Below are positions 1 through 64,000 of a stretch of DNA of 64,000 nucleotides, piece after piece. Under the pieces are notes generated by a model. The model was not told the origin of the DNA. It worked only from the letters and a program-made list of their open reading frames with translations, and did no database searches. The stretch covers positions 210,163 through 274,162 of the forward strand of contig CAVVBV010000029.1 in the NCBI GenBank assembly GCA_963746545.1, written 5' to 3'. Positions within the stretch are counted from its first letter, which is position 1. The number at the start of each line of letters is the position of its first letter. Origin of the DNA: an uncultured Gammaproteobacteria bacterium. GTDB taxonomy: Bacteria; Pseudomonadota; Gammaproteobacteria; Steroidobacterales; Steroidobacteraceae. Made by a program: the position numbers and the translations under genes.

Positions 1-420
1 GCCTTCGGCGGCCAGCAGCTGACCGAGGAGATCATGCGCACCTACGGGCTTTCGATGGAGGAAGCCGGCCGCGCCAAGAAGGAAGGCGGCCTGCCGTCCA
101 ACTACCAGCCCGAGGTGCTCGACCCGTTCATCGACGACATGACCCAGCAGGTCAGCCGTTCGCTGCAGTTCTACCTGGCATCCGGCAGCGGCCGCAGCCA
201 GCCCGAGCAGATCATCATCTGCGGCGGCTGCGCCAACATCCCGGGTGTTGCGGACGTCATCGCGAGCCGGGTGGGTATCCCGGCGGAGCGCGGCGATCCG
301 CTCGGCCAGATGAAGATTTCCTCGAAGGCGAAGGCGCTCGGCGTGCAACGCGACGCCACTGCGTTACTGACAGCCTGCGGCCTCGCATTGCGGAGCTTCG
401 ACGAAGATGCCAAGTATTAA
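1..420 (+). CDS. pilM: Type IV pilus assembly protein PilM, C-terminal part (5' end outside window)
   Basis: The frame is open from nt 1 (AFGGQQLTEEIMRTYG...). It has an actin/FtsA-like C-terminal block, ...IIICGGCANIPGVADVI.... pilN-O-P-Q follow in canonical order. Confidence 0.85.
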   Translation, partial: AFGGQQLTEEIMRTYGLSMEEAGRAKKEGGLPSNYQPEVLDPFIDDMTQQVSRSLQFYLASGSGRSQPEQIIICGGCANIPGVADVIASRVGIPAERGDPLGQMKISSKAKALGVQRDATALLTACGLALRSFDEDAKY

Positions 421-1018
421 CCTACTGCCCTGGCGGCAAGCGCTCCGCCAGCGGCGCAAGAAAGAGTTCGCCATCGGGATTGGCGCGGCGGTCGCACTGG
501 CCGCGCTCGTGACGCTGCTCACGCACCTGACGGTCAGCTCGATGATCGACACGCAGCACCGGCGCAACGACCTGCTGAAGGCGGAGATCGCCGAACTCGA
601 CAAGGCCATCGAGCAGATCGTGGCGCTCGAGGAGCAGAAGTCGGCAATGATCTCGCGCATGGAAGTCATCGAGAGGCTGCAGTCGAGCCGCCCCGAGGTC
701 GTGAAGCTGTTCGACCAGGTCGTCGCGACGCTGCCCGAGGGCGTCTACCTGACGTCGATGAAGCAGAGCGGCAGGAAGATCGAATTCAACGGCGTCGCGC
801 AGTCGAGCACGCGCGTGTCCGCGTTCATGCGCAACATCGACGCCTCCGAGACGATTTCGGCGCCCGACCTCAAGGTCATCCAGACCGGCAAGGACGCGGG
901 CCCCGGCTCGCAGTTCACGCTGTTCGCGCAGATGCGCGCTGCTGCCAACGAGGATGCCGACGAGGCAGTGGCCGCCAAAGTGAAACGCCCCGCCCGCGTT
1001 TCGGAGGTCAGCCAATGA
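407..1018 (+). CDS. pilN: Type IV pilus assembly protein PilN
   Basis: 203 aa. N-terminal INLLPWR motif followed by a single TM helix and a coiled-coil region. It overlaps the pilM end by 14 nt. Confidence 0.85.
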   Translation: MPSINLLPWRQALRQRRKKEFAIGIGAAVALAALVTLLTHLTVSSMIDTQHRRNDLLKAEIAELDKAIEQIVALEEQKSAMISRMEVIERLQSSRPEVVKLFDQVVATLPEGVYLTSMKQSGRKIEFNGVAQSSTRVSAFMRNIDASETISAPDLKVIQTGKDAGPGSQFTLFAQMRAAANEDADEAVAAKVKRPARVSEVSQ

Positions 1019-1707
1019 CCTTCCTGGAACAGCTTCGCCAGCTCGATCCGCGCGACGTCGGCCGTTGGCCGTTCCTGTTCCGCGCGCTCGGCGTGGCCGT
1101 GATATTCCTGGTGACGGCCGGGATCCTGATCTACTACTTCGTCAGCCAGGGCAACCTCGTGGACCTGCGCAAGGCCGAGGCCGAGCAGAAGTCGCTGTGG
1201 TCGACCTTCGACGGGAAGCAGCGCAAGGCGGCGAATCTCGAGGCCTATCGCCAGCAGCTCGCGGAAATCGAGCGCACCTTCGGCGCGATGCTGCGGCAGC
1301 TGCCGGGCAAGACCGAGGTGCCCTCGCTGCTGGTGGACATCTCCCAGACCGGCCTCGCAGCCGGCCTCCAGGAGCACCTGTTCGAGCCCGGACAGGAGGT
1401 CCGCAGGGACTTCTACGCGGAGCTGCCGATCAAGATCCAGCTGTCGGGCGGCTACCACGAGTTCGGCAATTTCGTCAGCGGCATCGCGGCGCTGCCGCGC
1501 ATCGTCACGCTGCACGACATTGAGATCACCCGCGGCAGCGGCACCACGCGCAACACTCAGCGCGGTGGCCGCGCACCGGCGCCGAGCGACGATCTGACGC
1601 TCAACCTGACCGCGAAGACCTATCGCTACCTCGAGGAAGGGGAAGCGGGCGGCGACGCGGACGGCAAGAAAGACGCGAAGACGAAGCCGAAGCGGAACAC
1701 GACATGA
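1015..1707 (+). CDS. pilO: Type IV pilus assembly protein PilO
   Basis: 230 aa. N-terminal TM helix, coiled coil and a PilO-like C-terminal domain. ATGA overlap with pilN; position within the pilMNOPQ operon. Confidence 0.85.
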   Translation: MTFLEQLRQLDPRDVGRWPFLFRALGVAVIFLVTAGILIYYFVSQGNLVDLRKAEAEQKSLWSTFDGKQRKAANLEAYRQQLAEIERTFGAMLRQLPGKTEVPSLLVDISQTGLAAGLQEHLFEPGQEVRRDFYAELPIKIQLSGGYHEFGNFVSGIAALPRIVTLHDIEITRGSGTTRNTQRGGRAPAPSDDLTLNLTAKTYRYLEEGEAGGDADGKKDAKTKPKRNTT

Positions 1708-2219
1708 GCCAGGCACGCATGCGTACCATCCTCACATTGGCCGGGATCGCCGGCAGCCTGCTGCTGGCCGGCTGCTCCGACGACCTCGACGACCTGCGCG
1801 CGGACATCGAGAAGGCCAAGCAGCGGCCGGGCGGGCGCATACAGCCGCTGCCCGAGGTCAAGCCGTACATCAGCCATGAATACGAGATGGCGGACAAGCG
1901 TTCGCCGTTCCTGCAGAGCCTTGCGGGAGAGAACCCGAGCGGCCCGCGGCCCGACATCCAGCGCCCGCGCGAGTACCTCGAGCAGTTCCCGCTCGACACG
2001 CTGAAGATGGTCGGCACGCTGCGCCTCGGCAGCGCCTACTACGGGCTGGTGCAGACCCGCGATGGATTGATTCACCGCGTGCTGCCCGGCAATCACGTCG
2101 GCCAGAACGACGGCCGCGTGACGACGATTGCCGACGCACGCATTTCAGTGACTGAGATTGTGCCCGATGGACTCGGCGGTTACCTGGAGCGCCCCGCGGC
2201 GCTCGCGCTGAGCGATTGA
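1704..2219 (+). CDS. pilP: Type IV pilus assembly lipoprotein PilP
   Basis: 171 aa. Signal peptide with lipobox LLLAGC. ATGA overlap with pilO; lies immediately upstream of the secretin. Confidence 0.8.
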   Translation: MSQARMRTILTLAGIAGSLLLAGCSDDLDDLRADIEKAKQRPGGRIQPLPEVKPYISHEYEMADKRSPFLQSLAGENPSGPRPDIQRPREYLEQFPLDTLKMVGTLRLGSAYYGLVQTRDGLIHRVLPGNHVGQNDGRVTTIADARISVTEIVPDGLGGYLERPAALALSD

Positions 2220-2237
2220 ATCCTGGGAGAACGTCTG

Positions 2238-4400
2238 ATGGCTCGCAATAACCTGACAACGGCGTTGTTCAACAGCGGGGCTCGAAGCCTCGCGCGCGGG
2301 CTCGGCGGCGCGCTGGCCATACTGGCCATCGCGTGGTCGCAGTTCGCGCTCGCACAGGGCTCGGTCAGGCTGACCGCAGTCGAAGTGCTGCCGATGCAGG
2401 GGTCGACCCTGCAGGTCAGGCTGCACACCGACGGCGTCGCGCCGCAGCCGCTGACATTCACCATCGACCGCCCCGCACGGCTGTCGGTGGACCTGCCTGA
2501 CGTCGTGCTCGCGCTCGAAAACCGGCGCATCGACGTCGGCGCGGGCGGCGTGGATACGATCGTCGCCGCGGAGGCCTCTGGCCGCACGCGCGTCGTGTTC
2601 AACCTCGATTCCCTCGTGCCGTACTCGGCCCAGGCGGACGGCGACAGCGTCATCGTGACCCTCGGCAGCGCGGCGGCGGCCACGACCGCTGCGGCCCCGG
2701 CCACCTACACGGCCGCGCCGTCGTCGGGCGGCACGCGCAGCATCACGGGCGTCGATTTCCGCCGCTCGCCGGATGGCGCCGGCCGCGTCGTCGTGCAGCT
2801 GTCCGATCCCTCGACGCCGGCCAGCCTGCGCCAGGAAGGCAACCGCGTGATCGTGGACTTCACGGGCGCGCAGCTCGGCGAAGAGAACATGAAGCGCTAC
2901 GACGTCGTGGACTTCGCGACGCCGGTGACGACGGTCGACGCGGCGCGCGTCGGCGACAACGCCCGCATCGTCGTGACTGCGACCGGCGACTTCGAGCAGC
3001 TCGCCTACCAGACCGACAACCAGTACGTCATCGAGATCAAGCAGCGCGCAAAGGTCTCTGCGGCGACCATGGACGAGAAGGTCTACAGCGGCGAGCGCCT
3101 GACGCTGAACTTCCAGGACATCGACGTGCGCCCGGTGCTGCAGCTCCTTGCTGATACCAGCGGCCAGAACATCGTAGTGTCCGACTCGGTCAAGGGCCGC
3201 GTCACGCTGCGCCTGCAGAACGTCCCCTGGGACCAGGCGCTCGACATCGTACTGCGGACCAAGGGCCTCGACATGCGGCGCAAGAACAACGTGATCATCG
3301 TTGCGCCCCAGGCCGAGCTCGCGGCGCAGGAAAAGGCCGAGCTCGCCGCGCAGAAGGACCTCCAGGACCTGGCGCCGCTGCGCACCGAGTTCCTGCAGGT
3401 CAACTACGCGAAGGCCTCCGAGATCGCGCGCCTCGTCAAGTCGGGCGGCGGCGGGTCGCTGCTTTCCGCACGCGGCAGCGTCACGGTTGACGAACGCACC
3501 AACACGATGCTGGTGCAGGACACGCCTGAACAGCTGACCGCGATCCGCAACCTGGTCTCGACGCTGGACATCCCGGTGCGCCAGGTGCAGATCGAGGCGC
3601 GCATCGTGATCGTCAGCGACGACTTCAGCCGCGAGCTTGGCGTCCGCGCCGGGTTCACGCGCGTGTCGAACGACATCAAGGACCTGATGGCGGTCAGCGG
3701 CAGTGCGCAGGCCACCGACACGATGATGGGCTCGGTGCTCGACAACCTGGCGAGCACGGGCTCGCCGTTCCCGGTCCAGGTGCCGTTCGGCAACTTCGAC
3801 CGCTACAACGTGAACATGCCGGTCTCGAATCCCGCGGGCCGCATTGCGCTGTCGATCCTCGATTTCGACGATTACCTGATCGACCTCGAGCTGTCGGCCG
3901 CGCAGAACGAAGGCCGCGGCGAGATCAAGTCGACCCCGCGCGTCATCACGGCGAACGGTCGCGAGGCGATCATCGAGCAGGGCGTCGAGATCCCGTTCCA
4001 GGAATCGGCGTCCTCGGGCGCGACGACCACGCAGTTCAAGAAGGCGGTGCTGTCGCTCAAGGTCACGCCGCAGATCACGCCGGACGACCGCGTGATCCTC
4101 GACCTGACCGTCACCAAGGACAGCGTCGGCCAGCTGGTGCCGAGCGCGACCGGCGGTTTCGTGCCGTCGATCGACACGCGCAACATCCAGACCCAGGTGC
4201 TCGTCAAGGACGGCCAGACGGTCGTGCTGGGCGGCATCATGGAGACGGAGCGCCGCGACTCGGTGAAGAAGGTGCCGCTGCTCGGCGACGTGCCGGTGCT
4301 CGGCAACCTGTTCAAGTCCAAGAACAAGACCAACAACCGCGACGAGTTGCTGATCTTCATCACGCCCAGGATCCTGCGCGAGGGTTCGAGCGTGAACTGA
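2238..4400 (+). CDS. pilQ: Type IV pilus secretin PilQ
   Basis: 720 aa. Signal peptide, AMIN-like N-terminal repeats, and a C-terminal secretin block (...VPLLGDVPVLGNLFKSK...LLIFITPRI). Confidence 0.9.
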   Translation: MARNNLTTALFNSGARSLARGLGGALAILAIAWSQFALAQGSVRLTAVEVLPMQGSTLQVRLHTDGVAPQPLTFTIDRPARLSVDLPDVVLALENRRIDVGAGGVDTIVAAEASGRTRVVFNLDSLVPYSAQADGDSVIVTLGSAAAATTAAAPATYTAAPSSGGTRSITGVDFRRSPDGAGRVVVQLSDPSTPASLRQEGNRVIVDFTGAQLGEENMKRYDVVDFATPVTTVDAARVGDNARIVVTATGDFEQLAYQTDNQYVIEIKQRAKVSAATMDEKVYSGERLTLNFQDIDVRPVLQLLADTSGQNIVVSDSVKGRVTLRLQNVPWDQALDIVLRTKGLDMRRKNNVIIVAPQAELAAQEKAELAAQKDLQDLAPLRTEFLQVNYAKASEIARLVKSGGGGSLLSARGSVTVDERTNTMLVQDTPEQLTAIRNLVSTLDIPVRQVQIEARIVIVSDDFSRELGVRAGFTRVSNDIKDLMAVSGSAQATDTMMGSVLDNLASTGSPFPVQVPFGNFDRYNVNMPVSNPAGRIALSILDFDDYLIDLELSAAQNEGRGEIKSTPRVITANGREAIIEQGVEIPFQESASSGATTTQFKKAVLSLKVTPQITPDDRVILDLTVTKDSVGQLVPSATGGFVPSIDTRNIQTQVLVKDGQTVVLGGIMETERRDSVKKVPLLGDVPVLGNLFKSKNKTNNRDELLIFITPRILREGSSVN

Positions 4401-4449
4401 CGCCTGTCCGGGTCCGGCTTGCGTCCCAGGCCGGTTCCCATGCACAGTC

Positions 4450-4481
4450 ACACGGCCGCCTCCGGGCGGCCGTGTCTTTTT
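4450..4481 (+). terminator. Rho-independent terminator-like hairpin after pilQ
   Basis: 11-bp GC-rich stem ACACGGCCGCC / GGCGGCCGTGT with loop TCCG, followed by CTTTTTG. Confidence 0.55.
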
Positions 4482-4491
4482 GCGGTGACCG

Positions 4492-5001
4492 ATGCTTCGG
4501 AGCGTATTCCTGGTGGGGCCGATGGGTTCGGGCAAGACCGCGGTCGGCCGGCAGCTCGCAGAGCGGCTCGGCCTTCCATTCGCGGACAGCGACGCCGAGA
4601 TCGAGGCACGCACCGGCGTCGACATCGCCTACATCTTCGAGCGCGAGGGCGAGGCCGGATTCCGGGTCCGCGAGCGCGACATGATCGATGAACTCACGCG
4701 CCGCGAGGGAATCGTGCTCGCGACCGGCGGCGGGGCGGTCCTGCTGCCCGAGAATCGCGAGCGGCTGTCCACGCGCGGCACGGTCGTGTTCCTCGACGCC
4801 ACGCTCGAGCAGCAGATGCAGCGCACGCGGCGCGGGCGCCACCGGCCGCTGCTCGCGACCGACGATCCGCGCGCGAAGCTCGAGGAGCTGATGCGCGTGC
4901 GCGATCCGCTCTACCGCTCCATCGCTGCGATCACCGTCACGACCGACGGGCGCCGGCTGGCATCGGTCGCCGACGAGATCGCCAGGATGCTTTCCGCATG
5001 A
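4492..5001 (+). CDS. aroK: Shikimate kinase
   Basis: 169 aa. P-loop GPMGSGKT at the N-terminus. Conserved pilQ-aroK-aroB synteny. Confidence 0.9.
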
Positions 5002-6086
5002 GGCGCGTGGACCTCGATCTCGGCGCGCGGCGCTGCCCGATCCTGATCGGGCCGGGCCTGCTGGGCTCGCAGGCGCTGCTCGCGGAGCACACGGGCGATG
5101 CGCAGCTGATGGTCGTCAGCAACGAGACCGTCGCGCCCCTGTGGCTGCCGCGGCTGCGCGAGGGCCTTGGCGGCCGCCCCTTCGCGCAATGCCTGCTGCC
5201 GGATGGCGAGGAGCACAAGACGCTCGCGAGCGCCGCGCGGGTCATCGACGCGCTCATCGAGGCGCGCATGAACCGCGACTGCATGGTGCTCGCGCTCGGC
5301 GGCGGCGTCATCGGCGACATCGCCGGCTTCGCCGCGGCGACCTACCAGCGCGGCGTCGCGTTCCTGCAGCTGCCGACCACGCTGCTCGCACAGGTGGATT
5401 CCGCGATCGGCGGCAAGACCGGCGTCAATCACCCGGGCGGCAAGAACCTGATCGGCGCATTTCACCAGCCCGTCGCCGTCATCACCGATACCGACACGCT
5501 TGCCACGCTTTCGGACCGGGAGTTTCGGGCAGGTCTCGCCGAGATCATCAAGGCCGCGCTGATCGCGGACAGCGGATTCTTCGACTGGCTCGAGCAGGAG
5601 ATCGAGGCGCTGCTCGCGCGCAAGGCCGGGGCGCTCGAGGAGGCGATCGGCCGCGCCTGCGAAATCAAGGCCGCGATCGTCGCCCGCGACGAGCGCGAAG
5701 CGGGCCCGCGCGCGCTGTTGAACCTCGGGCACAGCTTCGGGCACGCGATCGAAACCGGGCTGGGCCACGGCCGCTGGCTGCACGGCGAGGCGGTCGCCGC
5801 CGGCATCGTGCTCGCCGCCGAACTCTCGCAGCGCAGCGGCCGGCTGGCCGCGGGCGAGGTCGGCCGCGTGCGCGGCCTGCTGGCCCGCGCGGGCCTGCCG
5901 GTCGATCCGCCGCGGCTCGGGCGCGAACGCATGCAGGCGCTCCTCGGCATGGACAAGAAAGTCGCGGGCGGGCGGCTGCGCCTCGTGCTGCTGGATGGGA
6001 TCGGCGCGGCAACGTGCACGGCCGAGTTTCCGCAGGACGCGCTCGAGAAGCTGCTCGAGGACCGGGCCGGCACGGGCGCGGCGTGA
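4998..6086 (+). CDS. aroB: 3-dehydroquinate synthase
   Basis: 362 aa. Blocks [41 protein letters not shown] and [16 protein letters not shown] overlap with aroK. Confidence 0.9.
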
Positions 6087-7246
6087 GGAAGGGGCGCGAT
6101 CCGGATGCGGGGCTCGCGCCCTATGCCGCGCTGGTCGCGACTTCGCGCGGTCGCCGTCATCCCGAACCCCCGGCCGACTACCGCAGCGAGTTCCAGCGCG
6201 ATCGCGACCGCATCGTGCATTCGAACGCCTTCCGGCGCCTGGTCTACAAGACCCAGGTGTTCGTCAATCACGAAGGCGACATGTACCGCACGCGGCTTAC
6301 GCACACGCTCGAGGTCGCGCAGATCGGCCGCTCGGTCGCGAGCGCGCTCGCGCTCTCCGAGCCGCTGACCGAGGCGATCTGCCTCGCGCATGACCTGGGC
6401 CACACGCCCTTCGGCCACGCAGGCCAGGACGTGCTGAACGAGTGCATGCGCGAATACGGGGGCTTCGAGCACAACCTGCAGTCGCTCAGGGTCGTGGACG
6501 AACTGGAGGATCGCTACGCGAAGTTCCGCGGCCTGAACCTGACCTTCGAAACCCGCGAGGGAATCCTGAAGCATTGCTCGCTCGCGAATGCACGGCAGCT
6601 CGGCGACGTGGGCCGCCGCTTCATCGAGCGCCAGCAGCCCGGCCTCGAGGCGCAGATCGCGGACCTGGCCGATGCGATCGCCTACAACAATCACGACGTG
6701 GACGACGGCCTGCGCTCCGGGCTCGTGACCATCGACGACCTCTGCGAGGTCGCGCTGTTCGCGCGTCACCACGCAACCGTCAGCGCGCTGTACGCGGACC
6801 TCGCCGGCCGACGCATGATCCACGAGATCGGGCGGCGCATGATCCACGACGTCGTCACCGACCTGATCGAGGAGACGACCCGGCGCCTGGCCGAGGCGAA
6901 GCCCGCGAATATCGACGCCGTGCGCGCGATGCCGGGACCGCTGGTCGGATTCTCGGCGGCCGGGGAGGCCGGGCACCTGGAACTGAAGAAGTTCCTGCGC
7001 ACGCGCCTGTACCGTCACGAGCGCATCGAGGCCGCGCGCATGGGCGCCGGCCAGGCGCTGCGCAGCCTGTTCGAGTCCTTCATGCAGGACGTCACGCGCA
7101 TGCCGGCCGAGCACCGCGACGCGGCGCTCGCCCTGGAATCGGGGTCGGGAATGGCCGGCCGCGCCCGCGCGGTCGCCGACTACGTCGCCGGCATGACCGA
7201 TCGCTACGCTTTTCAGGAACACGCGCGGATAGCGGGCGCGCTTTGA
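6083..7246 (+). CDS. dGTPase-like HD-domain triphosphohydrolase
   Basis: Only the 3' part of track ORF 5141..7246 matches: FQRDRDRIVHSNAFRRL, RTRLTHTLEVAQIGR, HDLGHTPFGH. The proposed start is GTG 6083, overlapping the aroB stop (GTGA). The upstream part of the ORF overlaps aroB and is Arg/Ala-rich junk. Confidence 0.8.
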   Translation: MRKGRDPDAGLAPYAALVATSRGRRHPEPPADYRSEFQRDRDRIVHSNAFRRLVYKTQVFVNHEGDMYRTRLTHTLEVAQIGRSVASALALSEPLTEAICLAHDLGHTPFGHAGQDVLNECMREYGGFEHNLQSLRVVDELEDRYAKFRGLNLTFETREGILKHCSLANARQLGDVGRRFIERQQPGLEAQIADLADAIAYNNHDVDDGLRSGLVTIDDLCEVALFARHHATVSALYADLAGRRMIHEIGRRMIHDVVTDLIEETTRRLAEAKPANIDAVRAMPGPLVGFSAAGEAGHLELKKFLRTRLYRHERIEAARMGAGQALRSLFESFMQDVTRMPAEHRDAALALESGSGMAGRARAVADYVAGMTDRYAFQEHARIAGAL

Positions 7247-7277
7247 TACCATCGCGCGGCCAAATGAAGGAGACCGG

Positions 7278-7994
7278 GTGGCCAGGGCCGAGATACCCGC
7301 GCGCGAACGACTGATCTTCGCGATGGACGTGCCGAATGCCGACGCTGCGCGCCGGCTCGCGGACACGCTCGGCGATTCCGTGTCCTTCTACAAGCTCGGG
7401 CTCGAGCTGTTCATGGCCGGCGACACCTTCGAGCTGCTCGACTGGATGGTGGGCCGCGGCAAGCGCGTGTTCGTGGACCTCAAGTTCTTCGACGTGCCGG
7501 CGACCGTGGCCGGCGCCGTGCGCAACCTCCGCAATCGCGGCGTGACATTCGCGACCGTGCACGGCAACCAGTCGATCATGGAAGCGGCGGTTTCGGCCGC
7601 GGGCGACGTCGGGATCCTCGCGGTTACCGTGCTGACCAGCCTCGATCGCGGCGACCTCGACGACATGGGATTCCAGTGCGACGTGGGAGCGCTCGTGCTT
7701 TCGCGCGCGCGGCGTGCGCTCGAAGCCGGCTGTGCCGGCGTCGTTTCTTCCGGGCTCGAGGCGAAACTGCTGCGCGCGGGCGTGGACGACCGCCTGATCG
7801 TGGTCACGCCGGGCATCCGGCCGGTCGAAAACCGCCCGACCGACGACCAGAAGCGCGTCATGAGCGTACCCGAGGCGTTCGTGAATGGTGCCGATTACAT
7901 CGTCGTCGGGCGGCCGATCCGCGATGCCGCCGACCCGCGCGCCGCCGCGGAGCAGATCCAGGCGACCATCGCCGGCCTGTTCCCGGGCCGATGA
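7278..7994 (+). CDS. pyrF: Orotidine 5'-phosphate decarboxylase
   Basis: 238 aa. LIFAMDV...FYKLGLELF...[11 protein letters not shown]...IVVGRPI are PyrF hallmark blocks. Confidence 0.9.
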
Positions 7995-9055
7995 GCAAAC
8001 CGCTCGCGAACGACCGCCTGCTGCGCGCCCTGCTGCGCCAGCCCGTGGACCGGACGCCGGTGTGGCTGATGCGCCAGGCCGGGCGTTACCTGCCGGAATA
8101 CCGCGCGACGCGTGCCGAGGCCGGCAGCTTCATGGCGCTTTGCACGAATCCCGCGCTCGCCTGCGAAGTCACGCTGCAGCCGCTCGCGCGCTTCCCGCTG
8201 GACGCCGCGATCCTGTTCTCCGACATCCTGGTGATTCCGCACGCGATGGGGCGCGGCCTCAGCTTCGAAGAAGGGGAGGGCCCGCGCATCACCCGTCCGG
8301 TCCGGAGCGACGCGGATGTCCAGTCCTTGCCCGTGCCGGACCCGGACGACAAATTGCGATTCGTGCTGGACGCGATCGCGCTGATACGGCGCGAACTCGC
8401 CGGCCGGGTGCCATTGATCGGGTTTGCCGGTTCGCCGTGGACGGTTGCCACTTACATGGTCGAGGGCGGCTCGAGCAGGGATTTCCAGCGCATCAAGTCG
8501 CTGCTGCAGTCCGAACCCCGCACCCTGCACGCGCTCCTCGACAAGCTCGCCCGCGCGACGACCAGCTATCTCAACGCGCAGATCGCGGCGGGCGTGCAGG
8601 CCGTGATGATCTTCGACACCTGGGGCGGCGCGCTCGCGACACCGGATTACCTCGAGTTCTCGCTGGCCTACATGCGGCAGATCCTGGCCGGCCTCGCGCG
8701 CGAACCCGCGGGCCAGCGCGTGCCGGTGATCCTGTTCACCAAGGGCGGCGGCATCTGGCTCGCGCGCATGGCTGCGGCCGGTGCCGATGCGCTCGGCATC
8801 GATTCCGCGACGGAACTGTCGGCTGCGCGTCAGGCGACCGGCGACCGCGTCGCACTGCAGGGCAATCTCGATCCGCTGCTGCTGCACGAACCGCCGGAGC
8901 GGATCCGCGCGGAGGTCGCGCGCGTGCTCGAAAGCTACGGGCGCGGGCCCGGACACGTGTTCAACCTGGGGCACGGCGTGCAGCCTGAAACGAACCCGGA
9001 CCATGTGGCCGCGATGATCGCGGCCGTGCACGATCTCTCGCCTCAGTACCACTAG
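7991..9055 (+). CDS. hemE: Uroporphyrinogen decarboxylase
   Basis: [38 protein letters not shown]... is the typical HemE N-terminus. ATG 7991 overlaps the pyrF stop (ATGA). 354 aa. Confidence 0.9.
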
Positions 9056-10734
9056 ACGGCGCGCAACTCGTCGCGCAGCGTGCGGCGCAGGATCTTGCCG
9101 ACGTTGGATTTCGGCAGTTCGTTCCGGAAATAGATCGCGCGCGGCAGCTTGTAGCCGGTCAGCTCGCGCCTGCAGAAGGCGACGACCTGCTCGCTGGTCA
9201 GCGCCGGATCCTTTTTCACGATGAAGAGCGCGACGACTTCGCCGGATTTCTCGTCCGGCTGCGCAACCGCAGCGACCTCGAGCACGCCCGGCATCTGCGC
9301 GACGACGCCCTCGACCTCGTTGGGATAGACGTTGAAGCCGGACACCAGAATCATGTCCTTCTTGCGGTCCTCGATGAACGTGCGGCCGCGCTCGTCCATG
9401 CGGCCGATGTCTCCGGTGCGCAGCCAGCCGCCCGGCAGCATGACCTTGGCGGTCTCCTCGGGGCGGTTCCAGTAGCCGCGCATCACCTGCGGCCCGCGCA
9501 GGCAGATCTCCCCGACCGAGCCCGACGGCAGCGCGTTACCGTCGTCGTCGCGGATCGAGATCTCGGTGGAGGGCAGCGGATAGCCGATCGAGCCGGTGAA
9601 ATCCGTCGTTCCCGGCAGGTTCGAGGTGCCGACCGGCGAAGACTCCGTGAGGCCCCAGCCCTGGCAGATGTGCCGCCCGGTCACCTGCCGCCAGCGTTCG
9701 GAGACCGCGGCCTGCACCGCCATGCCGCCGCCGAGCGCGACTTTCAGCGAACTGAAGTCGAGCTTGTCGAAGCCTGGCGTGTGCAGCAGCGCGTTGAACA
9801 GCGTGTTGACCCCGGTGATGAACGTGAAGCGGACGCGGCTCAATTCCCTGACGAAGCCGGCCATGTCGCGCGGATTCGTGATCAGCACGTTCATGCCGCC
9901 AACGCGGGTGAACACCAGGAAGTTCGAGGTCAGCGCGAAGATGTGATAGAGCGGCAGCGCCGTGATGACGACGGCGTTCTTTATCTCGCGCAGCTCCGGC
10001 ATGAAGGCGACGACCTGCAGCGTGTTGGCGACCAGGTTGCGATGCGTCAGCACCGCGCCCTTCGACACGCCGGTCGTGCCGCCGGTGTATTGCAGGAAGG
10101 CGACGTCGTAGCCGCCGACGTCCACCGGATCGAGCTTCAGCGACGAGCCGGCCTTCATGATCTCGTTGAAGGAGAGCGCGCCCGGCAGCTTCCACGGCGG
10201 CACCATCTTCCTGACGCGGCGGATCACGAAATTCGTGATCGCTCCCTTGGGGAAGCCGAGCAGGTCGCCGATGCCGGTCACGACGATCTTGCGGATCGGC
10301 GTCTTCGCAAGCACCTGCTCGAGCGTCGCGCAGGCGTTCTCGAAGATCACGATCACCGTGGCGCCCGAGTCGTTCAGCTGGTGCTCGAGTTCGCGCGCCG
10401 TGTACAGCGGGTTGACGTTGACGACCGTGCAGCCAGCGCGCAGCGTACCGATGATCGCAATCGGGTACTGCAGGACGTTCGGCATCATCAGCGCGACGCG
10501 ATCGCCCTTCCTGAGCCCGGCCTGCTTCTGCAGCCAGGCGGCGAAGCGGCGAGAACGCTCTTCGACTTCGGCATAGCTCAGCGTGCGGCCCATGTTCGAG
10601 ACCGCGGGCAACGCCGCGTAGTCGCGGCAGGCGTCCTCGAACAGGTGCTTCAGCGAGCGCACCGAGTCCGGATCGATCTCACCCGGAACGCCGGGCGGAT
10701 AATCCTTGCGCCAGAAGGTCGCGTCGTTCATCAC
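9052..10734 (-). CDS. fadD: Long-chain-fatty-acid--CoA ligase
   Basis: 560 aa. AMP-binding motif [18 protein letters not shown], plus GWLRTGDIG and a C-terminal ...[12 protein letters not shown]. Confidence 0.85.
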
Positions 10735-11351
10735 TTGTGTTGCAGGAGCGGCGAGAGCTGCGGCCAGAGATTGTTCAGCAGGATCGGCTGCGCCTGGGCA
10801 TTCGGGTGGATGCCGTCCGCCTGGAACAGCGCCAGGTCCACCGCGACCTGGTCCGACAGGAAGGGCACGAGGCCGATCTTGTAACGGTTCGCGAGATCGG
10901 TATAGACGCCCCGGAACGAGGTCGTGTAGCGCTGCCCGTAATTGGTCGGCACGCGGATCGCGACCAGCAGCACCTCTGCGCCCGCGGCCCGGCTCTGCGT
11001 GATCAAGAGTTCGAGATTCGAGCGCAGCCGCGACACCGGCAGTCCGCGCAGCCCGTCATTGCCGCCGAGTTCGATGACGACGATCGCCGGATGATGCTGG
11101 TCGAGCGCGCGCTTCAGCCGCTGGACGCCGCCGTCCGTCGTTTCGCCGCTGACACTGGCATTGACCACGCGGTATCCGTAACCTTCCCGCTTCAGCCGCT
11201 GCTGCAGCAACGACACCCAGCCCTGCCCGGCGACCAGGCCGTAGCCGGCCGACAGGGAATCGCCGACGATCAGGATGACCGGTGGCTCCGCGGCCCGCGC
11301 TTGCAATGGCGCGGCGGCGATCAGACATAGCGTAATCAGGACGAGGCGCAT
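10731..11351 (-). CDS. tesA: GDSL/SGNH arylesterase-thioesterase (TesA-like), secreted
   Basis: The start is set at MRLVLITLCLIAAAP (signal peptide). SGNH blocks GDSLSAGYG, GGNDGLRG and DGIHPN. The upstream extension of track ORF 10731..11546 overlaps the divergent ABC gene and was dropped. Confidence 0.8.
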   Translation of the reverse strand: MRLVLITLCLIAAAPLQARAAEPPVILIVGDSLSAGYGLVAGQGWVSLLQQRLKREGYGYRVVNASVSGETTDGGVQRLKRALDQHHPAIVVIELGGNDGLRGLPVSRLRSNLELLITQSRAAGAEVLLVAIRVPTNYGQRYTTSFRGVYTDLANRYKIGLVPFLSDQVAVDLALFQADGIHPNAQAQPILLNNLWPQLSPLLQHK

Positions 11352-12024
11352 GGATAGAAAGACAGTGCTCGAAGCCAGGAGTTTGCGCAAGCAGGTTACC
11401 AGCCCGGAGGGAATGCTGACCATCCTGGACGACGTCAGCCTGCAGGTCGCGGCCGGCGAGACCGTCGCCGTGGTCGGGGCTTCCGGCGCCGGAAAATCCA
11501 CGCTGATCGCGCTGCTCGCCGGGCTCGACGAGCCGACCGAGGGCACGGTCTGGCTCGATGGCGTCGAGCTCTCGGCGCTGGACGAGGACGGCCGCGCCGC
11601 GGCGCGTGCCCGGCATGTCGGCTTCGTTTTCCAGTCGTTCCACCTGCTGCCGTCCCTGACGGCGCTCGAAAACGTGATGCTGCCGCTCGAACTCGCCGGC
11701 CGGGCGGATGCGCGCGCGGCGGCCAGGGACGTGCTGCGCCAGGTCGGCCTCGAGAACCGCCTCGGCCATTACCCGCGCCAGCTATCGGGCGGCGAGCAGC
11801 AGCGCGTCGCCATCGCGCGCGCCTTCGTGACCAAGCCCGCCGTGCTGTTTGCCGACGAGCCGACCGGCAATCTGGACACCGCGACCGGCGCGCGCGTGAT
11901 GCAGCTCCTGTTCGACCTCAATGCCGCGTCCGGCACGACGCTGGTGCTCGTCACGCACGATCGCGAGATCGCCGGGCGCTGCGGCCGCATCATCGCGATG
12001 GATGCCGGCAGGCTCGTTCATTGA
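11350..12024 (+). CDS. ABC transporter ATP-binding protein (YbbA/LolD-like)
   Basis: 224 aa from ATG 11350. Walker A GASGAGKST, signature LSGGEQQRVAIARA, Walker B VLFADEPTGNLD. Its start overlaps the tesA start back-to-back, the conserved tesA/ybbA/ybbP arrangement. Confidence 0.8.
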   Translation: MDRKTVLEARSLRKQVTSPEGMLTILDDVSLQVAAGETVAVVGASGAGKSTLIALLAGLDEPTEGTVWLDGVELSALDEDGRAAARARHVGFVFQSFHLLPSLTALENVMLPLELAGRADARAAARDVLRQVGLENRLGHYPRQLSGGEQQRVAIARAFVTKPAVLFADEPTGNLDTATGARVMQLLFDLNAASGTTLVLVTHDREIAGRCGRIIAMDAGRLVH

Positions 12025-12036
12025 GCGCTGCCTGAC

Positions 12037-14526
12037 ATGAGGGCCCTGCGATTTGCGATGCTCGCGCTGCTGCGCGACTGGCGATCGGGCGAGCTCGCGG
12101 TCCTGCTCGCGGCGCTCCTGGTCGCGGTCACGGCGCTGACCGGCGTCGGCTTCTTCACCGACCGCATCGGCCAGGCGGTCGAGCTGCGGGCCGCGGAAGT
12201 GCTGGCGGCGGACCTCAAGCTCCAGTCCACCGAGCCGCTCGATCCGGCGTACGTGAAGCTCGCAGGCGAACGCGGCATCGCGACGGCCGCCACCGTTTCC
12301 TTCCCGAGCGTCGTGTTCTTCGGCGACGACTCCACGCTGATCTCGCTGCGCGCTTCGGGGCCCGGCTACCCCTTGCGCGGACGCCTGAAGATCTCGGATG
12401 CACCGTTCGCGCCGGCGCGCGAGACCTCGGACCTCCCGGGGCACGGCGAGGCCTGGCTCGACTCCCGCCTGCTCGCGCGGCTCGGCGCGCGGGTCGGCGA
12501 TCGAGTCAGCGTCGGTTCGACGGCCTTCCAGGTGACGCAGGTTCTGGACTACCGGCCGGACCAGGGATCGGCGTTCGTCGATCTCGCGCCATCGCTCCTG
12601 ATCAATCTCGCGGACCTGGGCGATACCGGGTTGCTCGGCCCGGGCAGCCGCGTGACTTACTCCCTGCTCTTCGCCGGTGCGCCCGCAGCGATTCGCGACT
12701 TCAAGACTGCGCTTGCGGAACGACGCAAGCCGGGCGAGCGGCTGGTGGATATCGAGGAGGCGAGTCCGCAGATCCGTTCTTCCACCGAGCGCGCTGGACG
12801 ATTCCTCAATCTCTCGGCGCTGATCACGGTGCTGCTCGCCGCGATCGCGGTCGCGATGGCTGCGCGGCGCTACACGCAGCGGCATCTCGACCATGTCGCA
12901 GTGATGAAATGCCTGGGCGCGCCGCAGTCGCTGGTCCTGCAGCTTACGGTGATCGAGCTCGGCCTCCTGGCGCTGATCGCGACGGCCGTGGGCAGCGCGC
13001 TCGGGTTCCTCGCACAGGAAGTCCTCGCCTGGCTCCTGGGCGGCATCGTGCGCGCGGACCTGCCGCCTCCGACGGTGGCGCCGGTGGTCATGGGCGCGGT
13101 GACGTCGCTTGCGATCCTGGTCGGATTCGCGATGCCACCGATGCTGCAGCTGAAGCGCGTGCCGCCGGCACGGGTGCTGCGCCGCAATCTCGAGCCGCCG
13201 CCGCTGCGCTATTCCGTGTCCTATGGGCTCGCGCTCGGCGCGCTGCTGGCCGTGCTGTACTGGCTGGTGCGCGATGGCTGGCTCGTGCTTTACGTCGCGC
13301 TCGGTGTCGGCGGCACGCTCGCCGTGCTGTCCGGCGCCGGATGGCTGCTGGTGCGCCTGGCCGGGCGCATGCGTGGGGCGGTCGGCGTCGCCTGGCGTTA
13401 TGGCCTCGCGAATCTCGCGCGCCGCGGTCGCGAGAGCATCGTGCAGGTGGTCGCCTTCGGGCTCAGCCTGATGGTGCTGCTGCTGCTCGCGGTCGTGCGC
13501 AAGGACCTGCTCGATGACTGGCGGGCCAGTCTCCCGGCTGACACACCGAACTACTTCATGGTCAACATCCCGACGGCCGACACCGGGGCATTTGCGGATT
13601 TCGTCAACGGGCAGGGCCTCCCGCGCCCGACGCTGTTCCCGATGATTCGCGCGCGCCTGACGGAAGTGAACGGCAAGCCCGTGGACAAGCGGGGGCTGCA
13701 GACCGATCGCGCGCAGGCCTTCGCCGAGCGCGAGCAGAACCTGTCCTGGGCGGAAAAACTGCAGAAGGACAACCGCCTCGTCGAGGGACGCTGGTGGACG
13801 GAGGCCGATCGCGGCCGGAAGCTCGTCTCGGTCACGACGGAGTACCAGGAAGACCTCGCGCTCAGGCTCGGCGACCGGCTGACATTCGACATCGCAGGCG
13901 AGGCGCTCACCGCCGAGATATCGAGCTTCCGCAAGGTCCAGTGGGACACGTTCCAGCCGAATTTCTTCCTGGTGTTCTCGCCCGGCACGCTGGATGGACT
14001 GGTCGGCACCTGGCTCACCGCCATGAAGCTGAAACCGGAGCAACGGCCGCTGCTCGCCGACCTCGTGCACCGCTTCCCTTCGGTGTCGATCTTCGACATC
14101 GATTCGATCCTCGCCCAGATCCGCGACATCATGGATCGCGCATCGCTCGCTGTTCAGTACGTGTTCCTGTTCACGCTCGCGGCCGGCATCACCGTGCTGC
14201 TCGCCGCGATCCAGTCGACGCGCGACGAACGCCGCTACGAGAGCGCGATGCTGCGCACGCTGGGCGCAAGCCGGCGCGTCGTGCTCGCCGGCGTCGCGTC
14301 GGAATTCACCGCGCTCGGCATGCTGTCGGGAACGCTCGCGGCGCTCGGCGCAACGCTCGCCGCCTGGCTGCTCGCGGAGAAGGTCTTCGACCTCAAATAC
14401 ACGCTCGATCCCTGGGTCTGGGTGATCGGGCTTGCGGCTGGGGCCATAATCGTCGGCGGCGCGGGCACCTTCGCCGCACGCGGCGTCATCAATCAACCGC
14501 CGATCAGCACCTTGCGGCAGGCTTGA
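12037..14526 (+). CDS. ABC transporter permease, FtsX-like, duplicated (YbbP-like)
   Basis: 829 aa. Two FtsX-type TM bundles separated by large periplasmic domains. Directly downstream of the ATPase. Confidence 0.8.
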   Translation: MRALRFAMLALLRDWRSGELAVLLAALLVAVTALTGVGFFTDRIGQAVELRAAEVLAADLKLQSTEPLDPAYVKLAGERGIATAATVSFPSVVFFGDDSTLISLRASGPGYPLRGRLKISDAPFAPARETSDLPGHGEAWLDSRLLARLGARVGDRVSVGSTAFQVTQVLDYRPDQGSAFVDLAPSLLINLADLGDTGLLGPGSRVTYSLLFAGAPAAIRDFKTALAERRKPGERLVDIEEASPQIRSSTERAGRFLNLSALITVLLAAIAVAMAARRYTQRHLDHVAVMKCLGAPQSLVLQLTVIELGLLALIATAVGSALGFLAQEVLAWLLGGIVRADLPPPTVAPVVMGAVTSLAILVGFAMPPMLQLKRVPPARVLRRNLEPPPLRYSVSYGLALGALLAVLYWLVRDGWLVLYVALGVGGTLAVLSGAGWLLVRLAGRMRGAVGVAWRYGLANLARRGRESIVQVVAFGLSLMVLLLLAVVRKDLLDDWRASLPADTPNYFMVNIPTADTGAFADFVNGQGLPRPTLFPMIRARLTEVNGKPVDKRGLQTDRAQAFAEREQNLSWAEKLQKDNRLVEGRWWTEADRGRKLVSVTTEYQEDLALRLGDRLTFDIAGEALTAEISSFRKVQWDTFQPNFFLVFSPGTLDGLVGTWLTAMKLKPEQRPLLADLVHRFPSVSIFDIDSILAQIRDIMDRASLAVQYVFLFTLAAGITVLLAAIQSTRDERRYESAMLRTLGASRRVVLAGVASEFTALGMLSGTLAALGATLAAWLLAEKVFDLKYTLDPWVWVIGLAAGAIIVGGAGTFAARGVINQPPISTLRQA

Positions 14527-14598
14527 GCGGCGGTCTGTTCGCGCCCGCATCCTGCGAGATCGACAGGCCGCGGCAGATATCGTAGGGTTCTGGCACCC

Positions 14599-15276
14599 AT
14601 GATGGAGCCCTACATCCGCAACCTGTTTGCCGATCCGGAGATGCTGCGCATGGGTCATGGGCAGCGTCCTGCCGACCTCAATCTGGGCCTGGGCTGGATC
14701 TACTATGCCCTCGGTCGGGTCATCCGCCCGGCGCGGGCCGTCGTCATAGGTTCCTACCGCGGCTTCGTACCCAGCGTGATTGCCAGGGCGCTGCTCGACA
14801 ACAGCGAGGGTGGCGAAGTCTGTTTCATCGACCCGTCGCTCGCCGATGATTTCTGGAAACTGCCGGCGAGCGTCGCCGGGACATTCCAGCGTCTCGGCAC
14901 GCCAAATGTCCGGCATCACCTGCTGACCACCCAGGAGTTTGTGGCAACCGAGGCCTATGCCGGGCTTGCCGATGTTGGGCTCGTCATGATCGACGGGTAT
15001 CATTCCGCGGAACAGGCGCGCTTCGATTACCTGGCCTTTATCGACAAGCTGAGTGCCGACGCGGTCGTGCTTTTTCACGACAGCACCGCGCGGCGGTCGA
15101 GTTCCTTTTACGGCGAAGAAAACAGGTATGAACATACTGTCTGCCTGCTGATGGAACGGCTGAAGGTGACGCCAGGACTCGAGGTGCTGACCTTGCCAAT
15201 TGCCAGCGGGCTGACGCTGGTCAGTGGCAGGCCCGGGTCCCTCCAGCGGATCAACGAGCCGTTCGGCGACGCGTGA
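14599..15276 (+). CDS. Class I SAM-methyltransferase-fold protein (Methyltransf_24/CmcI-like), function unknown
   Basis: 225 aa. Rossmann-like blocks VVIGSYRGFVPSVIA, EVCFIDPS, MIDGYHSAEQARFDY and VVLFHDS. The family assignment is by eye only. Confidence 0.5.
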   Translation: MMEPYIRNLFADPEMLRMGHGQRPADLNLGLGWIYYALGRVIRPARAVVIGSYRGFVPSVIARALLDNSEGGEVCFIDPSLADDFWKLPASVAGTFQRLGTPNVRHHLLTTQEFVATEAYAGLADVGLVMIDGYHSAEQARFDYLAFIDKLSADAVVLFHDSTARRSSSFYGEENRYEHTVCLLMERLKVTPGLEVLTLPIASGLTLVSGRPGSLQRINEPFGDA

Positions 15277-16469
15277 CAACCGAAACGGCAATGCAGTTCA
15301 AGTCAGGGGAAAGCGGACCCCGGTTCGCGCGCGTGCTGCCCGGCTGGGACCGGCGCGAGCCGCGTAGTCCGCCGCACTTGATCGGGGTCCTGCCGGGCGA
15401 GGGCATCGGACCTGAGATCGTTGCAGCGAGCCTGTCGCTGCTCGGAACCATCGAGTCCGCGTCCGACCACCGCTTTGAAATCCGCAGGGGCGGCAAGATT
15501 GGGCTCGAGGCGCAACAGGCCTCGGGCCAGTTCCTCACGCAGGACGTCATCGGCTTTTGTGAAGAAATCTTCGCCGGACATGGCGCCGTGTTTTGCGGAC
15601 CGGGCGGCGGGCGCTTTGTCTACGATCTGCGCCGCCGATTCGATCTGTACTGCAAGATGACGCCGCTACAGCCGTTCACGGCCCTGCGCGACACCGGAGC
15701 GCTGCGCCCGGCGGCGGTCGAAGGGGCCGACATCCTGATCATCCGCGAGAATGTCAGCGGCCTGTATCACGGCAAGTCGGGATTCGAGCCGCATGGCGGG
15801 CAGCGGCGCGCGTTCCAGAATTTTCATTACGATGAGAGCGAGGTGACGCGCATTCTCGCGATCGCGCGCGATGTCGCAGGGCTGCGCCGCAGGCGCTTGT
15901 GCGTCGTCACCAAGCCCGGAGGCGCGCCCGCGATCAGCCAGCTCTGGCAGGAGCGGGCGGAGCGCTTGATGGACGGGGCGGATATCGACGTGAAGCTGCT
16001 GAATGTGGACACGGCCTGCTATCAACTGGTCGCCGACGCCAGGAATTTCGACGTGGTCGTGGCGCCCAACATGTTCGGCGACGTGCTCGCAGATGTCGCG
16101 ACACTGCTCCTCGGTTCGCGCGGCATGTCCAGTTCGGCGAATTTCGGCGATGGCGGCCTCGCCGTCTACCAGACGGGCCATGGCGCGGCCTACGACCTCG
16201 CGGAGCGCGATCGCGCAAACCCGCTTGGCCAGGTTCTTGCGCTTGCGACGATGCTCCACGAGAGCTTCGGCCTCGAGCAACTCGGCATGCAGGTCCGCGA
16301 TGCCGTCAGCGAAACGCTGGCCAGCGGCTGGCGGACCGCGGACATCATGGCGCCGGGCTGCCGCGCTGTCGGCACGCGCGAATTGGTCGCGCAGATCGGC
16401 ATGCGGCTTCAGGAGTGTTTGCAGGACGCAGCGCCGGAGCGCGTCGCGGACCAAGCCATCGGCCGATGA
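15273..16469 (+). CDS. Isocitrate/isopropylmalate/tartrate dehydrogenase-family enzyme
   Basis: 398 aa. IGVLPGEGIGPEIV, IIRENVSGLYHG and NMFGDVLADV are family hallmark blocks. The start is either GTG 15273 (GTGA overlap with the upstream stop) or in-frame ATG 15291. Confidence 0.7.
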   Translation: MTTETAMQFKSGESGPRFARVLPGWDRREPRSPPHLIGVLPGEGIGPEIVAASLSLLGTIESASDHRFEIRRGGKIGLEAQQASGQFLTQDVIGFCEEIFAGHGAVFCGPGGGRFVYDLRRRFDLYCKMTPLQPFTALRDTGALRPAAVEGADILIIRENVSGLYHGKSGFEPHGGQRRAFQNFHYDESEVTRILAIARDVAGLRRRRLCVVTKPGGAPAISQLWQERAERLMDGADIDVKLLNVDTACYQLVADARNFDVVVAPNMFGDVLADVATLLLGSRGMSSSANFGDGGLAVYQTGHGAAYDLAERDRANPLGQVLALATMLHESFGLEQLGMQVRDAVSETLASGWRTADIMAPGCRAVGTRELVAQIGMRLQECLQDAAPERVADQAIGR

Positions 16470-18361
16470 AGCCCGCGCTGCTGTTGGTCGACCTGCAGCT
16501 CGATTTCCTGGCGCGGCCTGGACTCAATCCGGAAGCCGCCGAGCTGGTCACATGCGTAGAGGCATTACTCGCCGGCTGCCGCGCGCTGGGATTGCCGGTG
16601 CTACACGCCCACACGCGCATCCGCGCCGATGTCTCCGATCGCATGCCGCATTGGGCCCGCGCCGGCTATTCGGCCTGTGTTTTCGGCACCGCCGGCGCCC
16701 AGTCGCCGCCCGCGCTCGCGCCACTGGCGAGTGAACCGGTGTTTGCAAAACGCTTCTTCAGCGCATTCGAGAACCCGGGTCTCGAGCAGCATCTGCATTC
16801 GCTCGGGATTGACACGCTGGTCATCGCCGGCCTCTATCTGCACGGCTGCGTCCGGACGAGCGTGCTCGATGCGTACGCGGCGGGTTTCCGGGTGCTGGTC
16901 GCGACGGATGCGGTGGGCTCGACCGAGCCGCTACACGCCACGATCTCGCGCGAATACCTGGATGGACGCGCCGCCGAGTTCATGTGTTCCGAAGCGCTTC
17001 TGAAGCACCTCGCCGGTACCGATGGGCGACAGACACATCCGGCGACGTCGAAGTCCGCCGATGTTGCACAGGCAACGGCGACAGCAGCCGGCGCCTGGGC
17101 TGCGTGGCGCAATACAGGTCAGGCGACGCGCGCGGACCTGCTGCTTGGCTGGCGTGCCATCCTCGAGCAGGACTCGGAGACGCTCGCGGGCTTGCTCGCG
17201 GATGAAATCGGCAAGCCGCTCGCGGCCGGACGCGAAGAAATGCAGCGCGCGCTCGCACATATCGACACGGCAGTCCGCATCGCGTCGGAGGCGCCGGCAC
17301 TGACCGCAGGCGTGCGGGTTCGCTATCGCCCGGTCGGCTGCGTCGGGCTCATCACGCCGTGGAACAACCCGGTGGCGATTGCCGTCGGCAAGATCGCGCC
17401 GGCACTCGCTTTCGGCAACACGATCGTGTGGAAGCCGTCGCCGCATGCGCCGCGCGCATCGCGGCGAGTCATGGAATCGCTGGCTGCGGCGGGCATGCCA
17501 TCGGGCTTGGTCAGCCTCGTGTCCGGCGGTGCCGAGGCGGCGCAGGCGTTGATGCGCGACCCCGCGATCGTGGCGGTTTCGATCACGGGCTCGCAGCGCA
17601 CGGGCCAGGATGCAGCCGCTCTTTGTGCGCTCTCCGGCAAGCCGCTGCAGGCGGAGCTTGGCGGGAACAATGCGATGATCGTGCTCGCTGACGTCGATGT
17701 CGAAGGCGCGGCTACTGCGCTCGCGCGTTCGGCGTTCAGCTTTGCGGGCCAGCGCTGCACGGCGGTAAGGCGTTTCATCGTCGAGGCGTCGATCGCCGCG
17801 AGATTCGAGCGGGTGCTCGCATCCGCCACGCGCGCCCTCCGAATAGGCGACCCGCGCCGCGACGATATCGACGTGGGCCCGCTGATCTCGGCGGAACATT
17901 GCGCGCATGTCGCCGCCGTGGTTGCGCAGGCGCTCGCGGATGGCGGTCGGCTGGTCACCGGCGGCAGGGAGCCGGAAGGGCGATCCGGCGGCTGCTGGTT
18001 CGAGCCGACCCTGCTTGCCGAAGTTGGGCCCGACACCGCAATTGCACAACAGGAAACCTTCGGGCCGGTGGCCTTGATCCTTCGCGCCGCGAACCTCGAC
18101 GATGCCTTGAGCCTCGCGAATGGCGTGCCGCAGGGCCTGCTGGCGGGCCTGTTGAGCGCGGACGCCGGAGCGCGGGCGCGTTTCGCCGCGGAGATTGACG
18201 CGGGTATCCTGCAGTTCGGCCCGGGCCCGTTCGCGCTGCATGCCGATGCGCCCTTCGGCGGCTGGAAGTCGTCGCGCATCGGCCCCGCGGAGCATGGGAG
18301 ATGGGACCGCGAGTTCTATGCCAGGCCGCAAGTCCAGTACGGCGAGGCTGGCGCACCGTGA
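16466..18361 (+). CDS. Fusion protein: N-terminal isochorismatase-like hydrolase plus C-terminal aldehyde dehydrogenase
   Basis: 631 aa from ATG 16466 (ATGA overlap). The N-terminal ~190 aa has LLLVDLQLDF, ...FAKRFFSAF... and VIAGLYLHGCVRTS (Asp-Lys-Cys triad pattern). The C-terminal ~430 aa has ITPWNNP, ELGGNNAMIV and FSFAGQRCTAV (ALDH Glu/Cys). Confidence 0.7.
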   Translation: MKPALLLVDLQLDFLARPGLNPEAAELVTCVEALLAGCRALGLPVLHAHTRIRADVSDRMPHWARAGYSACVFGTAGAQSPPALAPLASEPVFAKRFFSAFENPGLEQHLHSLGIDTLVIAGLYLHGCVRTSVLDAYAAGFRVLVATDAVGSTEPLHATISREYLDGRAAEFMCSEALLKHLAGTDGRQTHPATSKSADVAQATATAAGAWAAWRNTGQATRADLLLGWRAILEQDSETLAGLLADEIGKPLAAGREEMQRALAHIDTAVRIASEAPALTAGVRVRYRPVGCVGLITPWNNPVAIAVGKIAPALAFGNTIVWKPSPHAPRASRRVMESLAAAGMPSGLVSLVSGGAEAAQALMRDPAIVAVSITGSQRTGQDAAALCALSGKPLQAELGGNNAMIVLADVDVEGAATALARSAFSFAGQRCTAVRRFIVEASIAARFERVLASATRALRIGDPRRDDIDVGPLISAEHCAHVAAVVAQALADGGRLVTGGREPEGRSGGCWFEPTLLAEVGPDTAIAQQETFGPVALILRAANLDDALSLANGVPQGLLAGLLSADAGARARFAAEIDAGILQFGPGPFALHADAPFGGWKSSRIGPAEHGRWDREFYARPQVQYGEAGAP

Positions 18362-19590
18362 ATGAAGAACAGCAGATATTCCTGACACGCGTCGGACCCG
18401 GCACGCCGATGGGAGCACTGCTCCGTCGCTACTGGTTTCCCGTGGGCGTCACCAGCGACATGGCAGCGGGCAGCGCCCGCGCGACGCGACTGCTGGGACA
18501 GGATCTGGTGCTGTTTCGTACCACGACCGGCGCGCTCGGGCTCCTCGATCGGGCGTGCCGGCACCGCGGCGCCGGACTTCACTGCGGCCATGTGGACGAC
18601 GAAGGCATTGCCTGCCCATACCACGGCTGGAAATTCGCGAGCGACGGGCGCTGCCTGCGAATGCCGGCCGAGCCACGCAATGCCGGGCTGCTCGACCGGG
18701 CGAGAACCCAGGCCTATCCGGTCGAGGAACTGGGCGGGCTGATCTTCGGTTACCTCGGGCCCCAGCCCGCGCCACTACTGCCGCGCTACGACCTGTTCGT
18801 GTGGAGCGGCGTCCTGCGCGACATCGGCCGCGCTCTGCTCCCCTGCAACTGGCTGCAAATCATGGAGAACAGTGTCGACCCGACGCATGTGGAATGGCTG
18901 CACGGCCATCACCTGGGCCAGGTGCGTGCCGCGGAGGGCCTCGATCCGCCGCAGCACTACCGCCTTCACCATACGAAGATCGGATTCGACGTCTTTCCGT
19001 ACGGCATCATCAAGCGCCGCGTGGTCGAGGGCGGCAGCGAGGCCGATGACGACTGGCGCATCGGGCACCCGCTGATCTTTCCATGCATGCTGCGCGTCGG
19101 CGCGCGCGGACAACACCGGTTCCAGATCCGGGTTCCCGTGGACGACACGACTACGATGCATTACTGGTATTCCTGCTATCGGCCGCGGCCGGGCGTGACC
19201 GTGTCGCCGCAGCCCGTGATCCCGGTGTACGAAGTTCCCTGGCGGGATGGCAAGGGAAATTTCATCGTCGACTTCGTGGATGGCGGCGACATCATGACCT
19301 GGGTCACGCAGGGACCGATTGCCGATCGCACCCGAGAGCTGCTGGTGAAGTCCGACAAGGGGCTGGTGATGCTGCGACAGCTCCTGAGCGAGCAGGTCGA
19401 CCGGGTCGCGCGCGGCCTGGATCCTCTCGGCGTCCTGCGCGATCCCGCAAGCAATGCGCTGATCGAGTTTGCGCAGGAGCACGACAAGCTGGGCGACGGT
19501 CGTTCATTCCTGCGCGAGTCCATTGCGATGAGTCATGTCCGCCATAGCCCGATCAGGGACCAGATCATCGAGCTGCTGGAACGCGATTGA
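18358..19590 (+). CDS. Rieske [2Fe-2S] non-haem iron oxygenase, alpha-subunit type
   Basis: Rieske motif CRHRG...CPYHGW and an iron motif region DPTHVEWLHGHH. The start is proposed at GTG 18358 (GTGA overlap). Track ORF start 18301 would overlap the upstream gene by 61 nt. Confidence 0.75.
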   Translation: MNEEQQIFLTRVGPGTPMGALLRRYWFPVGVTSDMAAGSARATRLLGQDLVLFRTTTGALGLLDRACRHRGAGLHCGHVDDEGIACPYHGWKFASDGRCLRMPAEPRNAGLLDRARTQAYPVEELGGLIFGYLGPQPAPLLPRYDLFVWSGVLRDIGRALLPCNWLQIMENSVDPTHVEWLHGHHLGQVRAAEGLDPPQHYRLHHTKIGFDVFPYGIIKRRVVEGGSEADDDWRIGHPLIFPCMLRVGARGQHRFQIRVPVDDTTTMHYWYSCYRPRPGVTVSPQPVIPVYEVPWRDGKGNFIVDFVDGGDIMTWVTQGPIADRTRELLVKSDKGLVMLRQLLSEQVDRVARGLDPLGVLRDPASNALIEFAQEHDKLGDGRSFLRESIAMSHVRHSPIRDQIIELLERD

Positions 19591-20783
19591 ACACCGCCCG
19601 CCCGCGCGGCCAGCGGCTGCGCATCCTGCTGCATTCGCAACACCTCACGGGTGTCGGGCATTTCGTGCGCATGCGCGAAATCGCGCGCTCGCTCGTTTCC
19701 CGGCATGACGTGTACATGGTCGATGGCGGCCGCCCCGTGCCGGGTGCCGACGCGGGCGGCGCGACTCCGGTCGAGGTGCCGCGGATCATCCGCGAGGCAG
19801 GCCGTCTCGTTCCGCTGGCGGGCGAATCCGGTATCGCCGCCACGCTGACGGAACGTCGCAGGATCCTGTGCGAAGCGATCACCCGGTTACGCCCTGATGT
19901 GCTGATCGTCGAGCACTACCCGTTCAGCAAGTGGGAGCTGCAGGACGAGATCGAGGCGGCGATCGCAGCGACACGCGTTGCGAATGCCCACGCCGTGGTC
20001 CTGTGCTCGGTGCGCGACATCGTGCGCCAGACCCGCCATGAATCGTGCACCGGGGCGGACTACGTCCTGCGCGTGCTCGGCTCGCTGCACGCCGGCTTCG
20101 ACGCGCTGCTGGTTCACGGCGATCCGGCACTGACGCGTCTCGAAGAACATTTCCCCGGCGTCGGCGAAATCCGGATCCCGGTCGAATACACGGGCATCGT
20201 TTCGCAGCCGCTCCGGCCGGAGCAGCGCGATGCGCGGACGATCGAACAGCTCACCAACGGCGCACCGTTCGTGCTGGCGAGTGCGGGCGGCGGCCCCGAT
20301 GCGCAGGGATTGCTGGTGCAGTGCGTGCTCGCGTGGCAGCTGCTCGTCGCGCAGGGCGCGCTGCCAGGATGGAGGCTCGTGATCTGCTCGGGGCTGGCTT
20401 CGCCTTCCGGCGAATTGCGCGAACTTGCGTCCGCCGAGGGCGCGGGCAGCATCGTCGTCCAGCCCTTCAGCGCCGACTACCTGGCCTGGCTGGAGATGGC
20501 GCAATTGTCGGTGAGCTGCGCGGGCTACAACACCTGCGCGAACCTGCTGCAGCTGCGCTGCCGTGCGTTGCTGGTGCCGGACCCGCAGATGTCCGATCAG
20601 CCGGAGCGCGCGCGCATCCTGGCGGCACGCGGCATCGCATCGGTGCTGGACCCACGGGAGCTGGACGGGAGGACGCTTGCCGATGCGATCCACAGGGCAC
20701 TCGCGTCCTCGCCGACGCCGCACGACATTGCAATGAATGGCGCCGCACGCACCCGCGACATCATCGAACGTCTCGCGGGCTGA
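19587..20783 (+). CDS. Glycosyltransferase-like protein (GT-B fold, COG4671/GT28-like)
   Basis: 398 aa. N-terminal RILLHSQHLTGVGHFVRMREIA resembles the predicted-glycosyltransferase family with an HD/HS-x-GLGH motif. TTG start overlaps the upstream stop (TTGA). Confidence 0.55.
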   Translation: MNTARPRGQRLRILLHSQHLTGVGHFVRMREIARSLVSRHDVYMVDGGRPVPGADAGGATPVEVPRIIREAGRLVPLAGESGIAATLTERRRILCEAITRLRPDVLIVEHYPFSKWELQDEIEAAIAATRVANAHAVVLCSVRDIVRQTRHESCTGADYVLRVLGSLHAGFDALLVHGDPALTRLEEHFPGVGEIRIPVEYTGIVSQPLRPEQRDARTIEQLTNGAPFVLASAGGGPDAQGLLVQCVLAWQLLVAQGALPGWRLVICSGLASPSGELRELASAEGAGSIVVQPFSADYLAWLEMAQLSVSCAGYNTCANLLQLRCRALLVPDPQMSDQPERARILAARGIASVLDPRELDGRTLADAIHRALASSPTPHDIAMNGAARTRDIIERLAG

Positions 20784-20800
20784 TGGACGGGCGGGCGCAC

Positions 20801-22180
20801 TTACCCGGGCAACAGCGACAGGAATTCCTCGAACTTGCCGGTCGGTCCGCGCGCGATCGCTTCCACGGCAACGACATTCACCCGATACAGAAAGCCGAGC
20901 GTCTCGCGGACGACGTCTATTGCCTGCTGCGTTTCCGCGACCGTCAACGGCCGATCAAGAACGACGCGTAGCTCGATTGCATCGGGCGCCGTCTGCACCC
21001 ATTGCGCCTGGCGGACCACGCTGACTGCGCGGATCTTGTAGAGGGTGATGGGGTAGTAGCGCTGACCGTCGGGACTCAGGGCCATGTTCTTTACGCGGCC
21101 CAGCACCTGGCGTATTACCGGCGACGCGCGGCCGCAGCCGCAGGGCTCACCGACCGTTGCGTAATCGCCGATCTGGTAGCGTATCAACGGCGTCGCGAGG
21201 TTGTGCAGGGGCGTCAGCACGACTTGGCCGGATTCCCCGGGCGCGCAACGCTCGCGCCGCTCGTTCAGGATCTCGACGAAGATCCCCTCAGACTGCACAT
21301 GCAGGCTCCCGTGTTCGCGGCAACGAAATGCGATCTGGCCGTTTTCATTGGAGGTGTACATGTCCGATACACGCACGCCCCATGCGGCGGTAATGCGGGA
21401 TTCGAACTCGGTATCGACCGGCTCCGAGATGAGCCGGATTTCTTCGAGCGCCGGCGTCTTTCCACCCGGGCCTAGTGCGCCGAAAAGCTCCGCCGCGACA
21501 CTAGGGTAAGTCAACAGGTAGTGCGGATCGAAGCGGCGCAGCCACTCGATCAGCAGCTCTACCGGCAGTTTGACATGCGCGACGGCTGCCGGCCCTGTGC
21601 GATAGAGGTCCGCAACCGGTGGGCCCCAGATGCCTTCTTGTCGATGCCTTGCTGAATGCCAGTCGGCCGGCTTGAAGGAGCGGATGACACCCAGCCGTTT
21701 CGAGAAATCGCGTCGTTGCCAGAGGTGCTCGCGCACGCCGAGCGCGTCCCAGATCATGCGCGTGACCGCCGTCGTACGAATCTCCACCGGAATGCCGGTG
21801 GACCCCGAGGTGCGCACTGCTGCGAGCGGCAGGTGCGGATGTGGCACCACCGACGCGTTGAGTGCGGGACCCTCGCTGTGAAGCGTTGCCTTCGCCAGCA
21901 AGGGCAATTGCAGCCACTGCTCCTCGAAGCGCTCCGGCGACCGACGCAGGATCTTGAGGGCCGCCTTCAGCGAGCCCGTCCTCAGGTAGTACGGCACATT
22001 GTTGGCGGCCCATTCGAGCAGCAGGATCAGCTGCGATTGCGTGCCGGCAGCAAGCTCAGCCGCTGACCACCGCTGCGATTCTTCCAGTCCGCGCACCACG
22101 TCCTGCAGCCTGGCGGGAGGAGTCGCGAGAAACGGAGGCCACGACAGGAACGGAGAGAGCGGCGGCAGCGGGCGCGTCAT
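20801..22180 (-). CDS. PaaK / coenzyme F390 synthetase-like adenylate-forming enzyme
   Basis: 459 aa. TSGSTGIPVEI adenylation motif and YQIGDY...GRVKN blocks typical of the phenylacetate-CoA ligase / CapK family. Confidence 0.65.
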   Translation of the reverse strand: MTRPLPPLSPFLSWPPFLATPPARLQDVVRGLEESQRWSAAELAAGTQSQLILLLEWAANNVPYYLRTGSLKAALKILRRSPERFEEQWLQLPLLAKATLHSEGPALNASVVPHPHLPLAAVRTSGSTGIPVEIRTTAVTRMIWDALGVREHLWQRRDFSKRLGVIRSFKPADWHSARHRQEGIWGPPVADLYRTGPAAVAHVKLPVELLIEWLRRFDPHYLLTYPSVAAELFGALGPGGKTPALEEIRLISEPVDTEFESRITAAWGVRVSDMYTSNENGQIAFRCREHGSLHVQSEGIFVEILNERRERCAPGESGQVVLTPLHNLATPLIRYQIGDYATVGEPCGCGRASPVIRQVLGRVKNMALSPDGQRYYPITLYKIRAVSVVRQAQWVQTAPDAIELRVVLDRPLTVAETQQAIDVVRETLGFLYRVNVVAVEAIARGPTGKFEEFLSLLPG

Positions 22181-22230
22181 CCCATGATTCTATCCGTGCC
22201 CGCGACGCGCCACCCGTCAACGACGGCGTC

Positions 22231-22737
22231 TCATTTCCCCGCGATGCTCAATCGCGATTCCGCGTACTTCTCAAGCTCCCCGCGCCGCGTGTAGCCCTCG
22301 ACGCGCAGGCGATAGATCCCGTTCGGCAGCATCGACGTGTTGAATCCGAGGTGCAGCTCGCCGTTGGAGTCGAGCGCGAGGCGTTCGGCGTGCAGCAGCG
22401 CCGTGCCGTCGTCGCGCGACAGCGCAATGCGGTAGCGGTCGAAACGATCGCTGGTCACGGCGATCGCGAGGTCGACGCGGGTGGCGAAGCCGCCGGCGTC
22501 GATGCCGGTCAGGCGGCCGGCACGCGGATCGACGTGGACCGTCCGGGTCGAGGAGGGTGGCTGCAGGAAGCCGACCGCGGCCTGGGCCTGCATCATCGTC
22601 ATGCGATCCAGGGCGACATTCCAGCGCCAGGCGGTCCAGATGAGCGCCACGACCAGGACGAAGATCAGGATCGCGCCCCCTGCCAGGACCTGCGGTTTCT
22701 GGTACCTGGCCATCCATTCGGGATATTCGATTTCCAT
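22231..22737 (-). CDS. Membrane-anchored hypothetical protein
   Basis: 168 aa from MEIEYPEW. One TM helix (GGAILIFVLVVALIWTAW) and a beta-rich C-terminal domain. Only this 3' part of track ORF 22231..23649 looks protein-like. Co-directional with the PaaK-like gene. Confidence 0.45.
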   Translation of the reverse strand: MEIEYPEWMARYQKPQVLAGGAILIFVLVVALIWTAWRWNVALDRMTMMQAQAAVGFLQPPSSTRTVHVDPRAGRLTGIDAGGFATRVDLAIAVTSDRFDRYRIALSRDDGTALLHAERLALDSNGELHLGFNTSMLPNGIYRLRVEGYTRRGELEKYAESRLSIAGK

Positions 22738-22799
22738 TGACCCAACTCCGTGGCCCGCTGCGTTTATTCTATGCGTCCAGAGACCGAGGAGAGCCCGAC

Positions 22800-24331
22800 A
22801 TGACTTCGTTGTCTGCCCGAGTTCACATTTTGCTGGCCGGCAGCCTGATCGCCGCCTGCGCCCTGGCGGCCGAGCCCCAGACGGCGCTGACCGTCTACAG
22901 TTCCGCGCAACCGGGCGGCATCCCGGCCGAGTGGTATCGCCCGCTGCCCGGCATGGGCACGCCGCAGGCGAGTTCCCTGCCCGGATTCGCGCTGGTGCGC
23001 GTGGACCGGGATCTCGACCTCGACGCGCGGACGGAGCAAGTTGCAGTTCACGGACGTCGCCGCGCTGATCGACCCGACGACCGTGCAGTTCCGTTCGCTG
23101 ACCGATCCCAACGGCACGAAGGTGCTGGAGCAGAATTTCCAGTTCGACCTGGTCAGCACCGAGAAGCTGCTGTCGCGCTACGTGGACCGCAAGGTCAGCG
23201 TCGAGAGCCAGCAGGGCGACGGCGTCAAGCTGACCGAAGGCACGCTGCTCTCGGCGAATGACGGGCTGGTGCTGCGCGGCGACGACGGCCAGATCCATGC
23301 GCTGCGCAACTGGAGCGGCATGCAGTTCGGCGAACTGCCGGGCGGGCTGATCACGCGGCCGACGCTCGAATGGGACATCCTCGCCGCGAAGGCCGGCACG
23401 CATCGCGCGCGCGTCTCGTACCAGACCGGCGGCATCACCTGGTGGGCGGACTACAACCTGGTTTTCACCGAAGGCGCGGACGCGAATTCCGGCTTCGTGG
23501 ACGTGGGCGCCTGGGTGAGCCTGCTGAACCAGTCCGGCGCGAGTTACCAGGACGCGAAGCTCAAGCTGATCGCGGGCGACGTCAATCGCGTGCAGCCGGG
23601 CACGGGAGGCATCATGCCGGCGGCACAGCGCGCGAAAGGTCTTCGACATGGCCGCGGATGCCCCCGGCTTCGAGGAGAAATCCTTCTTCGAATATCACCT
23701 GTACACGCTGGGCCGGCCCGCGACGCTTCCCAACAACTCGACCAAGCAGATCGAGCTCTTCGACGCGGCAACGCGGGTGCCGGCGAAGAAGCAGCTCGTG
23801 TACTACGGCGCGGAGGGTTATGGCTTCTACGGCGACCTGGTACTCGACCGGGATTTCGGCCCGACCTCCAACACGAAAGTGGACGTGTGGCTCACGCTCA
23901 AGAACGACAAGGCCTCGGGCCTCGGCATGCCGTTGCCTGCCGGGCGCATCCGCGTCTCGCAGCAGGACAAGGCCGACGGCAGCATGGAGTTCATCGGCGA
24001 GGACAAGATCGACCACACGCCCAAGGACGAGGACGTGCGGGTCAAGCTCGGCACGGCCTTCGACGTGGTCGGCGAGCGCCGCCAGACCGATTTCGCGCTG
24101 AACTCGAAAGGCCGCGTCATGGAAGAGGCCTTCGAGATCAAGGTCCGCAACCACAAGGACCAGGCGGTCGACGTGGTCGTGCGCGAGAACCTCTATCGCT
24201 GGAGCAAGTGGACATTGATCCAGCAGTCCACGCCATCCGAGAAGAAGGACGCGCGCACCATCGAGTTCCCGGTGCGGATCGCGCCGGACGGCGAGGCGAT
24301 CGTCACCTACCGGGTGCGTTACACCTGGTGA
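22800..24331 (+). pseudogene. DUF4139-family secreted protein interrupted by two +1 frameshifts
   Basis: Three collinear pieces lie in three frames. (1) Signal peptide MTSLSARVHILLAGSLIAACALA... to ~23028. (2) ...LQFTDVAALIDPTTVQFRSL... to ~23635. (3) ...FFEYHLYTLGRPATLPNNSTKQIELF...VTYRVRYTW to 24331. Confidence 0.6.
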
Positions 24332-25140
24332 GCTTCGAGGGTCAGCGGCGCGCCGACCGCGATCGTCTCGCCGACGCCTTCGACCAGGACGCAGTTCTGG
24401 CCGAAGGCGACGCCATGCAGCTTGCGGTCGTGACGATAGGTCTTCAGCGTGCGCAGCGGCTCCTGCTGCGGATCGCGCGAACCGTTCTTCTGGTCGGTGG
24501 TCGTGATCGAGCAGCGCGTGCAATGCTTGACGCCGCGCAGCACGATGTTGCCGGAGCGGAATGAGATCATCGCGTCTTCCGCGTACGGCGCGACGCCCTC
24601 GATGACGACATTGGGCCGGAAGCGCGCCATCGGGACCGGCTTCGGCAGGCGGCTGTTCAGTTCCGCGAGCGATTCGCGGGAAATCATCAGCACCGGGTAG
24701 CCGTCCGTGAAGGTCACGGGTTGCGGCTTCGGGCCCGCGTATTCGGGATTGGCGAGCCGCGGCGCCCGCTCGTCGAACCGCATGAGCCGGTAGTTTCCGC
24801 CGAGCACGCGGAACAGCCATGCCGCGGCCTCGTCGCCGGCATCGATGCCGTTGCAATGGTCCTTCCAGATCCGCACAGGCCGCGTGGCGCCGCTCGCATG
24901 CGCGTCCACCGTGAGCGTCGAATGCCCCTCGGCGGACAATTCGAGCCGGCCGCCGGCGATCGCGGTCGTGATGGTCGCGAGCTTCGCATGCTCGCGCTGC
25001 GTCACGAAGTGATCCTTGCCGTCCACGATCATCCAGCGCCGGTCCCATTCGAGGCCGGTCGGCGTCAGGAGCGCCGTGGCGACATCGATGCCGCGGCAGG
25101 ACTTGACCGGATAGATGTGCAGGCTCGCGATGCTGGCCAT
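24319..25140 (-). CDS. MOSC domain protein (YcbX-like N-terminal beta-barrel plus MOSC)
   Basis: 273 aa. MASIASLHIYPVKSCRG... N-terminus and a C-terminal ...GVKHCTRCSITTTDQ... MOSC Cys block. Confidence 0.8.
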   Translation of the reverse strand: MASIASLHIYPVKSCRGIDVATALLTPTGLEWDRRWMIVDGKDHFVTQREHAKLATITTAIAGGRLELSAEGHSTLTVDAHASGATRPVRIWKDHCNGIDAGDEAAAWLFRVLGGNYRLMRFDERAPRLANPEYAGPKPQPVTFTDGYPVLMISRESLAELNSRLPKPVPMARFRPNVVIEGVAPYAEDAMISFRSGNIVLRGVKHCTRCSITTTDQKNGSRDPQQEPLRTLKTYRHDRKLHGVAFGQNCVLVEGVGETIAVGAPLTLEAHQV

Positions 25141-27945
25141 TCAGGGGCTCGACTTTAGCGCGAAGTCGAAACTGCCGTAGTGCAGGTAGTTGGCCCAGTC
25201 GGCGGAGGGCAGTTCGCGAACCGCGGCGCGCGCGGCATTGAGCGCCACGCCGATCGAGCTGCCGCCGGCCAGCTCGCGGTAGAGCAGCGTCGCAAAGGCC
25301 GTGGCGCCGGCATCCGACACCGGCCACCAGGTGCCGATGAAGTTCGCGACGCCGCCGCGCAGGAAGGCCTCGGCAAATCCGACGCTGCGGTCGAGTTGCC
25401 GCAGCGGCTTGACGGCGCTGCGCAGCCTGCCGGATTCGCAGGCGTTGAAGAACACGAGCGCCGGCACGGAATCCATCGCGGCGAGGTCGCCGCCGGACAG
25501 GACGCGGCCGCCCGCGCACAGGATGCCGCTCGAAGCGGGTGCGGCGGAATCGAAGAACGCGTGACCGGCGAAGTGAATCGCGTCGTAGTCGCCGGAGCGG
25601 AATTCCGCGAGCAGCCGCGCGCGCGTCGCCTCGCCGCCGCGGATTGCCGTGATGCCGGTGCCCGGCAGGCGCGTCAGCATCTGCGCGACGCGCTCGCCTT
25701 CCTCGATTGCGCCCGGCAGGTCGCCGGTCGGATTGATGACCAGGAGCACGTTGAGGCCGCGCTCGCGCCGGCGCTGCTCGCGCCACTTGGCGACCGACAT
25801 CCCCTCGGCCGCATAACGCCGGCTCAATCCGGCCTCCGCGGCGGGCGCCCAGCCCTTGATGCTGAGCGCCTCCCAGGGCCAGTGCGCGCCGGCGCTGTCG
25901 TGCACGACGACGAGCGGCGCCTCCTTCACCGCGGGGAGCGCCGCGACGATTTCCTCCGGCAGCAGCAGCTCCGCGAGGCGTTCGCCGAAATCCTCGAGTT
26001 CCGCGATCGGCATGCCGGGCTCGAGGCGCGCGTGCTCGCGTTCGAGCGCGCGCAGGTCGAGCCGCCGGATCGCGGTCAGCGCGGTCGCCTTCGGCGCCGT
26101 GCCAAGGAGCGCCGCGTGCATCTGGCCGGCGGATTCCTGCACGAAAAGCCAGGCGAGCGGTGTGGCGGTCGGCTTGATCACCCGGCTGGGCTTGCGCGCC
26201 GCCTTGCGCGCCGGCTGCAGGCGCAGGAGCGGCGCTGCCGGATGCAGGCGCAGCAGGTCTTCCGCGACCCGGCGCGCGGCGGAGAGCCTGCGCGCATTGC
26301 GCGACAGGATCGTGATGCGCCGCAGCCGCAGTTCCGGCGAGAGATCCGACAGCGCGGTCAGCACGCCCTCGAGCTGGGCGCGAGCGGCATCGGCGGCATC
26401 GGCGCCGGAGGCAGTGCCCCACAGCACCATCGCAAAGTCGCCGACGCCGGCGAGCGCGAGCGTGCGCGTGACATTCGCGGCGGCGAGGCGCTGCACGTCC
26501 GGCCCGTAGCGCCCGAAGTCGCCGAGGCCCGCGAGCACGACCAGCCGCGCCGCGAGCCCGCGCCGGCCGACGGGCAATACGAATACTTCTCCGGCCGCGG
26601 CGCCGATCGCGCGCCGGCGCGACAGGTCGCCGATTGCGCCGTGCAGCATCGTGTCGACGGCAAGCGCCGCGCCCGCCGGCTCGACATTGGCAAACGCGCC
26701 GAGTACGAGCGCGGATGCCTGGCTCTGGGTGATGCTGCCCTCGACGAAGGCGAGTTCGACCGGCCGGGCCTGCCCGCCGCTCCGCGCGACGGGCGTGGCG
26801 CTGGTCGCGGGATCCGCGACGGCGACGAACTCGTGCAGGAATTCGCGTTGCTGCCGTTCGGACAGGTCACTCCAGGCAATCTTGACGGGCGTCGGCGCAC
26901 GGGTGTCCGTTTCCCACAGCGTCGGCACGCCGCGGCGGCGCGGCAGCACGTGCGGCAGCACCTCGGTCGTATCGCCCCGCGCGAGGTCGATGACGGCGCG
27001 GCCGACGTCCGCGTTGCCGGGCAGCGAGCCATGGCTTTCCTCGACGTACCAGGTCGGCATGCCGGGCCAATGCGCGAGTGCGAGCGGCACCGTGCCGTCT
27101 CCCGCCGGCCCGCGGCCGAACTCCAGGCGCTGCGAGAGCCGTTTGACGCCGAGAACCGTGTCCTGGCCGAAACCGGCGATCAGGCGGAATCGTTCGTCGG
27201 GCGGCGGCAGCGTCTCGAGCGTGCGGCGCGCATTGGTCAGCAGGCTTTGCGCGGGATTCGGCCCCTTGGGCCACTGCGCCGCGTCGAAGGGATCGAAATC
27301 CTTGCAGGCGGCGGCTGGCGGCAGCAGTTCACAGAGTCCCGGGAATGTCGTCAGCACCCGGCTCGCGATGTCGTCGGCATCGTGCAGGAGATCCAGCATC
27401 GCCAGGCGCCGGATCAGCGGATAAGTCCCGCGCAGCGCCTGGACAGCGACGAACGCGCCGCGATTGGGCGCGCCGAGCTGGATCACGCGCGTGATTCGTT
27501 CAGCGCCTTTCTGGGCGAGTGCGGCGCGCGCGACCAGTCCGCCCAGGCTGTGGCCGACGAGGATGACTCCCTGGCGCCGTTCGCCGACCAGGCGTTCCGC
27601 CAGCACGCGCCCGTTGGCGGAAAGGTCGAGGCGCCAGTCATAAGGATGGAAAGCGGCGTCGTAGCCGGCGATCCTGAGCACGAGGCGCAGCCGTTCGTAG
27701 GCGAATCGCAGGACGCCGAGCGGCCCGTAGCGGCGGCCGCCGGGCAGCGCGAGTTTCCTCAGGCCGCCGGCCGCGATCTCCAGCGGGTCGAACCACTTGA
27801 TGTCGTCCAGCATGCCCTTGCGCGGGCGGCCGAGCGTCGAGCCCATGATGCCCGGCAGGATCAGCACGCGCGGCCCGCCGCGCATGCCCGCCGCCCGCCG
27901 GGCGAGCCGCGACAGTTCCTGGTCCGCTTCGAGATAGGACGACAT
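25141..27945 (-). CDS. 934-aa multidomain protein: lipase/LCAT-like alpha/beta-hydrolase, macro-like (M17 N-terminal-like) middle region, C-terminal CHAT (caspase-like) protease
   Basis: The N-terminal ~330 aa has GHSLGG (Ser ~133), GDGTVP and ESHGSLP. The middle region (aa ~400-560) resembles the leucyl-aminopeptidase N-terminal/macro fold (...LVVLAGLGDFG...). The C-terminal region has the CHAT dyad pattern YDAIHFAGHA (His ~795) and LVFFNACESG (Cys ~836). Confidence 0.75.
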   Translation of the reverse strand: MSSYLEADQELSRLARRAAGMRGGPRVLILPGIMGSTLGRPRKGMLDDIKWFDPLEIAAGGLRKLALPGGRRYGPLGVLRFAYERLRLVLRIAGYDAAFHPYDWRLDLSANGRVLAERLVGERRQGVILVGHSLGGLVARAALAQKGAERITRVIQLGAPNRGAFVAVQALRGTYPLIRRLAMLDLLHDADDIASRVLTTFPGLCELLPPAAACKDFDPFDAAQWPKGPNPAQSLLTNARRTLETLPPPDERFRLIAGFGQDTVLGVKRLSQRLEFGRGPAGDGTVPLALAHWPGMPTWYVEESHGSLPGNADVGRAVIDLARGDTTEVLPHVLPRRRGVPTLWETDTRAPTPVKIAWSDLSERQQREFLHEFVAVADPATSATPVARSGGQARPVELAFVEGSITQSQASALVLGAFANVEPAGAALAVDTMLHGAIGDLSRRRAIGAAAGEVFVLPVGRRGLAARLVVLAGLGDFGRYGPDVQRLAAANVTRTLALAGVGDFAMVLWGTASGADAADAARAQLEGVLTALSDLSPELRLRRITILSRNARRLSAARRVAEDLLRLHPAAPLLRLQPARKAARKPSRVIKPTATPLAWLFVQESAGQMHAALLGTAPKATALTAIRRLDLRALEREHARLEPGMPIAELEDFGERLAELLLPEEIVAALPAVKEAPLVVVHDSAGAHWPWEALSIKGWAPAAEAGLSRRYAAEGMSVAKWREQRRRERGLNVLLVINPTGDLPGAIEEGERVAQMLTRLPGTGITAIRGGEATRARLLAEFRSGDYDAIHFAGHAFFDSAAPASSGILCAGGRVLSGGDLAAMDSVPALVFFNACESGRLRSAVKPLRQLDRSVGFAEAFLRGGVANFIGTWWPVSDAGATAFATLLYRELAGGSSIGVALNAARAAVRELPSADWANYLHYGSFDFALKSSP

Positions 27946-27971
27946 GCGGCAATTCTACAGGCGAATGTAAG

Positions 27972-29579
27972 ATGGAAAGCATGACGCACCGCACCGCGCA
28001 CGCAGATTCATTCGCGCGCGACCGCCTGCCACCCATTGACCAATGGCCACGGCTGCATTTCGACCTGCCGGAACTGCGTTATCCGGAGCGCCTGAACTGC
28101 GCGACCGTGCTGCTGGATGACGCGATCGCCGAAGGCCATGGCGAACGGCCCGCGATCCTGACCGACGCCGGCAGCATCAGTTACCGGTCATTGCTCGCCC
28201 GCGCGAACCGCGTCGCAAACGTCCTGCAGGCCGCGGGCGTCGTGCCCGGCAACCGGGTGCTGCTGCGCGGCTACAACAGCCCCGAGCTCTACGCCTGCTG
28301 GCTCGGCGTGATGAAGGCGGGCGCGATCGCCGTGACGACCATGCCCCTGCTGAGGGCGCCCGAACTGACCGCGATCATTGTGAAGAGCCAGCCGGCGGTC
28401 GCCCTCTGCGACCACCGGTTGCTGGCCGAGTTGCGCGCGGCGGTCGAGGTGACGGGCATCGTCGGAGAAATCCTGGCCTGGGGCAATGGAGAGCTCGAGG
28501 ACCGGATGGCCGCAGTCCCGCAGCAGTTTGCGAACATCGACACCGCTTCGGACGACGTGTGCCTGCTCGCCTTCACTTCCGGCACGACCGGCCAGCCCAA
28601 GGCCTGCATGCATTTCCACCGCGACGTGCTGGCGATGGCCGACGTCGTCGCGCGCCACCTGCTGCACACGAAGCCGGACGATGTCTACGCCGGCAGCCCG
28701 CCGCTGGGCTTCACCTTCGGGCTCGGGGCGCTCCTGGTATTTCCCTTCCGATTCCGCGCAGCGGTCGCACCGGTCGAGGCGCCGGCGCCCGCGGCACTGC
28801 TCGCCACGATCGAGCGGCACAAGGTGACCTGTCTCTTCACGGCGCCCTTCGCCTACCGCGCACTGATGACCGAACTGGAGGGGCGCGACATCGGTTCGCT
28901 GCGCCAGTGCGTGTCCGCGGGAGAATTCCTGCCGAGCGCCGTCTCGGACGCCTGGAAGGAGCGCACCGGCATCCGGATCATCGACGGCATCGGCGCAACC
29001 GAGATGATCCACATTTTCATTTCGGCAGCCGGCGACGAGATCCGGCCGGGCGCGACGGGGAAGCCATTGCCCGGCTACACGGCCTGTGTGCTCGATGACG
29101 AAGGCCGACCGATGCCGGCCGGCAGCATCGGGCGCCTGGCCGTCACGGGACCGACCGGCTGCCGCTACCTGGACGACGAACGCCAGCGCGACTATGTGCA
29201 GTACGGCTGGAACCTGACCGGCGACCTGTACCGCGTGGACGAGGACGGCTATTTCTGGTTCGTCTCCCGCGCCGACGACATGATCGTCTCGGCCGGCTAC
29301 AACATCGCCGGTCTCGAGGTCGAATGGGCGCTCCTCGCCCATCCCGCAGTGCGCGAATGCGCGGTCGTCGGCGCTCCGGACGCCCTGCGCGGCACGGTCG
29401 TGAAGGCCTTTGTCGTGATCCAGCCGGGGAGGGCGGCGGACGAAGCGCTCGCGCGCGAGCTGCAGGAGTTCGTCAAGCAGCGCATAGCACCCTACAAGTA
29501 CCCGCGCCTGGTCGAGTTCCTCGAGGCGCTGCCGAAGACGCCGACGGGCAAGCTGCAGCGCAAGGCCCTGAGAAAATAA
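27972..29579 (+). CDS. 2-aminobenzoate/benzoate-CoA ligase-like AMP-dependent synthetase
   Basis: 535 aa. FTSGTTGQPKACMH adenylation motif, YRVDEDGYFWFVSRADDMI and a C-terminal PKTPTGKLQR. The neighbours are 2-aminobenzoyl-CoA pathway genes. An alternative start is ATG 27981. Confidence 0.75.
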   Translation: MESMTHRTAHADSFARDRLPPIDQWPRLHFDLPELRYPERLNCATVLLDDAIAEGHGERPAILTDAGSISYRSLLARANRVANVLQAAGVVPGNRVLLRGYNSPELYACWLGVMKAGAIAVTTMPLLRAPELTAIIVKSQPAVALCDHRLLAELRAAVEVTGIVGEILAWGNGELEDRMAAVPQQFANIDTASDDVCLLAFTSGTTGQPKACMHFHRDVLAMADVVARHLLHTKPDDVYAGSPPLGFTFGLGALLVFPFRFRAAVAPVEAPAPAALLATIERHKVTCLFTAPFAYRALMTELEGRDIGSLRQCVSAGEFLPSAVSDAWKERTGIRIIDGIGATEMIHIFISAAGDEIRPGATGKPLPGYTACVLDDEGRPMPAGSIGRLAVTGPTGCRYLDDERQRDYVQYGWNLTGDLYRVDEDGYFWFVSRADDMIVSAGYNIAGLEVEWALLAHPAVRECAVVGAPDALRGTVVKAFVVIQPGRAADEALARELQEFVKQRIAPYKYPRLVEFLEALPKTPTGKLQRKALRK

Positions 29580-29580
29580 G

Positions 29581-29639
29581 CTGTAATTCACGGTTTTCGC
29601 GCGATTACTTGACATATAAATGATATAGGCCTGTAATTC
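29581..29639 (+). promoter_or_regulatory. Sigma70-like promoter with flanking direct repeat CTGTAATTC (candidate MarR operator)
   Basis: TTGACA (29609-29614), a 17-nt spacer, then TGTAAT (29632-29637). The 9-mer CTGTAATTC occurs at 29581-29589 and 29631-29639, the second copy overlapping the -10. This is a locally AT-rich intergenic region. Confidence 0.45.
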
Positions 29640-29659
29640 TCCCGGCACTCGGGGGTCCC

Positions 29660-31944
29660 TTGAAGAGAATCGTCTGCCTGGGCGGCGGCCCTGCCGGCCT
29701 GTACTCGGCCATCCTGTTCAGGAAGACGCTGCCGCGCGCGCGGGTCGAGGTCTACGAGCGCAATCGCCCGGACGACACCTTCGGCTGGGGCGTCGTGTTC
29801 TCCGACCGGACCATGGAAGGGTTCCGCGTCGCCGATGCGCCGACCCACGAGGCGATCACGGCCGGCTTCCATCATTGGGACGACATCGACGTCCATTACC
29901 GCGGCACGACCATCACGCACGGGCGGCCACGGCTTCTGCGGCATCAGCCGCAAGCGCCTGCTGAACATCCTGCAGGAGAGGGCGGCCGGACTCGGCGTCC
30001 ACCAGAGTTTCGAGCACGAGGTCGAAGACGATGCGCCCTACGCGGACGCGGACCTCGTCATCGCCGCCGACGGTGTCAACAGCAGGACCCGCACGCCGCC
30101 ACGCGGCTGTCTTCGAGCCGGACATCGACGTGCGCCAGTGCCGCTTCATCTGGCTCGGCACGAAGCAGTCCTTCCCGGCCTTCACCTTCGCCTTCGAGAA
30201 GACCGAGCACGGCTGGTTCCAGATCCACGCCTACCAGTTCAGCAGCGATCTCTCGACCGTGATCGTCGAGACCCGCGAGGAGACCTGGCGCGCGCACGGG
30301 CTCGACAAGTTCGACCACAGGCAGTCGATCGCATTCTGCGAAAAGCTGTTCGGCAGGTATCTCGGCGGCCATCCGCTGATGAGCAACGCCTTGCACCTGC
30401 GCGGCTCGGCCTGGCTCAACTTCAACCGCGTGCGGTGCAAGCGCTGGCATCACCGCAACCTGGTGCTGATCGGCGACGCCGCGCACACGGCGCATTTCTC
30501 GATCGGCTCGGGCACGAAGCTTGCGATGGAGGACGCGATCGAGCTCACCGCGCGCGTCGCGCATGCGACCGACGTGCCGGCGGGCCTCGTGCGCTACCAG
30601 GAGGAGCGCTCGCTGGAGGCGCTGAAGCTGCAGAGCGCGGCGCGCAACCGGATGCGCTGGTTCGAGGAAGTCGCGCGCTACGTGAACTTCGAGCCCTGGC
30701 AGTTCACCTACAGCCTGCTGACCGGCAGCCAGCGCATCGGCCACGAGAACCTGCGGCTGCGCGACCCGGGTTTCGTGCGCGACGTCGAGACGAAGCTCGC
30801 GGCACAGGCGGGGGCGCCGTCGCCGCGGCCGCCGATGTTCCTGCCCTTCACGCTTCGCGGCATGAAGGTGGAGAACCGCGTCGTCGTCTCGCCGATGGCG
30901 CAGTACCTCGCGAAGGACGGCATGCCCGATGACTGGCACCTCGTGCATCTCGGCGCGCGCGCGACCGGCGGGGCGGGGCTCGTGTTCACCGAGATGACCT
31001 GCGTGTCGCCGGAAGGCCGCATTTCGCCCGGCTGCACGGGTCTCTGGAACGAGGCGCAGCGCGAAGCCTGGCGGCGCATCGTGGACTTCGTGCACGGTGC
31101 GAGCCCCGCGAAGATCTGCCTGCAGCTCGGGCATTCCGGCCGCAAGGGCTCGACGCAGCTCGGCTGGGAGGAATCCGATCATCCCTTGCCGTCCGGCAAC
31201 TGGGAGACGATCGCGCCGTCGGCCATACCTTATTACGAAGGCATCAGCGCGCCGCCACGTGCGATGACGCGCGCGGACATGGACAAGGTGCTCGCCGATT
31301 ACCTGCGCGCGACGCGCCATGGCGCCGAGGCAGGCTTCGACATGCTGGAACTGCACATGGCGCACGGTTACCTGCTGGCGAGTTTCCTGTCGCCGCTGAC
31401 CAACCGGCGCGCGGACGAATACGGCGGGGTGCTCGCTAATCGCCTGCGCTTCCCGCTGGAGATCCTCGCGGCCGTGCGCAAGGCCTGGCCGGCCGACAAG
31501 CCGCTCTCCGTGCGCCTGTCGGCGAGCGACTGGGCTGACGGCGGCCTGCGCGAGGAGGAGCTGCTCGACATCGCGCGCGCGATGAAGGCCGCCGGCGCCG
31601 ACGCCCTCGACCTGTCGAGCGGCCAGACCGTGCCCTGGCAGAAGCCGGTGTACGGGCGCATGTGGCAGACGCCGTTCTCGGACCAGGTCCGGAACCTCGT
31701 CGGCATCCCGACCATCGCGGTCGGCAACATCTACGAGCCGGATCACGTGAACTCGATCGTGGCCTCGGGTCGCGCGGATCTCTGCGCGCTCGCGCGGCCG
31801 CACCTGGCGGATGCGGCCTGGACGCTGCATGCCGCGGCCGCACAGGGCTATCGGGAGCAGTGGTGGCCGAAGCCCTACGAGACGGCGCGGCGCCAGCTCG
31901 AGCGCAATCTCGAGCGCGCAGCGCAGATGGCGGGGCCGGTCTGA
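29660..31944 (+). pseudogene. 2-aminobenzoyl-CoA monooxygenase/reductase-like flavoprotein (FAD monooxygenase plus OYE-type reductase) with two +1 frameshifts
   Basis: Piece 1: [15 protein letters not shown]...HYRGTTIT, to ~29922. Piece 2: [18 protein letters not shown]...ADGVNSRTR, to ~30095. Piece 3: [21 protein letters not shown]... continuing into the OYE-like C-terminal half, to 31944. Each break can be explained by one extra G or C. Confidence 0.7.
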
Positions 31945-32435
31945 TGCCGCGCACGGCAACCGACGTCGAGACCCGCGTCGCGAGCGACGACCACGCGGCG
32001 ATCCGGCTGTGGCTGCGCATGCTCGCGACCAACCGGCTGATCGAGACGCGCACGCGGCGCCTGTTGCATGAACGGTTCACGACGACGCTGCCGCGCTTCG
32101 ACCTGATGGCGCAGCTCGAGCGCGTGCCGGGCGGGCTCAAGATGGGCGAGCTGTCGAAGCGCATGATGGTGACCGGCGGCAACGTCACCGGCATCACCGA
32201 CATGCTGGAACAGGAAGGCCTGGTCGAGCGCGTGGACGATCCCGACGACCGGCGCGCCTGGCTCGTCAGGCTGACGCCGGCCGGCCGGCGCACGTTCGCC
32301 GCGATGGCGCGCGAGCACGAGCGCTGGGTCGTCGAGGCATTCGGGGCCCTCGGCGCGCGCGAGAAGGCGGTGATGGCGGGCTTCCTCGGCCGCCTGAAGA
32401 CGCATGTTCGGTCACTGGAGGGGCGAGACGCATGA
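31944..32435 (+). CDS. MarR-family transcriptional regulator
   Basis: 163 aa from ATG 31944 (TGATG overlap). Winged-helix block ...[57 protein letters not shown].... Confidence 0.8.
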
Positions 32436-33235
32436 GCATCGAATCGGCAGAGCATTTCCTGTGGCGCGTCGAGGGCCGGGTCGGCCGGGTAACGCTGAAC
32501 CGTCCCGAGCGCAAGAACCCGCTGACCTTCAAGTCGTATGCGGAACTGCGCGACCTGTTCCGCGCGCTGACGACGGACAACGACGTGCGTGCGGTCATCA
32601 TCGACGGCGCGGGCGGGAACTTCTGCTCCGGCGGCGACGTGCACGAGATCATCGGGCCGCTGACGAAGATGAACAAGCCGGGGCTCCTGAACTTCACGCG
32701 CATGACCGGTGACCTGGTGCGCGCGATGCGTGCCTGCCCGCAACCGATCATCGCGGCCGTCGACGGCACCTGCGCCGGCGCCGGCGCCATCATCGCGCTC
32801 GCCTCGGATTTCCGCTTCGCGACGCCCGCCGCGCGCACCGCCTTCCTGTTCGTGCGCGTGGGACTCGCCGGCTGCGACATGGGCGCCTGCGCGATGCTGC
32901 CGCGCGTGATCGGCCAGGGCCGCGCCGCGGAACTCCTCTACACCGGGCGCTCGTTCACCGCGGAGGAGGGCGAACGCTGGGGCTTCTACAATTCGATCGT
33001 GCCGGCCGAGGGGCTGCTGCACGAGGCGATGAAACTCGCCGGCGAGATCGCCGCCGGCCCGACCTTCGCGCATGCGATGACGAAAAAGATGCTGCATCGC
33101 GAATGGAACATGGCGATCGACGAGGCGCTCGATGCGGAGTCGAAGGCGCAGGCCGTGTGCATGCAGACCGCCGATTTCAAGCGGGCTTATGAGGCTTTCT
33201 CCGCGAAGCGCAAGCCGGTTTTCGAGGGCAACTGA
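32432..33235 (+). CDS. Enoyl-CoA hydratase/isomerase family protein
   Basis: 267 aa. Crotonase blocks [21 protein letters not shown] and [16 protein letters not shown]. Confidence 0.85.
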
Positions 33236-34423
33236 TGGCCACGCAGAACGATCACCTGATATGGCCCTTCTTCGATGAGCCGCACCGTCGGCTCGCCGCG
33301 GAGGCGCGCGACTGGGGCCAGGCGAACCTCGCCGGCGCCGCGCATCCGATGGATCGCGCGGGCGTGGATGCGCGCTGCCGTGCGCTTGTCGCCGCATTGG
33401 GCCGGGCGGGCCTGTTGAAGCACTGCCTGCGCGCCGAAGACGGCGGTGCGAGCGCGGAATTCGACGCCCGCTCGCTCTGCATCCTGCGCGAGTCGCTCGC
33501 CTGGTGGGACGGGCTCGCCGATTTCTCGTTTTCGATGCAGGGCCTCGGCAGCGCGCCGCTGACGCTTGCCGGCAGCGACGCCTTGCGGGCCCGCTACCTG
33601 CCGCGCGTCGCGAAGGGCACGGCGATCGCCGCATTCGCGCTGTCGGAGCCCGAGGCTGGCTCCGATGCCGCCGCGATGCAGGCGAGCGCGCGCCGCGACG
33701 GCGCGCATTACCGGCTGGACGGCAGCAAGACCTGGATCTCGAATGGCGGCATTGCGGACTTCTATTGCGTGTTCGCACGCACCGAGGCCGCGAAGCCGCG
33801 CGCCGACGGCAGCGCCTCGGCCGAGGGAATCAGCGCCTTCGTCGTGGAGCCGGGCGACCCGGGATTCTCCGTCGCCGAGCGCATCGACGTGATGGCGCCG
33901 CATCCGCTCGCGCGGATCAGCTTCGCCGATTGCCGCATCCCGGCCGACCGGCTGATCGGGGAGGAAGGCGAGGGCTTCAAGATCGCGATGCGCACGCTCG
34001 ACGTGTTCCGCACTTCGGTCGCGGCCGCCGCCTGCGGCTTCGCGCGCCGCGCGCTGGACGAGGCGCTGAAGCACGTGCTCGAGCGTTCGATGTTCGGCCG
34101 CCGGCTTGCCGAGTTCCAGCTGACCCAGGCTGCGCTCGCCGAGATGGCGACGGGCATCGAGGCCGCGCAGTTGCTGACCTATCGCGCCGCCTGGCTGCGC
34201 GATCGCGGCGACCGTTTTACCGCTGCGGCCGCGATGGCCAAGCTGACCGCGACCGAGACCGCGCAGTCGGTCATCGACCGCGCATTGCAGATGTTCGGCG
34301 GGCGCGGCGTGACGCATGGCGAAGTCGTCGAGAGCCCTGTATCGCGAGATCCGTGCGCTCCGGATCTACGAGGGCGCGAGCGAAGTGCAGAAGCTGGTCA
34401 TCGGCCGGGAGCTGCTGAAATGA
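33235..34423 (+). pseudogene. Acyl-CoA dehydrogenase with one +1 frameshift near the 3' end
   Basis: The ACAD sequence reads to ...[15 protein letters not shown] at ~34335. The conserved C-terminus [29 protein letters not shown] continues in the next frame and stops at 34421-34423. One extra C in AGCCCTG explains the shift. Confidence 0.7.
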
Positions 34424-34813
34424 TCCGCCAGACCCTGCAACCGCCGGGCTGGCCGAGGCCGCTCGGTTATGCCAATGGCATCGCCGCCGAGGGCCGGCAG
34501 GTCTTCATTTCCGGCCAGATCGGCTGGAATGCGGAGCAGAAATTTGCGAGCGACGAACTGGCCGCGCAGGTCCGCCAGGCGCTCGACGAATGTCGTCGAG
34601 GTGCTCGCCTGCGCCGGCGGGAGGCCGGAACAGCTCGTTCGCCTGACCTGGTACGTCACGAGCCGCGAGGAGTATTACGCCTCGATCGAGGGCATCGGCG
34701 CGGCCTATCGCGAGGTCATCGGCCGGCATTTCCCGGCGATGTCGGTCGTCGTCGTGGCGGGGCTCCTCGAGCCGCGCGCGAAAGTCGAGATCGAGGCGAC
34801 CGCGGTCCTGTAG
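34420..34813 (+). pseudogene. RidA/YjgF-family protein with one +1 frameshift
   Basis: [36 protein letters not shown]...VRQALD in one frame. After ~34588 it continues as NVVEVLACAGGRPEQLVRLTWYVTS...VEIEATAVL* in the next frame. Confidence 0.65.
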
Positions 34814-34828
34814 GAGCCTGCCAGCCTC

Positions 34829-36373
34829 TCAGGCCCGGTAGATTGCGCGCAGCTCGCGCTTCAGCAGCTTGCCATTGGGATTGCGCGGCAGTTTCGCGAC
34901 GCACTCGATGCGAGCGAGGCGTTGCTGCTTGCCCAGGCGCTCGTTAACCCAGCTGCGGATGGCCTCGCTGTCCATGTTCGCGTGGCCGGGTCGCAGCACG
35001 ACGAGCCCGAGCGGCGTCTCTCCCCATTTCTCGTGCGGAATGCCGATCACGCCGCAATCGAACACGGCCGGATGTTCCTTCAGCACCGCTTCGATGTCAG
35101 CCGGATAAATATTCTGGCCGCCTGACAGGATCATGTCCTTCTTGCGATCCACGATGTAGAGATAGCCCTCCTCGTCGACACGCCCCAGGTCGCCGGTGCG
35201 AAGCCATTGCCTTCCCTGCTGGTCCCGCCACAGCGTTTCCGCGGTCGCCTCCGGCCGGTTGTGATAGCCGCTCATGACGAAGCGCGACCAGCCCACGATC
35301 TCGCCAACCGCGTCGGGTGGCAATTCATGGCCCGCGTCGTCGATGATCGCGAGATCCGTACCCGGGATTGGCTTGCCGACCGAAGCCGTGCGGCTCTCGA
35401 CATCCTCCGGATCCAGCGTCGTGATGATGCCCTCGGTAAGGCCATAGAGTTCGATCAGGCCGCAGCCGAATTGCCGTGCGACACGCCGCTTGAGCGCGGG
35501 ATGCATTGGCGAGCCGACCGTGCAGAGCCAGCGCAGCGAACGCAGGTCATGGCGCGCAAAGTCCGATTGCTCGACGATCAACTGGAACTGCAGCGGCACC
35601 ATCGCCGCATGCGTGCAGCGATGGCGCTCGACGAGAGCGAGGAATTCCGCCGCGTCGAAATGCTCCATGACGACGATCGCGCCGCCGACCAGGAAGCTGC
35701 AGAGCATCGCGACCCAGCTGATGTTGGAGAATAGCCCGACCGGGCACAGCGCGATCGCGGCCGAGTCGTAGCGCAGCGCGAGCCCCACGTCGTAGGCCCA
35801 TTCGATGCGCCGGCGATGCGAGTGCACGATGCCCTTTGGCATGGCCGTCGTGCCCGAGCTGTAGATGATGTTGCAGGGATCGTCGGGTTGCGGCACGACC
35901 GTGCAGCGTCCGGCATGCGCGGCGTCGCGCCAGGCCGCGTAATCGGTCCAGCCCGCGCCGCCGTCCACGCAGATCCAGGCGCCATCCGCGACCTGCGGCA
36001 GGCGTGAACGCATCGACTCCAGCCGCGCGCGCTGCGCGGGCGTCGCGACGATGACGCCCACGCCCGCATCGCGCAGCATCCGTTCGACGCCGTCGTCCGA
36101 CACCGAGAGATTCAATGGCACGACGCAGGCGCCGGCCTTCATCACGCCGAACAGCACCTCGACCATCGGGATGCCGTTGTTCATCAGCACGCCGACGGTA
36201 TCGCCGCGACCGGCCCCCAGCCGCACAAGCGCATTCGCGACGCGTTCGGTATTTCGGTCTAACTCTGCCCACGAAAGCGTCGTGGCGCCGCAGATGAGCG
36301 CCGGGCTGTTGCGCCGCCAGCGCGCGTTGAGGCGCAGGATGTCCGAAATGAGCGGCGCGGGTGCGGGGATCAC
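34829..36373 (-). CDS. AMP-dependent acyl-CoA synthetase/ligase
   Basis: The start is set at GTG 36373 (VIPAPAPLISDILRLNARW...), giving 514 aa. Motifs IIYSSGTTAMPKGIVHSH, WLRTGDLG and PRNPNGKLLKREL. The upstream part of track ORF 34829..36535 is Arg-rich junk. Confidence 0.75.
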   Translation of the reverse strand: MIPAPAPLISDILRLNARWRRNSPALICGATTLSWAELDRNTERVANALVRLGAGRGDTVGVLMNNGIPMVEVLFGVMKAGACVVPLNLSVSDDGVERMLRDAGVGVIVATPAQRARLESMRSRLPQVADGAWICVDGGAGWTDYAAWRDAAHAGRCTVVPQPDDPCNIIYSSGTTAMPKGIVHSHRRRIEWAYDVGLALRYDSAAIALCPVGLFSNISWVAMLCSFLVGGAIVVMEHFDAAEFLALVERHRCTHAAMVPLQFQLIVEQSDFARHDLRSLRWLCTVGSPMHPALKRRVARQFGCGLIELYGLTEGIITTLDPEDVESRTASVGKPIPGTDLAIIDDAGHELPPDAVGEIVGWSRFVMSGYHNRPEATAETLWRDQQGRQWLRTGDLGRVDEEGYLYIVDRKKDMILSGGQNIYPADIEAVLKEHPAVFDCGVIGIPHEKWGETPLGLVVLRPGHANMDSEAIRSWVNERLGKQQRLARIECVAKLPRNPNGKLLKRELRAIYRA

Positions 36374-36606
36374 GGGGTGGCCTTGCCCAGGCCGCGGCGA
36401 ATGTGACGAATGCCGTGTTCGGCATCCGCGGCGGCGGCGCCGATGCCGCTTCCGACCCCGGTGATGAGGATGTTGCGTTCTTGCAAGACGCCCCCTGCGC
36501 TTGACAGTAACGCCCGGTGAACCGGGCGGCCTCATACGTTAGTACTATTCACGCGGTACTACTCGATGGCCGACAGTTCGCTGCAGACTCGCCTGGGGAT
36601 CCTGAA

Positions 36607-36827
36607 ATGAAGCACCGGAAATTGGCGGGCGCGAAGCCCATGGCCGCGTTACTCGCGGCGGCCGTCGCCGTTCCGGCGGCGGGCGCGCAGCCGGCGAAAT
36701 CGTCGGACGACCGAATCCGGAGGGTCTTCGACGGCCCGATGACGACTTGTTGAGCGCCGGGCTTGGGGTGGAGGGGCTGCGCGGGCCCGCGCCGGGATTT
36801 GCCGATCCGGCGAAGCCCACGGCCTGA
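36607..36827 (+). pseudogene. N-terminal ~70-codon fragment of a 3-hydroxybutyrate-oligomer-hydrolase-like secreted protein, frameshifted and truncated
   Basis: Signal peptide MKHRKLAGAKPMAALLAAAVAVPAAGA...RRVFDG. After a -1 shift (~36735) it reads DDDLLSAGLGVEGLRGPAPGFADPAKPTA*, which resembles the conserved N-terminal DDLLTAGLG block of that ~700-aa family. The sequence ends exactly at the AT-island border. Confidence 0.45.
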
Positions 36828-37636
36828 ATTTATTTTATATATACTGATTTGCAGCGCAATAAAAATTTTGAACGGTGATGCTATAATATGTTTTAATGAA
36901 TGCAGACTTAATTAAATATAGTTGAAATTGTACATTATAGTGTAGCTGGTTGGGCAATATTGATGAAGATCTGCTACGGGAGACAGTATGTAGATGATCG
37001 GTGCGATAGCTGGTTCTCATTGTTGACATGCATAATATCTGTGATATTCGCGCTTGATTATTTAATTTTATTTAATAAAATTAATTAATATTAAATTTAA
37101 TTTTTTTATTTTTTTTTAAATTATAATTTAAAGCGTTGCGCTGATCGTAATATAATAATTTATTATTATAATTTATATTATTTTATATGATTTTTATAAT
37201 TATATTTTGATAAATATTGTAATGATTATTAATTACGATGACGAGGTTAAGATAGACTGGATGATAATAATATTATTAATATTATTATATTTTGATCGGT
37301 TGGCTCTGGTTGCATGCATGTTCATTCGCGCACGCGCTGCATGCGATCGATTCTACACGCATATGTTCCGAGTCGGCATCAGTACTTCGAATCTATTGCT
37401 ATTTCTCTCTCCCATGCAGACAAAGCGGCGCTGATCATTTTATAAATTTTTATATTATATATTATTAAATATATTATTAATTTATTAATAATATAAATAT
37501 ATATAATTTAATATATTAAATATAATATTATTATATTTATTATAAATTAAATATTATATATTATTATTATTTTATTTAAATATATTAATATATTTATATT
37601 TATTTATATCTGCGCTTGCGTGCTTTGTTATTAATC
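36828..37636. other. Extreme A+T-rich, largely non-coding island
   Basis: The composition flips relative to the flanks. There are G/C-free runs at 37057-37132 (76 nt), 37148-37188 (41 nt) and 37437-37609 (173 nt). Short GC-normal patches are interspersed. There is no convincing ORF, tRNA or transposase. Confidence 0.9.
36996..37436 (+). repeat. Two degenerate tandem copies of the 5' region of the downstream DoxX-like gene, each followed by an A/T-only spacer
   Basis: Copy 2 (37294-37436) shares collinear identical words with the gene copy (37633-37780): TCGCGCACGC, TCTACACGC, TCCGAGTCGGC, CAGTACTTCGAATC and GCATGTTCAT. Copy 1 (36996-37056 plus 37130-37146) shares GATCGGT, CTGGTT, CATGCAT, ATTCGCGC and the tail AAAGCG..GCGCTGATC. 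The period is about 290-345 nt. Confidence 0.6.
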
Positions 37637-37638
37637 GG

Positions 37639-38130
37639 GTGGCACTGGGCTGCATGTTCATCGCGCACGCCCTGCTGAAATGCGTCGTCTACACGCTGTC
37701 CGAGTCGGCCCAGTACTTCGAATCGCTCGGCATTCCGGGCTGGCGCATCGTGGGAGTTGATTATTGCTGTGCTGGTGTATTGCACATCTGGGTACTACGG
37801 AGATGGCAGCGGAGTGTTGGATTTGGACTTACGTCGCACGATATGCTGTTATGCTATTCCAGGTTGCTCGCGAATCTCGTCGGCATATCCGGGCTAGCAT
37901 CGCTGTCGCCTACGTCGTCACGATTCGTCGAGATCGTCGGTGGCACGGCTGGTGCTCGGCATCGTCACGCTGGGCTGCCCGCCGCTGCTGCCGGTGCTCC
38001 TGGGAACGCGTGGGTGCACTCGGAATGGCGGCTCTTCACCTCTCCGAATGGAAGGCTGGGAATGTTCTGGAGCCTGGGCGCGGCGACGTTCGGGCTCGTG
38101 GCGGGCTCGCAATTCGGGCGGCGCTCACTG
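37639..38130 (+). pseudogene. DoxX-family membrane protein remnant with multiple frame disruptions
   Basis: DoxX-like segments are scattered over three frames: VALGCMFIAHALLKCVVYTLSESAQYFESLGIPGW, ASIAVAYVVTI, VEIVGG, ARLVLGIVTLG.PPLLPVLLGT, WVHSEW.LFTSPNG, GWE and FWSLGAATFGLVAG. The middle part (about 37740-37900) is visibly AT-enriched. The 3' limit is approximate. Confidence 0.5.
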
Positions 38131-40088
38131 ATCGAGCGCGTGCAGGCCAACTCGTTCGTCGAGGCGCAGGCGGCAGGCGGTGCGCCGGGCGTGTGGGCGC
38201 CCGCACAGGAGCTGACCGTCAAGGAACTGCGCCCGCTGGTGGAACGATTCATCGGCAGCAACCGCGCGGCGCGGCATTTCGCGGATCTCGGCTGGCGGGG
38301 CGGCGAGGACGCGCGCGCGAGCGCCCAGCAGCTCGAGGCGACGCAGAAGCTGCTCGCATCGGTCCTGGGCGCGTCATCCGCGCAGCGCCTCGTGGACGTG
38401 GCTGTCGCCGGGCGCGAGGTGCCGCTCGAGGACGTCGTGTCGATCGTCGACGAGGCCTCGCAGGCGCTCGAGTTCAGCCATGAACTGTTGCAGTCGTCAT
38501 TGGAAAACGTCAGTCAGGGCATCAGCGTGGTCGACGCGGAGCTGCGGCTCGTCGCATGGAATCGCCGATACGCCGAGTTCTACAGGTACCCGCCAGGTTT
38601 CCTGCGCATTGGCCAGCCGATCGAGGAATTGCTGCGTTGCAACGCGGAGCGCGGCGAACTGGGACCTGGCGACACGGACGAGCTCGTCGCGCGACGGCTT
38701 GGCCATCTGCAACGCGGCACCCCCTATACTTTCCAGCGCACGCGCCTCGACGGCACCGTGCTCGAGATCCGCGGCAATCCGATGCCCGGCGGGGGTTTCG
38801 TCACGAGCTTTGCGGACGTCACCGAGTACAAGCGTGCGGAAGAGGCGCTCCGGGTCGCGAACGAGTCACTCGAGCAGCGCGTGCGCGAACGCACGCGGGC
38901 GCTGTCCGCGATGAACGACGAATTGCTGGCGGCGAAAGCGGAGGCCGAACGCGCGAATGCCGGCAAGACGCGCTTCCTGGCCGCCGCTGGCCACGACCTG
39001 ATGCAGCCGCTCAACGCCGCGGGCCTGTTTGCCGGCGCGCTCGCGCAGAAAAGCCGGGGCGCGGAACAGCGTGCGCTGCTCGCCGACCTCGAGGAATGCC
39101 TGCATTCCGCCGAGGGCCTGATCTCCGACCTGCTGGACATTTCGCGGCTCGACACCGGCGCGATGCGGACGCAGGTCATGGACGTGCCACTCGCCAGCGT
39201 CTTCGATGCGCTCGACGCCGAGTTCCGCCTGACGGCCGGCAAGAGGCGCATTGCGCTCGCGGTCCACAGGAGCCGCGCGATCGTGCATTCAGATCCGAAA
39301 TTGCTGCGGCGCGTGCTGCAGAACTTCGTTGGCAACGCGCTGCGCTACACGCCCGCCGGGCGCGTGGTCGTCGGCGTGCGGCGCCGCGGCGGGCGCGTTC
39401 GTGTCGAAGTTTGGGATACCGGCATCGGCATCACCCCGGAGCAGCAGCCGCATGTATTCGAGGAGTTCTACCGCGGCAGCGGCCGGCGCGACGCTGATGA
39501 CACGCGCGGCTTCGGTCTCGGACTCGCGATGCTGAGCTCATTGCGTGCGTGCTCGGGCATGCGGTCGGATTGCGCTCGACGCCCGGCCGCGGCTCGGTCT
39601 TCTGGATCGAAGTCGAACGTGGCCAGACAACCGCACCGGTCGCCATTCCCGAGCCGCGCCAGCGCCCGACGGGTGCGCTGGCCGGCATCCGCGTGTTGTG
39701 CATCGACAACGACTCGGCGGCGCTCAGGGGCCTTGCCACATTGCTGAATTCCTGGGGCTGCGAAACGCTCGCGGCGCCGGGCATCGAGGACCTGGTTGAG
39801 CACCGGCGCCTGCAGGGCTTCCGGCCGCATGTCATCGTCGTGGACTACCATCTCGAAGGCGGCGTCACGGGACTCGATGTCGTACAGCATCTGCGCGCGG
39901 TCGAAGGCATTCGTGCGCCGGTGCTCGCGGTGTCGGCGGACGCGAGCGATTCCGTGCGCGCGGAGGCAGAGGCATTGGATTGCGTGTTCCTGCGCAAGCC
40001 CCTGAAGCCGCTCGCGGTGCGTAGCGCGCTTGCGCGACTGCTGGAAACTGCCCGGCCCGCCGCCAGTGACGACGCGGCGGCCTTGTGA
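38131..40088 (+). pseudogene. Hybrid sensor histidine kinase/response regulator (PAS-HisKA-HATPase-REC), apparently lacking its N-terminal sensor/membrane module, with a -1 frameshift
   Basis: PAS-like ...VSQGISVVDAELRLVAWNRRYAEFYRYPPG...EIRGNPMPGGGFVTSFADVTEYKRAEEAL. H-box FLAAAGHDLMQPLN, N-box NFVGNALRYTP, G1 VWDTGIGI, G2 GFGLGLA. The frame breaks at ~39529. It then continues AELIACVLGHAVGLRSTPGRGSVFWIEV plus a REC domain (VVDYHL...LRKPLKP). There is no own start codon or RBS; it is in frame with the DoxX remnant. The 5' limit is approximate. Confidence 0.6.
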
Positions 40089-40151
40089 CCCGAGAATCGA
40101 TTCGTGACGCCCAAACCGGCAACTGCCGCTGCGAGCGCCCGTCCCCGGGCG

Positions 40152-40808
40152 TTAACGCGCAGGCGACTGACCGGGATCGGCGATTTCGAGTTCGCGGAAC
40201 ACGAGTGAAGCCTGGGTCCGGTTGCGCACGCCGAGCTTCGCGAGCGCGGCGGAGACATGCGCCTTGACGGTCGTCTCCTCGATCGAGAGCTCGGCGGCAA
40301 TCTGCTTGTTGAGACGGCCGAGCGCGACCAGTTCAAGCACGCGGTATTGCTGCGGCGTCAGGCTGTTGAACCGCGCTGCGAGCAGTTCCTTGCCCTCGGC
40401 CGGGCGGCGCGCGGAGAGCGCGGTGCCGGGCGGGAACCACTGGCCGCAATGCGCCACCGTGCGGATTGCCGTGATCAGATCGACCTGCGCGACCGACTTG
40501 GGGACATAGCCGGCGGCGCCAAATGTCCGCGCCTGGGCGATCACGTCCGGATCCTCGTTGGCCGAGACGATCATCACTGCCGTTCCCGGGAACTGATTCC
40601 GCAGCCACGCGAGCGGTGCAAAACTCTTCGCACCCGGCATCAGCAGGTCGAGCAGCACGAGGTCGGGTTCCGGCAGGGCGCTTGCTGCCGCGCGCAGCGA
40701 ATCGACGTCGTGAGCCTCGGTCGTCTCGGCGTCCGGCACGGCCTGAAAAGAGCGCCGGCGTAACGCGGCCCGGAACAACGGATGGTCGTCCGCGATGAGA
40801 ACCCGCAT
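40152..40808 (-). CDS. LuxR/FixJ (NarL-type) response regulator
   Basis: 218 aa. REC domain MRVLIADDHPLFR...LVLLDLLMPG and a C-terminal HTH LTPQQYRVLELVALGRLNKQIAAELSIEETTVKAHVS. Confidence 0.85.
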   Translation of the reverse strand: MRVLIADDHPLFRAALRRRSFQAVPDAETTEAHDVDSLRAAASALPEPDLVLLDLLMPGAKSFAPLAWLRNQFPGTAVMIVSANEDPDVIAQARTFGAAGYVPKSVAQVDLITAIRTVAHCGQWFPPGTALSARRPAEGKELLAARFNSLTPQQYRVLELVALGRLNKQIAAELSIEETTVKAHVSAALAKLGVRNRTQASLVFRELEIADPGQSPAR

Positions 40809-40817
40809 GCGCGTATC

Positions 40818-41702
40818 TTAGAGCGCCGTGCGCGAAATCACATCGCAGACGGCCGCGATCGCTGCGCCGCGCGTCGTCGAGCGGCGCCAGGCGGCGCCGA
40901 TCACGCGCGACGGCGAGGGCGGCGCAAACGGCCGCACGACCAGTCCGCGCGCGGCCGCGAACGGGCCTTCGGCGGAGAGCCGCGGCAACAGCGTGAGGCC
41001 GAGTCCCGCCGCGACCATCTGCCGCAGCGTCTCGAGGCTGGTCGCGCCGAAATCCTGCTCCTCCGTTCCCACCCTGCGGCAGACCTCGAGCGCCTGGTCG
41101 CGCAGGCAATGGCCGTCCTCGAGCAGCAGCAGTTTCTCGCCCGCGAGATCGGCGGGCTTCAGCCGGCGACGTGCCGCCAGGCGGTGACGCTCCGGCATCG
41201 CGACGAGGAAAGCCTCCGCGAACAGCGATCGCGTTTCGAGCCCCTGCGTGTCTGCGGGCAGCGCCAGCAACGCGAGATCGAGCTCCCCGTCCCTGACGCG
41301 CGCGAGCAGCGGCTCGGTCTGGTGCTCGTGCAGCAGCAGTTGCAGCTTCGGCAGCGCGCGCTGCAGGCGCGGCGCAACGCGCGGCAGCAGGTAGGGCCCG
41401 AGCGTCGGGATCAGGCCGATCTTGAGCTGTCCGCCCAGCGGATCCTGGCTGGCGCGGGCGAGGGCGCGGATGTCCTCGGCGTCGCGCAGCATGCGCCGCG
41501 CGCGCTCGACCACCGCGACGCCGGCCGCCGTCAGCGCGACATCCCGCGGCCGGCGCTCGATCAGCGTGACGCCGAGGTATTCCTCCAGCTTCTTCAGCTG
41601 GGCGGACAGCGTCGGCTGGCTGACATGGCATTTTCGCGCGGCGCGGCCGAAATGCCGGGTTTCTGCCAGCGCCACGAGATATTGAAGATCGCGGAGGTTC
41701 AA
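40818..41702 (-). CDS. oxyR: LysR-family hydrogen-peroxide sensor OxyR
   Basis: 294 aa from TTG 41702: (M)NLRDLQYLVALAETRHFGRAARKCHVSQPTLSAQLKKLE. Redox cysteine pair in LLEDGHCLRDQALEVC with OxyR-type spacing. The upstream part of the 478-aa track ORF was dropped. Confidence 0.8.
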   Translation of the reverse strand: MNLRDLQYLVALAETRHFGRAARKCHVSQPTLSAQLKKLEEYLGVTLIERRPRDVALTAAGVAVVERARRMLRDAEDIRALARASQDPLGGQLKIGLIPTLGPYLLPRVAPRLQRALPKLQLLLHEHQTEPLLARVRDGELDLALLALPADTQGLETRSLFAEAFLVAMPERHRLAARRRLKPADLAGEKLLLLEDGHCLRDQALEVCRRVGTEEQDFGATSLETLRQMVAAGLGLTLLPRLSAEGPFAAARGLVVRPFAPPSPSRVIGAAWRRSTTRGAAIAAVCDVISRTAL

Positions 41703-41711
41703 GTTCTGTGC

Positions 41712-41748
41712 ATAGTCAAAGGCTATCGAACAGAAGATAACAATCGAT
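41712..41748. promoter_or_regulatory. OxyR-type operator candidate in the oxyR divergent promoter
   Basis: ATAG-N7-CTAT (41712-41726), 7 nt, then AAGA-N7-CGAT (41734-41748). This approximates the tetranucleotide-spaced OxyR consensus ATAGnt-N5-anCTAT x2. It lies 10 nt upstream of the oxyR start. Confidence 0.4.
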
Positions 41749-41891
41749 GATCCTGATTGCCAGCCCCAGCCCATCCCGGCCCCAACCCGATCCGGCCGCT
41801 TTCTTGCGTCGCCGGCGCCGGCAGCGCAACATTCTCCCTTCACGCGCCCGCAAGAGGCGCGATCAGCGGACTCGCAGCCCCGAGGGGGAGC

Positions 41892-42347
41892 ATGAGCTGG
41901 AAGATCACCCTGGCCGGCGGCGCCGTCTATTACCTCGCCATGTTCGGCGTGTCGATGTTCACGGGCTATTTCATCCATTCGCAGGATGGCGTGCTGGCCG
42001 AGGTGTACCGCGCGACTGCGCCGTTCTGGCGTCCCGAACTCAGCGCGAATCCGCCGGACTTCGGCGTGATGTTCAAGATGTGGATTCCGTCCGGACTGGC
42101 CGGCGCCATGCTGCTGGCGGGCGTTTACTCGGTGGTTCGACAGTCGCTTGCAGGCGCTGCCTGGAAGCGCGGGCTGAAATTCGGCGTCATCGCCGCCATC
42201 TTCGGGTTCGTCGGCATCCTGGGCTATCGGGGGCTGTTCAACCTGCCGGATCAACTCTGGGTCTGGTGGACGATCGGCGCGACGATCATCAACCTGGCCG
42301 GCGGCATCGTGCTCGGCTGGATTGCGCAGAAACTCGTGCCGGCATGA
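41892..42347 (+). CDS. Hypothetical integral membrane protein
   Basis: 151 aa from ATG 41892, preceded by GGGGGAG. About four hydrophobic helices. The track ORF upstream extension was dropped. Confidence 0.5.
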   Translation: MSWKITLAGGAVYYLAMFGVSMFTGYFIHSQDGVLAEVYRATAPFWRPELSANPPDFGVMFKMWIPSGLAGAMLLAGVYSVVRQSLAGAAWKRGLKFGVIAAIFGFVGILGYRGLFNLPDQLWVWWTIGATIINLAGGIVLGWIAQKLVPA

Positions 42348-43183
42348 GTCTCGCCACCCTCGACGCGAAATTTCCGCAGAAGCGCGCGCTGATCACCGGC
42401 GGCGCGAGCGGACTCGGACTTGCGACCGCGGAACTGCTTGCCGCGCGCGGCTGGCGGCTCGGCCTGCTGGACCGCGACGCGACCCGCCTCGCCGCCGTCG
42501 CCGCCGACCTGCGCACGAGGGGTACGCCGCTCTGTGAGGTCTACGCGGTGGACGTGACGGTCGAGGCTGCGGTGAAATCCGCGGTCGACGATTTCGCGGC
42601 GCACTGCGGCGGGCTCGATTTCGCGATGAACTCGGCCGGCGTCGCGGTCGCCGGCGGGATCCTGGAGACGCCCGCGGCGGACTGGAACTGGATCATGGAC
42701 ATCAACGTGATGGGCGTCGCGCATTCCTGCCGCGCGGAACTGCCGCACATGGTCGCCTCGGGCGGCGGCCTCATCGTCAACATCGCAAGCGCGGCGAGCT
42801 TCGCGTGCACCTCGAATTCGAGCGCCTACAGCGCCTCGAAAGCGGCGGTCGTGGCGCTCTCGGAAACGCTGTACCAGGAATTCGCGGACCGGCGGGTACG
42901 TGTCGTCGCTGCGATGCCTGGCTTCTTCCGCACGCGGCTGATGGAACATGCCCGTGCGCCGGCCGGCGCGGCAGGATTCGCGCAGAAAATGATGCAGGCG
43001 TCGAACCTGGAGGCGGATGCGGTCGCACTCGAGATCGTCTCGCGCGCCGCCGCCGGCGCAACGCATATCGTGCTGCCGGCGCGCTATCGCTGGCTGTGGC
43101 GCTTCAAGCGCCTCGCGCCGCGGACCTACCTGGACTGGATGGTGTCGGTGCAAAGGCGCTACGCTGCCCGTGCCCGCAAATGA
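42344..43183 (+). CDS. Short-chain dehydrogenase/reductase (SDR)
   Basis: 279 aa from ATG 42344 (ATGA overlap). TGGASGLG cofactor motif, NSAG, and the YSASK catalytic motif. Confidence 0.85.
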   Translation: MSLATLDAKFPQKRALITGGASGLGLATAELLAARGWRLGLLDRDATRLAAVAADLRTRGTPLCEVYAVDVTVEAAVKSAVDDFAAHCGGLDFAMNSAGVAVAGGILETPAADWNWIMDINVMGVAHSCRAELPHMVASGGGLIVNIASAASFACTSNSSAYSASKAAVVALSETLYQEFADRRVRVVAAMPGFFRTRLMEHARAPAGAAGFAQKMMQASNLEADAVALEIVSRAAAGATHIVLPARYRWLWRFKRLAPRTYLDWMVSVQRRYAARARK

Positions 43184-43190
43184 GGCAACC

Positions 43191-43682
43191 ATGTACCTGC
43201 CGGTAAAACTGCTGCACATCGTCGCGGTCATCGCGTTTCTCGGCAACATCACGACCGGGCTCTTCTGGCACATGCACGCGGCGCGCACGCGCGATGCGCG
43301 CCTCCTCGCGCACACGATGAACGGCATCATCCGCAGCGACCGGCTGTTCACGATGCCGGGCGTCTTCGTGATCATCGCGACGGGAATCCTCACGGCGATC
43401 GCCGGCGGCCTGCCGCTCCTGCGCACCGGCTGGATCCTCTGGACGCTCGTGCTGTTCGCGATCTCGGGCCTGATCTTCATGGCCTTCGTCGGGCCGTTGC
43501 AGCGCCGGCTCCTCGCGCTCGCGCAGGCGGGCTCGACGCAGGGGATTTTCGATTACGCGGGCTACGCGGCCGTGGCGCGACGCTGGGAATTCTGGGGCGC
43601 GGCTGCGTTGCTGACGCCCGCTGCGGGCCTCGTGCTGATGGTCCTGAAGCCGGCGCTCTGGGCGGTCGGCAGGCCCGGCTAG
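43191..43682 (+). CDS. DUF2269-like integral membrane protein
   Basis: 163 aa from ATG 43191. MYLPVKLLHIVAVIAFLGNITTGLFW... with four TM helices. Confidence 0.6.
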   Translation: MYLPVKLLHIVAVIAFLGNITTGLFWHMHAARTRDARLLAHTMNGIIRSDRLFTMPGVFVIIATGILTAIAGGLPLLRTGWILWTLVLFAISGLIFMAFVGPLQRRLLALAQAGSTQGIFDYAGYAAVARRWEFWGAAALLTPAAGLVLMVLKPALWAVGRPG

Positions 43683-44104
43683 TCGAGCGCGCGCAGCGCC
43701 TCGAGCGTCGTCTGTCGCAGAACGTCGATCGCCCCGTCGATGCGCTGAAACGCCGCGTCGTCTTCGACGAGCCCGGTAGAATCGGATTGCCAGACGGTCT
43801 TCAACTCACCTGCGTCCCGGGCAACCTCGGCGGGCATCAGCGCGGCCAGGTCGTTGATCGTCAGCATGTCGGCCCAGCCCATGCGCGGGTCCCCGCGCTG
43901 GTCGCCTTGCGCGTAGTGGGCGTAGAAAATGATCTGCTGCAGCGAGCCGACCTGGGTCAGCAACTGGAAGCCGGCGGCGCGGATGTTGCGGTTGTGCTCG
44001 GTCCGCTCGTTGCGCCAGGTGTTGTAGCCGAGCGCCGACAGCGCAATGACGAGGCTGATGAGCGCCACCATGTTGCTGCGGAGCTGTTCGCGCATGTCCG
44101 GCAT
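43679..44104 (-). CDS. Hypothetical membrane-anchored protein
   Basis: 141 aa. A single N-terminal TM (MVALISLVIALSALGY) and normal amino-acid composition. No family recognised. Confidence 0.45.
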   Translation of the reverse strand: MPDMREQLRSNMVALISLVIALSALGYNTWRNERTEHNRNIRAAGFQLLTQVGSLQQIIFYAHYAQGDQRGDPRMGWADMLTINDLAALMPAEVARDAGELKTVWQSDSTGLVEDDAAFQRIDGAIDVLRQTTLEALRALD

Positions 44105-44164
44105 GGCTTGATGTTAGCGCAGCTGCGAAGGCGCTAGTATTCAGCCCGGGAACCGGGGAAACCA

Positions 44165-44575
44165 TTGGCCAGGCTCGAGAACACAGGTAACCGGGGGCTG
44201 CCTCCGCCGCCAGCCGCCACGCGGCGCGGCGCGAATCCATGGCGGCTCTCCGACACCGCGCGCAGGCCGGAGACGGCGCAGCCGTCGGTAAGCCCGCAGC
44301 TGCTCGAGGAACTGATGAAGAGGGTTCCCGCGGCGGACGTGGCTGCCCGCGAATCCGCGCCGGCCAGGGCCACCGCCAAGCGTGCGCGACCCGGGCTGAT
44401 CGGCCTCGTGATGATCCTGATCGCCGGTTCGATCGTGTTTCGCCTGTTCTTCGACAGGCGGGGCGACGGCGACTGGGTCAAGTTCATCGGCCCGCTGATC
44501 TTCATCGCGATCGTCGCGCACGGCCTGTGGCGGTCCCGACAGCGCCGCGAGGAAGATAAGCCTAGCCAGGGCTGA
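44165..44575 (+). CDS. Hypothetical small membrane protein (start uncertain; may be ATG 44315)
   Basis: Two TM helices (GLIGLVMILIAGSIVFRLFF and FIGPLIFIAIVAHGLW). The N-terminal 50 aa of the track ORF are Pro/Arg-rich and doubtful. Confidence 0.3.
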   Translation: MARLENTGNRGLPPPPAATRRGANPWRLSDTARRPETAQPSVSPQLLEELMKRVPAADVAARESAPARATAKRARPGLIGLVMILIAGSIVFRLFFDRRGDGDWVKFIGPLIFIAIVAHGLWRSRQRREEDKPSQG

Positions 44576-45164
44576 GCGGCTGCTTCCAGACCAGCGTCTG
44601 GTTGTTGGCCGGCATGCGATGGTCGGCCTGCAGCACGAAGCCGATGCCGCGCGCCAGCGCATCCACCGCCTCGAAATCGCGGATGCCGCTCGCGGGATCC
44701 CGCGCCCGCAGCATCTCGTCGAAGGATGCGTTGCTCTCCGAAGTGTATTTTCCCGCGTAACGGAACGGCCCGTAGACTACGAATACGGTGCCGGGTTTCA
44801 GGATCGCAGGAAGGTTTGCGAAAAACGCCTCGACCTCGCGCCAGCTCATGATATGGAGCGTGTTCGCCATGAACACGCCGTCCACGCGCCGCAGGTCCCA
44901 GGGCGGCTGCGTGACGTCGAGTTCGACCGGCGCACGCAGGTTCTTCGGCCCCTCGTAGACGATGCGCTTGCGCAGCCCCGGCATTTCCTCCGCGCGCTCG
45001 CTCGGCTGCCAGACCAGCCACGGCATTTCATTCGCGAAATGCACCGCATGCTGTCCCGTGCCGCTGCCGATCTCGAGGACGTGCTTGCAGCCCGCGAAGG
45101 CCTCGCGCAGGACCTCGAGTATCGGGCCCTTGTTGCGTTCGCAGGCGTCGGAATACGGAAGCAT
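44562..45164 (-). CDS. DUF938-family SAM-dependent methyltransferase-like protein
   Basis: 200 aa. MLPYSDACERNKGPILEVL...VLEIGSGTGQH...ANTLHIMSW are typical DUF938 blocks. Confidence 0.75.
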   Translation of the reverse strand: MLPYSDACERNKGPILEVLREAFAGCKHVLEIGSGTGQHAVHFANEMPWLVWQPSERAEEMPGLRKRIVYEGPKNLRAPVELDVTQPPWDLRRVDGVFMANTLHIMSWREVEAFFANLPAILKPGTVFVVYGPFRYAGKYTSESNASFDEMLRARDPASGIRDFEAVDALARGIGFVLQADHRMPANNQTLVWKQPLSPG

Positions 45165-45189
45165 CGGGACAGTATCGCGCGATCGGGAT

Positions 45190-46077
45190 TCAGGCGAGTG
45201 CGAGGGTCCAGGCGCAAACGAGCAGTAATGCCGCCGCCAGTCCCGCCGCCCATTGCAGTCCGCTGCGCCCGGGCCGCGGCATCGGGAGCTTCGCGCACAG
45301 CGCGCCGATGCCGGTGCCGACCACGAAACCGGCCAGGTGCGCCAGGATGTCGGTGTTCTCGCCGCCGGTGCCGGTGAAGGCGAGGAGCGCGACGCCGCCG
45401 ATCAGGGGCGCCGTCCGGCGCAGCCACGGCGCCCAGTTCCGCAGGTTCCGGCGCCAGCCATAGGCCGCGATCAGGCCAAGCGCCGTGAACACAGCCGTGG
45501 AGGCGCCGAGCAGGTAGTGATCGGGCGGATGCAGCATCGCGTCCACGCCATAGGCGACGCCGCCGCCCAGCAGGATCAGCAGCCACGCAACGCCGGGCCC
45601 GAACAGGCGCGCCGCGGGATAGCCGAACAGCGCCCCGAAGGCGAGGTTGGAAAGCAGGTGCGGCAGGTCGGCGTGCAGGGTCAGGGCAGTCAGCACGCGC
45701 CAGGGCTCGCGGCGATGCAGGAAACCGGCATCCAGCACGCCTGCGGAATGCCAGTTGTGCCCGCCCAGGTGTGCGACCGACGCGATCGTGACCGCGATCA
45801 GGACCAGCGCGTAGCCGTACACGCCGTAGATCGCGTGCGGGTGATTCGGCCAGACGACGGGGGCCGCCGGCGGACGGCGGTTCTCGCGCAGGTAATGCTG
45901 CAGCTCGAATGCCGCGCGGGCGTGATCGGCGGGCTGGACCCACAGGCTCGAGCCCTCGACCGTGGTCCGCCGCTCGTAGGGAATGCCGACGGCGTCCAGC
46001 ACCAGCGCCCAGTCGGCGCAGGCAGCGGGCGTGAGCTCGGTGGTCAGGGGGATCATCGGAGCGGGAACCGCAATCAT
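45190..46077 (-). CDS. Rhomboid-family intramembrane serine protease
   Basis: 295 aa. HADLPHLLSNL (H-x4-H-x3-N-like) and the GASTAVF serine motif. Multiple TM helices plus an N-terminal cytoplasmic domain. Confidence 0.8.
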   Translation of the reverse strand: MIAVPAPMIPLTTELTPAACADWALVLDAVGIPYERRTTVEGSSLWVQPADHARAAFELQHYLRENRRPPAAPVVWPNHPHAIYGVYGYALVLIAVTIASVAHLGGHNWHSAGVLDAGFLHRREPWRVLTALTLHADLPHLLSNLAFGALFGYPAARLFGPGVAWLLILLGGGVAYGVDAMLHPPDHYLLGASTAVFTALGLIAAYGWRRNLRNWAPWLRRTAPLIGGVALLAFTGTGGENTDILAHLAGFVVGTGIGALCAKLPMPRPGRSGLQWAAGLAAALLLVCAWTLALA

Positions 46078-46135
46078 GGCTGGAGGGTCTTGCTACATGG
46101 TGCCTATCGGGAAAGTATCAACTAGAGTAGCGCCC

Positions 46136-46921
46136 ATGTACGCAGAGAAGCGCGGGCCGCCACCGGAACCGGACGAGCAGCTGGGCCGCTGGATCCTCGG
46201 CGGAGTGGTCCTGATCGCGGTCGCCGCCGGCATCTGGTTCTGGCAGAAGCGCCACCCGGCCGAAGACGTGCCGCCGGTCACCGCCGAGGCGATCGCGACC
46301 GACGAGCCGAAGATCCTCCATCCGATCGAACCCACGGCGGATGACGGTGCCAACCTGTCGGCTTCAGACCGGATCGCGGCGCTGGTCGGCGCGCCGCGCT
46401 TTGCGGCGATGTTCGTTCCCGACGACATCGTGCGCCGCATCGTCGCGACCGTGGACAACCTGCCGCGCCAGAAAGTCGCGATGCAACTGTCGCCGGCGAA
46501 GCCGCCGGCGGGAAATTTCGTCGCCGTCGGCGGCGAGGACAACCTGGTGCTCGGCGCCGCGAACTTCGAGCGCTACACGCCGTGGATCGAACTGGTCGAC
46601 TCGCTCGACCCGGATGCGACCTTCGAGTTGTACCGGCGGCTGTACCCGCAGTTCCAGGCGGCCTACGAGGCGCTCGGCAATCCGGACGGCTATTTCAACG
46701 ATCGCGTGATCGAGGTCATCGACCACCTGCTCGAAACACCGGAGCCGCCGGAGACGATCACGCTGAAGCGGCCGAACGTGCTGTATGAATTCGCGGATCC
46801 CGGGCTCGAGTCGGAATCGGCGGGCCGCAAGCTGCTCCTGCGCATGGGCCCGGGCAATGCCGCGCGCGTCAAGATGAAACTCCGCGACCTGCGTGACCGG
46901 CTGGCGTCGCAGAAGAACTGA
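46136..46921 (+). CDS. DUF3014-like protein (single TM)
   Basis: 261 aa from ATG 46136. TM helix ILGGVVLIAVAAGIWFW and conserved blocks ...DNLPRQKVAMQLSP..., ...YPQFQAAYEALGNPDGYFNDR.... Confidence 0.65.
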   Translation: MYAEKRGPPPEPDEQLGRWILGGVVLIAVAAGIWFWQKRHPAEDVPPVTAEAIATDEPKILHPIEPTADDGANLSASDRIAALVGAPRFAAMFVPDDIVRRIVATVDNLPRQKVAMQLSPAKPPAGNFVAVGGEDNLVLGAANFERYTPWIELVDSLDPDATFELYRRLYPQFQAAYEALGNPDGYFNDRVIEVIDHLLETPEPPETITLKRPNVLYEFADPGLESESAGRKLLLRMGPGNAARVKMKLRDLRDRLASQKN

Positions 46922-46923
46922 CT

Positions 46924-47376
46924 CTAGATCTCGTCGGGCGTGATGGCGAGGCGCAGCACGACCTCGATCGCATCTTCCCGCCTGCGATTGCGGATCCACC
47001 AGACTGCGCCCTTGGCCAAGTGCCAGCTGGCTGCACGGCCGGACAGGAGTTCAGCCGCAATCTCCCCGAGTGTTGGCTGGTGGCCGACGACGAGCACTGA
47101 GCAGTCGGAATCCGGCCAGCCGCTCGCCGCGAGAATCGCCGACGCAGGCTGACCCACGCCGACAGCCTCGAGTGTCTCGAATTCCCTCTGCAATGCGCGC
47201 GCCGTCTGCTGGGCCCTCAATGCCGGCGAGACGAGTATCCGCAAGTCCCCAGGCAGCCTGGACTCCAGCCATCGCGCCATGGCGCGGGCTTGCTTTCTGC
47301 CTTTCTCGGTCAATGGCCGCGCCGAATCGGGCTGGCCATCCGCGGCATCGGCATGGCGCCAGAGGATCAGATCCAT
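46924..47376 (-). CDS. sixA: Phosphohistidine phosphatase SixA
   Basis: 150 aa. LILWRHADA...RPLTEKGRKQA (RHG-type phosphatase motif). Lies adjacent to ppx. Confidence 0.8.
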   Translation of the reverse strand: MDLILWRHADAADGQPDSARPLTEKGRKQARAMARWLESRLPGDLRILVSPALRAQQTARALQREFETLEAVGVGQPASAILAASGWPDSDCSVLVVGHQPTLGEIAAELLSGRAASWHLAKGAVWWIRNRRREDAIEVVLRLAITPDEI

Positions 47377-47382
47377 GACAGG

Positions 47383-48870
47383 TCAGGACATGCGCCGGAT
47401 CGCAAGCTGACGCCCGATCGTTTCCCACTGGCGCGCCTCCGATTCGAGCGCGGCAGCCGTCAACGCATTGCGTGCGAGCCAGGAGCGCGGCAACTCGAGC
47501 GAGAATCGCGACTCGTTGATTGTCACCTTGAACGCCGGCAGTCGCACGCTCGTGCGACGGCGCAACAGCGTTGACGCGAGCCGCAGCGCGAATACGAGCG
47601 GCCAGTCCGGATCCTCCAGGCCATCGCCCTTCATCTTCTCGAGCTTGCCGCGATGCGCGAGCACGATGCGCGCGAGCCGCTGCTGCTCGATTCGCGAGAA
47701 GCCAGGCATATCGGCGTTCGAGAGCACATAGGCCGAGTGCTTGTGGTACTGGGCATGGGCGATGGAGAGTCCGACTTCCGCCAGACGCGCAGCCCAGTCG
47801 AGCAGCATGCGATCCGGATCGTCTTCGCGGCCGCCTTCCGGCGCCAGCTGGTCGTAGATGCGCAACGCGAGATCGCGCACTCGCACGGACTGGGCGGCGT
47901 CCACCTGATAACGGCGCGTGAATTGCGACACCGTGGCCTCGCGCATGTCGTGATGCTGCACGCGGCCGAGCAGGTCGTAGAGCACGCCGTGGCGCAGGGC
48001 GGCCTCGGAGATGCTCATCTCCCCGATGTCGAGTTCCTCGAAAACCGCGTACATGATGGCGAATCCGCCAGGCAGTACCGCCGCGCGTCCCGGCTTGAGG
48101 CCGGCGATCCGTTCCGGGTCGGCGCTTCCGACTTTGATCAGCAGATCACGCAGGCGCTCCAGCCCTTCGCGCGTGATGCCGTGTGAGGCAAACTCGTTCG
48201 CGCCGAGGATGTTCTCGATGGTGCGCGCCGACCCTGATGAGCCCAGGGCTTCCTTCCAGCCGGAACGGCGATAACTGCGCGCAACGATGGCAAGTTCCTG
48301 GCGTGCCTCGAGCACCGCCGCCTTCAGGCTGCGCTTCTCGATCCGCGAGTCGGGGAAATGCCGCAGGCTGGAACTGACGGAGCCCATGTAGAGGCTTTCC
48401 ATCAGGCGCGGTTTCAGGCCCTCTCCCACGATCAGCTCGGTCGAGCCGCCACCGATGTCCACGATCAGTCGCCGATGCTCGGCAGGCGGCAGCGAATGGG
48501 CGACACCGAGGTAGATCAGGCGCGCTTCCTCGCGCCCGGCAATGACCTCGATCGGGAAGCCCAGTACCTCACGCGCCTCGCGCAGGAAGGCGGGTGCGTT
48601 CTTTGCGATCCTGAGCGCATTGGTGCCGACGGCCCGGACCGCGTCACGCGGCAGGCCGCGTAGGCGCTCGCGGAACCGCGCGAGGGTTTCCAGCGCGCGC
48701 GCCTGGCTGGCTCGATCGAGGCGCTTGTCGGCGGTCAGCCCTGCGCCGAGCTGGACCTGTTCGCGCAACGCGTCGAGCGGATAGATCTGGCCGTCGACGA
48801 CGCGCCCGATCTGGAGGTGGAAACTGTTGGATCCGAGGTCGACCGCGGCGAGGGTTTCGTGGCGCGCCAT
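47383..48870 (-). CDS. ppx: Exopolyphosphatase / GppA-family phosphatase
   Basis: 495 aa from MARHETLAAVDLGSNSFHLQIGR. Ppx/GppA blocks DIGGGSTELI and an HD-like C-terminal half. The upstream part of the 749-aa track ORF was dropped. Confidence 0.85.
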   Translation of the reverse strand: MARHETLAAVDLGSNSFHLQIGRVVDGQIYPLDALREQVQLGAGLTADKRLDRASQARALETLARFRERLRGLPRDAVRAVGTNALRIAKNAPAFLREAREVLGFPIEVIAGREEARLIYLGVAHSLPPAEHRRLIVDIGGGSTELIVGEGLKPRLMESLYMGSVSSSLRHFPDSRIEKRSLKAAVLEARQELAIVARSYRRSGWKEALGSSGSARTIENILGANEFASHGITREGLERLRDLLIKVGSADPERIAGLKPGRAAVLPGGFAIMYAVFEELDIGEMSISEAALRHGVLYDLLGRVQHHDMREATVSQFTRRYQVDAAQSVRVRDLALRIYDQLAPEGGREDDPDRMLLDWAARLAEVGLSIAHAQYHKHSAYVLSNADMPGFSRIEQQRLARIVLAHRGKLEKMKGDGLEDPDWPLVFALRLASTLLRRRTSVRLPAFKVTINESRFSLELPRSWLARNALTAAALESEARQWETIGRQLAIRRMS

Positions 48871-48943
48871 GCGCCCGGACGGTAACACCCGGCTGCCGGG
48901 CCCGTAAACCCGCGTTGTCACGCAAGTGTAACCTGCACACACG

Positions 48944-51046
48944 ATGCTCCGTCGACGCATGAGCGACCGCGCGAACCGGATACCGCTGCTGAACCGCGAG
49001 CTAGGCATGCTCGCGTTCAATCGCCGCGTACTGGCCCAGGCGGCGGACGATAACTTGCCGCTGCTCGAGCGCCTGCGGTTCCTGACCATCGTTTCCTCGA
49101 ACCTGGACGAGTTCTTCGAAATCCGCGTGGCTGGGCTCAAGGAGCAAATCAAGCTCGGCTTCACCGATGCCGGCCCGGATGGCATGACGCCGAAAGAGGT
49201 CTTCGCCGTCGTGACCAAGGAGGCGCGGTCCCTGTTCACCGAGCAATACGACCTGTTGAATGACGTGCTCCTGCCGGCACTGGCCGGGACCGGTGTGCGG
49301 TTCCTGCGTCGCGATACCTGGACCGAGGGCCAGAAAGCCTGGGTACACGAATACTTCGCGCGTGAAGTATTGCCCGTTCTGACGCCCATCGGGCTCGATC
49401 CCGCACATCCTTTCCCGCGCCTGTTCAACAAGAGCCTCAATTTCGTCGTCGAACTGGAGGGGCGGGATGCCTTCGGCCGCGTGTCGCGCATCGCGATCGT
49501 GCAGGCCCCGCGGATGCTGCCGCGCGTGATCCGGCTGCCCGCGGCCATCGTGAAGGACGAGCACGCCTTCGTGTTCCTGACCTCGGTGATGCACGCGCAT
49601 GTGGACGAGTTGTTCGCCGGGATGACCGTCAAGGGCTGCTACCAGTTCCGCGTCACCAGGAATTCGGACCTGTTCGTCGACGAGGAAGAAATCAAGAATC
49701 TGCGCATCGCCCTGCAGGGCGAGCTCTTGCAGCGCCATTTCGGCGATGCCGTGCGCCTGGAGGTCGTGGACCAGTGCTCGCAACCGATGATCGAGTTCCT
49801 GCTCCAGCAGTTCGCGCTCGACGAGCAGGACCTCTATCGCGTGGACGGGCCCGTCAACCTGTATCGGCTTCGCGAAGTGCTGGCCCAGATCGATCGCCCG
49901 GATCTCAAGTACCCGCTATTCGTCCAGTCCGTGCCGGCGGCGCTTGAGATGGGGGACAAGGACCTGTTCGAGACGATCTCGCGCAATGACGTGCTGCTGC
50001 ACCATCCCTTCCAGTCATTCGCGCCGGTGCTCGACTTCATCCGCGCGAGCGCCGTGGATCCACGCGTGGTTGCGATCAAGCAGACGGTGTACCGGACCGG
50101 CGCCGATTCCGAGCTGATGCAGGTGCTGATCGACGCAGCCCGTGCCGGCAAGGAAGTCACGGTAGTGGTCGAGCTGATGGCGCGCTTCGATGAGGAGGCC
50201 AATCTCCGCTGGGCCGCGCGGCTCGAAGAAGTCGGTGCGCACGTGATCTATGGCGTCGTTGCGCACAAGACCCACGCAAAAATGGCGCTGATCGTGCGCC
50301 GCGAAACGGGGCCGGATGGCGCGGTGCTGAAACGCTATGCGCATCTCGGCACCGGCAACTATCACTCCGCGACCACGCGCCAATACACGGATTTCGGCCT
50401 GCTGACCGCCAATGAAGAAGTCTGCCGCGACGTCAACGAGGTCTTCAAGCAGCTGACGGGCCTCGGGCGCGCCAGCAAGCTGAAGCATGTCTGGCAGTCG
50501 CCGTTCACGCTGCACAAGCGCATCGTGGAGGCGATCCGGAACGAAGCGCGCATCGCTGGGGAAGGCCGGCCGGCGCGCATCATCGCCAAGATGAATGCGC
50601 TGCTCGAACCTGGAATCATCGAGGCGCTGTATTCCGCGTCTCGCGCCGGCGTGAAAATCGACCTGATCGTGCGCGCGATGTGCGCGCTGAAGCCCGGCGT
50701 CCCGGGACTGTCGGAAAACATCTCGGTGCGCTCGATCGTCGGGCGCTTCCTCGAACACACGCGCATATTCTGCTTCCGCAATGACGGCGCCAACGACGTC
50801 TATCTTTCGAGCGCCGACTGGATGGACCGCAATTTCTTCCGTCGCATCGAACTGTGCTTCCCGGTGCTGGACCCGAAGTTGAAACGGCGCGTGATCCGCG
50901 AGGGCCTGCAGCCATATCTTGAAGACAACAGCCAGGCCTGGGTCATGGACGGGGACGGGGGCTTCCGGCGCCTGAAGCCGAGGCGTGGCAAGCGCCGCGC
51001 CGCGCAGGAAGAACTGCTGTCACTGCTGGCGACTGGCGGCAGTTGA
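48944..51046 (+). CDS. ppk: Polyphosphate kinase 1
   Basis: 700 aa. NRELGMLAFNRRVLAQA, and the two PLD-like HKD regions (...HAKMALIVRRE... and ...FLEHTRIFCF...). Divergent from ppx. Confidence 0.9.
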   Translation: MLRRRMSDRANRIPLLNRELGMLAFNRRVLAQAADDNLPLLERLRFLTIVSSNLDEFFEIRVAGLKEQIKLGFTDAGPDGMTPKEVFAVVTKEARSLFTEQYDLLNDVLLPALAGTGVRFLRRDTWTEGQKAWVHEYFAREVLPVLTPIGLDPAHPFPRLFNKSLNFVVELEGRDAFGRVSRIAIVQAPRMLPRVIRLPAAIVKDEHAFVFLTSVMHAHVDELFAGMTVKGCYQFRVTRNSDLFVDEEEIKNLRIALQGELLQRHFGDAVRLEVVDQCSQPMIEFLLQQFALDEQDLYRVDGPVNLYRLREVLAQIDRPDLKYPLFVQSVPAALEMGDKDLFETISRNDVLLHHPFQSFAPVLDFIRASAVDPRVVAIKQTVYRTGADSELMQVLIDAARAGKEVTVVVELMARFDEEANLRWAARLEEVGAHVIYGVVAHKTHAKMALIVRRETGPDGAVLKRYAHLGTGNYHSATTRQYTDFGLLTANEEVCRDVNEVFKQLTGLGRASKLKHVWQSPFTLHKRIVEAIRNEARIAGEGRPARIIAKMNALLEPGIIEALYSASRAGVKIDLIVRAMCALKPGVPGLSENISVRSIVGRFLEHTRIFCFRNDGANDVYLSSADWMDRNFFRRIELCFPVLDPKLKRRVIREGLQPYLEDNSQAWVMDGDGGFRRLKPRRGKRRAAQEELLSLLATGGS

Positions 51047-51056
51047 AATGATTGAT

Positions 51057-51106
51057 GCCGGGTCGCAGTTTCGCAGTTGCTGTTAACTGCGAAACTGCGA
51101 CCCGGC
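51057..51106. terminator. Perfect 22-bp-stem hairpin between convergent ppk and ggt (bidirectional terminator candidate)
   Basis: GCCGGGTCGCAGTTTCGCAGTT, loop GCTGTT, then AACTGCGAAACTGCGACCCGGC. There is no clear U-tract on either strand. Confidence 0.5.
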
Positions 51107-51123
51107 ACCGTCTTCCCGGTCCG

Positions 51124-52842
51124 TTAGTGCAAGATCCTGAACACGCCTTCGCGCCGCGGGTCGGCCGCGCCTTCGCTCTTGCCGTCAGCATGCAGCACGA
51201 TGCCGTGCAGTCCCGACTCCTCGCCGCGGCCGGATTTCACGGTAATGCCGCGCGCCGCGAGCCCGGCGACGATCTCCGGCGACAGCTTCGCGACTTCGCC
51301 GAAATAGTCGTCGCCGCGCGCGACCAGGTTCGGCAGGTTGATGGCCTGCTGCAGCGGCAACTTCCAGGCGAGCAGGCCGACCAGCGTCTTCGCGTTGTAG
51401 GCGAGGATCGCCGTGCCGCCCGGCGAGCCGAGCGCGGCGACCACGTGTCCGTCGTGATCGAGCACGATGACCGGCGCCATCGAGGAGCGCGGGCGCTTGC
51501 CGCCGGCAACCGCGTTCGCGACCGGCTGACCGTCGATCACCGGGCGGTAGGAAAAATCGGTCAGCTGGTTGTTCAGCATGAAGCCGCCGACTGCGCGCCC
51601 CGAACCGAACAAGGATTCGACGGTAGTTGTCATCGAAGCAACATTTCCTTGAGCATCCACCACCACAAAATGAGATGTACCTGCCGCCTCGTTGGAGGCA
51701 TCCGCTCCTCGTTGGATCGGCGCTGGCTGACCGGCAGCCGGGGCGGGACCTGCAACTGCGCCGATCAACGAGGTCCGCGTGGCCACATATCCGGGGTCGA
51801 GCATCCCCGCGACAGGAACGTCGATGAAAGCAGGATCGGCGACATAGCGATCGCGGTCCGCATACATGATCCGGCTCGCCTCGGCGAACAAGAACCAGGC
51901 CTGCGGATCGCCCGGCCCGCGCGTGGCGATGTCCGTGCGATCGAGGATGGCGAGCAGTTGCAGCAGCGACACGCCGGACGATGGCGGCGGCGGCACGCAG
52001 ACGACGTACACGAGATACGGCCCGCACAGCGGATCGCCGATGCGCGGCTGATAAGCGTCGAAGTCAGCGGCCGCGAGCGTACCCGGGCGCGGCTCGGCAT
52101 GCGTGCGCGCGATGATCGCGTCGCGGATCGGCGCTTCGAGCAGGGCGCGCGGACCGCGGGCGGCGACCTGCCGCAGCGTCGCGGCATAAGCAGTGTTCGT
52201 CAGGCGATCGCCGATCTGCAGCGGCTTTCCGTCAGCATCGGAAAAGAGCGCGCGCACGTCCGGCTCCGCCGCCTGCGGCCAGGAACCGTTGACGTAGCGC
52301 CCGAGCCGTTGCGGCACGGGGACTCCGGACTCGGCAGCGCGGATCGCGGGATCGAACAATGCTTGCCAGGGCAGGGCGCCATGGCGCGCATGCACGGCGC
52401 CCAGCATCGCGATCGCCCCTGGCACGCCGGTCGAGCGCCCGGAGAGCACCGCGCGCTCATAGGAAAGCGGCTCGCCCGTTACATCGAGGAACATGTCGGG
52501 TGTCGCACCCTTCGGCGCGGCTTCGCGTCCGTCGAAGGCGGTGATCTTCGAAGTCGCCGCGTCGTAATACAGCAGGAATCCGCCGCCGCCGAGGCCGGAA
52601 CTCTGCGGCTCGACGAGGCCCAGCATCGCCTGCACGGCGACCGCGGCATCCGCGGCATTGCCGCCGGCCGCCAGCACTTCGAGGCCGGCGTCCACGGCCA
52701 GCGGATTTGCGGCGGCAATTCCGGCCTCGCGTACGGGCGGTGCTTCGCCCTGTGCGGGCAGCTGCGCGCAGGCCGTCAGGCACACCGCGAGGCAGGCGGC
52801 GGCGATCGGCACGGCGATGCGAAATGCGAATCTCATCTTCAT
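51124..52842 (-). CDS. ggt: Gamma-glutamyltransferase
   Basis: 572 aa from MKMRFAF (ATGA overlap with the upstream anti-sigma gene stop). Lipoprotein-type signal ...LTAC, GGGGFLLYYD, and the autoprocessing/nucleophile site AAGTSHFVVVD. Confidence 0.85.
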   Translation of the reverse strand: MKMRFAFRIAVPIAAACLAVCLTACAQLPAQGEAPPVREAGIAAANPLAVDAGLEVLAAGGNAADAAVAVQAMLGLVEPQSSGLGGGGFLLYYDAATSKITAFDGREAAPKGATPDMFLDVTGEPLSYERAVLSGRSTGVPGAIAMLGAVHARHGALPWQALFDPAIRAAESGVPVPQRLGRYVNGSWPQAAEPDVRALFSDADGKPLQIGDRLTNTAYAATLRQVAARGPRALLEAPIRDAIIARTHAEPRPGTLAAADFDAYQPRIGDPLCGPYLVYVVCVPPPPSSGVSLLQLLAILDRTDIATRGPGDPQAWFLFAEASRIMYADRDRYVADPAFIDVPVAGMLDPGYVATRTSLIGAVAGPAPAAGQPAPIQRGADASNEAAGTSHFVVVDAQGNVASMTTTVESLFGSGRAVGGFMLNNQLTDFSYRPVIDGQPVANAVAGGKRPRSSMAPVIVLDHDGHVVAALGSPGGTAILAYNAKTLVGLLAWKLPLQQAINLPNLVARGDDYFGEVAKLSPEIVAGLAARGITVKSGRGEESGLHGIVLHADGKSEGAADPRREGVFRILH

Positions 52843-53594
52843 GGCGTCGGCCCGGGTCGCCATCCGGCATTGCGTGCCGCGATCTCGGACGGCGCATCGA
52901 AGGGCTCACCTTCGATCGACGCATCGACTGCCCGCAGAACCGCCATCGGCATCGAGGCCGCACCGCGCAACTCGCCGTCCTGCGGCGCCGCCGCGGCAAG
53001 CACCTGCAGCTTCCATTCTTCGCCACTGCGGCAGGCGAGGCCCGCGAGCGGCCCTTCCTGCTGCAACCGGAACGTGCGGCAGTTAGCACCGCCGTGATCG
53101 CGGAAGCTCACGCCGATGCTGACTGCACCCGTGCCTTCATCGCTCGATAGCTGGCCGGTCAGGGCCCAGGCAAGTTCGCCGCGCGCGACCAGGCCTGCCT
53201 TTGTATCGGCATACGGCGCCTCCGGGCCGCGCATCACCAACATGCCGACGAAGAGCCCGAGCACCATGGCGGCCGCCATCGCGCTCCATTGCGGCAGCAC
53301 CCAGCGCTTCGGCGACACCGCCGGCTGCGATTCGGATTGCGCGTTGCGCCGTGCAGCGAGATCGACGACCGGTGCCGCGACCTTGGGCGTGACCAGGCTC
53401 GAGAGCTTCAATGGAATCGGCTCCTGCAGCACGCTGCCGTACGCCGCCTGCACGCGCGAGCGCAAGGCACGATGCTGCTCGACGGCGCGCCGGATCTCAG
53501 GGTCGGTCGCCATCGCACTTTCGATTTCGGCGCGCGAAACGAGATCGAGCTCGCCGTCCGCGTAGGCCATCAGCATTTCGTCGGAGAATTTCAT
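52839..53594 (-). CDS. Anti-sigma factor (single-pass membrane)
   Basis: 251 aa. The N-terminal MKFSDEMLMAYADGELD... anti-sigma domain, a central TM (WSAMAAAMVLGLFVGMLVM) and a periplasmic C-terminal domain. ATGA-type overlap with the upstream ECF sigma gene. Confidence 0.6.
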   Translation of the reverse strand: MKFSDEMLMAYADGELDLVSRAEIESAMATDPEIRRAVEQHRALRSRVQAAYGSVLQEPIPLKLSSLVTPKVAAPVVDLAARRNAQSESQPAVSPKRWVLPQWSAMAAAMVLGLFVGMLVMRGPEAPYADTKAGLVARGELAWALTGQLSSDEGTGAVSIGVSFRDHGGANCRTFRLQQEGPLAGLACRSGEEWKLQVLAAAAPQDGELRGAASMPMAVLRAVDASIEGEPFDAPSEIAARNAGWRPGPTP

Positions 53595-54103
53595 CGTGGG
53601 GTCTCCCGCCCATCATCCAGCATCGCCTGCAGCGCGTCACGGCCTCGCGCGAGCCTGCTGGTCAGCGTGCCGATCGGTACGCCGAGCGCTTCTGCGGCCT
53701 CCTTGTATGAGAGGCCCTCGACCAGGACGAGCGCAACTGCGAGGCGCTGTTCGTCGGGCAGGCGCGCCATCGCCGCCTGGATCGAGAGCGCCGTATCGCG
53801 GTCCTCGGCCGAGCGGTCGCCGACATCGAGGCCGGCCTCCTCGGGCGCGAGAACGCGCCCGCGTCGGCCGCGCGCGCGAATTTCATCGACCCAGGCGTTC
53901 TTCATGATGCCGAACATCCAGCTGTCCAATCGCGACTCCGGCCGCCACTGGTCGGCATGAGTCAGCGCCTTTTCGATGGCCACCTGCACGAGGTCGTCGG
54001 CGTCCTGGACGTGGCGGGTGATTACCCGGGCGAAGCGCCGCAGCCGCGGCAGCAGCGCGCCGAGTTGTTCGCGAACGTCATCGAACGACGATGGCCTGTT
54101 CAT
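53591..54103 (-). CDS. ECF-type RNA polymerase sigma factor
   Basis: 170 aa. Region 2 (...DADDLVQVAIEKAL...WMFGIMKNAWVDEIR) and region 4 (LPDEQRLAVALVLVEGLSYKEAAEALGVPIGTLTSRLARGR). Confidence 0.85.
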   Translation of the reverse strand: MNRPSSFDDVREQLGALLPRLRRFARVITRHVQDADDLVQVAIEKALTHADQWRPESRLDSWMFGIMKNAWVDEIRARGRRGRVLAPEEAGLDVGDRSAEDRDTALSIQAAMARLPDEQRLAVALVLVEGLSYKEAAEALGVPIGTLTSRLARGRDALQAMLDDGRETPR

Positions 54104-54228
54104 GCTCTATACGTCCGGGGCGCCGCCTTTGTTCCCGTGGATGAAATGGGTCACATCGCGCGTATACAGGGAGTGAGGCTGCGCGCCGGAATGCTAGCAT
54201 TCCCGCCGGCTCGAACGGACACAGGGCC

Positions 54229-55516
54229 ATGAAACGACTGCTCAGGACCATGTGGATACTGCTGGTCGCGGCCGGTGCGGCGGCGACGGCCTCCGCGCAG
54301 ATCAGCCTGCCGGGACTGCCCGTGCCGCAGTTACCGACCGTCATCGACCCGCTCGCCGGCACGCTTCGCACGGCGCAGTCGGCAGCTGCGCACGGACGTG
54401 CGCAAGCTGCGCATCCGCGAACTGCTGCGCACGCAACGCAAGGAAGTGGAAGCCGATCCGGACGGCCAGCCGATCCTGCGCGGCCAGGTCGGCGCGCTGT
54501 CGCCGACGCCCGGGGCCCTCGCACAGGCAAGGGAGGCCGGCTTCACGGTGCTGAGCGAGGAAACGCTTTCGGGCCTCGGACTCACGATGGTCGTGCTGCA
54601 TGCGCCGGAGGGCATGTCCACGCGCCGCGCGCTGAAGCGCCTGCGCGAACTCGATCCGCAGGGCAGCTACGACTACAACCACCTGTATCTCGACAGCGGC
54701 ATTACGGGTGCGGGGGCCGCCGGGACTGCGCCGCAGTCACAGACTCCGGCCGCGCAGGGCGCAGGAGTCCGGATCGGGCTCATCGACAGCGGCGTGGACG
54801 GATCGCATCCATCGCTTGCGGGCACGACCATCCATCGCTTCGGCTGCGACGGCGCGGTGCTGCCGCAGGCGCATGGCACTGCCGTCGCATCGTTGCTGGT
54901 CGGCCAGACGGCGGATTTTCACGGCGCGATACCGGGCGCCGAACTCTATGCCGCCGATGTCTTCTGCGGAAATCCTGGCGGCTCGATTGCGCTGCTATCC
55001 ATTGCGCTCGACTGGATGGCGCGCGAGGGCGTGGCGGTCATCAACATCAGCCTGGTCGGCCCGAAGAGCGTGCTTCTGACGCAACTCGTGCGCGTGATGA
55101 ACGATCGCGGGCACCTGATGGTCGCCGCGGTCGGCAACGACGGGCCGGCGGCGCCGCCGCTTTATCCCTCGGCGTATCCGGGAGTAATCGGCGTCACCGG
55201 TGTCGATGCGAAAGAGCACGTGCTGCCCGAGGCCTGCCGCGGCGAGCACGTGGCCTACGCGGCGCCGGGCGCCGACATGCGCGCGGCCGCGCCCGGCGGC
55301 GGCTGGGCCGAAGTGCGCGGCACGTCGTTTGCCTCGCCGATCGTCGCGGGCCTGCTCGCGGCCTCGCACTCGAGCCCGGATTCGACACAGGCGCGGGCAG
55401 CGCGCGAGAAGCTCACGGCCATGGCCGTGGACCTCGGCCCGAAGGGCGTCGATACGACCTATGGCAATGGCCTCGTCGGGGCGTCTCTCCGGAACCCCCC
55501 AATAGCTGCAAATTAG
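54229..55516 (+). pseudogene. Secreted subtilisin-like (S8) serine peptidase with one +1 frameshift after the signal peptide
   Basis: The signal peptide MKRLLRTMWILLVAAGAAATASAQ... is in one frame, to ~54385. QLRTDVRKLRIRELL... and the S8 triad blocks GLIDSGVD, HGTAVASLL and GTSFASPIVAG are in the next frame. Confidence 0.65.
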
Positions 55517-55603
55517 AGCCCGGGGCAGGGAAGAAACCCCGGCCCTCCAGCGTCCTTGCTTCTGAGAGCCGCGGATGGTCCGCGGCGAAACAGGAGAAAG
55601 GCC

Positions 55604-56449
55604 ATGAAAATCAAACGTTTACTGTTCAGCGCCGCAGTCAATGCCGTGCTGTCGATGAGTTCGGTGGCCTATGCCCAGGTGCTGGGCGGCGGCGTCACCG
55701 GGGGCTTGGGCGGCTCGATCACGGGCGGCCTCGGCAACATCGGCGCGACCGGCAATGGCGCGATCAACGGCACCCTGGGCGCGGGCTCTGACGCGCTCGA
55801 CCGTACTCGCGATGCGGGCTCGCGCATTCGCAACAAGGGCGAGCAGACGGCGGCGAGTGCGCACGAGCGTGCGAGCTCAGCGGCTGCTTCGACGACGGCG
55901 ACGGCTTCGGGCGCGCTCGGCGCGACGGCGGATTCCGCTGCCGAAGCCACCAATGCCGCCTCAGCGAGCGCCGAAGCCGCAGGTAATGCGGGCTCCGACG
56001 TGACCGTTCCGAGCGGCGACCCGGCGAGCGAGGCCCCAATGCTGGACTTCTCGGGCCAGGGCAATGGCAGCGGCTCGGGCATGCTCGACCTGGGTGCGAA
56101 CCAGGCGGGGCAGCCGGCCGAAGTCGTTGACCACCCGCAGCCGTCACGGGCGCAACCCGAAGGCGGGCGCGGCGAACGGCAACAGAAGCCGGTCCACGGC
56201 TCGCCCACCGGAGCCGTTGGCCATGCGCTGATGCAGGGCCAGGGCTCGGGCAGTGCAGAGGCTTCACGCGGCGAGCCGGCGTTTGACGAACAGTCAGGCT
56301 CCGACCAGCCGCGGCAGAGCAAGCCCCGCGCGAAAGCCAAGGCCGACGGAAAGGCCAATGCAGGCGCCGACTTGCAGTCCGACGGCAATGGCAAGGCCAC
56401 GGCCAATGCCAACGCCTCCGCGGACGCGCAGGCCTCGGTCGATAAGTAA
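55604..56449 (+). CDS. Secreted low-complexity Gly/Ala/Ser/Asn-rich protein
   Basis: 281 aa from ATG 55604, preceded by CAGGAGAAAGG. Signal peptide MKIKRLLFSAAVNAVLSMSSVAYA and Gly-rich repeats GGGVTGGLGGSITGGLGNIGATGNG. No family recognised. Confidence 0.5.
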   Translation: MKIKRLLFSAAVNAVLSMSSVAYAQVLGGGVTGGLGGSITGGLGNIGATGNGAINGTLGAGSDALDRTRDAGSRIRNKGEQTAASAHERASSAAASTTATASGALGATADSAAEATNAASASAEAAGNAGSDVTVPSGDPASEAPMLDFSGQGNGSGSGMLDLGANQAGQPAEVVDHPQPSRAQPEGGRGERQQKPVHGSPTGAVGHALMQGQGSGSAEASRGEPAFDEQSGSDQPRQSKPRAKAKADGKANAGADLQSDGNGKATANANASADAQASVDK

Positions 56450-56470
56450 TGCCGGAGACCACGGCGCGAT

Positions 56471-56500
56471 GCGGCGGGGAAGGCCCCGCCGCATTTTTTT
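56471..56500 (+). terminator. Rho-independent terminator
   Basis: Stem GCGGCGGGG / CCCCGCCGC with loop AAGG, followed by ATTTTTTT. Confidence 0.65.
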
Positions 56501-56592
56501 GCGCCCCAACAACGGGTGCCGCCTGCTGCTTCCAATCGTCATCGGGAGGTGTAATCTCTGGAGCGTGGACAAGCCGTAGGAGGACCCTGCCA

Positions 56593-56856
56593 ATGCACGA
56601 CGAGCTGACCACGCTGCCCGGTGTCGGGCCCGCCATCGCGGCGGATCTCCGGCACCTCGGCATTCACTCCATCCGGGAACTCGCAGAAGCAAACCCGGAA
56701 CAGCTCTACGCCCGACTCCGCAATATCACAGGCCACGAACAGGAACCCTGCCTGCTCTATACGTTCCGCTGCGCGACCTATGCCGCGCGGACGCCGGAGC
56801 CGCAGCAGGAACTCCTGAAGTGGTGGAACTGGAAAGACCGCCGACTCGAAGACTGA
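56593..56856 (+). CDS. Small helix-hairpin-helix DNA-binding-like protein (Cdd1/TfoX-C-like)
   Basis: 87 aa from ATG 56593, preceded by GTAGGAGGA. LTTLPGVGPAIAADLRHLGIHSIRELA is a helix-hairpin-helix motif. Confidence 0.55.
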   Translation: MHDELTTLPGVGPAIAADLRHLGIHSIRELAEANPEQLYARLRNITGHEQEPCLLYTFRCATYAARTPEPQQELLKWWNWKDRRLED

Positions 56857-56915
56857 CGCTCTGACAGCGAGCAATGCCGCATGACGCGGTCAACAAAGAC
56901 CGCGCGCACGGTCGC

Positions 56916-57341
56916 TCACGTGCCATCCACGAGGCCGCCGCTGATCGCCCGCTCCTGATTCTGGAAAATCGCCATCGCCGTGCGCATCCGCAGGAAGCCG
57001 AGCTTCCGGTAGAAACCTTCCTTCCCGGGATTGGCGTACAGAATGATCTTCCGGTGGCCCGCGGACATTTCCTTCAGCTTGACGATGATGGCCTTGCCGA
57101 TGCCGCGGCCCTGGTAACCGGGATGCACCGCGACGTCGCACAGGTAGGAGCAGTCGATCCCATCCGCCAGGGCTCGTCCCGCCGCGATCAATTCGCTGCC
57201 GTCGAAAACGAAGCACTTGTACCGGCTGTTGGAAAACGCGAGCTTCAGTTCTTCCGGCTTCTTGTCCCCCAGCGGCGCGATCTGGTAAAGCCGGCAGAGT
57301 TCGTTCCAATCGATGGATCCCTGATCGAACAACCACTGCAT
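56916..57341 (-). CDS. GNAT-family N-acetyltransferase
   Basis: 141 aa. VAVHPGYQGRGIGKAII acetyl-CoA-binding motif (Q/R-x-x-G-x-G/A). Confidence 0.8.
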   Translation of the reverse strand: MQWLFDQGSIDWNELCRLYQIAPLGDKKPEELKLAFSNSRYKCFVFDGSELIAAGRALADGIDCSYLCDVAVHPGYQGRGIGKAIIVKLKEMSAGHRKIILYANPGKEGFYRKLGFLRMRTAMAIFQNQERAISGGLVDGT

Positions 57342-57428
57342 CGGCGCATTGCTCCCAATTCATGATACCCGGCACAAAACGGCCTTTCGCGTCGAAGGAT
57401 TTACCGCCGCCGGGCGTCCAAATGAGTA

Positions 57429-58058
57429 ATGGCTGACATGGTTCATGTCGACCGCGCCCTGGCGCGCCGGATCCTGGCGGGCGACGAGGCCGCGTTCCAG
57501 GACCTGTTCGACCGCTTCTTCCCGCGCCTCTACCGCTTTGCGCTGGTGCGGCTCGACAGGGACGCGGAGGGCGCGCGCGACGCCGTGCAGCAGACGTTCT
57601 GCAATGCGATCGAGCGCCTCGACAGCTATCGTGGGGAAGCGGCTCTTTACACCTGGTTCTGCCAGATCTGCCGCAACGTGATCGCCGATCATTATCGCAG
57701 GAAACAACGCAGCGCCTTGCGCGTCGTGCTGCTGGAAGACCAGCCGAACGTGCGCGCGATCCTCGAGTCGCTCGCGGCGCCGGAGGGAGACGAACCGGAG
57801 ATGGGCGTGTGGCGGCAGCAGCTGCACCGTGTCGTCGAGGCGACGCTCGACGCACTGCCGGGGCATTACGGCGAAGTGCTCGAGTGGAAATACCTGGACG
57901 GGCACTCGGTGCAGGAGATTGGCAGCCGCCTGAACCTCGGCCCGAAGGCGGCGGAATCGCTGCTGACGAGGGCTCGCGTGGCATTTCGCGACGCGATCGC
58001 GGATCTCGCGGGAGCGTCCGATGAACTGACCGGCCCGCTGGGCCGCAGCCCGGGATAG
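57429..58058 (+). CDS. ECF sigma factor (FecI-like)
   Basis: 209 aa. Regions 2 and 4 are recognisable. Followed by FecR-like and TonB-dependent receptor genes. Confidence 0.85.
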   Translation: MADMVHVDRALARRILAGDEAAFQDLFDRFFPRLYRFALVRLDRDAEGARDAVQQTFCNAIERLDSYRGEAALYTWFCQICRNVIADHYRRKQRSALRVVLLEDQPNVRAILESLAAPEGDEPEMGVWRQQLHRVVEATLDALPGHYGEVLEWKYLDGHSVQEIGSRLNLGPKAAESLLTRARVAFRDAIADLAGASDELTGPLGRSPG

Positions 58059-58062
58059 GAAT

Positions 58063-59058
58063 ATGGAACAGGAATCGCAGGATCATCGGGACAACAGCGA
58101 CCTGGTCGCGTCGCTGATACGCGCGGCGGGCAAGCGCGCGGAGCCGCCGCAGCAGGCCTATCAGCAGGTGCTCGCCGCTGCGACCGAGGCGTTTCGCAGC
58201 AAGACGGCAAAACGCCACGAACGGACCTGGCTGCTGTGGGCCGGCGCCGCGGGCATCATGGTGTTCGCGATTGGCCTGATGCTGCAGTGGAAGCCGCCGG
58301 TCGCGCAGCGCGACCCGATCGCGCACATCGAGCGCGTCATCGGCTCCGTCGAACAGGCGACCGGCGATATCTGGAGTCCGCTCGGCCACGCGACGGTCGC
58401 ATTCACCCGCGGCACGAAGATCCGCACGCTGGCCGGCGGAATGGCCGGCCTGACGCTCGAGGGCGGCACGTCGCTCCGGCTCGCGGCGGACACCGAGATC
58501 ATGCTCGACACGCCGCCACAGCTGTATCTGCAGCGCGGCACGATCTATCTCGATCATTCCGGCCGCGCCGAAACCGGATACCGGATCGAGACGCCCGCGG
58601 GCACGGCGCGCGACGTCGGCACGCAGTTCGAACTGAAGGTCGCGGGCAAGGCCCTGCGCCTGCGCGTGCGCGAAGGCCGCGTGGAAATCGACCGGGCCGG
58701 CCAACTGCTGTCAGGTGCAGCCGGCGAGCAGCTCGAACTCGACCAGCAGGGCGCGGCCACACGTTCATCGATCGCGGCCGCGGATGCGGCCTGGCAGTGG
58801 GCCGAGGCGGTTGCCCCGGCTCCGGACGTGGATGGCCGGCCGGCGAGCGTGCTGCTCGCCTGGGTCGCGCGTGAAACCGGGCGGCAACTGCACTACGAGT
58901 CCACGACGGTCGAAGCGCGCGCGACGAACGTGATCCTGCACGGCAACATCCAGCATCTCGCGCCGCTTGCGGCGCTCGACGTGATGCTCGCGACCACCGA
59001 CCTCGAATACACGCTGGTCGGCGATACAATGGAGGTCCGCATCCGCACCGGGTTGTAA
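58063..59058 (+). CDS. FecR-family transmembrane anti-sigma/sensor protein
   Basis: 331 aa. Cytoplasmic N-terminus, one TM (WLLWAGAAGIMVFAIGLML) and a periplasmic FecR-like beta-rich domain. Confidence 0.8.
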   Translation: MEQESQDHRDNSDLVASLIRAAGKRAEPPQQAYQQVLAAATEAFRSKTAKRHERTWLLWAGAAGIMVFAIGLMLQWKPPVAQRDPIAHIERVIGSVEQATGDIWSPLGHATVAFTRGTKIRTLAGGMAGLTLEGGTSLRLAADTEIMLDTPPQLYLQRGTIYLDHSGRAETGYRIETPAGTARDVGTQFELKVAGKALRLRVREGRVEIDRAGQLLSGAAGEQLELDQQGAATRSSIAAADAAWQWAEAVAPAPDVDGRPASVLLAWVARETGRQLHYESTTVEARATNVILHGNIQHLAPLAALDVMLATTDLEYTLVGDTMEVRIRTGL

Positions 59059-59066
59059 CCACGGTC

Positions 59067-61355
59067 GTGAAAAGATTGGCGCTGCTGCTGGCCTGCCTGC
59101 CGGGCGTCGCTGCAGCCGCGGCATACCAGGGACTGACGGTCGAGCAGGTGCTCGAGCAATTGCGCGGTCGCGGCGTTGCGCTCTTCTACAGCAGCGACCT
59201 CGTGAAGCCCTGGATGCGAGTCGAACATGAGCCTGCGGCCACCGAGCCGCGCGCGCTCCTCACAGAAATCCTGGCGCCGCACGGTATCAGCGTGACCGAT
59301 GGACCCGACGGCACCCTGCTGTTGGTGCGCGAGGCCCAGCACGCGCCGCGGCGCGCGGCGCCCGGCGCGCCGCAGAGCCCGGCGCCGACGCCGCTCGATA
59401 CGGTCGTGGTCAGCGCAAGCACCTACCTGTTCGGCGGCGCTGCACCGCTGTCATCGGCGGTATTCAGCACCAAGGAACTCGAGGCGCTTCCCGAGATCGG
59501 CGAGGACCCGGTGCGCGCCGTGTCGCGGCTGCCGGGCGTCGCACGCGAGGATTTCTCCAGCCGCGTCCACCTGCGCGGCGGCAGCGACCAGGAAACGCTG
59601 GTGCGCTTCGACGACCTGCGACTCTACGACCCGTTCCACTTCAAGGATTTCTACGGCATCTTCAGCGCGATCGATCCGGCGATCGTCAGCGACATCCGCG
59701 TCTACACCGGCGGCTTCCCCGTGACCTTCGGCGATCGCAGCAGCGGGGTCATCGAGATCGCGCCGCGCCTCGCGGCGCAGAAGTTCCAGGGAGAGGCCGT
59801 GCTGTCGCTGTTCACGACCGGCGTCTCCATGAACGGCGCCTACGGCGGAGGCGACGGCGACTGGGCACTCGCCGCGCGGCGCAGCAACCTGGGCGAGTTC
59901 TTCAGCCTGACGAACCAGTCGTTCGGCCAGCCGGACTACCACGATTTCTTTGCGCACGCCGGCCGGCGCATCAATGAGAACTTCGCGATTTCGGCAAACG
60001 TCCTCTCCTTCGTGGACCAGATCGTGGCCTCCGATACCGACCAGGAGGAACGCGCCCGCGCCGAATATCGCGACGACTATTACTGGCTGCGCATGGACCT
60101 CGGCGCGTCCGACGGCTTCGGCGGGCGCGTGCTCGTCTCGCGCACCGAGCTCGGCAGCGACCGCGCGGGCAGCACGGATCTTCCCGGCATCGCGACCGGC
60201 TCGCTCGTGGATGAGCGCGATTTCGTCATCAACTCGATCCAGGCCGATGGCTGGTGGCGGCCCGGCGCGCGCTCGGTGCTGCAGGCGGGCGCGGAGTGGC
60301 GGCAGATGGATGGCGATTACCGCTACTCGGACGACGTCGACTTCGCGCTCCTGTTCCTGACACCGGGCGCGCCGACGACAGCGTCGCGGTCGCGCTCGAT
60401 CCGGGTGCGGCCGTCCGGTCACCAGTCCGGTGCCTACGTGAACTGGCGCTTCGAACCGGCCGCGACGGTGACCACCGATCTCGGCCTGCGCTGGGACAGC
60501 GAGTCGCTCGCTCCAGAGGACGGATCGCATACGAGCCCGCGCGCGGTGCTGATGTGGCGCCCCCGCGATGACACGCGGCTGCGTCTTTCCTGGGGCCGCT
60601 ATTTCCAGGCCCAGGGCATCAACGAACTGCATGTGTCGGACGGCGAGCAAATCTACTCTCCGTCGCAACGGGCGACGCACCTGGTCGCGAGCATCGAGCA
60701 CGACCTGACGCCGGCATTGAAATTGCGTGCGGAGGCCTATCGAAAGCAATACCAGGACCCGCTGCCCCGCTACGAGCTCCTGATGAACACGCTGATCGTG
60801 CTGCCGGAGCTGAAGCCCGACCGCATCCGGATCGCGCCGGACTCCGCGCAAGCGGAAGGCGCGGAGCTATCGCTGAATTACGACGCCGGCGCGTTCTCCG
60901 GCTGGCTCAGCTTCAGCGCATCGCAGGTGTACGACCGCGTGGATGGCGAGCGGATTCGGCGGCGCTGGGACCAGCACGATTACGTGAGCGGCGGCCTCAG
61001 CTGGCGCGGCGCGAGCTGGGATGCATCCATGGCCGCCACCTGGCATACGGGCTGGCGCACGACCAGGCTCGAACTCGCGACGCTCGATCCGTTTCCGCTG
61101 GTGACGGTCGGCAAGCGCAATGCGCTGAAGCTCTCCGACTTCGCGAGCATCGACCTGCGCGTCGCGCGCCGCTTCGACCTCGGATCGGCCGGCGAACTGA
61201 CGGCATTCCTCGAGATCAACAACCTGACCCAGCAACGCAACCAGTGCTGCGTCGAATACCAGATCGAGAGCGAGTTCGACCCCGATGTCCTCGACGTGCA
61301 GGTCCAGCAGTCCCTGCCGCTGATTCCCTCAGTCGGCTTTCTCTGGAAGTTCTGA
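59067..61355 (+). CDS. TonB-dependent receptor with N-terminal signalling (STN) extension
   Basis: 762 aa. Signal peptide, an STN-like segment (LTVEQVLEQLRGRGVALFYSSDLV), a plug (TonB-box region, ...HLRGG...), a beta-barrel, and a terminal aromatic residue ...FLWKF. Confidence 0.85.
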   Translation: MKRLALLLACLPGVAAAAAYQGLTVEQVLEQLRGRGVALFYSSDLVKPWMRVEHEPAATEPRALLTEILAPHGISVTDGPDGTLLLVREAQHAPRRAAPGAPQSPAPTPLDTVVVSASTYLFGGAAPLSSAVFSTKELEALPEIGEDPVRAVSRLPGVAREDFSSRVHLRGGSDQETLVRFDDLRLYDPFHFKDFYGIFSAIDPAIVSDIRVYTGGFPVTFGDRSSGVIEIAPRLAAQKFQGEAVLSLFTTGVSMNGAYGGGDGDWALAARRSNLGEFFSLTNQSFGQPDYHDFFAHAGRRINENFAISANVLSFVDQIVASDTDQEERARAEYRDDYYWLRMDLGASDGFGGRVLVSRTELGSDRAGSTDLPGIATGSLVDERDFVINSIQADGWWRPGARSVLQAGAEWRQMDGDYRYSDDVDFALLFLTPGAPTTASRSRSIRVRPSGHQSGAYVNWRFEPAATVTTDLGLRWDSESLAPEDGSHTSPRAVLMWRPRDDTRLRLSWGRYFQAQGINELHVSDGEQIYSPSQRATHLVASIEHDLTPALKLRAEAYRKQYQDPLPRYELLMNTLIVLPELKPDRIRIAPDSAQAEGAELSLNYDAGAFSGWLSFSASQVYDRVDGERIRRRWDQHDYVSGGLSWRGASWDASMAATWHTGWRTTRLELATLDPFPLVTVGKRNALKLSDFASIDLRVARRFDLGSAGELTAFLEINNLTQQRNQCCVEYQIESEFDPDVLDVQVQQSLPLIPSVGFLWKF

Positions 61356-61360
61356 GAGGA

Positions 61361-61858
61361 TCAGGTGGCCGGTTCGGCTGCCGGCGCTGCGGCCGCAGCC
61401 GGTGCCTTGTCCGAGTTCCAGATGTCGCGAACGATCAGCCACTTCCCGTCCATCTTCTGCACGGCTTCCATGTAGCTGCCGCCGTCGACCTGCGCGCCCG
61501 AGGCGTCGCTGACGGAATAGGGCCCCGAGTGCCAGGCGACGTCGCCCGAGATGCCGACGCTGTCCCCGTGTTCGATGGTCAGCGTCACACCCGCCGCCTT
61601 GGCGGCAGCGCTGTCGCCGGCGATGTATTCGCGGATCGCGGCGCGGCCGTACACCGGCTCGTGGCCCGGCGGCATGACCGCGGCGTCTTCCGCATAGAGC
61701 TTCGCTACGCCGTCCGCGTCGCCGGCGTTGTAGGCCACGGCCCACGCCCTGGTTGCGTCCTGGATTTCAGTCTTGTCCGCGTCGGTATTCTTCGGCGCCT
61801 GCTGGCAGCCCGCTACGACAAGCAGCCCGGTCGCAATGACTGCAGCGATCATTTTCAT
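61361..61858 (-). CDS. DUF4440/SnoaL-like (NTF2-fold) lipoprotein
   Basis: 165 aa from MKMIAAVIATGLLVVAGC (lipobox). ...WAVAYNAGDADGVAKLYAEDAAVMPPG... and a C-terminal Ala/Pro-rich tail. Confidence 0.65.
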   Translation of the reverse strand: MKMIAAVIATGLLVVAGCQQAPKNTDADKTEIQDATRAWAVAYNAGDADGVAKLYAEDAAVMPPGHEPVYGRAAIREYIAGDSAAAKAAGVTLTIEHGDSVGISGDVAWHSGPYSVSDASGAQVDGGSYMEAVQKMDGKWLIVRDIWNSDKAPAAAAAPAAEPAT

Positions 61859-61877
61859 GTTCACGATTCCCCCCAGG

Positions 61878-61901
61878 AAAGGCCCCCGCGAGGGGGCCTT
61901 T
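61878..61901. terminator. Palindromic GC hairpin between the two DUF4440-like genes
   Basis: AAAGGCCCCC, loop GCGA, then GGGGGCCTTT. A short T-run follows on the minus strand. Confidence 0.4.
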
Positions 61902-61924
61902 GTCTGCATCCGGAAAACGGGCAA

Positions 61925-62437
61925 TCAGGTCGCGGGAGCGGCGGCGGCATCCGCTGCCGGAGCAGCCGCGGGCGCGGGCGCGCGGTCGGAGTTCCAGGTG
62001 TCGCGGACCACCAGCCACTTGCCGTCGATGTTCTGCAGCACCTCCAGGTAGCTGCCGCTGTCGACCGCATTGCCATTCGCGTCGCTGACCGTGTACGCGC
62101 CGGAATGCCAGGCGAGATCCCCGGAAACACCCGCTTCATCGCCGTCGCTGATGGCGAGCGTAACGCCCGCGGCCTTCGCGCCGGCGCTGTCTTTCGTCAG
62201 GAACTCGCGAATCGCGTCATGACCCGCGGCGGCCGCTGCGCCCGGCGGCATGATGACCGCATTGTCCGAGTACTTCGCAACGATCGATTCGACGTCGCCG
62301 GCGTTGTAGGCGGTGGCCCAGTCGCGGGAGCCCCGCTTGGCCTCATCGGCAACCGCTTTCGTGTCCACCGACTTCTGGCAACCGGCGAGCGCGACCAAGC
62401 CCACTGCAATGAGTGCAGCTGTTTTCAGGATGTTCAC
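61925..62437 (-). CDS. DUF4440/SnoaL-like (NTF2-fold) lipoprotein, paralogue of 61361..61858
   Basis: 170 aa from GTG 62437, preceded by AAAGGGGAAAC. Lipobox LVALAGC. It aligns along its full length with the downstream paralogue, including the Ala/Pro tail. Confidence 0.65.
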   Translation of the reverse strand: MNILKTAALIAVGLVALAGCQKSVDTKAVADEAKRGSRDWATAYNAGDVESIVAKYSDNAVIMPPGAAAAAGHDAIREFLTKDSAGAKAAGVTLAISDGDEAGVSGDLAWHSGAYTVSDANGNAVDSGSYLEVLQNIDGKWLVVRDTWNSDRAPAPAAAPAADAAAAPAT

Positions 62438-62513
62438 TGTTTCCCCTTTATCTGATCTTTGGCCGCTGATTTTCGCGGTCGTGTAACATTCTACTCCCTT
62501 CGCGGGGGGATCC

Positions 62514-63854
62514 ATGCGCGACCTGACCCAGGGCCCGATCACGGGCAATCTCGTGCAGATGGCCGTGCCGATCGCGGTCGGCATGCTGGCGCAGACGCTC
62601 TATTTCCTGGTGGACCTCTATTTCGTCGCGCAGCTCGGCGATGCGGCGATCGCGGGCGTCAGCGCCGCGGGTCTCGCGATGTTCATCGTGATGGCACTGA
62701 CCCAGACGCTCGGCGTCGGCACGGCGGCGCTCGTCTCGCAGGCGGTCGGGCGCAAGGACCCGAATGACGCAAATCTCGTCTTCAACCAGTCGCTGGTGCT
62801 CGCCGCGCTCTGCCTCGTGGGCACGCTGGTCGGCGGTTACGCGCTGACCGGCGGCTACATGCGCTCGATCGGCGCGGACGCCGCGACCGCCGATGCGGGC
62901 ATCAGCTATCTCACCTGGTTCCTGCCGGGCCTCGCGCTGCAGTACGTTTCCATCGTGATGATGTCGGCGCTGCGCGGCACGGGCGTCGTGCAGCCGACGA
63001 TGATCGTGCAGATGGTCACGGTGCTGCTGAACGTGGTGCTCGCGCCGGTGCTGATCGCGGGCATCGGCACCGGCCGGCCGCTCGGCGTCGCCGGCGCGGG
63101 CCTCGCGAGCACGATCTCGGTCGCCGCCGGCGTCGTGCTGCTGTCGTTCTATTTCGTGCGCCTCGAGAAATACGTTCACTTCCGCGCCGGCCTGTGGGCG
63201 CCGCGATTCGCGGTGTGGGGCCGCATGCTGAACATCGGGCTGCCGGCCGGCGGCGAGTTCGCGCTGATGTTCGTCTACATGTCGGTGATCTACTGGATCA
63301 TCCGCGACTTCGGCTCGGCGGCGCAGGCGGGATTCGGCGTCGGCTCGCGACTGATGCAGGCGATCTTCCTGCCGGCGATGGCGATCGCCTTCGCGACCGG
63401 GCCGATGGCGGGACAGAACTACGGCGCGAAGCAGTTTGCGCGCGTGCGCGCGACCTTCCGCACCGCGGCGATCCTGAGCAGCGTGCTGATGTTCGCGCTC
63501 ACTCTCGTCTGCCAGTGGAACCCGGGCTGGCTGGTGACGAAGTTCACGAGCGATCCGGAAGTGATCGAGGTCGGCACGCGCTTCCTGCAGGTCATCTCGT
63601 GGAACTTCGTCGCGTCAGGCCTGATCTTCACCTGCTCCGGAATTTTCCAGGGCCTCGGGCACACCTGGCCCGCGCTCGCGAGCACCTCGTCGCGCATCCT
63701 GACCTTCGTGCTGCCGGCGATCTGGCTCTCGACGCTGCCGGGTCTCAAGCTCGATCACATCTGGTACCTGTCGGTGGCGAGCGTCGCGACGCAGGCGATC
63801 CTCAGCCTCGTGCTGCTGCAGCGCGTGATGCGCGCGAAGCTCGACGGAGCCTGA
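62514..63854 (+). CDS. MATE-family multidrug/toxin efflux transporter
   Basis: 446 aa. MRDLTQGPITGNLVQMAVPIAVGMLAQTLYFLVDLYFV is the typical MATE N-terminus. 12 TM helices. Confidence 0.85.
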   Translation: MRDLTQGPITGNLVQMAVPIAVGMLAQTLYFLVDLYFVAQLGDAAIAGVSAAGLAMFIVMALTQTLGVGTAALVSQAVGRKDPNDANLVFNQSLVLAALCLVGTLVGGYALTGGYMRSIGADAATADAGISYLTWFLPGLALQYVSIVMMSALRGTGVVQPTMIVQMVTVLLNVVLAPVLIAGIGTGRPLGVAGAGLASTISVAAGVVLLSFYFVRLEKYVHFRAGLWAPRFAVWGRMLNIGLPAGGEFALMFVYMSVIYWIIRDFGSAAQAGFGVGSRLMQAIFLPAMAIAFATGPMAGQNYGAKQFARVRATFRTAAILSSVLMFALTLVCQWNPGWLVTKFTSDPEVIEVGTRFLQVISWNFVASGLIFTCSGIFQGLGHTWPALASTSSRILTFVLPAIWLSTLPGLKLDHIWYLSVASVATQAILSLVLLQRVMRAKLDGA

Positions 63855-64000
63855 TCAGGTCGCGAGCGCGATCTCGACGCGCTTGTTGCGCTTGCCTTCG
63901 TTCCTGATCCGCGTCACGCGGATGCCGCCGATCTCGGCGATGTTCTTCACGTGCGTGCCGCCGCAGGGCTGCAGGTCGATGCCGGGAATCTTCAGCAGCC
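63855..64000 (-). CDS. Alanyl-tRNA editing (AlaX-like) protein, C-terminal end only (5' end outside window)
   Basis: The reverse frame reads ...LLKIPGIDLQPCGGTHVKNIAEIGGIRVTRIRNEGKRNKRVEIALAT*. The CGGTH zinc motif belongs to the Thr/Ala-tRNA synthetase second additional domain. Confidence 0.6.
   Translation of the reverse strand, partial: LLKIPGIDLQPCGGTHVKNIAEIGGIRVTRIRNEGKRNKRVEIALAT

What the first reader, a model, noticed from the sequence alone, without database searches (positions are those of the whole stretch)
14599..20783. Five translationally coupled genes of unassigned chemistry (methyltransferase fold, IDH-like, isochorismatase-ALDH, Rieske oxygenase, glycosyltransferase-like)
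Every junction in this block is a 4-nt start/stop overlap: GTGA at 15273, ATGA at 16466, GTGA at 18358 and TTGA at 19587. That arrangement implies stoichiometric co-expression. The enzyme set comprises a beta-decarboxylating dehydrogenase, an amidohydrolase-type isochorismatase domain, an aldehyde dehydrogenase, a ring- or C-H-hydroxylating Rieske oxygenase, a GT-B glycosyltransferase and a SAM-fold protein. I cannot match this set to any pathway I know. It looks like tailoring or biosynthesis of a small glycosylated metabolite, or catabolism of an unusual substrate. By eye the first gene uses more A/T-ending codons than the flanking core genes, which hints at horizontal acquisition.
Basis: partly seen in the sequence, partly recalled or inferred. 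Interest (0 to 1): 0.6.

Follow-up and report, generated by a model that had tools for sequence, protein, structure and literature searches.

The report
Acquired six-gene orphan biosynthetic cassette
A tightly packed, horizontally acquired six-gene cassette, built around an enzyme pair found in over 300 bacterial species but never characterised, most likely makes and decorates a small sugar-bearing organic acid whose identity is still unknown.

Summary
The five genes, their domains and the four NTGA junctions are present as described. The first junction is doubtful, because the IDH-like gene more likely starts at ATG 15291.

The real unit has six genes (about 14527-22230). It also includes the convergent PaaK/F390-like adenylating gene. 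Five same-genus genomes have an empty site in which ybbP abuts p168. One related MAG carries the same island at the same site.

The conserved core is the IDH-like gene followed directly by the cysteine-amidase-ALDH fusion. This pair occurs in 317 species genomes across more than ten phyla. The two genes overlap by NTGA in 43 of 69 loci and are sometimes fused into one protein. Accessory genes vary:
- Rieske with GT, forming one clade that includes this window
- a HemN-like radical SAM enzyme
- MT24
- A-PCP-TE or PaaK-like ligases
- PhyH-like oxygenases

Structure models place the GT among GT1 natural-product glycosyltransferases and MT24 among metal-dependent catechol O-methyltransferases. The IDH-like enzyme keeps its catalytic residues but lacks the LeuB substrate loop.

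No characterised pathway matched in NCBIfam, PDB, PADLOC, Rfam or four paper searches. My best reading is biosynthesis and tailoring of a glycosylated small acid, substrate unknown. The scan had already seen the core pair in another genome (e1-1501497). Codon usage is not anomalous genome-wide.

The parts
14527..22230 (.). Acquired island: six genes inserted between the stop of ybbP (14526) and the stop of the convergent 168-aa gene p168 (22231)
   Evidence: In five same-genus genomes (G019, G021, G010, G003, G018) ybbP is followed within 6-15 bp by p168, then DUF4139, MOSC and CHAT, with none of the six genes. The related MAG locus L009 carries the same six genes at the same site. The fusion gene was not found in 24 same-genus and 16 same-order genomes.
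14599..15276 (+). MT24: 225-aa class I SAM-dependent methyltransferase with a cation-dependent catechol-O-methyltransferase-like fold
   Evidence: PF13578, 3e-14. The AlphaFold model has pLDDT 87. The best PDB folds are SafC, CCoAOMT, norbelladine 4'-OMT and TrmR, at probability 1.0 and TM about 0.64. Invariant residues G51, S52, R54, G55, D78, D132, H135, H160 and D161 appear in the 8-sequence alignment. Orthologues occur next to the core pair in 7 loci and in Alkalilimnicola ehrlichii.
15273..16469 (+). IDH/IPMDH-like beta-decarboxylating dehydrogenase. The start is either GTG 15273 or, more likely, ATG 15291.
   Evidence: PF00180, 7.5e-64. It scores 212 bits against TIGR00169 leuB, whose cut-off is 353. 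The alignment to IPMDH structures 3u1h and 1a05 keeps R94, R132, Y139, K185, D217, D241 and D245. It shows a 9-residue deletion of the R-P-E substrate loop and puts Thr at R104.
16466..18361 (+). 631-aa fusion. The N-terminal part is a cysteine hydrolase (isochorismatase fold, residues 4-176, about 16475-16993). The C-terminal part is an aldehyde dehydrogenase (residues 192-620, about 17039-18325).
   Evidence: PF00857, 2.8e-34, and PF00171, 3e-120. D9, K95 and C128 of the hydrolase triad are invariant across 23 homologues, as are N300, E397 and C431 of the ALDH. The nearest solved hydrolases are N-carbamoylsarcosine amidase, maleamate amidohydrolase and biuret hydrolase types. The ALDH domain is about equally distant from many semialdehyde dehydrogenases.
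18358..19590 (+). 410-aa Rieske non-haem-iron oxygenase alpha subunit of the phthalate-dioxygenase/LigXa/VanA family. No reductase gene lies in the island.
   Evidence: PF00355, PF19301 and PF19112. The best solved relative is phthalate dioxygenase 7fjl, 2.7e-49. The CxH...CxxH and N-W-x4-E-N-x2-D-x2-H-x4-H motifs are present in the alignment. Orthologues share 60-91% identity across phyla and are mostly 410 aa.
19587..20783 (+). 398-aa GT-B glycosyltransferase, GT1-like (natural-product type), from a small dedicated family
   Evidence: PF04101, 8e-10. There is no sequence hit in the PDB. The AlphaFold model has pLDDT 92.4. Foldseek's top hits are CalG1, OleD, GtfD, SpnP and the kitacinnamycin GT, at probability 1.0 and TM about 0.6. 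Only 368 homologues reach E<=1e-10. The N-terminal QHLxGxGHxxR motif is conserved, with H25 in at least 90% of sequences. In 12 of 13 full-flank loci the GT comes with the Rieske gene, lying just after it where both are on one strand.
20801..22180 (-). 459-aa PaaK/F390-synthetase-like adenylating ligase, convergent on the operon and part of the island
   Evidence: Its best NCBIfam hits are the DVU_1553-family ligase (5e-24), FlxY, BagE/FevW and PaaK, all below cut-off. The best PDB hits are PaaK-like ligase 6siw (4e-16), AjiA1 and PaaK. It is missing from the empty sites together with the five genes. Orthologues at 48-80% identity lie beside the same cassette in L009, L010/L013 and L015.

Best explanation
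This is a self-contained, horizontally acquired six-gene cassette for making and tailoring a small carboxylic acid that ends up glycosylated. It belongs to a widespread but uncharacterised family.

What is shown:
- The island's boundaries.
- The intact catalytic residues of the enzymes.
- The conserved pairing and coupling of the IDH-like and fusion genes.
- The fold classes of the GT and MT24.

What I infer about the steps:
1. The invariant core works as one unit. The amidase and ALDH domains of the fusion protein each unmask a carboxylate. One converts a carboxamide, the other an aldehyde.
2. The product is a 2-hydroxy polycarboxylate of the substituted-malate type.
3. The IDH-like enzyme oxidises and beta-decarboxylates this intermediate to a 2-oxo acid. 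It has the full LeuB/IDH catalytic set but a remodelled, more open substrate pocket.
4. The PaaK-like ligase activates a carboxylate of that acid as an acyl-adenylate, for transfer to CoA or another acceptor.
5. The phthalate-family Rieske oxygenase introduces a hydroxyl. It must borrow a host reductase to do so.
6. The catechol-OMT-like MT24 methylates one hydroxyl, and the GT1-like enzyme attaches a sugar from a common NDP-sugar.

The order of steps and the identity of the acid are not established. An aromatic or dicarboxylic acid is favoured.
For: Island and acquisition:
- Five same-genus genomes show the empty site.
- The same island sits at the same site in L009.
- The fusion was not found in 40 related genomes.

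Conserved core:
- The fusion protein occurs in 317 species genomes across Proteobacteria, Planctomycetota, Gemmatimonadota, Verrucomicrobiota, Acidobacteriota, Nitrospirota, Cyanobacteria, Actinobacteria and Desulfobacterota, among others.
- In nearly every locus with enough sequence, the IDH-like gene lies immediately upstream.
- The two genes overlap by NTGA in 43 of 69 loci.
- Triple IDH-hydrolase-ALDH fusion proteins exist.

Intact catalysis:
- The hydrolase triad and the ALDH Cys/Glu/Asn are invariant.
- The IDH-like catalytic Tyr, Lys and Asp residues are kept, but the substrate loop is deleted.
- The Rieske and mononuclear-iron motifs are present.

An anabolic, small-molecule flavour:
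- The GT model matches natural-product GT1 enzymes.
- The MT24 model matches catechol OMTs such as SafC and CCoAOMT.
- The ligase matches PaaK-like ligases and AjiA1.
- In other genomes the partners of the core are A-PCP-TE or A-PCP enzymes, PaaK-like ligases, PhyH-like oxygenases, a HemN-like radical SAM enzyme, ABC exporters, an Amidohydro_2 decarboxylase-type enzyme and an extra Methyltransf_3 OMT.
- 32 of 54 full-flank loci have an adenylating enzyme within 4.5 kb.
- The adjacent A domains never have Asp at position 235 and mostly have Lys or Arg at position 299. This points to a non-amino, anionic acid substrate.

Subfamily: fusion proteins linked to Rieske and GT genes form essentially one clade, which contains the window's copy.
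Against: - No substrate, product or intermediate is known. No enzyme of this family has been assayed.
- Every family in the cassette except the GT and MT24 is also common in aromatic-acid catabolism.
- There are no sugar-nucleotide genes, no transporter, no regulator and no Rieske reductase in the island.
- In Alkalilimnicola ehrlichii, and in the Smithella/Syntrophaceae MAGs, relatives of the cassette sit among glycan-type genes: GT1 and GT2 genes, CTP_transf_3, a PglK/MsbA-like exporter and an epimerase. The acceptor could therefore be a surface glycan rather than a free metabolite.
- Rieske-type loci and adenylating-enzyme loci overlap in only 5 of 54 cases. The window's combination is therefore not the commonest architecture.
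- The Foldseek TM-scores are only about 0.6.
- The A-domain code rests on my alignment to a remembered GrsA fragment.
Confidence: 0.5

Rival explanations
1. The cassette is catabolic or detoxifying. It takes an aromatic amide, aldehyde or acid from the environment and hydrolyses or oxidises it to the acid. It then hydroxylates or O-demethylates it with the Rieske enzyme, activates it with the PaaK-like ligase and funnels it into central metabolism. Methylation and glycosylation would serve to detoxify.
For: - The Rieske enzyme's closest relatives are phthalate dioxygenase, LigXa and VanA.
- The ALDH scores similarly to muconic-semialdehyde, phenylacetaldehyde and succinic-semialdehyde dehydrogenases.
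- The hydrolase domain resembles maleamate, carbamoylsarcosine and biuret amidases.
- PaaK-like ligases start aerobic aromatic catabolism.
- Some relatives add an Amidohydro_2 (LigW/ACMSD-type) gene or a GFO/IDH/MocA (LigC-type) gene.
- An anthranilate-CoA cluster lies elsewhere in the window (note e1-3096350).
Against: - The island and the related loci contain no ring-cleavage dioxygenase, thiolase/hydratase set, transporter or regulator.
- A dedicated GT1-like glycosyltransferase and an O-methyltransferase are tailoring enzymes, not catabolic ones.
- The core pair is repeatedly joined to A-PCP-TE enzymes, radical SAM enzymes and ABC exporters.
- The core pair also occurs in strict anaerobes without any oxygenase.
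Confidence: 0.2
2. The cassette decorates a cell-surface glycan or glycolipid. The core pair makes an unusual acidic substituent, the PaaK/CapK-like ligase attaches it, and the GT adds a sugar to a lipid-linked or polymeric acceptor.
For: - In A. ehrlichii MLHE-1 the five genes lie between GT1, three GT2 genes, a CTP_transf_3 cytidylyltransferase and a PglK/MsbA/HepA-like ABC exporter.
- In the Smithella/Syntrophaceae MAGs the core pair is followed by an NAD-dependent epimerase and a strong CTP_transf_3 match.
- The GT's Pfam hit is to the MurG-type C-terminal domain, and MurG appears among the Foldseek hits.
Against: - The window's island, and the same island in L009, carry no glycan-assembly genes. 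The island sits between ybbP and an unrelated core gene.
- CTP_transf_3 and epimerase neighbours are confined to a few loci.
- The top 48 Foldseek hits for the GT are small-molecule GT1 enzymes, and MurG comes only at rank 49.
- Many loci carry NRPS-like A-PCP-TE partners instead.
Confidence: 0.17
3. The enzymes modify a ribosomal peptide (RiPP). For example, the IDH-like enzyme would act on a beta-hydroxy-aspartate residue, and the GT, MT and Rieske enzymes would tailor the peptide.
For: - In A. ehrlichii a 53-aa ORF with repeated GAKVG(D/G)KV units lies directly upstream in the same orientation, together with an aKG-HExxH peptide beta-hydroxylase (TIGR04267, 9e-35).
- HprK-like, NTP_transf_5 and APH kinase genes and ABC exporters accompany the cassette in several Haliea and deltaproteobacterial MAGs.
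Against: - The peptide and the HExxH gene were found in no other locus and not in this genome.
- The window's island has no small ORF partner, protease or leader-recognition gene.
- The core pair occurs in most loci without any such genes.
Confidence: 0.05

Closest known systems
3-isopropylmalate / homoisocitrate / isocitrate dehydrogenases (LeuB family, PF00180), including their secondary-metabolism copies such as homophenylalanine HphB (from my own knowledge)
   Same: Same fold. The catalytic Arg, Tyr and Lys residues and the three metal-binding Asp residues are kept. The expected chemistry is NAD(P)+-dependent oxidation of a 2-hydroxy acid followed by beta-decarboxylation to a 2-oxo acid.
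   Different: - It scores 212 bits against the leuB cut-off of 353.
- The nine-residue R-P-E substrate loop is deleted, and R104 is replaced.
- No LeuA- or LeuCD-type partner is present.
- It is always paired with an amidase-ALDH fusion instead.
Isochorismatase-fold cysteine amidohydrolases (N-carbamoylsarcosine amidase, maleamate amidohydrolase NicF, biuret hydrolase, RutB, nicotinamidase)
   Same: The Asp-Lys-Cys triad is invariant. These are the nearest solved relatives.
   Different: - It is fused to a full aldehyde dehydrogenase.
- No known member has this architecture under a curated name.
- Sequence similarity is modest, at 1e-12 to 1e-20.
- Extra invariant residues (H47, M60, H62) have no assigned role.
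Natural-product tailoring sets combining an oxygenase, a catechol-type O-methyltransferase and a GT1 glycosyltransferase (for example the CalG, OleD and GtfD glycosyltransferases and the SafC O-methyltransferase)
   Same: The predicted folds of the GT and MT24 match these enzymes best. The GT has the N-terminal G-x-G-H motif.
   Different: - Sequence identity is only 13-20%.
- The GT family is small and tied to this cassette.
- There is no polyketide or peptide scaffold gene in the island.
- The oxygenase is a Rieske enzyme, not a P450 or a flavoenzyme.
Phthalate-family Rieske oxygenases (phthalate 4,5-dioxygenase, LigXa, VanA)
   Same: It has the Rieske and mononuclear-iron motifs and a LigXa_C/VanA_C catalytic domain. 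Phthalate dioxygenase 7fjl is the best solved match, at 2.7e-49.
   Different: - It is only remotely related to them; the HMMER alignment to 7fjl is shown.
- No reductase gene is adjacent.
- It sits in an operon with a GT and an OMT rather than with catabolic genes.
- Orthologues are unusually conserved across phyla, at 60-91%.
The NRPS-like A-PCP-TE operon with the same core pair noted earlier in this scan (e1-1501497)
   Same: It has the same IDH-like plus amidase-ALDH core. I recovered such loci here, with A-PCP-TE genes of 840-990 aa directly downstream, and found no Asp235 in their A domains.
   Different: - In this window the partner is a PaaK-like ligase plus Rieske, GT and MT24, not an A-PCP-TE.
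- The core pair is not confined to Acidobacteriota, as the 317 species from many phyla show.

Membership tests
3-isopropylmalate dehydrogenase LeuB (TIGR00169) | Score above the curated equivalog cut-off (353.2 bits) | tested here: not met
   It scores 212.7 and 211.5 bits.
3-isopropylmalate dehydrogenase LeuB (TIGR00169) | The catalytic and metal-binding residues of beta-decarboxylating dehydrogenases (R94, R132, Y139, K185, D217, D241, D245 in T. thermophilus numbering, which I give from memory) | tested here: met
   The alignment to 3u1h and 1a05 shows lrR, iRE..glY, vtK, nvD and fGDvlaD matched to the IPMDH motifs. These positions are at least 90% conserved in 73 family members.
3-isopropylmalate dehydrogenase LeuB (TIGR00169) | The loop that recognises the isopropyl group (R-P-E...L-L), and R104 | tested here: not met
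   A nine-residue gap falls opposite 'qnpselrpe'. F-V-Y stands opposite G-L-L, and Thr stands opposite the Arg of LRP.
Isochorismatase proper (EntB/PhzD type, vinyl-ether hydrolase) | Absence of the nucleophilic Cys (from my own knowledge), and linkage to chorismate-pathway genes | tested here: not met
   C128 is invariant together with D9 and K95. No chorismate-utilising gene lies in the island or in related loci. The nearest structures are amidases.
Cysteine amidohydrolases of the isochorismatase fold | Asp-Lys-Cys catalytic triad | tested here: met
   D9, K95 and C128 are invariant in 23 homologues.
Aldehyde dehydrogenase superfamily (PF00171) | The catalytic Cys, the general-base Glu, the oxyanion Asn and a full-length domain | tested here: met
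   PF00171, 3e-120, covers profile positions 23-457 of 461. N300, E397 (ELGGNN) and C431 (GQRCTA) are invariant. No NCBIfam equivalog cut-off is reached, so the substrate class stays unassigned.
Rieske non-haem-iron oxygenase, phthalate family | The CxH-x17-CxxH cluster ligands and the D/E-x3-D-x2-H-x4-H iron motif | tested here: met
   CRHRGAGLHCGHVDDEGIACPYHGW and NWLQIMENSVDPTHVEWLH appear in the alignment to 7fjl.
Rieske non-haem-iron oxygenase, phthalate family | A dedicated reductase or ferredoxin partner | tested here: not met
   There is none among the six island genes or in the flanks. I did not look for a partner elsewhere in the genome.
GT1-type GT-B glycosyltransferases | Two-Rossmann-domain GT-B fold with an N-terminal catalytic His motif | tested here: met
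   The model has pLDDT 92. Foldseek gives probability 1.0 to CalG1, OleD and GtfD. The GxGH motif is present, with H25 in at least 90% of sequences. Donor and acceptor cannot be tested with these tools.
Cation-dependent catechol O-methyltransferases (Methyltransf_3/24 clan) | COMT-like Rossmann fold with a glycine-rich SAM motif | tested here: met
   Foldseek matches SafC, CCoAOMT and norbelladine OMT at probability 1.0. The IGSYRGF motif is invariant.
Cation-dependent catechol O-methyltransferases (Methyltransf_3/24 clan) | The Asp/Asp/Asn metal-binding triad | tested here: inconclusive
   D132, H135, H160 and D161 are invariant. I did not superpose them on the metal ligands of a solved OMT.
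PaaK / coenzyme F390 synthetase-like adenylating ligases | Sequence membership in a curated family | tested here: inconclusive
   The best NCBIfam hits fall well below their cut-offs: DVU_1553 family 85 bits against 300, FlxY 78 against 520, PaaK 34 against 646. It has no Pfam hit. Its PDB hits to PaaK-like ligases reach 4e-16 over residues 226-435.
Known anti-phage defence systems (PADLOC) | Any component model hit | tested here: not met
   No hit for any of the seven proteins.

The most novel reading that the evidence does not exclude
The IDH-like enzyme plus the amidase-ALDH fusion may form a previously unrecognised three-activity module. It would manufacture one specific 2-oxo (di)carboxylic acid building block. 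Bacteria of more than ten phyla would then feed that block into different downstream chemistries: NRPS-like A-PCP-TE enzymes, PaaK-like ligases, or a Rieske/GT/radical-SAM branch. On this reading the window's island encodes one member of an unknown, widely distributed class of glycosylated metabolites.
Probability: 0.4. Interest if true: 0.7.

Novelty: new variant of a known kind. Interest (0 to 1): 0.5.

Why it matters
If the reading is right, a compact six-gene cassette that is easy to clone gives access to an uncharacterised metabolite family.

The core enzyme pair is spread over at least 317 species genomes of soil, sediment, groundwater and saline bacteria. It has no assayed member and no curated family name.

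The conserved coupling of the two genes, and their occasional fusion into one protein, argue for consecutive or channelled reactions. That makes the pair a good target for discovering new enzymology in three very well studied superfamilies.

The clean empty-site comparison also offers natural with-and-without strains for comparative metabolomics. If the reading is wrong, this is an ordinary accessory catabolic island.

Tried and rejected
- Literature: four full-text searches combining the enzyme names, 'fusion', 'gene cluster', 'HemN-like', 'adenylation' and similar terms returned only unrelated proteomics and genome papers.
- Curated families: NCBIfam gave no equivalog for any of the six proteins. 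PADLOC gave nothing.
- Riboswitch or leader: Rfam at E<=1 over 14000-23000 gave only one chance-level hit inside a gene. The promoter and terminator scans were at background level.
- Composition as evidence of transfer:
  - The local GC3 contrast is real.
  - A first genome-wide control was contaminated by wrong-frame ORFs.
  - The cleaned control shows that the island is not anomalous.
- LeuB replacement:
  - The genome has no canonical leuB, and the island's gene is the only LeuB-like hit.
  - However, most same-genus genomes also lack leuB, and leuC here is fragmented.
  - The island's gene also lacks the substrate loop. I rejected this idea.
- RiPP link: the precursor-like ORF and the HExxH hydroxylase of A. 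ehrlichii occur in no other locus.
- Ulosonic-acid or CMP-sugar link: CTP_transf_3 and epimerase neighbours are limited to one clade plus A. ehrlichii.
- Mobility signatures: no repeats, tRNA or integrase are evident at the island's edges.

Full report
**Observation.** The window is GC-rich (about 68%) and lies on contig C29 of a 3.29-Mb, 94%-complete genome.
- Pfam confirms each domain assignment: Methyltransf_24, Iso_dh, Isochorismatase plus Aldedh in one 631-aa protein, Rieske with LigXa_C/VanA_C, and Glyco_tran_28_C.
- The four NTGA overlaps are in the sequence exactly where stated.
- The Rieske start at GTG 18358 fits the 410-aa length of most orthologues.
- The three downstream overlaps recur in the related locus L009.
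- The first junction is less safe. An ATG at 15291 is conserved in L009, while the five codons between the GTG and that ATG are not. The ATG also gives the typical N-terminal length. MT24 and the IDH-like gene are therefore probably separated by 14 nt.

**The unit is a six-gene island.**
- Upstream lie tesA (on the - strand), ybbA and ybbP. Downstream, convergent and 17 nt away, is a PaaK/F390-like ligase (20801-22180), then a 168-aa gene (p168), a DUF4139 gene, and MOSC and CHAT genes.
- In five same-genus genomes the stop of ybbP is followed within 6-15 bp by the stop of p168. DUF4139, MOSC and CHAT follow in the same order. None of the six genes is present.
- A metagenome-assembled relative (L009, 76-91% protein identity) carries all six genes at the same site.
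- The fusion gene was not found in 24 same-genus genomes (53-98% complete) or in 16 same-order genomes.
- The acquired segment is therefore about 14527-22230 and includes the ligase.
- G019 lacks the island, yet its flanking proteins are closer to the window's than those of L009 are. The history therefore involves either a later precise loss or exchange within the genus. I could not tell which.
- Composition does not carry the argument. GC3 of the six genes is 0.765-0.835, against 0.857-0.916 for eight neighbouring genes. The genome-wide distribution is 0.823 +/- 0.057, so the island genes fall at the 17th-54th percentile. A first control was flawed.

**A conserved core with variable accessories.**
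- The fusion protein has thousands of metagenomic relatives. The top 120 all have both domains, and several carry an Iso_dh domain as well.
- A scan of one genome per species found 317 genomes encoding it, at 37-54% identity. Their phyla include Proteobacteria, Planctomycetota, Gemmatimonadota, Verrucomicrobiota, Acidobacteriota, Nitrospirota, Cyanobacteria, Actinobacteria, Desulfobacterota and others. The one isolate named to species is Magnetospirillum moscoviense.
- In the 80 loci kept, the IDH-like gene lies directly upstream of the fusion gene almost without exception. The two overlap by NTGA in 43 of 69 measurable cases.
- Everything else varies. Among 54 loci with at least 4.5 kb on both sides:

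| Neighbour within 4.5 kb | Loci (of 54) |
|---|---|
| Adenylating enzyme | 32 |
| Rieske gene | 18 |
| GT (12 of these loci also hold the Rieske gene) | 13 |
| HemN-like radical SAM gene | 12 |
| PhyH-like oxygenase | 10 |
| MT24 | 7 |

- Further recurrent neighbours are HprK-like, NTP_transf_5 and APH kinase genes, ABC exporters, an Amidohydro_2 gene and an extra Methyltransf_3 gene.
- On a tree of the fusion protein, the copies linked to Rieske and GT genes form essentially one clade, which contains the window's copy.
- The full set (MT24, IDH-like, fusion, Rieske, GT), together with the PaaK-like ligase, recurs in a betaproteobacterial MAG (L010/L013) and an alphaproteobacterial MAG (L015), in unrelated contexts.
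- The five genes without that ligase recur in the cultured Alkalilimnicola ehrlichii MLHE-1.

**What the proteins look like.**
- IDH-like enzyme.
  - It is nearest to LeuB but far below the curated cut-off: 212 bits against 353.
  - Against IPMDH structures it keeps the substrate Arg residues, the Tyr/Lys pair and the three Asp metal ligands.
  - It lacks nine residues of the R-P-E loop that closes on the isopropyl group, and it has Thr in place of R104.
  - The same pattern holds across the family.
  - I read this as an active beta-decarboxylating dehydrogenase with a different, probably larger or more polar, 3-substituent.
- Hydrolase domain. It has an invariant Asp-Lys-Cys triad and is nearest to carbamoylsarcosine, maleamate and biuret amidases. 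It is therefore an amidase rather than a true isochorismatase.
- ALDH domain. It has its catalytic Asn, Glu and Cys. It is equidistant from many semialdehyde dehydrogenases.
- Rieske protein. It has both metal motifs. Its best solved match is phthalate dioxygenase, 2.7e-49.
- GT. It has no sequence match in the PDB. A confident model (pLDDT 92) aligns best with GT1 natural-product glycosyltransferases (CalG1, OleD, GtfD, SpnP), with MurG only at rank 49. Its family is small, with 368 hits.
- MT24. The model (pLDDT 87) aligns best with metal-dependent catechol O-methyltransferases such as SafC and CCoAOMT.
- Ligase. It matches PaaK-like ligases and AjiA1.
- A domains next to the core in other genomes. 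They never have Asp at position 235 and mostly carry Lys or Arg at position 299. This rests on my own alignment to a remembered GrsA fragment. It suggests that the activated substrate is a non-amino acid with a second negative charge.

**Most likely mechanism (inferred, not shown).**
1. The fusion protein converts an amide and/or an aldehyde into carboxylates. This yields a substituted 2-hydroxy polycarboxylate.
2. The coupled IDH-like enzyme oxidatively decarboxylates that intermediate to a 2-oxo acid.
3. The PaaK-like ligase adenylates it.
4. The Rieske enzyme hydroxylates it, MT24 O-methylates it and the GT1-like enzyme glycosylates it.

The tight coupling of the core pair and the triple fusions support consecutive action. 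The fold matches support small-molecule tailoring. The substrate is unknown. An aromatic or dicarboxylic acid is the best guess, because the Rieske, OMT, PaaK-like and (in relatives) Amidohydro_2 families mostly act on such compounds.

**Rival readings.**
- A catabolic or detoxifying island is the main rival. Most of these families also serve aromatic degradation. Against it: there is no ring-cleavage enzyme, transporter or regulator; a dedicated GT and OMT are present; and relatives carry NRPS-like, radical SAM and exporter partners.
- Decoration of a surface glycan is suggested by the A. ehrlichii and Syntrophaceae contexts. Those neighbours are not general, and the window's island has none.
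- A RiPP link is suggested by a 53-aa repeat peptide and an HExxH hydroxylase in A. ehrlichii. It is not supported elsewhere.
- A role as a LeuB substitute was considered, because the genome has no canonical leuB. I rejected it.

**Comparison with what is known, and novelty.**
- No curated family, solved structure, defence model, RNA family or paper in the searchable library assigns this gene set to a pathway.
I recovered such loci, and I show that the pair is far more widespread.
- Every enzyme belongs to a well-known superfamily. This is therefore a new variant of a known kind, an orphan biosynthetic cassette, not a new kind of system.

**Limits.**
- Only 80 of the 317 loci were inspected.
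- Neighbour families were grouped by BLAST clustering with spot Pfam checks.
- No structural superposition of active sites was done.

Noticed in passing
G000 whole genome; leuC pieces at G000:C29:305861-307125 (outside the window): The genome has no canonical leuB; the island's IDH-like gene is the only LeuB-like hit. leuC appears split over several frames. Only about 3-5 of 25 same-genus genomes have leuB, and one of those copies (G007) is split. The genus may be largely auxotrophic for leucine or may be losing the pathway.
   Followed up: partly
L093 (Alkalilimnicola ehrlichii MLHE-1, CP000453) 3635-5813: A 53-aa ORF with repeated GAKVG(D/G)KV units lies directly upstream of the cassette. 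It is followed by an aKG-HExxH-type peptide beta-hydroxylase (TIGR04267, 9e-35) and an unknown 323-aa protein. This may be a RiPP locus. Neither the ORF nor the hydroxylase was seen in any other locus examined.
   Followed up: partly
L045, L064, L088, L052 (Haliea/Halioglobus and a Pseudomonadales MAG) and L030, L057, L068 (deltaproteobacterial MAGs and a Thermodesulfobacteriota MAG), flanks of the cassette: A recurring set of genes accompanies the Rieske/GT-type cassette: an HprK-related kinase, an NTP_transf_5 nucleotidyltransferase, an APH-type kinase, an ABC exporter and a HemN-like (STM4012-like) radical SAM gene. It is absent from this window's genome.
   Followed up: partly
window 22231-22737 (-) and the ORF listed as 22231-23649: The 472-aa ORF in the mechanical list is over-extended. 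The conserved gene is a 168-aa protein with no family hit. In relatives without the island it lies directly beside ybbP, so it belongs to the core genome.
   Followed up: partly
window 36001-38000: GC content drops sharply to 0.49 in an otherwise 65-72% GC window.
   Followed up: no
L047, L055, L083, L085 (Smithella/Syntrophaceae MAGs): Here the core pair is embedded in a larger conserved cluster. The cluster holds a Cu-oxidase_4 protein, an ADP-forming CoA ligase (CoA_binding/Succ_CoA_lig plus ATP-grasp_5), an A-PCP protein with a weak LpxL-like acyltransferase tail, an NAD-dependent epimerase, CTP_transf_3, an HI0933-like flavoprotein and DUF2600.
   Followed up: no
window 14599-22180 compared with 22800-24331 and 29660-34813: The six island genes read as uninterrupted open frames. 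The first-stage notes report frameshifts in neighbouring core genes (DUF4139 and the anthranilate-CoA cluster). Either the island is under selection or those breaks are assembly errors. I did not examine this.
   Followed up: no

What the first reader, a model, noticed from the sequence alone, without database searches (positions are those of the whole stretch)
25141..27945. Single 934-aa protein combining a lipase-like hydrolase, a macro-like module and a CHAT caspase-like protease
All catalytic signatures appear intact: GHSLGG plus the Asp/His blocks for the hydrolase, and HFAGH plus FNACESG for CHAT. CHAT proteases are known as signal-activated effectors in prokaryotic conflict and abortive-infection systems, including those associated with type III CRISPR and NTPase-based systems. 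Macro-like folds commonly bind nucleotide-derived ligands. A ligand-sensing module flanked by two different degradative effectors (lipid or ester, and protein) would be a self-contained suicide or defence effector. I am not aware that this architecture has been characterised. The gene is intact although several neighbours are decaying.
Basis: partly seen in the sequence, partly recalled or inferred. Interest (0 to 1): 0.65.

Follow-up and report, generated by a model that had tools for sequence, protein, structure and literature searches.

The report
Fused phospholipase, macro-fold and CHAT protease
One intact 934-residue bacterial protein joins a membrane-lipid-cutting enzyme, a macro-fold module and a caspase-like protease; it belongs to a large, uncharacterised family that looks like a self-contained, protease-triggered cell-suicide or immunity effector, although this copy sits in an ordinary, stably inherited chromosomal site.

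Summary
ORF 25141..27945 (-) encodes 934 aa with three modules:
- an LCAT/PLA2G15/Tle4-like alpha/beta-hydrolase (Ser133-Asp283-His305);
- a macro-fold module of the M17-aminopeptidase N-domain type (about 394-572);
- a CHAT protease (His795, Cys836).
All catalytic residues are conserved from close relatives to copies in other phyla.

The family is large (1,041 clusters at E<=1e-30). Its constant core is macro-like+CHAT. The effector position varies. Fused to the core I found this lipase (most members), a TIR domain or a C14 caspase. Encoded immediately downstream of lipase-less short forms I found PLD-like, SIR2_2-pYEATS or C14 caspase genes, in four of eight lineages. The same lipase module is also fused to a trypsin-like protease.

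The best reading is a single-chain version of the known caspase and alpha/beta-hydrolase zymogen pairing: an activated protease licenses a lipase.

Caveats:
- Ligand sensing by the macro-like module is unproven; its closest sequence relatives are not known to bind nucleotides.
- Most genomic contexts are ordinary.
- In the window's own lineage (Steroidobacteraceae) the gene is vertically inherited at a fixed metabolic locus with no defence genes nearby.

Verdict: a new variant of a known kind, uncharacterised experimentally. Interest 0.6.

The parts
25141..27945 (-). Whole gene: 934-aa hydrolase + macro-like + CHAT protein (stop codon 25141-25143)
   Evidence: ORF and translation; coding-type GC3 of 0.88; Pfam LCAT/PGAP1, Peptidase_M17_N and CHAT, all above cut-off; full-length orthologues of 59-96% identity
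27880..27945 (-). N-terminal helix (residues 1-22), ending in the conserved Arg22 that precedes Gly23: a candidate propeptide and cleavage site
   Evidence: Helix 2-18 in both models. An R/K-G dipeptide at 22-23 is conserved in 92-96% of diverse homologues. The related caspase cleaves its hydrolase at Arg|Gly sites. The cleavage is inferred, not shown.
26941..27879 (-). Alpha/beta-hydrolase module (residues 23-335), LCAT / lysosomal PLA2 / Tle4-like lipase. Triad Ser133 (27547-27549), Asp283 (27097-27099), His305 (27031-27033)
   Evidence: Pfam LCAT and PGAP1; triad invariant; AlphaFold model pLDDT 94.6, pTM 0.93; Foldseek best hits PLA2G15 4x95 (E 2e-10), LCAT, Tle4 4r1d and the BlEst2 lipase; codons verified
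26767..26940 (-). Linker 1 (residues 336-393): variable, Arg-rich and mostly low-confidence in the model, with one conserved helix (DLSERQQREFLHEF, model helix 363-374)
   Evidence: Low pLDDT at 338-358 and 367-392; 27% mean identity across phyla against 53-56% for the modules; W358, D360, L361, F369, L370, E372 and F373 invariant in close homologues
26230..26766 (-). Macro-fold module of the M17-aminopeptidase N-domain type (residues 394-572), with conserved Gly-rich loops
   Evidence: Pfam Peptidase_M17_N, E 7e-10; Foldseek hits to PepA, YmdB, MacroD+ADPR, macroH2A, AF1521 and TTHA0132; profile against PDB gives M17 N-domains at E 3e-4 to 3e-3 and AF1521 at E 0.07; conserved motifs
26155..26229 (-). 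Linker 2 (residues 573-597): basic, variable, partly low-confidence in the model (LLRLQPARKAARKPSRVIKPTATPL)
   Evidence: pLDDT below 50 at 581-595; 30% identity across phyla
25144..26154 (-). CHAT caspase-like protease (residues 598-934, including an N-terminal beta sub-domain 598-651). Dyad His795 (25561-25563) and Cys836 (25438-25440)
   Evidence: Pfam CHAT, E 3e-31; dyad motifs conserved in all homologues examined; PADLOC BovA (Borvo) partial match on 751-910; codons verified
24319..25140 (-). Adjacent MOSC_N+MOSC gene. Its ATG directly follows the TGA of the target (TGAATG). It is a neighbour and probably co-transcribed, but not an obligate partner
   Evidence: Pfam; junction sequence; syntenic in most of the close (72-96%) clade but absent in about seven relatives that keep the target

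Best explanation
The gene encodes a soluble cytoplasmic, single-chain, protease-gated lipase of the kind used in prokaryotic conflict (abortive-infection or immunity) systems.

- **Core.** The C-terminal CHAT caspase-like protease, together with the macro-fold (M17-N type) module always found in front of it, forms a conserved regulatory core.
- **Effector.** The N-terminal LCAT/PLA2G15/Tle4-like phospholipase is a latent effector held in the same chain.
- **Proposed sequence of events.** An unknown trigger acts on the macro-like module, either by binding of a small molecule (possibly NAD-derived) or by driving oligomerisation. This switches on CHAT. CHAT then cuts in cis or between subunits, at the basic flexible linkers and/or the conserved Arg22|Gly23 junction. 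That releases or unlocks the lipase, which attacks membrane lipids. CHAT may also cut other cell proteins. The result is death or dormancy of the cell.

**Shown here:** the three folds, the intact catalytic residues, equal purifying selection on all three modules, the variable effector position in the family, and the repeated fusion of this lipase to proteases.

**Inferred:** the trigger, the cleavage, the lipid substrate and the biological role. In Steroidobacteraceae the gene has become a stably inherited chromosomal gene, so its role there may be a domesticated one.
For: 1. **Folds and catalytic residues.**
2. **Toxin-like lipase.** The hydrolase's nearest solved relatives are phospholipases, including the T6SS toxin Tle4 and a propeptide-controlled lipase.
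3. **Variable N-terminal position.** Of 150 family representatives, 107 are hydrolase+macro+CHAT and about 26 are macro+CHAT only. Other members carry TIR_2 or a C14 caspase in the N-terminal position, or an extra M64 peptidase.
4. **Effector genes beside short forms.** Four short-form lineages have a classical effector gene immediately downstream on the same strand: PLDc_2 (two lineages, 53 and 78 bp), Peptidase_C14 (264 bp), and SIR2_2-pYEATS (start overlapping the stop) followed by a LOG/SLOG-like gene.
5. **Same lipase, different protease.** The same lipase module (E 3e-95) is fused to a trypsin-like protease in Qingshengfaniella. So it is joined to proteases of two unrelated folds.
6. **Published precedent.** Caspase-superfamily proteases in conflict systems are always accompanied by an alpha/beta-hydrolase gene (PMC7159879). 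A caspase activates such a hydrolase zymogen by two Arg|Gly cuts, and this kills cells (PMC12642450).
7. **Candidate cleavage sites.** Arg22-Gly23 is conserved in 92-96% of homologues, and the linkers are variable, basic and largely low-confidence in the model.
8. **Some long forms lie in conflict islands.** Nitrospira defluvii: several TIR-domain genes, a Tle1-like lipase, an integrase and a transposase. L088: Tle1-like plus SIR2_2. The Rhizobium leguminosarum plasmid: SIR2_2-pYEATS plus a NucA nuclease.
9. **Patchy distribution.** Copies of 40-46% identity occur across many phyla.
Against: - The window's copy has no defence gene within about 20 kb either side.
- It sits at a locus conserved throughout the close (72-96%) Steroidobacteraceae clade (enoyl-CoA hydratase, flavoprotein, CoA ligase | target, MOSC, DUF4139). 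That means long vertical inheritance, which is unusual for defence genes.
- A census of 84 neighbours at 18 of the distant loci found no recurrent partner and mostly housekeeping families.
- Four of the eight annotated long-form contexts in other lineages are ordinary.
- Four further short-form lineages have no recognisable effector next door. One has queA downstream and one has a convergent nSTAND1.
- No copies were found on phage or viral contigs.
- No cleavage, toxicity or phage phenotype has been measured.
- The CHAT part of the full-length model is of low confidence.
- Homology of this lipase to the published LcHydrolase was not tested.
Confidence: 0.5

Rival explanations
1. The role is the same (a conflict or suicide effector), but the macro-like module is not a ligand sensor. 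As in M17 leucyl aminopeptidases, it is an oligomerisation or scaffold domain that brings CHAT domains together. The trigger would then be a protein or another cue (for example a phage protein, or cleavage by another protease), not a nucleotide.
For: - By sequence the module belongs with M17 N-domains (Pfam PF02789; profile against PDB E 3e-4 to 3e-3).
- Pfam Macro is not matched even at E<=1.
- From established knowledge, M17 N-domains serve hexamer contacts and DNA binding in PepA, and caspase-like proteases generally need dimerisation to become active.
- Most loci have no signal-generating partner gene.
Against: - Structurally the module matches ADP-ribose-binding macrodomains as well as it matches M17 N-domains.
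- It shows a weak profile signal to AF1521.
- Its most conserved positions are Gly-rich loops (VLGxFxxVxPxGxA, GLGxFD, TVLxGxxSG). From memory, these lie where macrodomains hold the phosphates; this was not tested.
- Family members are fused to TIR or adjacent to SIR2 and LOG/SLOG genes, all of which are NAD- or nucleotide-linked.
Confidence: 0.25
2. It is a housekeeping or physiological enzyme of Steroidobacteraceae and other soil and freshwater bacteria. It would be a regulated lipid- or ester-remodelling hydrolase whose CHAT domain handles maturation, turnover or substrate processing, with no role in conflict.
For: - Strict synteny and vertical inheritance across the close clade, next to metabolic genes.
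- Translational abutment with a MOSC gene.
- Strong, even purifying selection on all modules.
- No defence genes in the window.
- Mostly ordinary neighbours elsewhere.
- In one Nitrospira genome it lies beside polyhydroxyalkanoate synthesis genes and another lipase.
Against: - No neighbour is conserved across phyla, and MOSC is lost in several relatives that keep the gene.
- The N-terminal position is exchanged for TIR or a caspase, and PLD, SIR2 or caspase genes follow some short forms. That has no obvious housekeeping logic.
- The distribution is patchy across about a dozen phyla at 40-46% identity.
- Some copies lie in TIR, SIR2, NucA or integrase islands.
Confidence: 0.2
3. It is an exported antibacterial toxin (a Tle4-like phospholipase) delivered to competitors, with the CHAT domain acting as a self-processing or delivery module.
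For: - The lipase module resembles the T6SS effector Tle4.
- Tle1-like lipase genes lie near family members in three loci.
Against: - There is no hydrophobic signal or transmembrane segment (highest Kyte-Doolittle 19-residue mean is 1.58).
- No secretion-system, PAAR/VgrG/Rhs or immunity gene is recognisable next to it in the window or in the sampled loci.
- The architecture lacks known trafficking domains.
Confidence: 0.05

Closest known systems
Caspase-like protease and alpha/beta-hydrolase zymogen modules of NTP-dependent conflict systems (Kaur et al. 2020, PMC7159879; Evans et al. 2025 preprint, PMC12642450: Lysobacter capsici LcCaspase/LcHydrolase)
   Same: - A caspase-superfamily cysteine protease is functionally tied to an alpha/beta-hydrolase with lipase-like affinities.
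- The published pair works by Arg|Gly cleavage of a latent hydrolase, which then kills the cell.
- Here there is a conserved Arg22-Gly23, the linkers are basic, and the same logic would apply.
   Different: - Here the two are fused in one chain and separated by a macro-fold module. In the published systems they are separate genes, and the protease is fused to STAND, vWA-MoxR or beta-propeller sensors.
- No such sensor is present in the window.
- The hydrolase here is about 310 residues and LCAT/PLA2G15/Tle4-like.
- Homology to LcHydrolase was not tested because its sequence was not on hand.
Borvo (BovA), a single-gene CHAT-domain anti-phage system (PADLOC model PDLC03832)
   Same: It is a stand-alone gene with a CHAT protease. 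The BovA model is the best PADLOC hit (E 4e-9).
   Different: The match covers only the CHAT core (query 751-910, profile positions 512-667 of 711). BovA's remaining regions are not matched, and the lipase and macro-like modules have no counterpart in that model.
Thoeris type II (Macro-domain effector senses His-ADPR) and type IV (caspase-like protease ThsE activated by N7-cADPR) (bioRxiv 10.1101/2024.10.24.620036 and 10.64898/2025.12.03.692087)
   Same: - A macro fold acts as receptor of an NAD-derived signal in type II, and a caspase-like executioner is switched on by such a signal in type IV.
- Family members here are fused to TIR or sit among TIR genes.
   Different: - No TIR gene accompanies the window's gene or most relatives.
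- The macro-fold module is of the M17-N type, not Pfam Macro.
- The type IV caspase uses a different, C-terminal sensor domain.
- No ligand is known here.
SAVED-CHAT and Craspase (TPR-CHAT) of type III CRISPR-Cas
   Same: A CHAT protease is used as a signal-activated protease that cleaves a downstream effector (mentioned).
   Different: There is no SAVED or TPR module. The PADLOC SAVED_CHAT hit is weak (E 2.6e-4) and confined to residues 856-924. There is no CRISPR-Cas nearby.
M17 leucyl aminopeptidases (PepA)
   Same: The middle module is homologous to the M17 N-terminal macro-like domain, and it likewise sits N-terminal to a peptidase domain.
   Different: The peptidase that follows is a CHAT cysteine protease, not the M17 metallo-exopeptidase domain. 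NCBIfam aminopeptidase models score 11-16 bits against cut-offs above 400.
LCAT, lysosomal phospholipase A2 (PLA2G15) and the T6SS phospholipase Tle4
   Same: They give the best structural matches to the N-terminal module (E 2e-10 to 9e-9). The Ser-Asp-His triad and the GxSxG nucleophile elbow are shared.
   Different: Sequence identity is only 15-19%. The module is cytoplasmic and fused to regulatory and protease modules. It has no secretion context.

Membership tests
CHAT / caspase-like (clan CD) cysteine proteases | Match to Pfam PF12770 above the curated cut-off | tested here: met
   109.5 bits against a cut-off of 24, E 3e-31, profile positions 2-289 of 289
CHAT / caspase-like (clan CD) cysteine proteases | Catalytic His then Cys dyad, conserved | tested here: met
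   His795 (HFAGH) and Cys836 (FNACES) are invariant in the 33 close homologues. The motifs are also conserved in the 25 distant copies.
CHAT / caspase-like (clan CD) cysteine proteases | Caspase-haemoglobinase fold in a confident model | tested here: inconclusive
   In the full-length model, pLDDT is below 50 for 796-807, 811-827 and 835-876.
CHAT / caspase-like (clan CD) cysteine proteases | Proteolytic activity | not testable with these tools
   Needs biochemistry
LCAT / PLA2G15 / PGAP1-type alpha/beta-hydrolase lipases | Pfam LCAT or PGAP1 above the curated cut-off | tested here: met
   LCAT 30.3 bits (cut-off 21); PGAP1 28.3 bits (cut-off 24.3)
LCAT / PLA2G15 / PGAP1-type alpha/beta-hydrolase lipases | Ser-Asp-His triad in canonical order with a GxSxG elbow | tested here: met
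   Ser133 in GHSLGG, Asp283 and His305 are invariant across 64 diverse sequences
LCAT / PLA2G15 / PGAP1-type alpha/beta-hydrolase lipases | Structural similarity to solved members | tested here: met
   The model has pLDDT 94.6. Foldseek gives 4x95 PLA2G15 at E 2e-10 (TM 0.58/0.54), LCAT at E 2e-9, and Tle4 at E 9e-9.
LCAT / PLA2G15 / PGAP1-type alpha/beta-hydrolase lipases | Lipid or ester hydrolysis | not testable with these tools
   Needs an enzyme assay
Macro fold, M17-aminopeptidase N-domain family (PF02789) | Pfam PF02789 above the curated cut-off | tested here: met
   39.3 bits against a cut-off of 23.4, E 7e-10, profile positions 1-118 of 129. The family is also precomputed on nearly all homologues.
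Macro fold, M17-aminopeptidase N-domain family (PF02789) | Macro-type three-layer fold | tested here: met
   All top-50 Foldseek hits fall on this module. TMt is 0.65-0.81 to stand-alone macrodomains.
ADP-ribose-binding macrodomains (Pfam Macro PF01661) | Sequence membership in PF01661 | tested here: not met
   No Macro hit even at E<=1. The profile against PDB reaches AF1521 only at E 0.07.
ADP-ribose-binding macrodomains (Pfam Macro PF01661) | Binding of ADP-ribose or a derivative | not testable with these tools
   Conserved Gly-rich loops are suggestive only
Borvo (BovA) | Full-length match to the PADLOC BovA model | tested here: not met
   Only profile positions 512-667 of 711 are matched, E 4e-9
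Caspase and alpha/beta-hydrolase zymogen module (Kaur 2020; Evans 2025) | Caspase-superfamily protease linked to an alpha/beta-hydrolase | tested here: met
   They are linked in cis in one polypeptide. The same hydrolase is also fused to a trypsin-like protease elsewhere.
Caspase and alpha/beta-hydrolase zymogen module (Kaur 2020; Evans 2025) | Hydrolase homologous to the published LcHydrolase family | not tested
Caspase and alpha/beta-hydrolase zymogen module (Kaur 2020; Evans 2025) | Conserved Arg|Gly cleavage sites in the hydrolase | tested here: inconclusive
   One family-wide R/K-G dipeptide lies in the hydrolase part (22-23, 92-96%). Cleavage was not shown.
Caspase and alpha/beta-hydrolase zymogen module (Kaur 2020; Evans 2025) | Protease fused or adjacent to a STAND, vWA-MoxR or repeat sensor | tested here: not met
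   None is present in the protein or the window. One short-form locus has a convergent nSTAND1 gene.
Thoeris (TIR-signalling systems) | TIR-domain gene in the same operon | tested here: not met
   There is no Thoeris or other TIR-system hit in the PADLOC scan of 32 window ORFs, and no TIR family among the 25 most frequent Pfam families of 84 neighbours. TIR genes were seen only in the Nitrospira island and as a fused variant.
SAVED-CHAT / type III CRISPR-associated proteases | SAVED or TPR sensor and a CRISPR-Cas neighbourhood | tested here: not met
   The SAVED_CHAT hit is confined to CHAT residues 856-924 at E 2.6e-4. No cas genes are nearby.

The most novel reading that the evidence does not exclude
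The M17-N-type macro fold is a previously unrecognised receptor class for an NAD-derived or other nucleotide signal (for example a product of the SIR2 or TIR enzymes found fused or adjacent in the family). Ligand binding switches on the CHAT protease. CHAT then licenses, in cis by Arg|Gly cleavage, a Tle4/LCAT-like phospholipase. In sister proteins it would license TIR, caspase, PLD or SIR2 effectors instead. That would define a new, widespread, single-chain sensor-protease-effector immune family. One branch of it has been domesticated as a stable chromosomal gene in Steroidobacteraceae.
Probability: 0.2. Interest if true: 0.8.

Novelty: new variant of a known kind. Interest (0 to 1): 0.6.

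Why it matters
- Protease-gated death effectors have recently emerged as a major design principle of bacterial immunity with parallels to eukaryotic caspase cascades. The known examples use separate genes and STAND, vWA or CRISPR-linked sensors.
- This family would show the whole circuit compressed into one polypeptide.
- It would give the macro-like N-domain of M17 aminopeptidases a role next to a different kind of protease.
- It would provide a natural series of swapped effectors (lipase, TIR, caspase, PLD, SIR2) for studying how one protease core licenses different killers.
- The family is large: 1,041 clusters at 50% identity with E<=1e-30.
- It occurs in cultured bacteria, for example on Rhizobium leguminosarum GLR17 plasmid p1, so it can be tested directly.
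- The stable, vertically inherited copy in Steroidobacteraceae raises the question of how a suicide-type module is kept safely as a long-term chromosomal gene.

Tried and rejected
- **Conserved partner gene.** Synteny across 80 genome loci, plus PADLOC and Pfam censuses of 84 neighbours of distant copies, found none. The MOSC gene that abuts the target is missing in about seven relatives, so I rejected it as an obligate partner.
- **Defence island in the window.** A PADLOC scan of 32 window ORFs gave only ABC-ATPase cross-hits and one weak CARF hit. Rejected.
- **Phage or viral origin.** There are no relatives in IMG/VR contigs or GenBank phage records.
- **RNA features.** No Rfam hits and no tRNAs in the window. 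No sigma-70-like promoter was found, and the one terminator-like site near the gene is no more than chance.
- **Sequence search of solved structures with the whole protein.** This gave only weak lipase hits. The module-wise structure approach was needed.
- **First full-length model.** It was too poor (pLDDT 61, pTM 0.35) to read domain packing or the CHAT active site. The second job went to the lipase module, so no improved CHAT model was made.
- **Second sample of short forms from metagenomes.** It did not reproduce the 'effector downstream' pattern. One lineage has queA downstream, one has a convergent nSTAND1, and two have nothing recognisable. I therefore report the pattern as about half of lineages, not a rule.
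- **'Decaying neighbours'.** I could not decide whether the frameshifts are real.
- **Literature.** Searches for this architecture found only related principles, not the fusion itself.

Full report
**1. The observation**

The ORF is exactly as described: 25141..27945 on the minus strand, 934 aa, ATG start, TGA stop. Its codon-position GC (0.75/0.53/0.88) matches real genes of this 68% GC window.

Pfam finds three regions, all above their curated cut-offs:
- LCAT and PGAP1-type alpha/beta-hydrolase, around residues 100-172;
- Peptidase_M17_N at 414-531 (E 7e-10);
- CHAT at 652-925 (E 3e-31).

In an alignment of 33 homologues (58-95% identity) the catalytic residues are all invariant:
- the hydrolase triad: Ser133 in GHSxGG, Asp283 in GDGTVP, His305 in SHG;
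- the CHAT dyad: His795 in HxAGH, Cys836 in FNACES.

The same motifs are kept in 25 copies of 40-46% identity. These come from a second Steroidobacteraceae clade and from MAGs labelled Nitrospira, Chloroflexota, Verrucomicrobia, Planctomycetes, Acidobacteriota, Myxococcota, Spirochaetes and others. L080 reads GDSTV at the Asp motif, and L072 is cut at its N-terminus.

The protein has no hydrophobic segment that would suggest export or membrane insertion.

**2. What the three modules are**

*N-terminal module.* Modelled alone with a 64-sequence alignment, it folds with high confidence (pLDDT 94.6, pTM 0.93). Its best matches among solved structures are:
- lysosomal phospholipase A2 (4x95, E 2e-10);
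- LCAT;
- the type VI secretion phospholipase toxin Tle4 (4r1d);
- the propeptide-controlled lipase BlEst2;
- classical bacterial lipases.

So 'lipase-like' is confirmed and narrowed to an LCAT/PLA2G15/Tle4-like phospholipase type.

*Middle module.* The full-length model was mediocre (pLDDT 61), but the middle module was modelled well enough. All 50 best Foldseek matches fall on it. They are macro-fold proteins or constructs containing a macro domain: M17 aminopeptidase N-domains, E. coli YmdB, Oceanobacillus MacroD with ADP-ribose, macroH2A, AF1521, a viral macro domain and TTHA0132.

A sequence profile of this module finds M17 N-domains first (E 3e-4 to 3e-3) and the true macrodomain AF1521 only at E 0.07. 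Pfam Macro is not matched. The module is therefore a macro fold of the M17-N type.

*Conservation.* The three modules are about equally conserved across phyla (54%, 53% and 56% mean identity). The two linkers are variable (27-30%), basic and largely of low model confidence.

**3. The family**

The exhaustive search of 1.84 billion cluster representatives gave 15,443 hits at E<=1e-3 and 1,041 at E<=1e-30.

I classified the best 150 with module HMMs:

| Architecture | Count |
|---|---|
| hydrolase + macro-like + CHAT | 107 |
| macro-like + CHAT only ('short forms'; most start with Met and a short basic tail) | about 26 |

Other members carry a TIR domain (P0378) or a C14 caspase (P0349) in the N-terminal position, unknown N-terminal regions, or an additional M64 peptidase. 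The constant core is thus macro-like + CHAT, and the N-terminal position is variable.

Short forms with readable contexts:

| Short form | Gene immediately downstream, same strand |
|---|---|
| P0400 and P0393 (two lineages) | PLD-like gene, 78 and 53 bp away |
| P0424 | C14 caspase gene, with a Tle1-like lipase beyond it |
| P0457 | SIR2_2-pYEATS gene whose start overlaps the stop, followed by a LOG/SLOG-like gene |

A second, independent sample from metagenomes did not repeat this. One lineage has queA 7 bp downstream, one has a convergent nSTAND1 NTPase, and two have nothing recognisable. So the pattern holds for about half of the short-form lineages seen.

The lipase module itself recurs with another class of protease. 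A Qingshengfaniella plasmid protein has the same module (E 3e-95 to my HMM) fused to a trypsin-like peptidase, without the macro-like or CHAT parts. A 1,789-aa Paracoccus yeei protein has the lipase and CHAT modules.

**4. Genomic context**

*The window.* The neighbours are metabolic:
- a divergent acyl-CoA ligase, 26 bp away;
- a 2-aminobenzoyl-CoA monooxygenase/reductase-like flavoprotein;
- an enoyl-CoA hydratase;
- a MOSC gene whose ATG directly follows the target's TGA;
- a convergent DUF4139 gene.

This arrangement is conserved in essentially all relatives of 72-96% identity, which are Steroidobacteraceae or unclassified gammaproteobacterial MAGs. Relatives of 58-60% identity keep DUF4139 nearby. 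MOSC is missing in about seven relatives. This is vertical inheritance at a fixed site. A PADLOC scan of 32 window ORFs found no defence system.

*Distant copies.* The copies of 40-46% identity share none of the window's immediate neighbours. The only conserved neighbours among them are within the second Steroidobacteraceae clade, and three of those loci have a DUF4139 gene 4-5 kb away. A census of 84 of their neighbours shows mostly ordinary families and only isolated defence-like hits.

*Annotated contexts of long forms in other lineages:*
- Conflict-type or mobile:
  - Nitrospira defluvii: several TIR-domain genes, a Tle1-like lipase, an integrase and a transposase;
  - L088: a Tle1-like lipase and a SIR2_2 gene;
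  - the Rhizobium leguminosarum GLR17 plasmid: SIR2_2-pYEATS and a NucA-type nuclease downstream;
  - one locus next to an integrase and a group II intron.
- Ordinary: four loci.

No copy was found on viral contigs or phage genomes.

**5. How it most likely works**

Two papers supply the closest principle:
- Kaur et al. noted that in NTP-dependent conflict systems a caspase-superfamily domain is always accompanied by a neighbouring alpha/beta-hydrolase gene (PMC7159879).
- Evans et al. showed that a Lysobacter caspase-like protease cuts its hydrolase partner at two Arg|Gly sites, and that the cut hydrolase kills cells (PMC12642450).

The present protein looks like that pair fused into one chain, with a macro-fold module attached to the protease. 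In favour of this reading:
- the effector position varies;
- this lipase is fused to two unrelated protease folds;
- its structural relatives are toxin-like;
- the linkers are flexible and basic;
- one Arg-Gly dipeptide in the hydrolase part is conserved family-wide (Arg22-Gly23, 92-96%), exactly between the N-terminal helix and the first strand of the lipase core.

I therefore propose that a trigger acts through the macro-like module, CHAT becomes active, it cuts the chain, and the lipase is unleashed. The folds, the residues and the comparative patterns are shown. The trigger, the cleavage, the substrate and the biological role are inferred.

The macro-like module might be a sensor. The links to TIR, SIR2 and LOG/SLOG genes, and the Gly-rich conserved loops, point to NAD-derived ligands. 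Or it might be an oligomerisation device as in M17 peptidases. I cannot decide between these.

A purely housekeeping role remains possible, chiefly because of the stable, ordinary context in the window's own lineage.

**6. Comparison and novelty**

The protein is a bona fide CHAT protease, an LCAT/PGAP1-type hydrolase and an M17-N-type macro fold by every feature I could test. It is not a member of:
- Borvo: only the CHAT core matches BovA;
- SAVED-CHAT or Craspase: no SAVED or TPR module, and no CRISPR nearby;
- Thoeris: no TIR partner.

It works most like the caspase and alpha/beta-hydrolase zymogen modules. It differs in being fused, in carrying the macro-fold module, and in lacking a STAND, vWA or repeat sensor. 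Public annotations call it only 'CHAT domain-containing protein', 'alpha/beta fold hydrolase' or 'pimeloyl-ACP methyl ester carboxylesterase'. I found no paper describing it.

I rate it a new variant of a known kind, with interest 0.6.

Noticed in passing
window 36828-37630: There are about 800 bp of extremely AT-rich, low-complexity DNA inside a 68% GC genome. It includes, at 37298-37400, an AT-enriched degenerate copy of the sequence at 37638-37730, which is the start of ORF 37639..39747. There is no tRNA and no Rfam match. It could be an assembly artefact, a chimeric join or a foreign insertion.
   Followed up: partly
window 22704-24331 (+): The DUF4139 gene is split over three reading frames, with breaks near 23021-23026 and 23646-23651. 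A relative whose target protein is 95% identical (L046) has one 589-aa ORF. The first break is a 1-nt insertion relative to three relatives. Real pseudogenisation and assembly indel errors could not be told apart.
   Followed up: partly
window 12037-14526 (+): This single 829-aa ORF corresponds to two separate genes (535 and 268 aa) in the close relative L046, with a frame change near 13724-13798. It is another possible indel or fusion in the window's sequence.
   Followed up: no
window 27972-33235 (+): A gene cluster lies divergent from the target: an AMP-forming CoA ligase, a FAD_binding_3+Oxidored_FMN flavoprotein and an enoyl-CoA hydratase. From memory, the flavoprotein has the domain pair of 2-aminobenzoyl-CoA monooxygenase/reductase. 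This suggests an aromatic (anthranilate-type) CoA-dependent degradation pathway. Only 26 bp separate the two divergent start codons.
   Followed up: no
L093 2287-3648; L176 11240-12232; L088 11299-13014: SIR2_2-pYEATS genes lie directly downstream of one short-form and one long-form family member in unrelated bacteria. A third locus has a weak SIR2_2 match with TPR repeats downstream. This is a possible recurrent functional partner of the macro-like+CHAT core.
   Followed up: partly
L081 3514-4719; L088 5420-6388; locus of P0424 (no DNA held) 9332-10513: T6SS_Tle1-like (DUF2235) lipase genes lie within a few kb of family members in three unrelated loci.
   Followed up: no
L177 5839-8358 (Qingshengfaniella alkalisoli plasmid, WP_168201372.1): This 840-aa protein joins the same LCAT-like lipase module to a C-terminal trypsin-like peptidase, through a roughly 200-residue region with no recognised domain.
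   Followed up: partly
L081 / L082 (Nitrospira defluvii), whole locus: This is a dense island of TIR-domain genes (TIR_2-AAA, ThsB_TIR-WD40, CAP12-PCTIR_TIR and a small TIR_2 protein), with a GDPD phosphodiesterase, a Tle1-like lipase, a transposase and, in L082, an integrase. It may hold further uncharacterised TIR systems.
   Followed up: no

What the first reader, a model, noticed from the sequence alone, without database searches (positions are those of the whole stretch)
36828..37636. About 0.8-kb island of nearly pure A+T in a GC-rich chromosome, flanked by truncated genes
This is the sharpest compositional discontinuity in the window. There is no plausible gene, tRNA, integrase or transposase, no terminal inverted repeats, and no cluster of DnaA boxes. 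The usual explanations (genomic island, IS element, origin) therefore do not fit. Both neighbours are broken, and the island contains diverged copies of adjacent sequence, so it looks locally generated rather than imported. Possible roles or origins are:
- a scar of an illegitimate recombination event followed by slippage-driven expansion of A/T-rich seeds;
- a nucleation site for an H-NS/MvaT-like silencer;
- an easily melted or bent structural element;
- an assembly chimera.
I do not know of a described bacterial element with this structure.
Basis: seen in the sequence. Interest (0 to 1): 0.8.

Follow-up and report, generated by a model that had tools for sequence, protein, structure and literature searches.

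The report
Garbled assembly patch, not an element
The nearly pure A+T island really is in the deposited sequence, but it is most likely a 1.2-kb patch of junk, low-fidelity sequence in a metagenome assembly that replaces about 8 kb of normal genes, not a biological element.

Summary
Positions 36828-37640 have 24% GC in a 68% GC window and hold four runs with no G or C (76, 41, 30 and 173 nt). Both neighbouring genes are truncated.

The anomaly is larger than reported: it spans 36824-38065. Five related assemblies carry an intact conserved block here: ACS2, 3-hydroxybutyrate-oligomer hydrolase, esterase, TonB receptor, transporter, CrbS-like kinase and response regulator. The window matches the closest of them up to hydrolase codon 73 and again from kinase codon ~495. 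In that relative these two points are 8,188 bp apart.

The 1,242 bp in between contain at least three noisy passes over the 5' part of one gene, DoxX, separated by A/T filler.
- The DoxX pieces carry 7.5-17.6 indels per 100 nt, against 0-0.3 in neighbouring genes.
- The A/T runs are not alignable to each other.
- The truncated kinase shows no decay.
- A sister assembly has raw-read-like indel noise in the same block.

DoxX is the gene that occupies this locus in relatives that lack the block, so the patch sits at a structural polymorphism.

Best explanation, with confidence about 0.83: an unpolished or garbled long-read assembly artefact. Interest is low. Raw reads were not available, so this is not proven.

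The parts
34829..36380 (-). ACS2, an AMP-binding acyl-CoA synthetase. It is intact and forms the left end of the conserved block.
   Evidence: P0197 is 514 aa and 100% identical. It is 98.3% nt identical to contig_15373 with 0 indels.
36607..36823 (+). 5' fragment (codons 1-73) of the 3-hydroxybutyrate-oligomer hydrolase (3HBOH). Sequence quality decays over the last ~210 nt.
   Evidence: Homology to relatives stops at 36823/36824. There are three frame-breaking indels at 36695, 36714 and 36736. Identity to contig_15373 falls from 97-99% to 94% and then 91%.
36824..36944 (.). A/T-rich filler (GC 10-35%) with no identifiable source.
   Evidence: No significant match to DoxX, RidA or OxyR sequence of the relative L081 on either strand, to other window sequence or five related loci, or to plasmids or phages.
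36945..37058 (+). Islet containing G/C. It may be a very noisy pass over the DoxX 3' part (about nt 239-368).
   Evidence: Weak local alignments with z 3.3-5.2 against shuffles. This assignment is uncertain.
37057..37132 (.). A/T-only run of 76 nt.
   Evidence: It does not align to the other A/T runs (z 1.45 and 0.59).
37130..37146 (+). Noisy DoxX nt 19-33 (AAAGCGTTGCGCTGATCG, coding ~DKAALI). This is the start of pass 1.
   Evidence: z 7-9.
37148..37292 (.). A/T-rich filler that includes pure A/T runs of 41 and 30 nt.
   Evidence: It does not align to the 173-nt run (z -1.14).
37293..37430 (+). Copy B, a noisy pass over DoxX nt 29-169.
   Evidence: z 13.9. It has 13.5 indel events per 100 nt against the L081 DoxX gene. 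Against copy A in the window, all 12 inserted bases are A/T.
37411..37437 (+). Clean DoxX nt 8-34 (CATGCAGACAAAGCGGCGCTGATCA, coding HADKAALI). This is the start of pass 2.
   Evidence: 100% identical to L081 DoxX over 27 nt, z 20-21.
37437..37609 (.). A/T-only run of 173 nt, inserted between DoxX nt ~34 and nt ~22.
37618..37752 (+). Copy A, the cleanest pass over DoxX nt 22-159.
   Evidence: Pfam DoxX at 25.5 bits, above the gathering score of 23.6. z 27. 92.2% identical to L081 DoxX. 1.6 indels per 100 nt.
37767..37894 (+). Copy C, a third and very noisy pass over DoxX nt ~46-168.
   Evidence: 17.6 indel events per 100 nt.
37860..38058 (+). DoxX body, nt 112-309 (to about codon 103 of 132), full of 1-2-nt indels.
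   Evidence: 7.5 indel events per 100 nt, none a multiple of 3. The last 68 nt are 91% identical to L081.
38059..40088 (+). 3' 58% of the CrbS-like hybrid sensor kinase (codon ~495 to the end), with a 1-nt deletion frameshift at ~39531.
   Evidence: 94.4% identical to contig_15373, and the only indel is the one at 39531. It has not decayed relative to its neighbours.
40152..40808 (-). LuxR-type response regulator, the right end of the conserved block.
   Evidence: P0162. 98.8% nt identical to contig_15373.

Best explanation
Positions 36824-38065 are a technical artefact. They are a patch of low-fidelity sequence that survived assembly and polishing of a long-read metagenome, and they do not faithfully copy any DNA in the organism.

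The patch sits at a locus that is structurally polymorphic among close relatives. Between RidA and OxyR, some genomes carry only the 399-nt DoxX gene. Others carry a ~14-kb block: ACS2, hydrolase, esterase, TonB receptor, transporter, CrbS kinase and response regulator.

In the deposited contig the two ends of the block are present and clean. Its 8.2-kb interior is replaced by stuttered, indel-ridden passes over the DoxX 5' region, interspersed with basecaller-type or junk A/T-only filler.

Shown here:
- the exact breakpoints;
- the intact interior in relatives;
- the stutter map;
- the indel spectrum;
- the lack of homology among the A/T runs;
- the lack of decay in the gene remnants;
- comparable noise in a sister assembly.

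Inferred, not shown:
- that the platform is a long-read one, Nanopore with Flye-type assembly;
- that a single noisy or chimeric read, or a failed polishing bubble caused by mixed haplotypes, produced the patch.
For: 1. Five related assemblies carry the full block with every gene intact: the closest, contig_15373 (L167/L168), plus contig_23724 (L169), L170, L171 and L003. The hydrolase is 675-680 aa and CrbS 1166-1168 aa where complete.

2. The window matches contig_15373 up to 36823 and again from 38066. In the relative these two points are 8,188 bp apart.

3. Indel density, measured against the DoxX gene of the close relative L081:
- DoxX body: 7.5 per 100 nt;
- copy B: 13.5 per 100 nt;
- copy C: 17.6 per 100 nt;
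- five neighbouring genes aligned the same way: 0-0.3 per 100 nt.
Nearly all of these indels are not multiples of 3, while mismatches rise only modestly. Copy B differs from copy A by 10 indel events and 5 substitutions, and all 12 inserted bases are A/T.

4. The same DoxX 5' region is traversed at least three times (nt 29-169, 22-159 and 46-309). Each time the A/T filler at the same template position is different, and the fillers are not alignable (z 1.45, 0.59, -1.14).

5. The truncated kinase is as conserved as its intact neighbours. The kinase is 81% identical to L001 and L002, which are 85% identical to each other. The response regulator is 80% against 85%, and OxyR is 80-81% against 79%. 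The remnant is 94-100% identical to contig_15373 with no extra indels. So the truncation is either extremely recent or not real.

6. Agreement with contig_15373 decays only in the last ~210 nt left of the island: 5 indels in 216 nt against 1 in the preceding 1,800 nt.

7. The window has at least 8 single-base frameshifts at non-homopolymer sites in genes that are intact in relatives. Five lie within about 7 kb of the island, and a sixth shift sits inside the hydrolase fragment itself.

8. The sister assembly L172 has the same ENA accession series and the same 'contig_N' naming. In the same block interior it has 103, 32 and 13 indel events in the receptor, hydrolase and esterase genes, but 0-2 in backbone genes.

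9. The one genuine low-GC spacer seen in this group, shared by two independent assemblies, bottoms out at GC 0.29-0.30 and has no A/T-only run of 20 nt or more.

10. Window proteins are in public databases only from one 329,714-bp contig.

11. Published work describes junk low-complexity reads, glitches, chimeras and error-prone Flye disjointigs (PMC6966772), and basecaller-induced replacement of true sequence by other repeats (PMC9414165).
Against: - No raw reads, coverage or quality values were available, so the artefact is inferred from sequence alone.
- I could not establish the sequencing platform or assembler of the window's own assembly. The link to a Nanopore/metaFlye project (PMC12313526) rests on sister-assembly naming and accession proximity only.
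- Outside the patch the contig is of decent quality, with 0 indels in about 9.8 kb of other collinear genes. A single junk read would therefore have had to escape polishing locally.
- I know of no documented case that reproduces this exact signature of 100% A/T runs plus a threefold stutter.
- The gene inside the patch is exactly the one allelic to the block, and the two breakpoints keep order and orientation. That points to a real structural relationship and not a random chimera.
- L172's noisy patch contains no A/T-only runs.
Confidence: 0.83

Rival explanations
1. The architecture is real but the sequence is garbled. A recipient with the RidA-DoxX-OxyR arrangement acquired only the two ends of the block, through two homology-facilitated illegitimate recombination events. 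The homologous anchors were in RidA and in the OxyR 3' end. The illegitimate joins were hydrolase codon 73 to the region upstream of DoxX, and DoxX nt ~309 to CrbS codon ~495. The resident DoxX was left between them. The A/T runs, the stutter and the indels would then be poor consensus laid over a true structural variant.
For: - The backbone is L081-like (92-93% identical) while the block ends are contig_15373-like (98-100% identical).
- The switch points lie at the RidA stop and about 50-100 nt inside the OxyR 3' end, as expected for homologous anchors.
- The gene inside is the one resident at this locus in genomes that lack the block.
- That gene shows the divergence expected of the window's own lineage: 92% to L081 and 86% to L086, against 92.6% and 88.8% for RidA.
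- HFIR is an established mechanism (PMC3240628).
Against: - It needs two independent illegitimate joins.
- The DoxX|CrbS junction has at most 1 nt of microhomology.
- No relative shows this architecture.
- A mixed population of genomes with and without the block would give the same mosaic through assembly alone.
- It still needs a technical artefact to explain the island's content.
Confidence: 0.1
2. The sequence is entirely real. A very recent in vivo deletion or rearrangement was repaired with filler DNA made by iterative, error-prone, template-switching synthesis on DoxX plus untemplated A/T addition.
For: - The junctions are abrupt and keep order and orientation.
- The remnants have not decayed, which fits a very recent event.
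- The repeated passes restart at similar template positions.
Against: - No known bacterial process gives 7-18 indels per 100 nt with few substitutions.
- None is known to add 173 nt of pure A/T in a 68% GC genome.
- The fillers are unrelated between units that otherwise look duplicated.
- The flank quality decay and the frameshifts nearby point to data quality.
- A sister assembly shows similar noise in the same block without any rearrangement.
Confidence: 0.04
3. The island is a functional A/T-rich element in vivo: a nucleation site for an H-NS/MvaT-type silencer, a bent or easily melted structural element, or a replication origin.
For: Only the extreme A+T content.
Against: - It is not conserved and is absent from all relatives at this locus.
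- It sits inside broken genes.
- There are no DnaA boxes, no GC-skew switch and no RNA or tRNA.
- The A/T runs are unrelated to each other.
Confidence: 0.01
4. The island is a chimera with foreign A/T-rich DNA, for example eukaryotic, organellar, phage or plasmid DNA.
For: The composition resembles A/T-rich eukaryotic or organellar spacers.
Against: - The G/C-containing parts derive from the lineage's own DoxX.
- There is no match to plasmids or phages.
- There is no organellar or other RNA family.
- No eukaryotic database was available, so the pure A/T runs could not be tested against one.
Confidence: 0.02

Closest known systems
Long-read assembly artefacts: junk (low-complexity) reads, read glitches, chimeric reads, and unpolished Flye 'disjointig' sequence (Wick & Holt, PMC6966772). 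Also basecaller-induced repeat miscalls (PMC9414165).
   Same: - The errors are dominated by indels.
- The filler is low-complexity with no homologue.
- There is a local break in continuity that replaces true sequence.
- The patch is confined to one assembly.
- The flanks carry residual single-base indels.
- A sister assembly shows a raw-read-like patch in the same block.
   Different: - I found no published description of this exact signature of 100% A/T runs up to 173 nt plus a threefold re-reading of one ~150-nt template.
- The platform of this assembly is not established.
- The patch keeps the order and orientation of the flanks, and it contains the allelic gene. A random chimera would not do that.
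Homology-facilitated illegitimate recombination (HFIR) junctions (PMC3240628)
   Same: - Donor-like sequence abuts recipient-like backbone, with switch points in or next to homologous flanks.
- The illegitimate joins fall inside genes.
- Resident DNA is retained next to the acquired DNA.
   Different: - Two such events would be needed.
- The microhomology is at most 1 nt.
- HFIR does not create A/T-only filler, stuttered copies or dense indels.
Xenogeneic, H-NS/MvaT/Lsr2-silenced AT-rich islands in GC-rich bacteria
   Same: A+T content is locally raised relative to the genome.
   Different: - By my general knowledge, those islands are gene-bearing, kilobases long, typically 10-20 GC points below the genome, and shared between strains.
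- This one has no genes and reaches 0% GC.
- It is made of noisy copies of a local gene.
- It is absent from every relative.
Pseudogene or deletion scars in decaying genomes
   Same: Genes are truncated and frameshifted, and about 8 kb is missing relative to relatives.
   Different: - By my general knowledge, natural decay is dominated by substitutions. Here indels outnumber substitutions about 2:1 between the copies.
- The remnants show no excess divergence.

Membership tests
Long-read assembly junk or unpolished patch | Error spectrum dominated by small indels at raw-read-like density, against normal density in the flanks | tested here: met
   7.5-17.6 indel events per 100 nt in the DoxX pieces, against 0-0.3 in five neighbouring genes aligned to the same relative.
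Long-read assembly junk or unpolished patch | Low-complexity filler with no homologue, not reproducible between repeated units | tested here: met
   A/T-only runs of 76, 41, 30 and 173 nt. Pairwise z scores of 1.45, 0.59 and -1.14. No database match.
Long-read assembly junk or unpolished patch | True sequence is present in independent assemblies of close relatives, and the patch is unique to one assembly | tested here: met
   The interior is intact in L003, L167/L168, L169, L170 and L171. Window proteins come only from the single 329,714-bp contig.
Long-read assembly junk or unpolished patch | Little or no read support, low base quality, and clipped reads at the patch borders | not testable with these tools
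   No reads, coverage or quality values were available.
Long-read assembly junk or unpolished patch | The assembly was produced from error-prone long reads | tested here: inconclusive
   Indirect evidence only:
- non-homopolymer single-base frameshifts;
- sister assemblies named contig_N in one ENA accession series, one of them with heavy indel noise;
- no accession link to a project was found.
Genomic island or xenogeneic AT-rich island | Carries genes, often next to a tRNA with an integrase, and is shared with some strains | tested here: not met
   No credible ORF, no tRNA and no integrase. It is absent from all relatives.
IS element, transposon or MITE | Terminal inverted repeats, target-site duplication, transposase | tested here: not met
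   Only low-complexity A/T inverted repeats. No transposase ORF. The flanks are not contiguous in relatives but 8.2 kb apart.
Replication origin or DNA-unwinding element | DnaA-box cluster, GC-skew switch, neighbouring dnaA/dnaN or rep gene | tested here: not met
   Three near-consensus boxes in the whole 64 kb (expected by chance 2.4), none within 7 kb of the island. The cumulative GC skew shows no switch.
Natural pseudogene decay or old deletion scar | Remnants diverge faster than intact neighbours, and changes are mostly substitutions | tested here: not met
   The kinase remnant is as conserved as the response regulator and OxyR. It is 94-100% identical to contig_15373. Indels outnumber substitutions between the copies.
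HFIR recombinant junction | One homologous anchor per event | tested here: met
   The donor-like to backbone-like switch falls at the RidA stop, and between 40866 and 40914 inside OxyR.
HFIR recombinant junction | Short microhomology at the illegitimate join | tested here: not met
   At most 1 nt at DoxX|CrbS. The hydrolase|filler junction has no identifiable partner.
RIP-like or deaminase hypermutation of a duplicate | Differences between the copies are overwhelmingly C-to-T / G-to-A transitions, without indels | tested here: not met
   Copy B differs from copy A by 10 indel events and 5 substitutions.

The most novel reading that the evidence does not exclude
The deposited sequence is correct. 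In that case a soil gammaproteobacterium (Steroidobacteraceae-like) very recently lost 8.2 kb inside a horizontally exchanged 14-kb block. The break was sealed with filler DNA made by repeated, highly error-prone template-switching synthesis on the resident DoxX gene, plus long untemplated A/T tracts. That would be a bacterial end-joining or 'stutter-fill' repair outcome with no described precedent.
Probability: 0.04. Interest if true: 0.75.

Novelty: not a real feature. Interest (0 to 1): 0.1.

Why it matters
The main value is as a data-quality finding.
- The patch has already put false objects into public protein collections. One is the 561-aa 'kinase' P0001, which starts at an internal Met and carries a frameshifted tail. 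Several neighbouring genes are also frameshifted.
- It shows how compositional outliers in metagenome-assembled genomes can look like exotic elements.
- It offers a sequence-only test for such cases: indel density against a close relative, whether the fillers are homologous to each other, and whether the gene remnants have decayed.
- The locus does carry some real biology. A ~14-kb module (ACS2, 3HB-oligomer hydrolase, esterase, TonB receptor, transporter, CrbS-type kinase, response regulator) alternates with DoxX between RidA and OxyR in close relatives. It is near-identical between genomes whose backbones differ by 10-15%.

If the island were real, it would point to an undescribed repair process.

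Tried and rejected
- I first read the locus as Burkholderia-like. The relatives are Steroidobacteraceae and other gammaproteobacterial MAGs.
- I considered that the whole window might be synthetic or model-generated. I rejected this because exact proteins are in NCBI/ENA on a 329,714-bp contig.
- I considered that 37620-38000 was decayed CrbS N-terminus. It is DoxX.
- Exact-protein context look-ups for the window's own contig returned nothing.
- BLAST of the island's G/C-containing stretches against the window and five related loci found no other source.
- Rfam, tRNA, DnaA-box, plasmid and phage searches were negative.
- Supplementary tables and full-text searches could not link the ENA accessions to a publication.
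- I considered polishing with block-less reads across a 14-kb gap as the cause. I judged it mechanistically unlikely, because such reads lack ACS2 and the hydrolase 5' end, but I could not test it.
- Homopolymer-type error was rejected: the frameshifts are at non-homopolymer sites.

Full report
OBSERVATION

The window is uniformly GC-rich: 500-nt windows range from 0.61 to 0.75. The exception is 36.8-37.9 kb. There is no tRNA, no Rfam family, no credible ORF, no DnaA box within 7 kb, and only low-complexity inverted repeats.

WHAT FLANKS THE ISLAND

The window's proteins occur in public data only on one 329,714-bp NCBI/ENA contig. It is therefore a real deposit.

Relatives fetched through flanking proteins give two arrangements of this locus.
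- Type I (L081-L086): FAD-monooxygenase/OYE, MarR, ECH, ACAD, RidA, DoxX (132 aa), OxyR(-). L081 is a close relative, 92-94% nt identical and collinear on both sides.
- Type II: ACS2(-), 3HB-oligomer hydrolase (675-680 aa), esterase (not seen in L003), TonB receptor, transporter, CrbS-type kinase (1166-1168 aa), response regulator(-). In contig_15373 (L167/L168) and L171 this block is seen to lie between RidA and OxyR in place of DoxX. L001-L003, contig_23724 (L169) and L170 show the block or part of it. All genes are intact and no DoxX is present.

The window has the two ends of the type II block.
- It matches contig_15373 continuously up to 36823, which is hydrolase codon 73.
- It matches again from 38066, which is kinase codon ~495.
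- In the relative these points are 8,188 bp apart.

The anomaly is therefore 36824-38065, 1,242 bp, not just the A/T-rich part.

ANATOMY OF THE PATCH

Everything identifiable in it derives from DoxX (Pfam hit above the gathering score; 132-aa homologues). Local alignment to the L081 DoxX gene, with shuffled controls, gives this stutter map:

| Window positions | Content |
|---|---|
| 36945-37058 | possibly DoxX nt ~239-368 (weak, z 3-5) |
| 37057-37132 | A/T-only run, 76 nt |
| 37130-37146 | DoxX nt 19-33 |
| 37148-37292 | A/T filler |
| 37293-37430 | DoxX nt 29-169 (copy B) |
| 37411-37437 | DoxX nt 8-34, 100% identical to L081 |
| 37437-37609 | A/T-only run, 173 nt |
| 37618-37752 | DoxX nt 22-159 (copy A) |
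| 37767-37894 | DoxX nt ~46-168 (copy C) |
| 37860-38058 | DoxX nt 112-309 |
| from 38059-38066 | abrupt join to CrbS, with at most 1 nt of microhomology |

The stretch 36824-36944 matches nothing.

WHY THIS IS NOT FAITHFUL SEQUENCE

1. Indel spectrum. Five neighbouring genes, aligned the same way to the same relative, show 0-0.3 indel events per 100 nt. The DoxX pieces show 1.6 (copy A), 7.5 (body), 13.5 (copy B) and 17.6 (copy C). Almost none are multiples of 3, and mismatches rise only modestly. Copy B differs from copy A by 10 indel events and 5 substitutions, and all 12 inserted bases are A/T. By my general knowledge, natural divergence and pseudogene decay are dominated by substitutions.

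2. Unrelated fillers. The A/T fillers occupy the same template position in successive passes, yet they are not alignable to one another (z 1.45, 0.59, -1.14). The 'units' are therefore not a duplication of one real sequence.

3. No decay in the remnants. The kinase is 81% identical to L001/L002, which are 85% identical to each other. The response regulator is 80% against 85%, and OxyR is 80-81% against 79%. Against contig_15373 the kinase remnant is 94.4% identical with no indel other than the frameshift at 39531.

4. Flank quality. Agreement with contig_15373 is 97-99% for 1.8 kb on the left. It then drops to 94% and 91%, with 5 indels in the last 216 nt before the patch.

5. Frameshifts in neighbouring genes. 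The window carries at least 8 single-base frameshifts at non-homopolymer sites, in genes that are intact in L081 and contig_15373. The affected genes are a DUF4139-like gene (two), FAD/OYE (two), ACAD, RidA, the kinase and an S8 peptidase. Five of the shifts lie within about 7 kb of the patch, and the hydrolase fragment itself carries a further shift.

6. A sister assembly shows the same kind of noise. L172 is contig_3299 of ERZ25039597, from the same ENA accession series and with the same contig_N naming as L167-L169. In the interior of the same block it has 103, 32 and 13 indel events in the receptor, hydrolase and esterase genes. Its backbone genes have 0-2. Raw-read-like patches therefore occur in this family of assemblies, at this very block.

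7. A control for real low-GC DNA. L169 and L170 are independent assemblies. They share a low-GC spacer that reaches only GC 0.29-0.30 and has no A/T-only run of 20 nt or more.

WHY DOXX, AND WHY HERE

DoxX is the gene allelic to the block at this locus. The window's clean DoxX pieces are 92% identical to L081 and 86% to L086. That is the same as RidA, at 92.6% and 88.8%, so they come from a genome of the window's own lineage.

The window is also a mosaic. Its backbone is L081-like. The block ends are 98-100% identical to contig_15373, whose backbone is only 85-91% identical to the window. The switch points lie at the RidA stop and 50-100 nt inside the OxyR 3' end.

Two readings fit this.
- Haplotypes with and without the block co-occur in the sample, and the assembler produced an unpolished, garbled path at the structural polymorphism.
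- A real recombinant carries both block ends around the resident DoxX, formed by homology-facilitated illegitimate recombination (PMC3240628), and poor consensus is laid over it.

I cannot separate these two without reads. In both, the A/T island itself is technical.

LITERATURE

- Long-read sets contain junk (low-complexity) reads, chimeras and glitches, and Flye builds error-prone disjointigs before polishing (PMC6966772).
- Basecallers can replace true repeats with other repeats (PMC9414165).
- A large Nanopore soil and sediment MAG project used metaFlye plus one round of Medaka polishing (PMC12313526). A link between that project and this window is plausible but unproven.

VERDICT

- Best explanation: technical artefact, confidence about 0.83.
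- Real architecture with garbled consensus: about 0.10.
- Fully real filler-DNA scar: about 0.04.
- Foreign-DNA chimera: about 0.02.
- Functional A/T-rich element: about 0.01.

Novelty: not a real feature. Interest: 0.1.

Read mapping or PCR across 36.4-38.3 kb would be decisive.

Noticed in passing
window 34812-40818; L081 9966-10428; L168; L171: The locus between RidA and OxyR is structurally polymorphic among close relatives. It holds either DoxX alone (399 nt) or a ~14-kb block: ACS2, 3HB-oligomer hydrolase, esterase, TonB receptor, transporter, CrbS-like SSF-PAS-HK-REC kinase and LuxR-type regulator. By gene content this looks like a module for sensing and using 3-hydroxybutyrate oligomers.
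   Followed up: partly
window 34815-36614 and 39566-40815, against L167/L168: The block ends are 98-100% nt identical to contig_15373, although the backbones of the two genomes are only 85-91% identical. The window's backbone is closest (92-93%) to L081, which lacks the block. This suggests either recent horizontal exchange of the block or chimeric assembly of two co-occurring populations. The switch points are at ~34813 and between 40866 and 40914.
   Followed up: partly
window ~23038, 23636, 29915, 30096, 34333, 34586, 36695/36714/36736, 39531, 54381: Single-base frameshifts at non-homopolymer sites break genes that are intact in relatives where an orthologue was compared. The affected genes are a DUF4139-like gene, FAD-monooxygenase/OYE, ACAD, RidA, the hydrolase fragment, the kinase and an S8 peptidase. 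Several of the resulting mis-called proteins are in public databases.
   Followed up: yes
window 38366-39565: Inside the kinase remnant, identity to contig_15373 drops to 87-96% with no indels, then returns to 99-100%. This looks like a natural recombination mosaic and not like noise.
   Followed up: no
L172 143-9102 (ENA ERZ25039597 contig_3299): In this sister assembly the interior of the same block is shattered by non-3n indels, up to 4.9 per 100 nt in the TonB receptor gene. The backbone genes are clean.
   Followed up: yes
L169 12651-12841 and L170 10451-10631: A low-GC spacer (minimum GC about 0.29-0.30) between an HxlR-type regulator gene and a GST gene. It is reproduced in two independent assemblies and is presumably a regulatory region.
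   Followed up: no
window 55556-56449 (+): A 297-aa ORF with a signal-peptide-like N-terminus and a long low-complexity region rich in Gly, Ala and Ser. It lacks the usual codon-position GC pattern and lies downstream of the frameshifted S8 peptidase gene.
   Followed up: no
window 29541-29681: A short low-GC intergenic stretch (minimum GC 0.43) between ACS1 and the FAD-monooxygenase/OYE gene, probably a promoter region.
   Followed up: no
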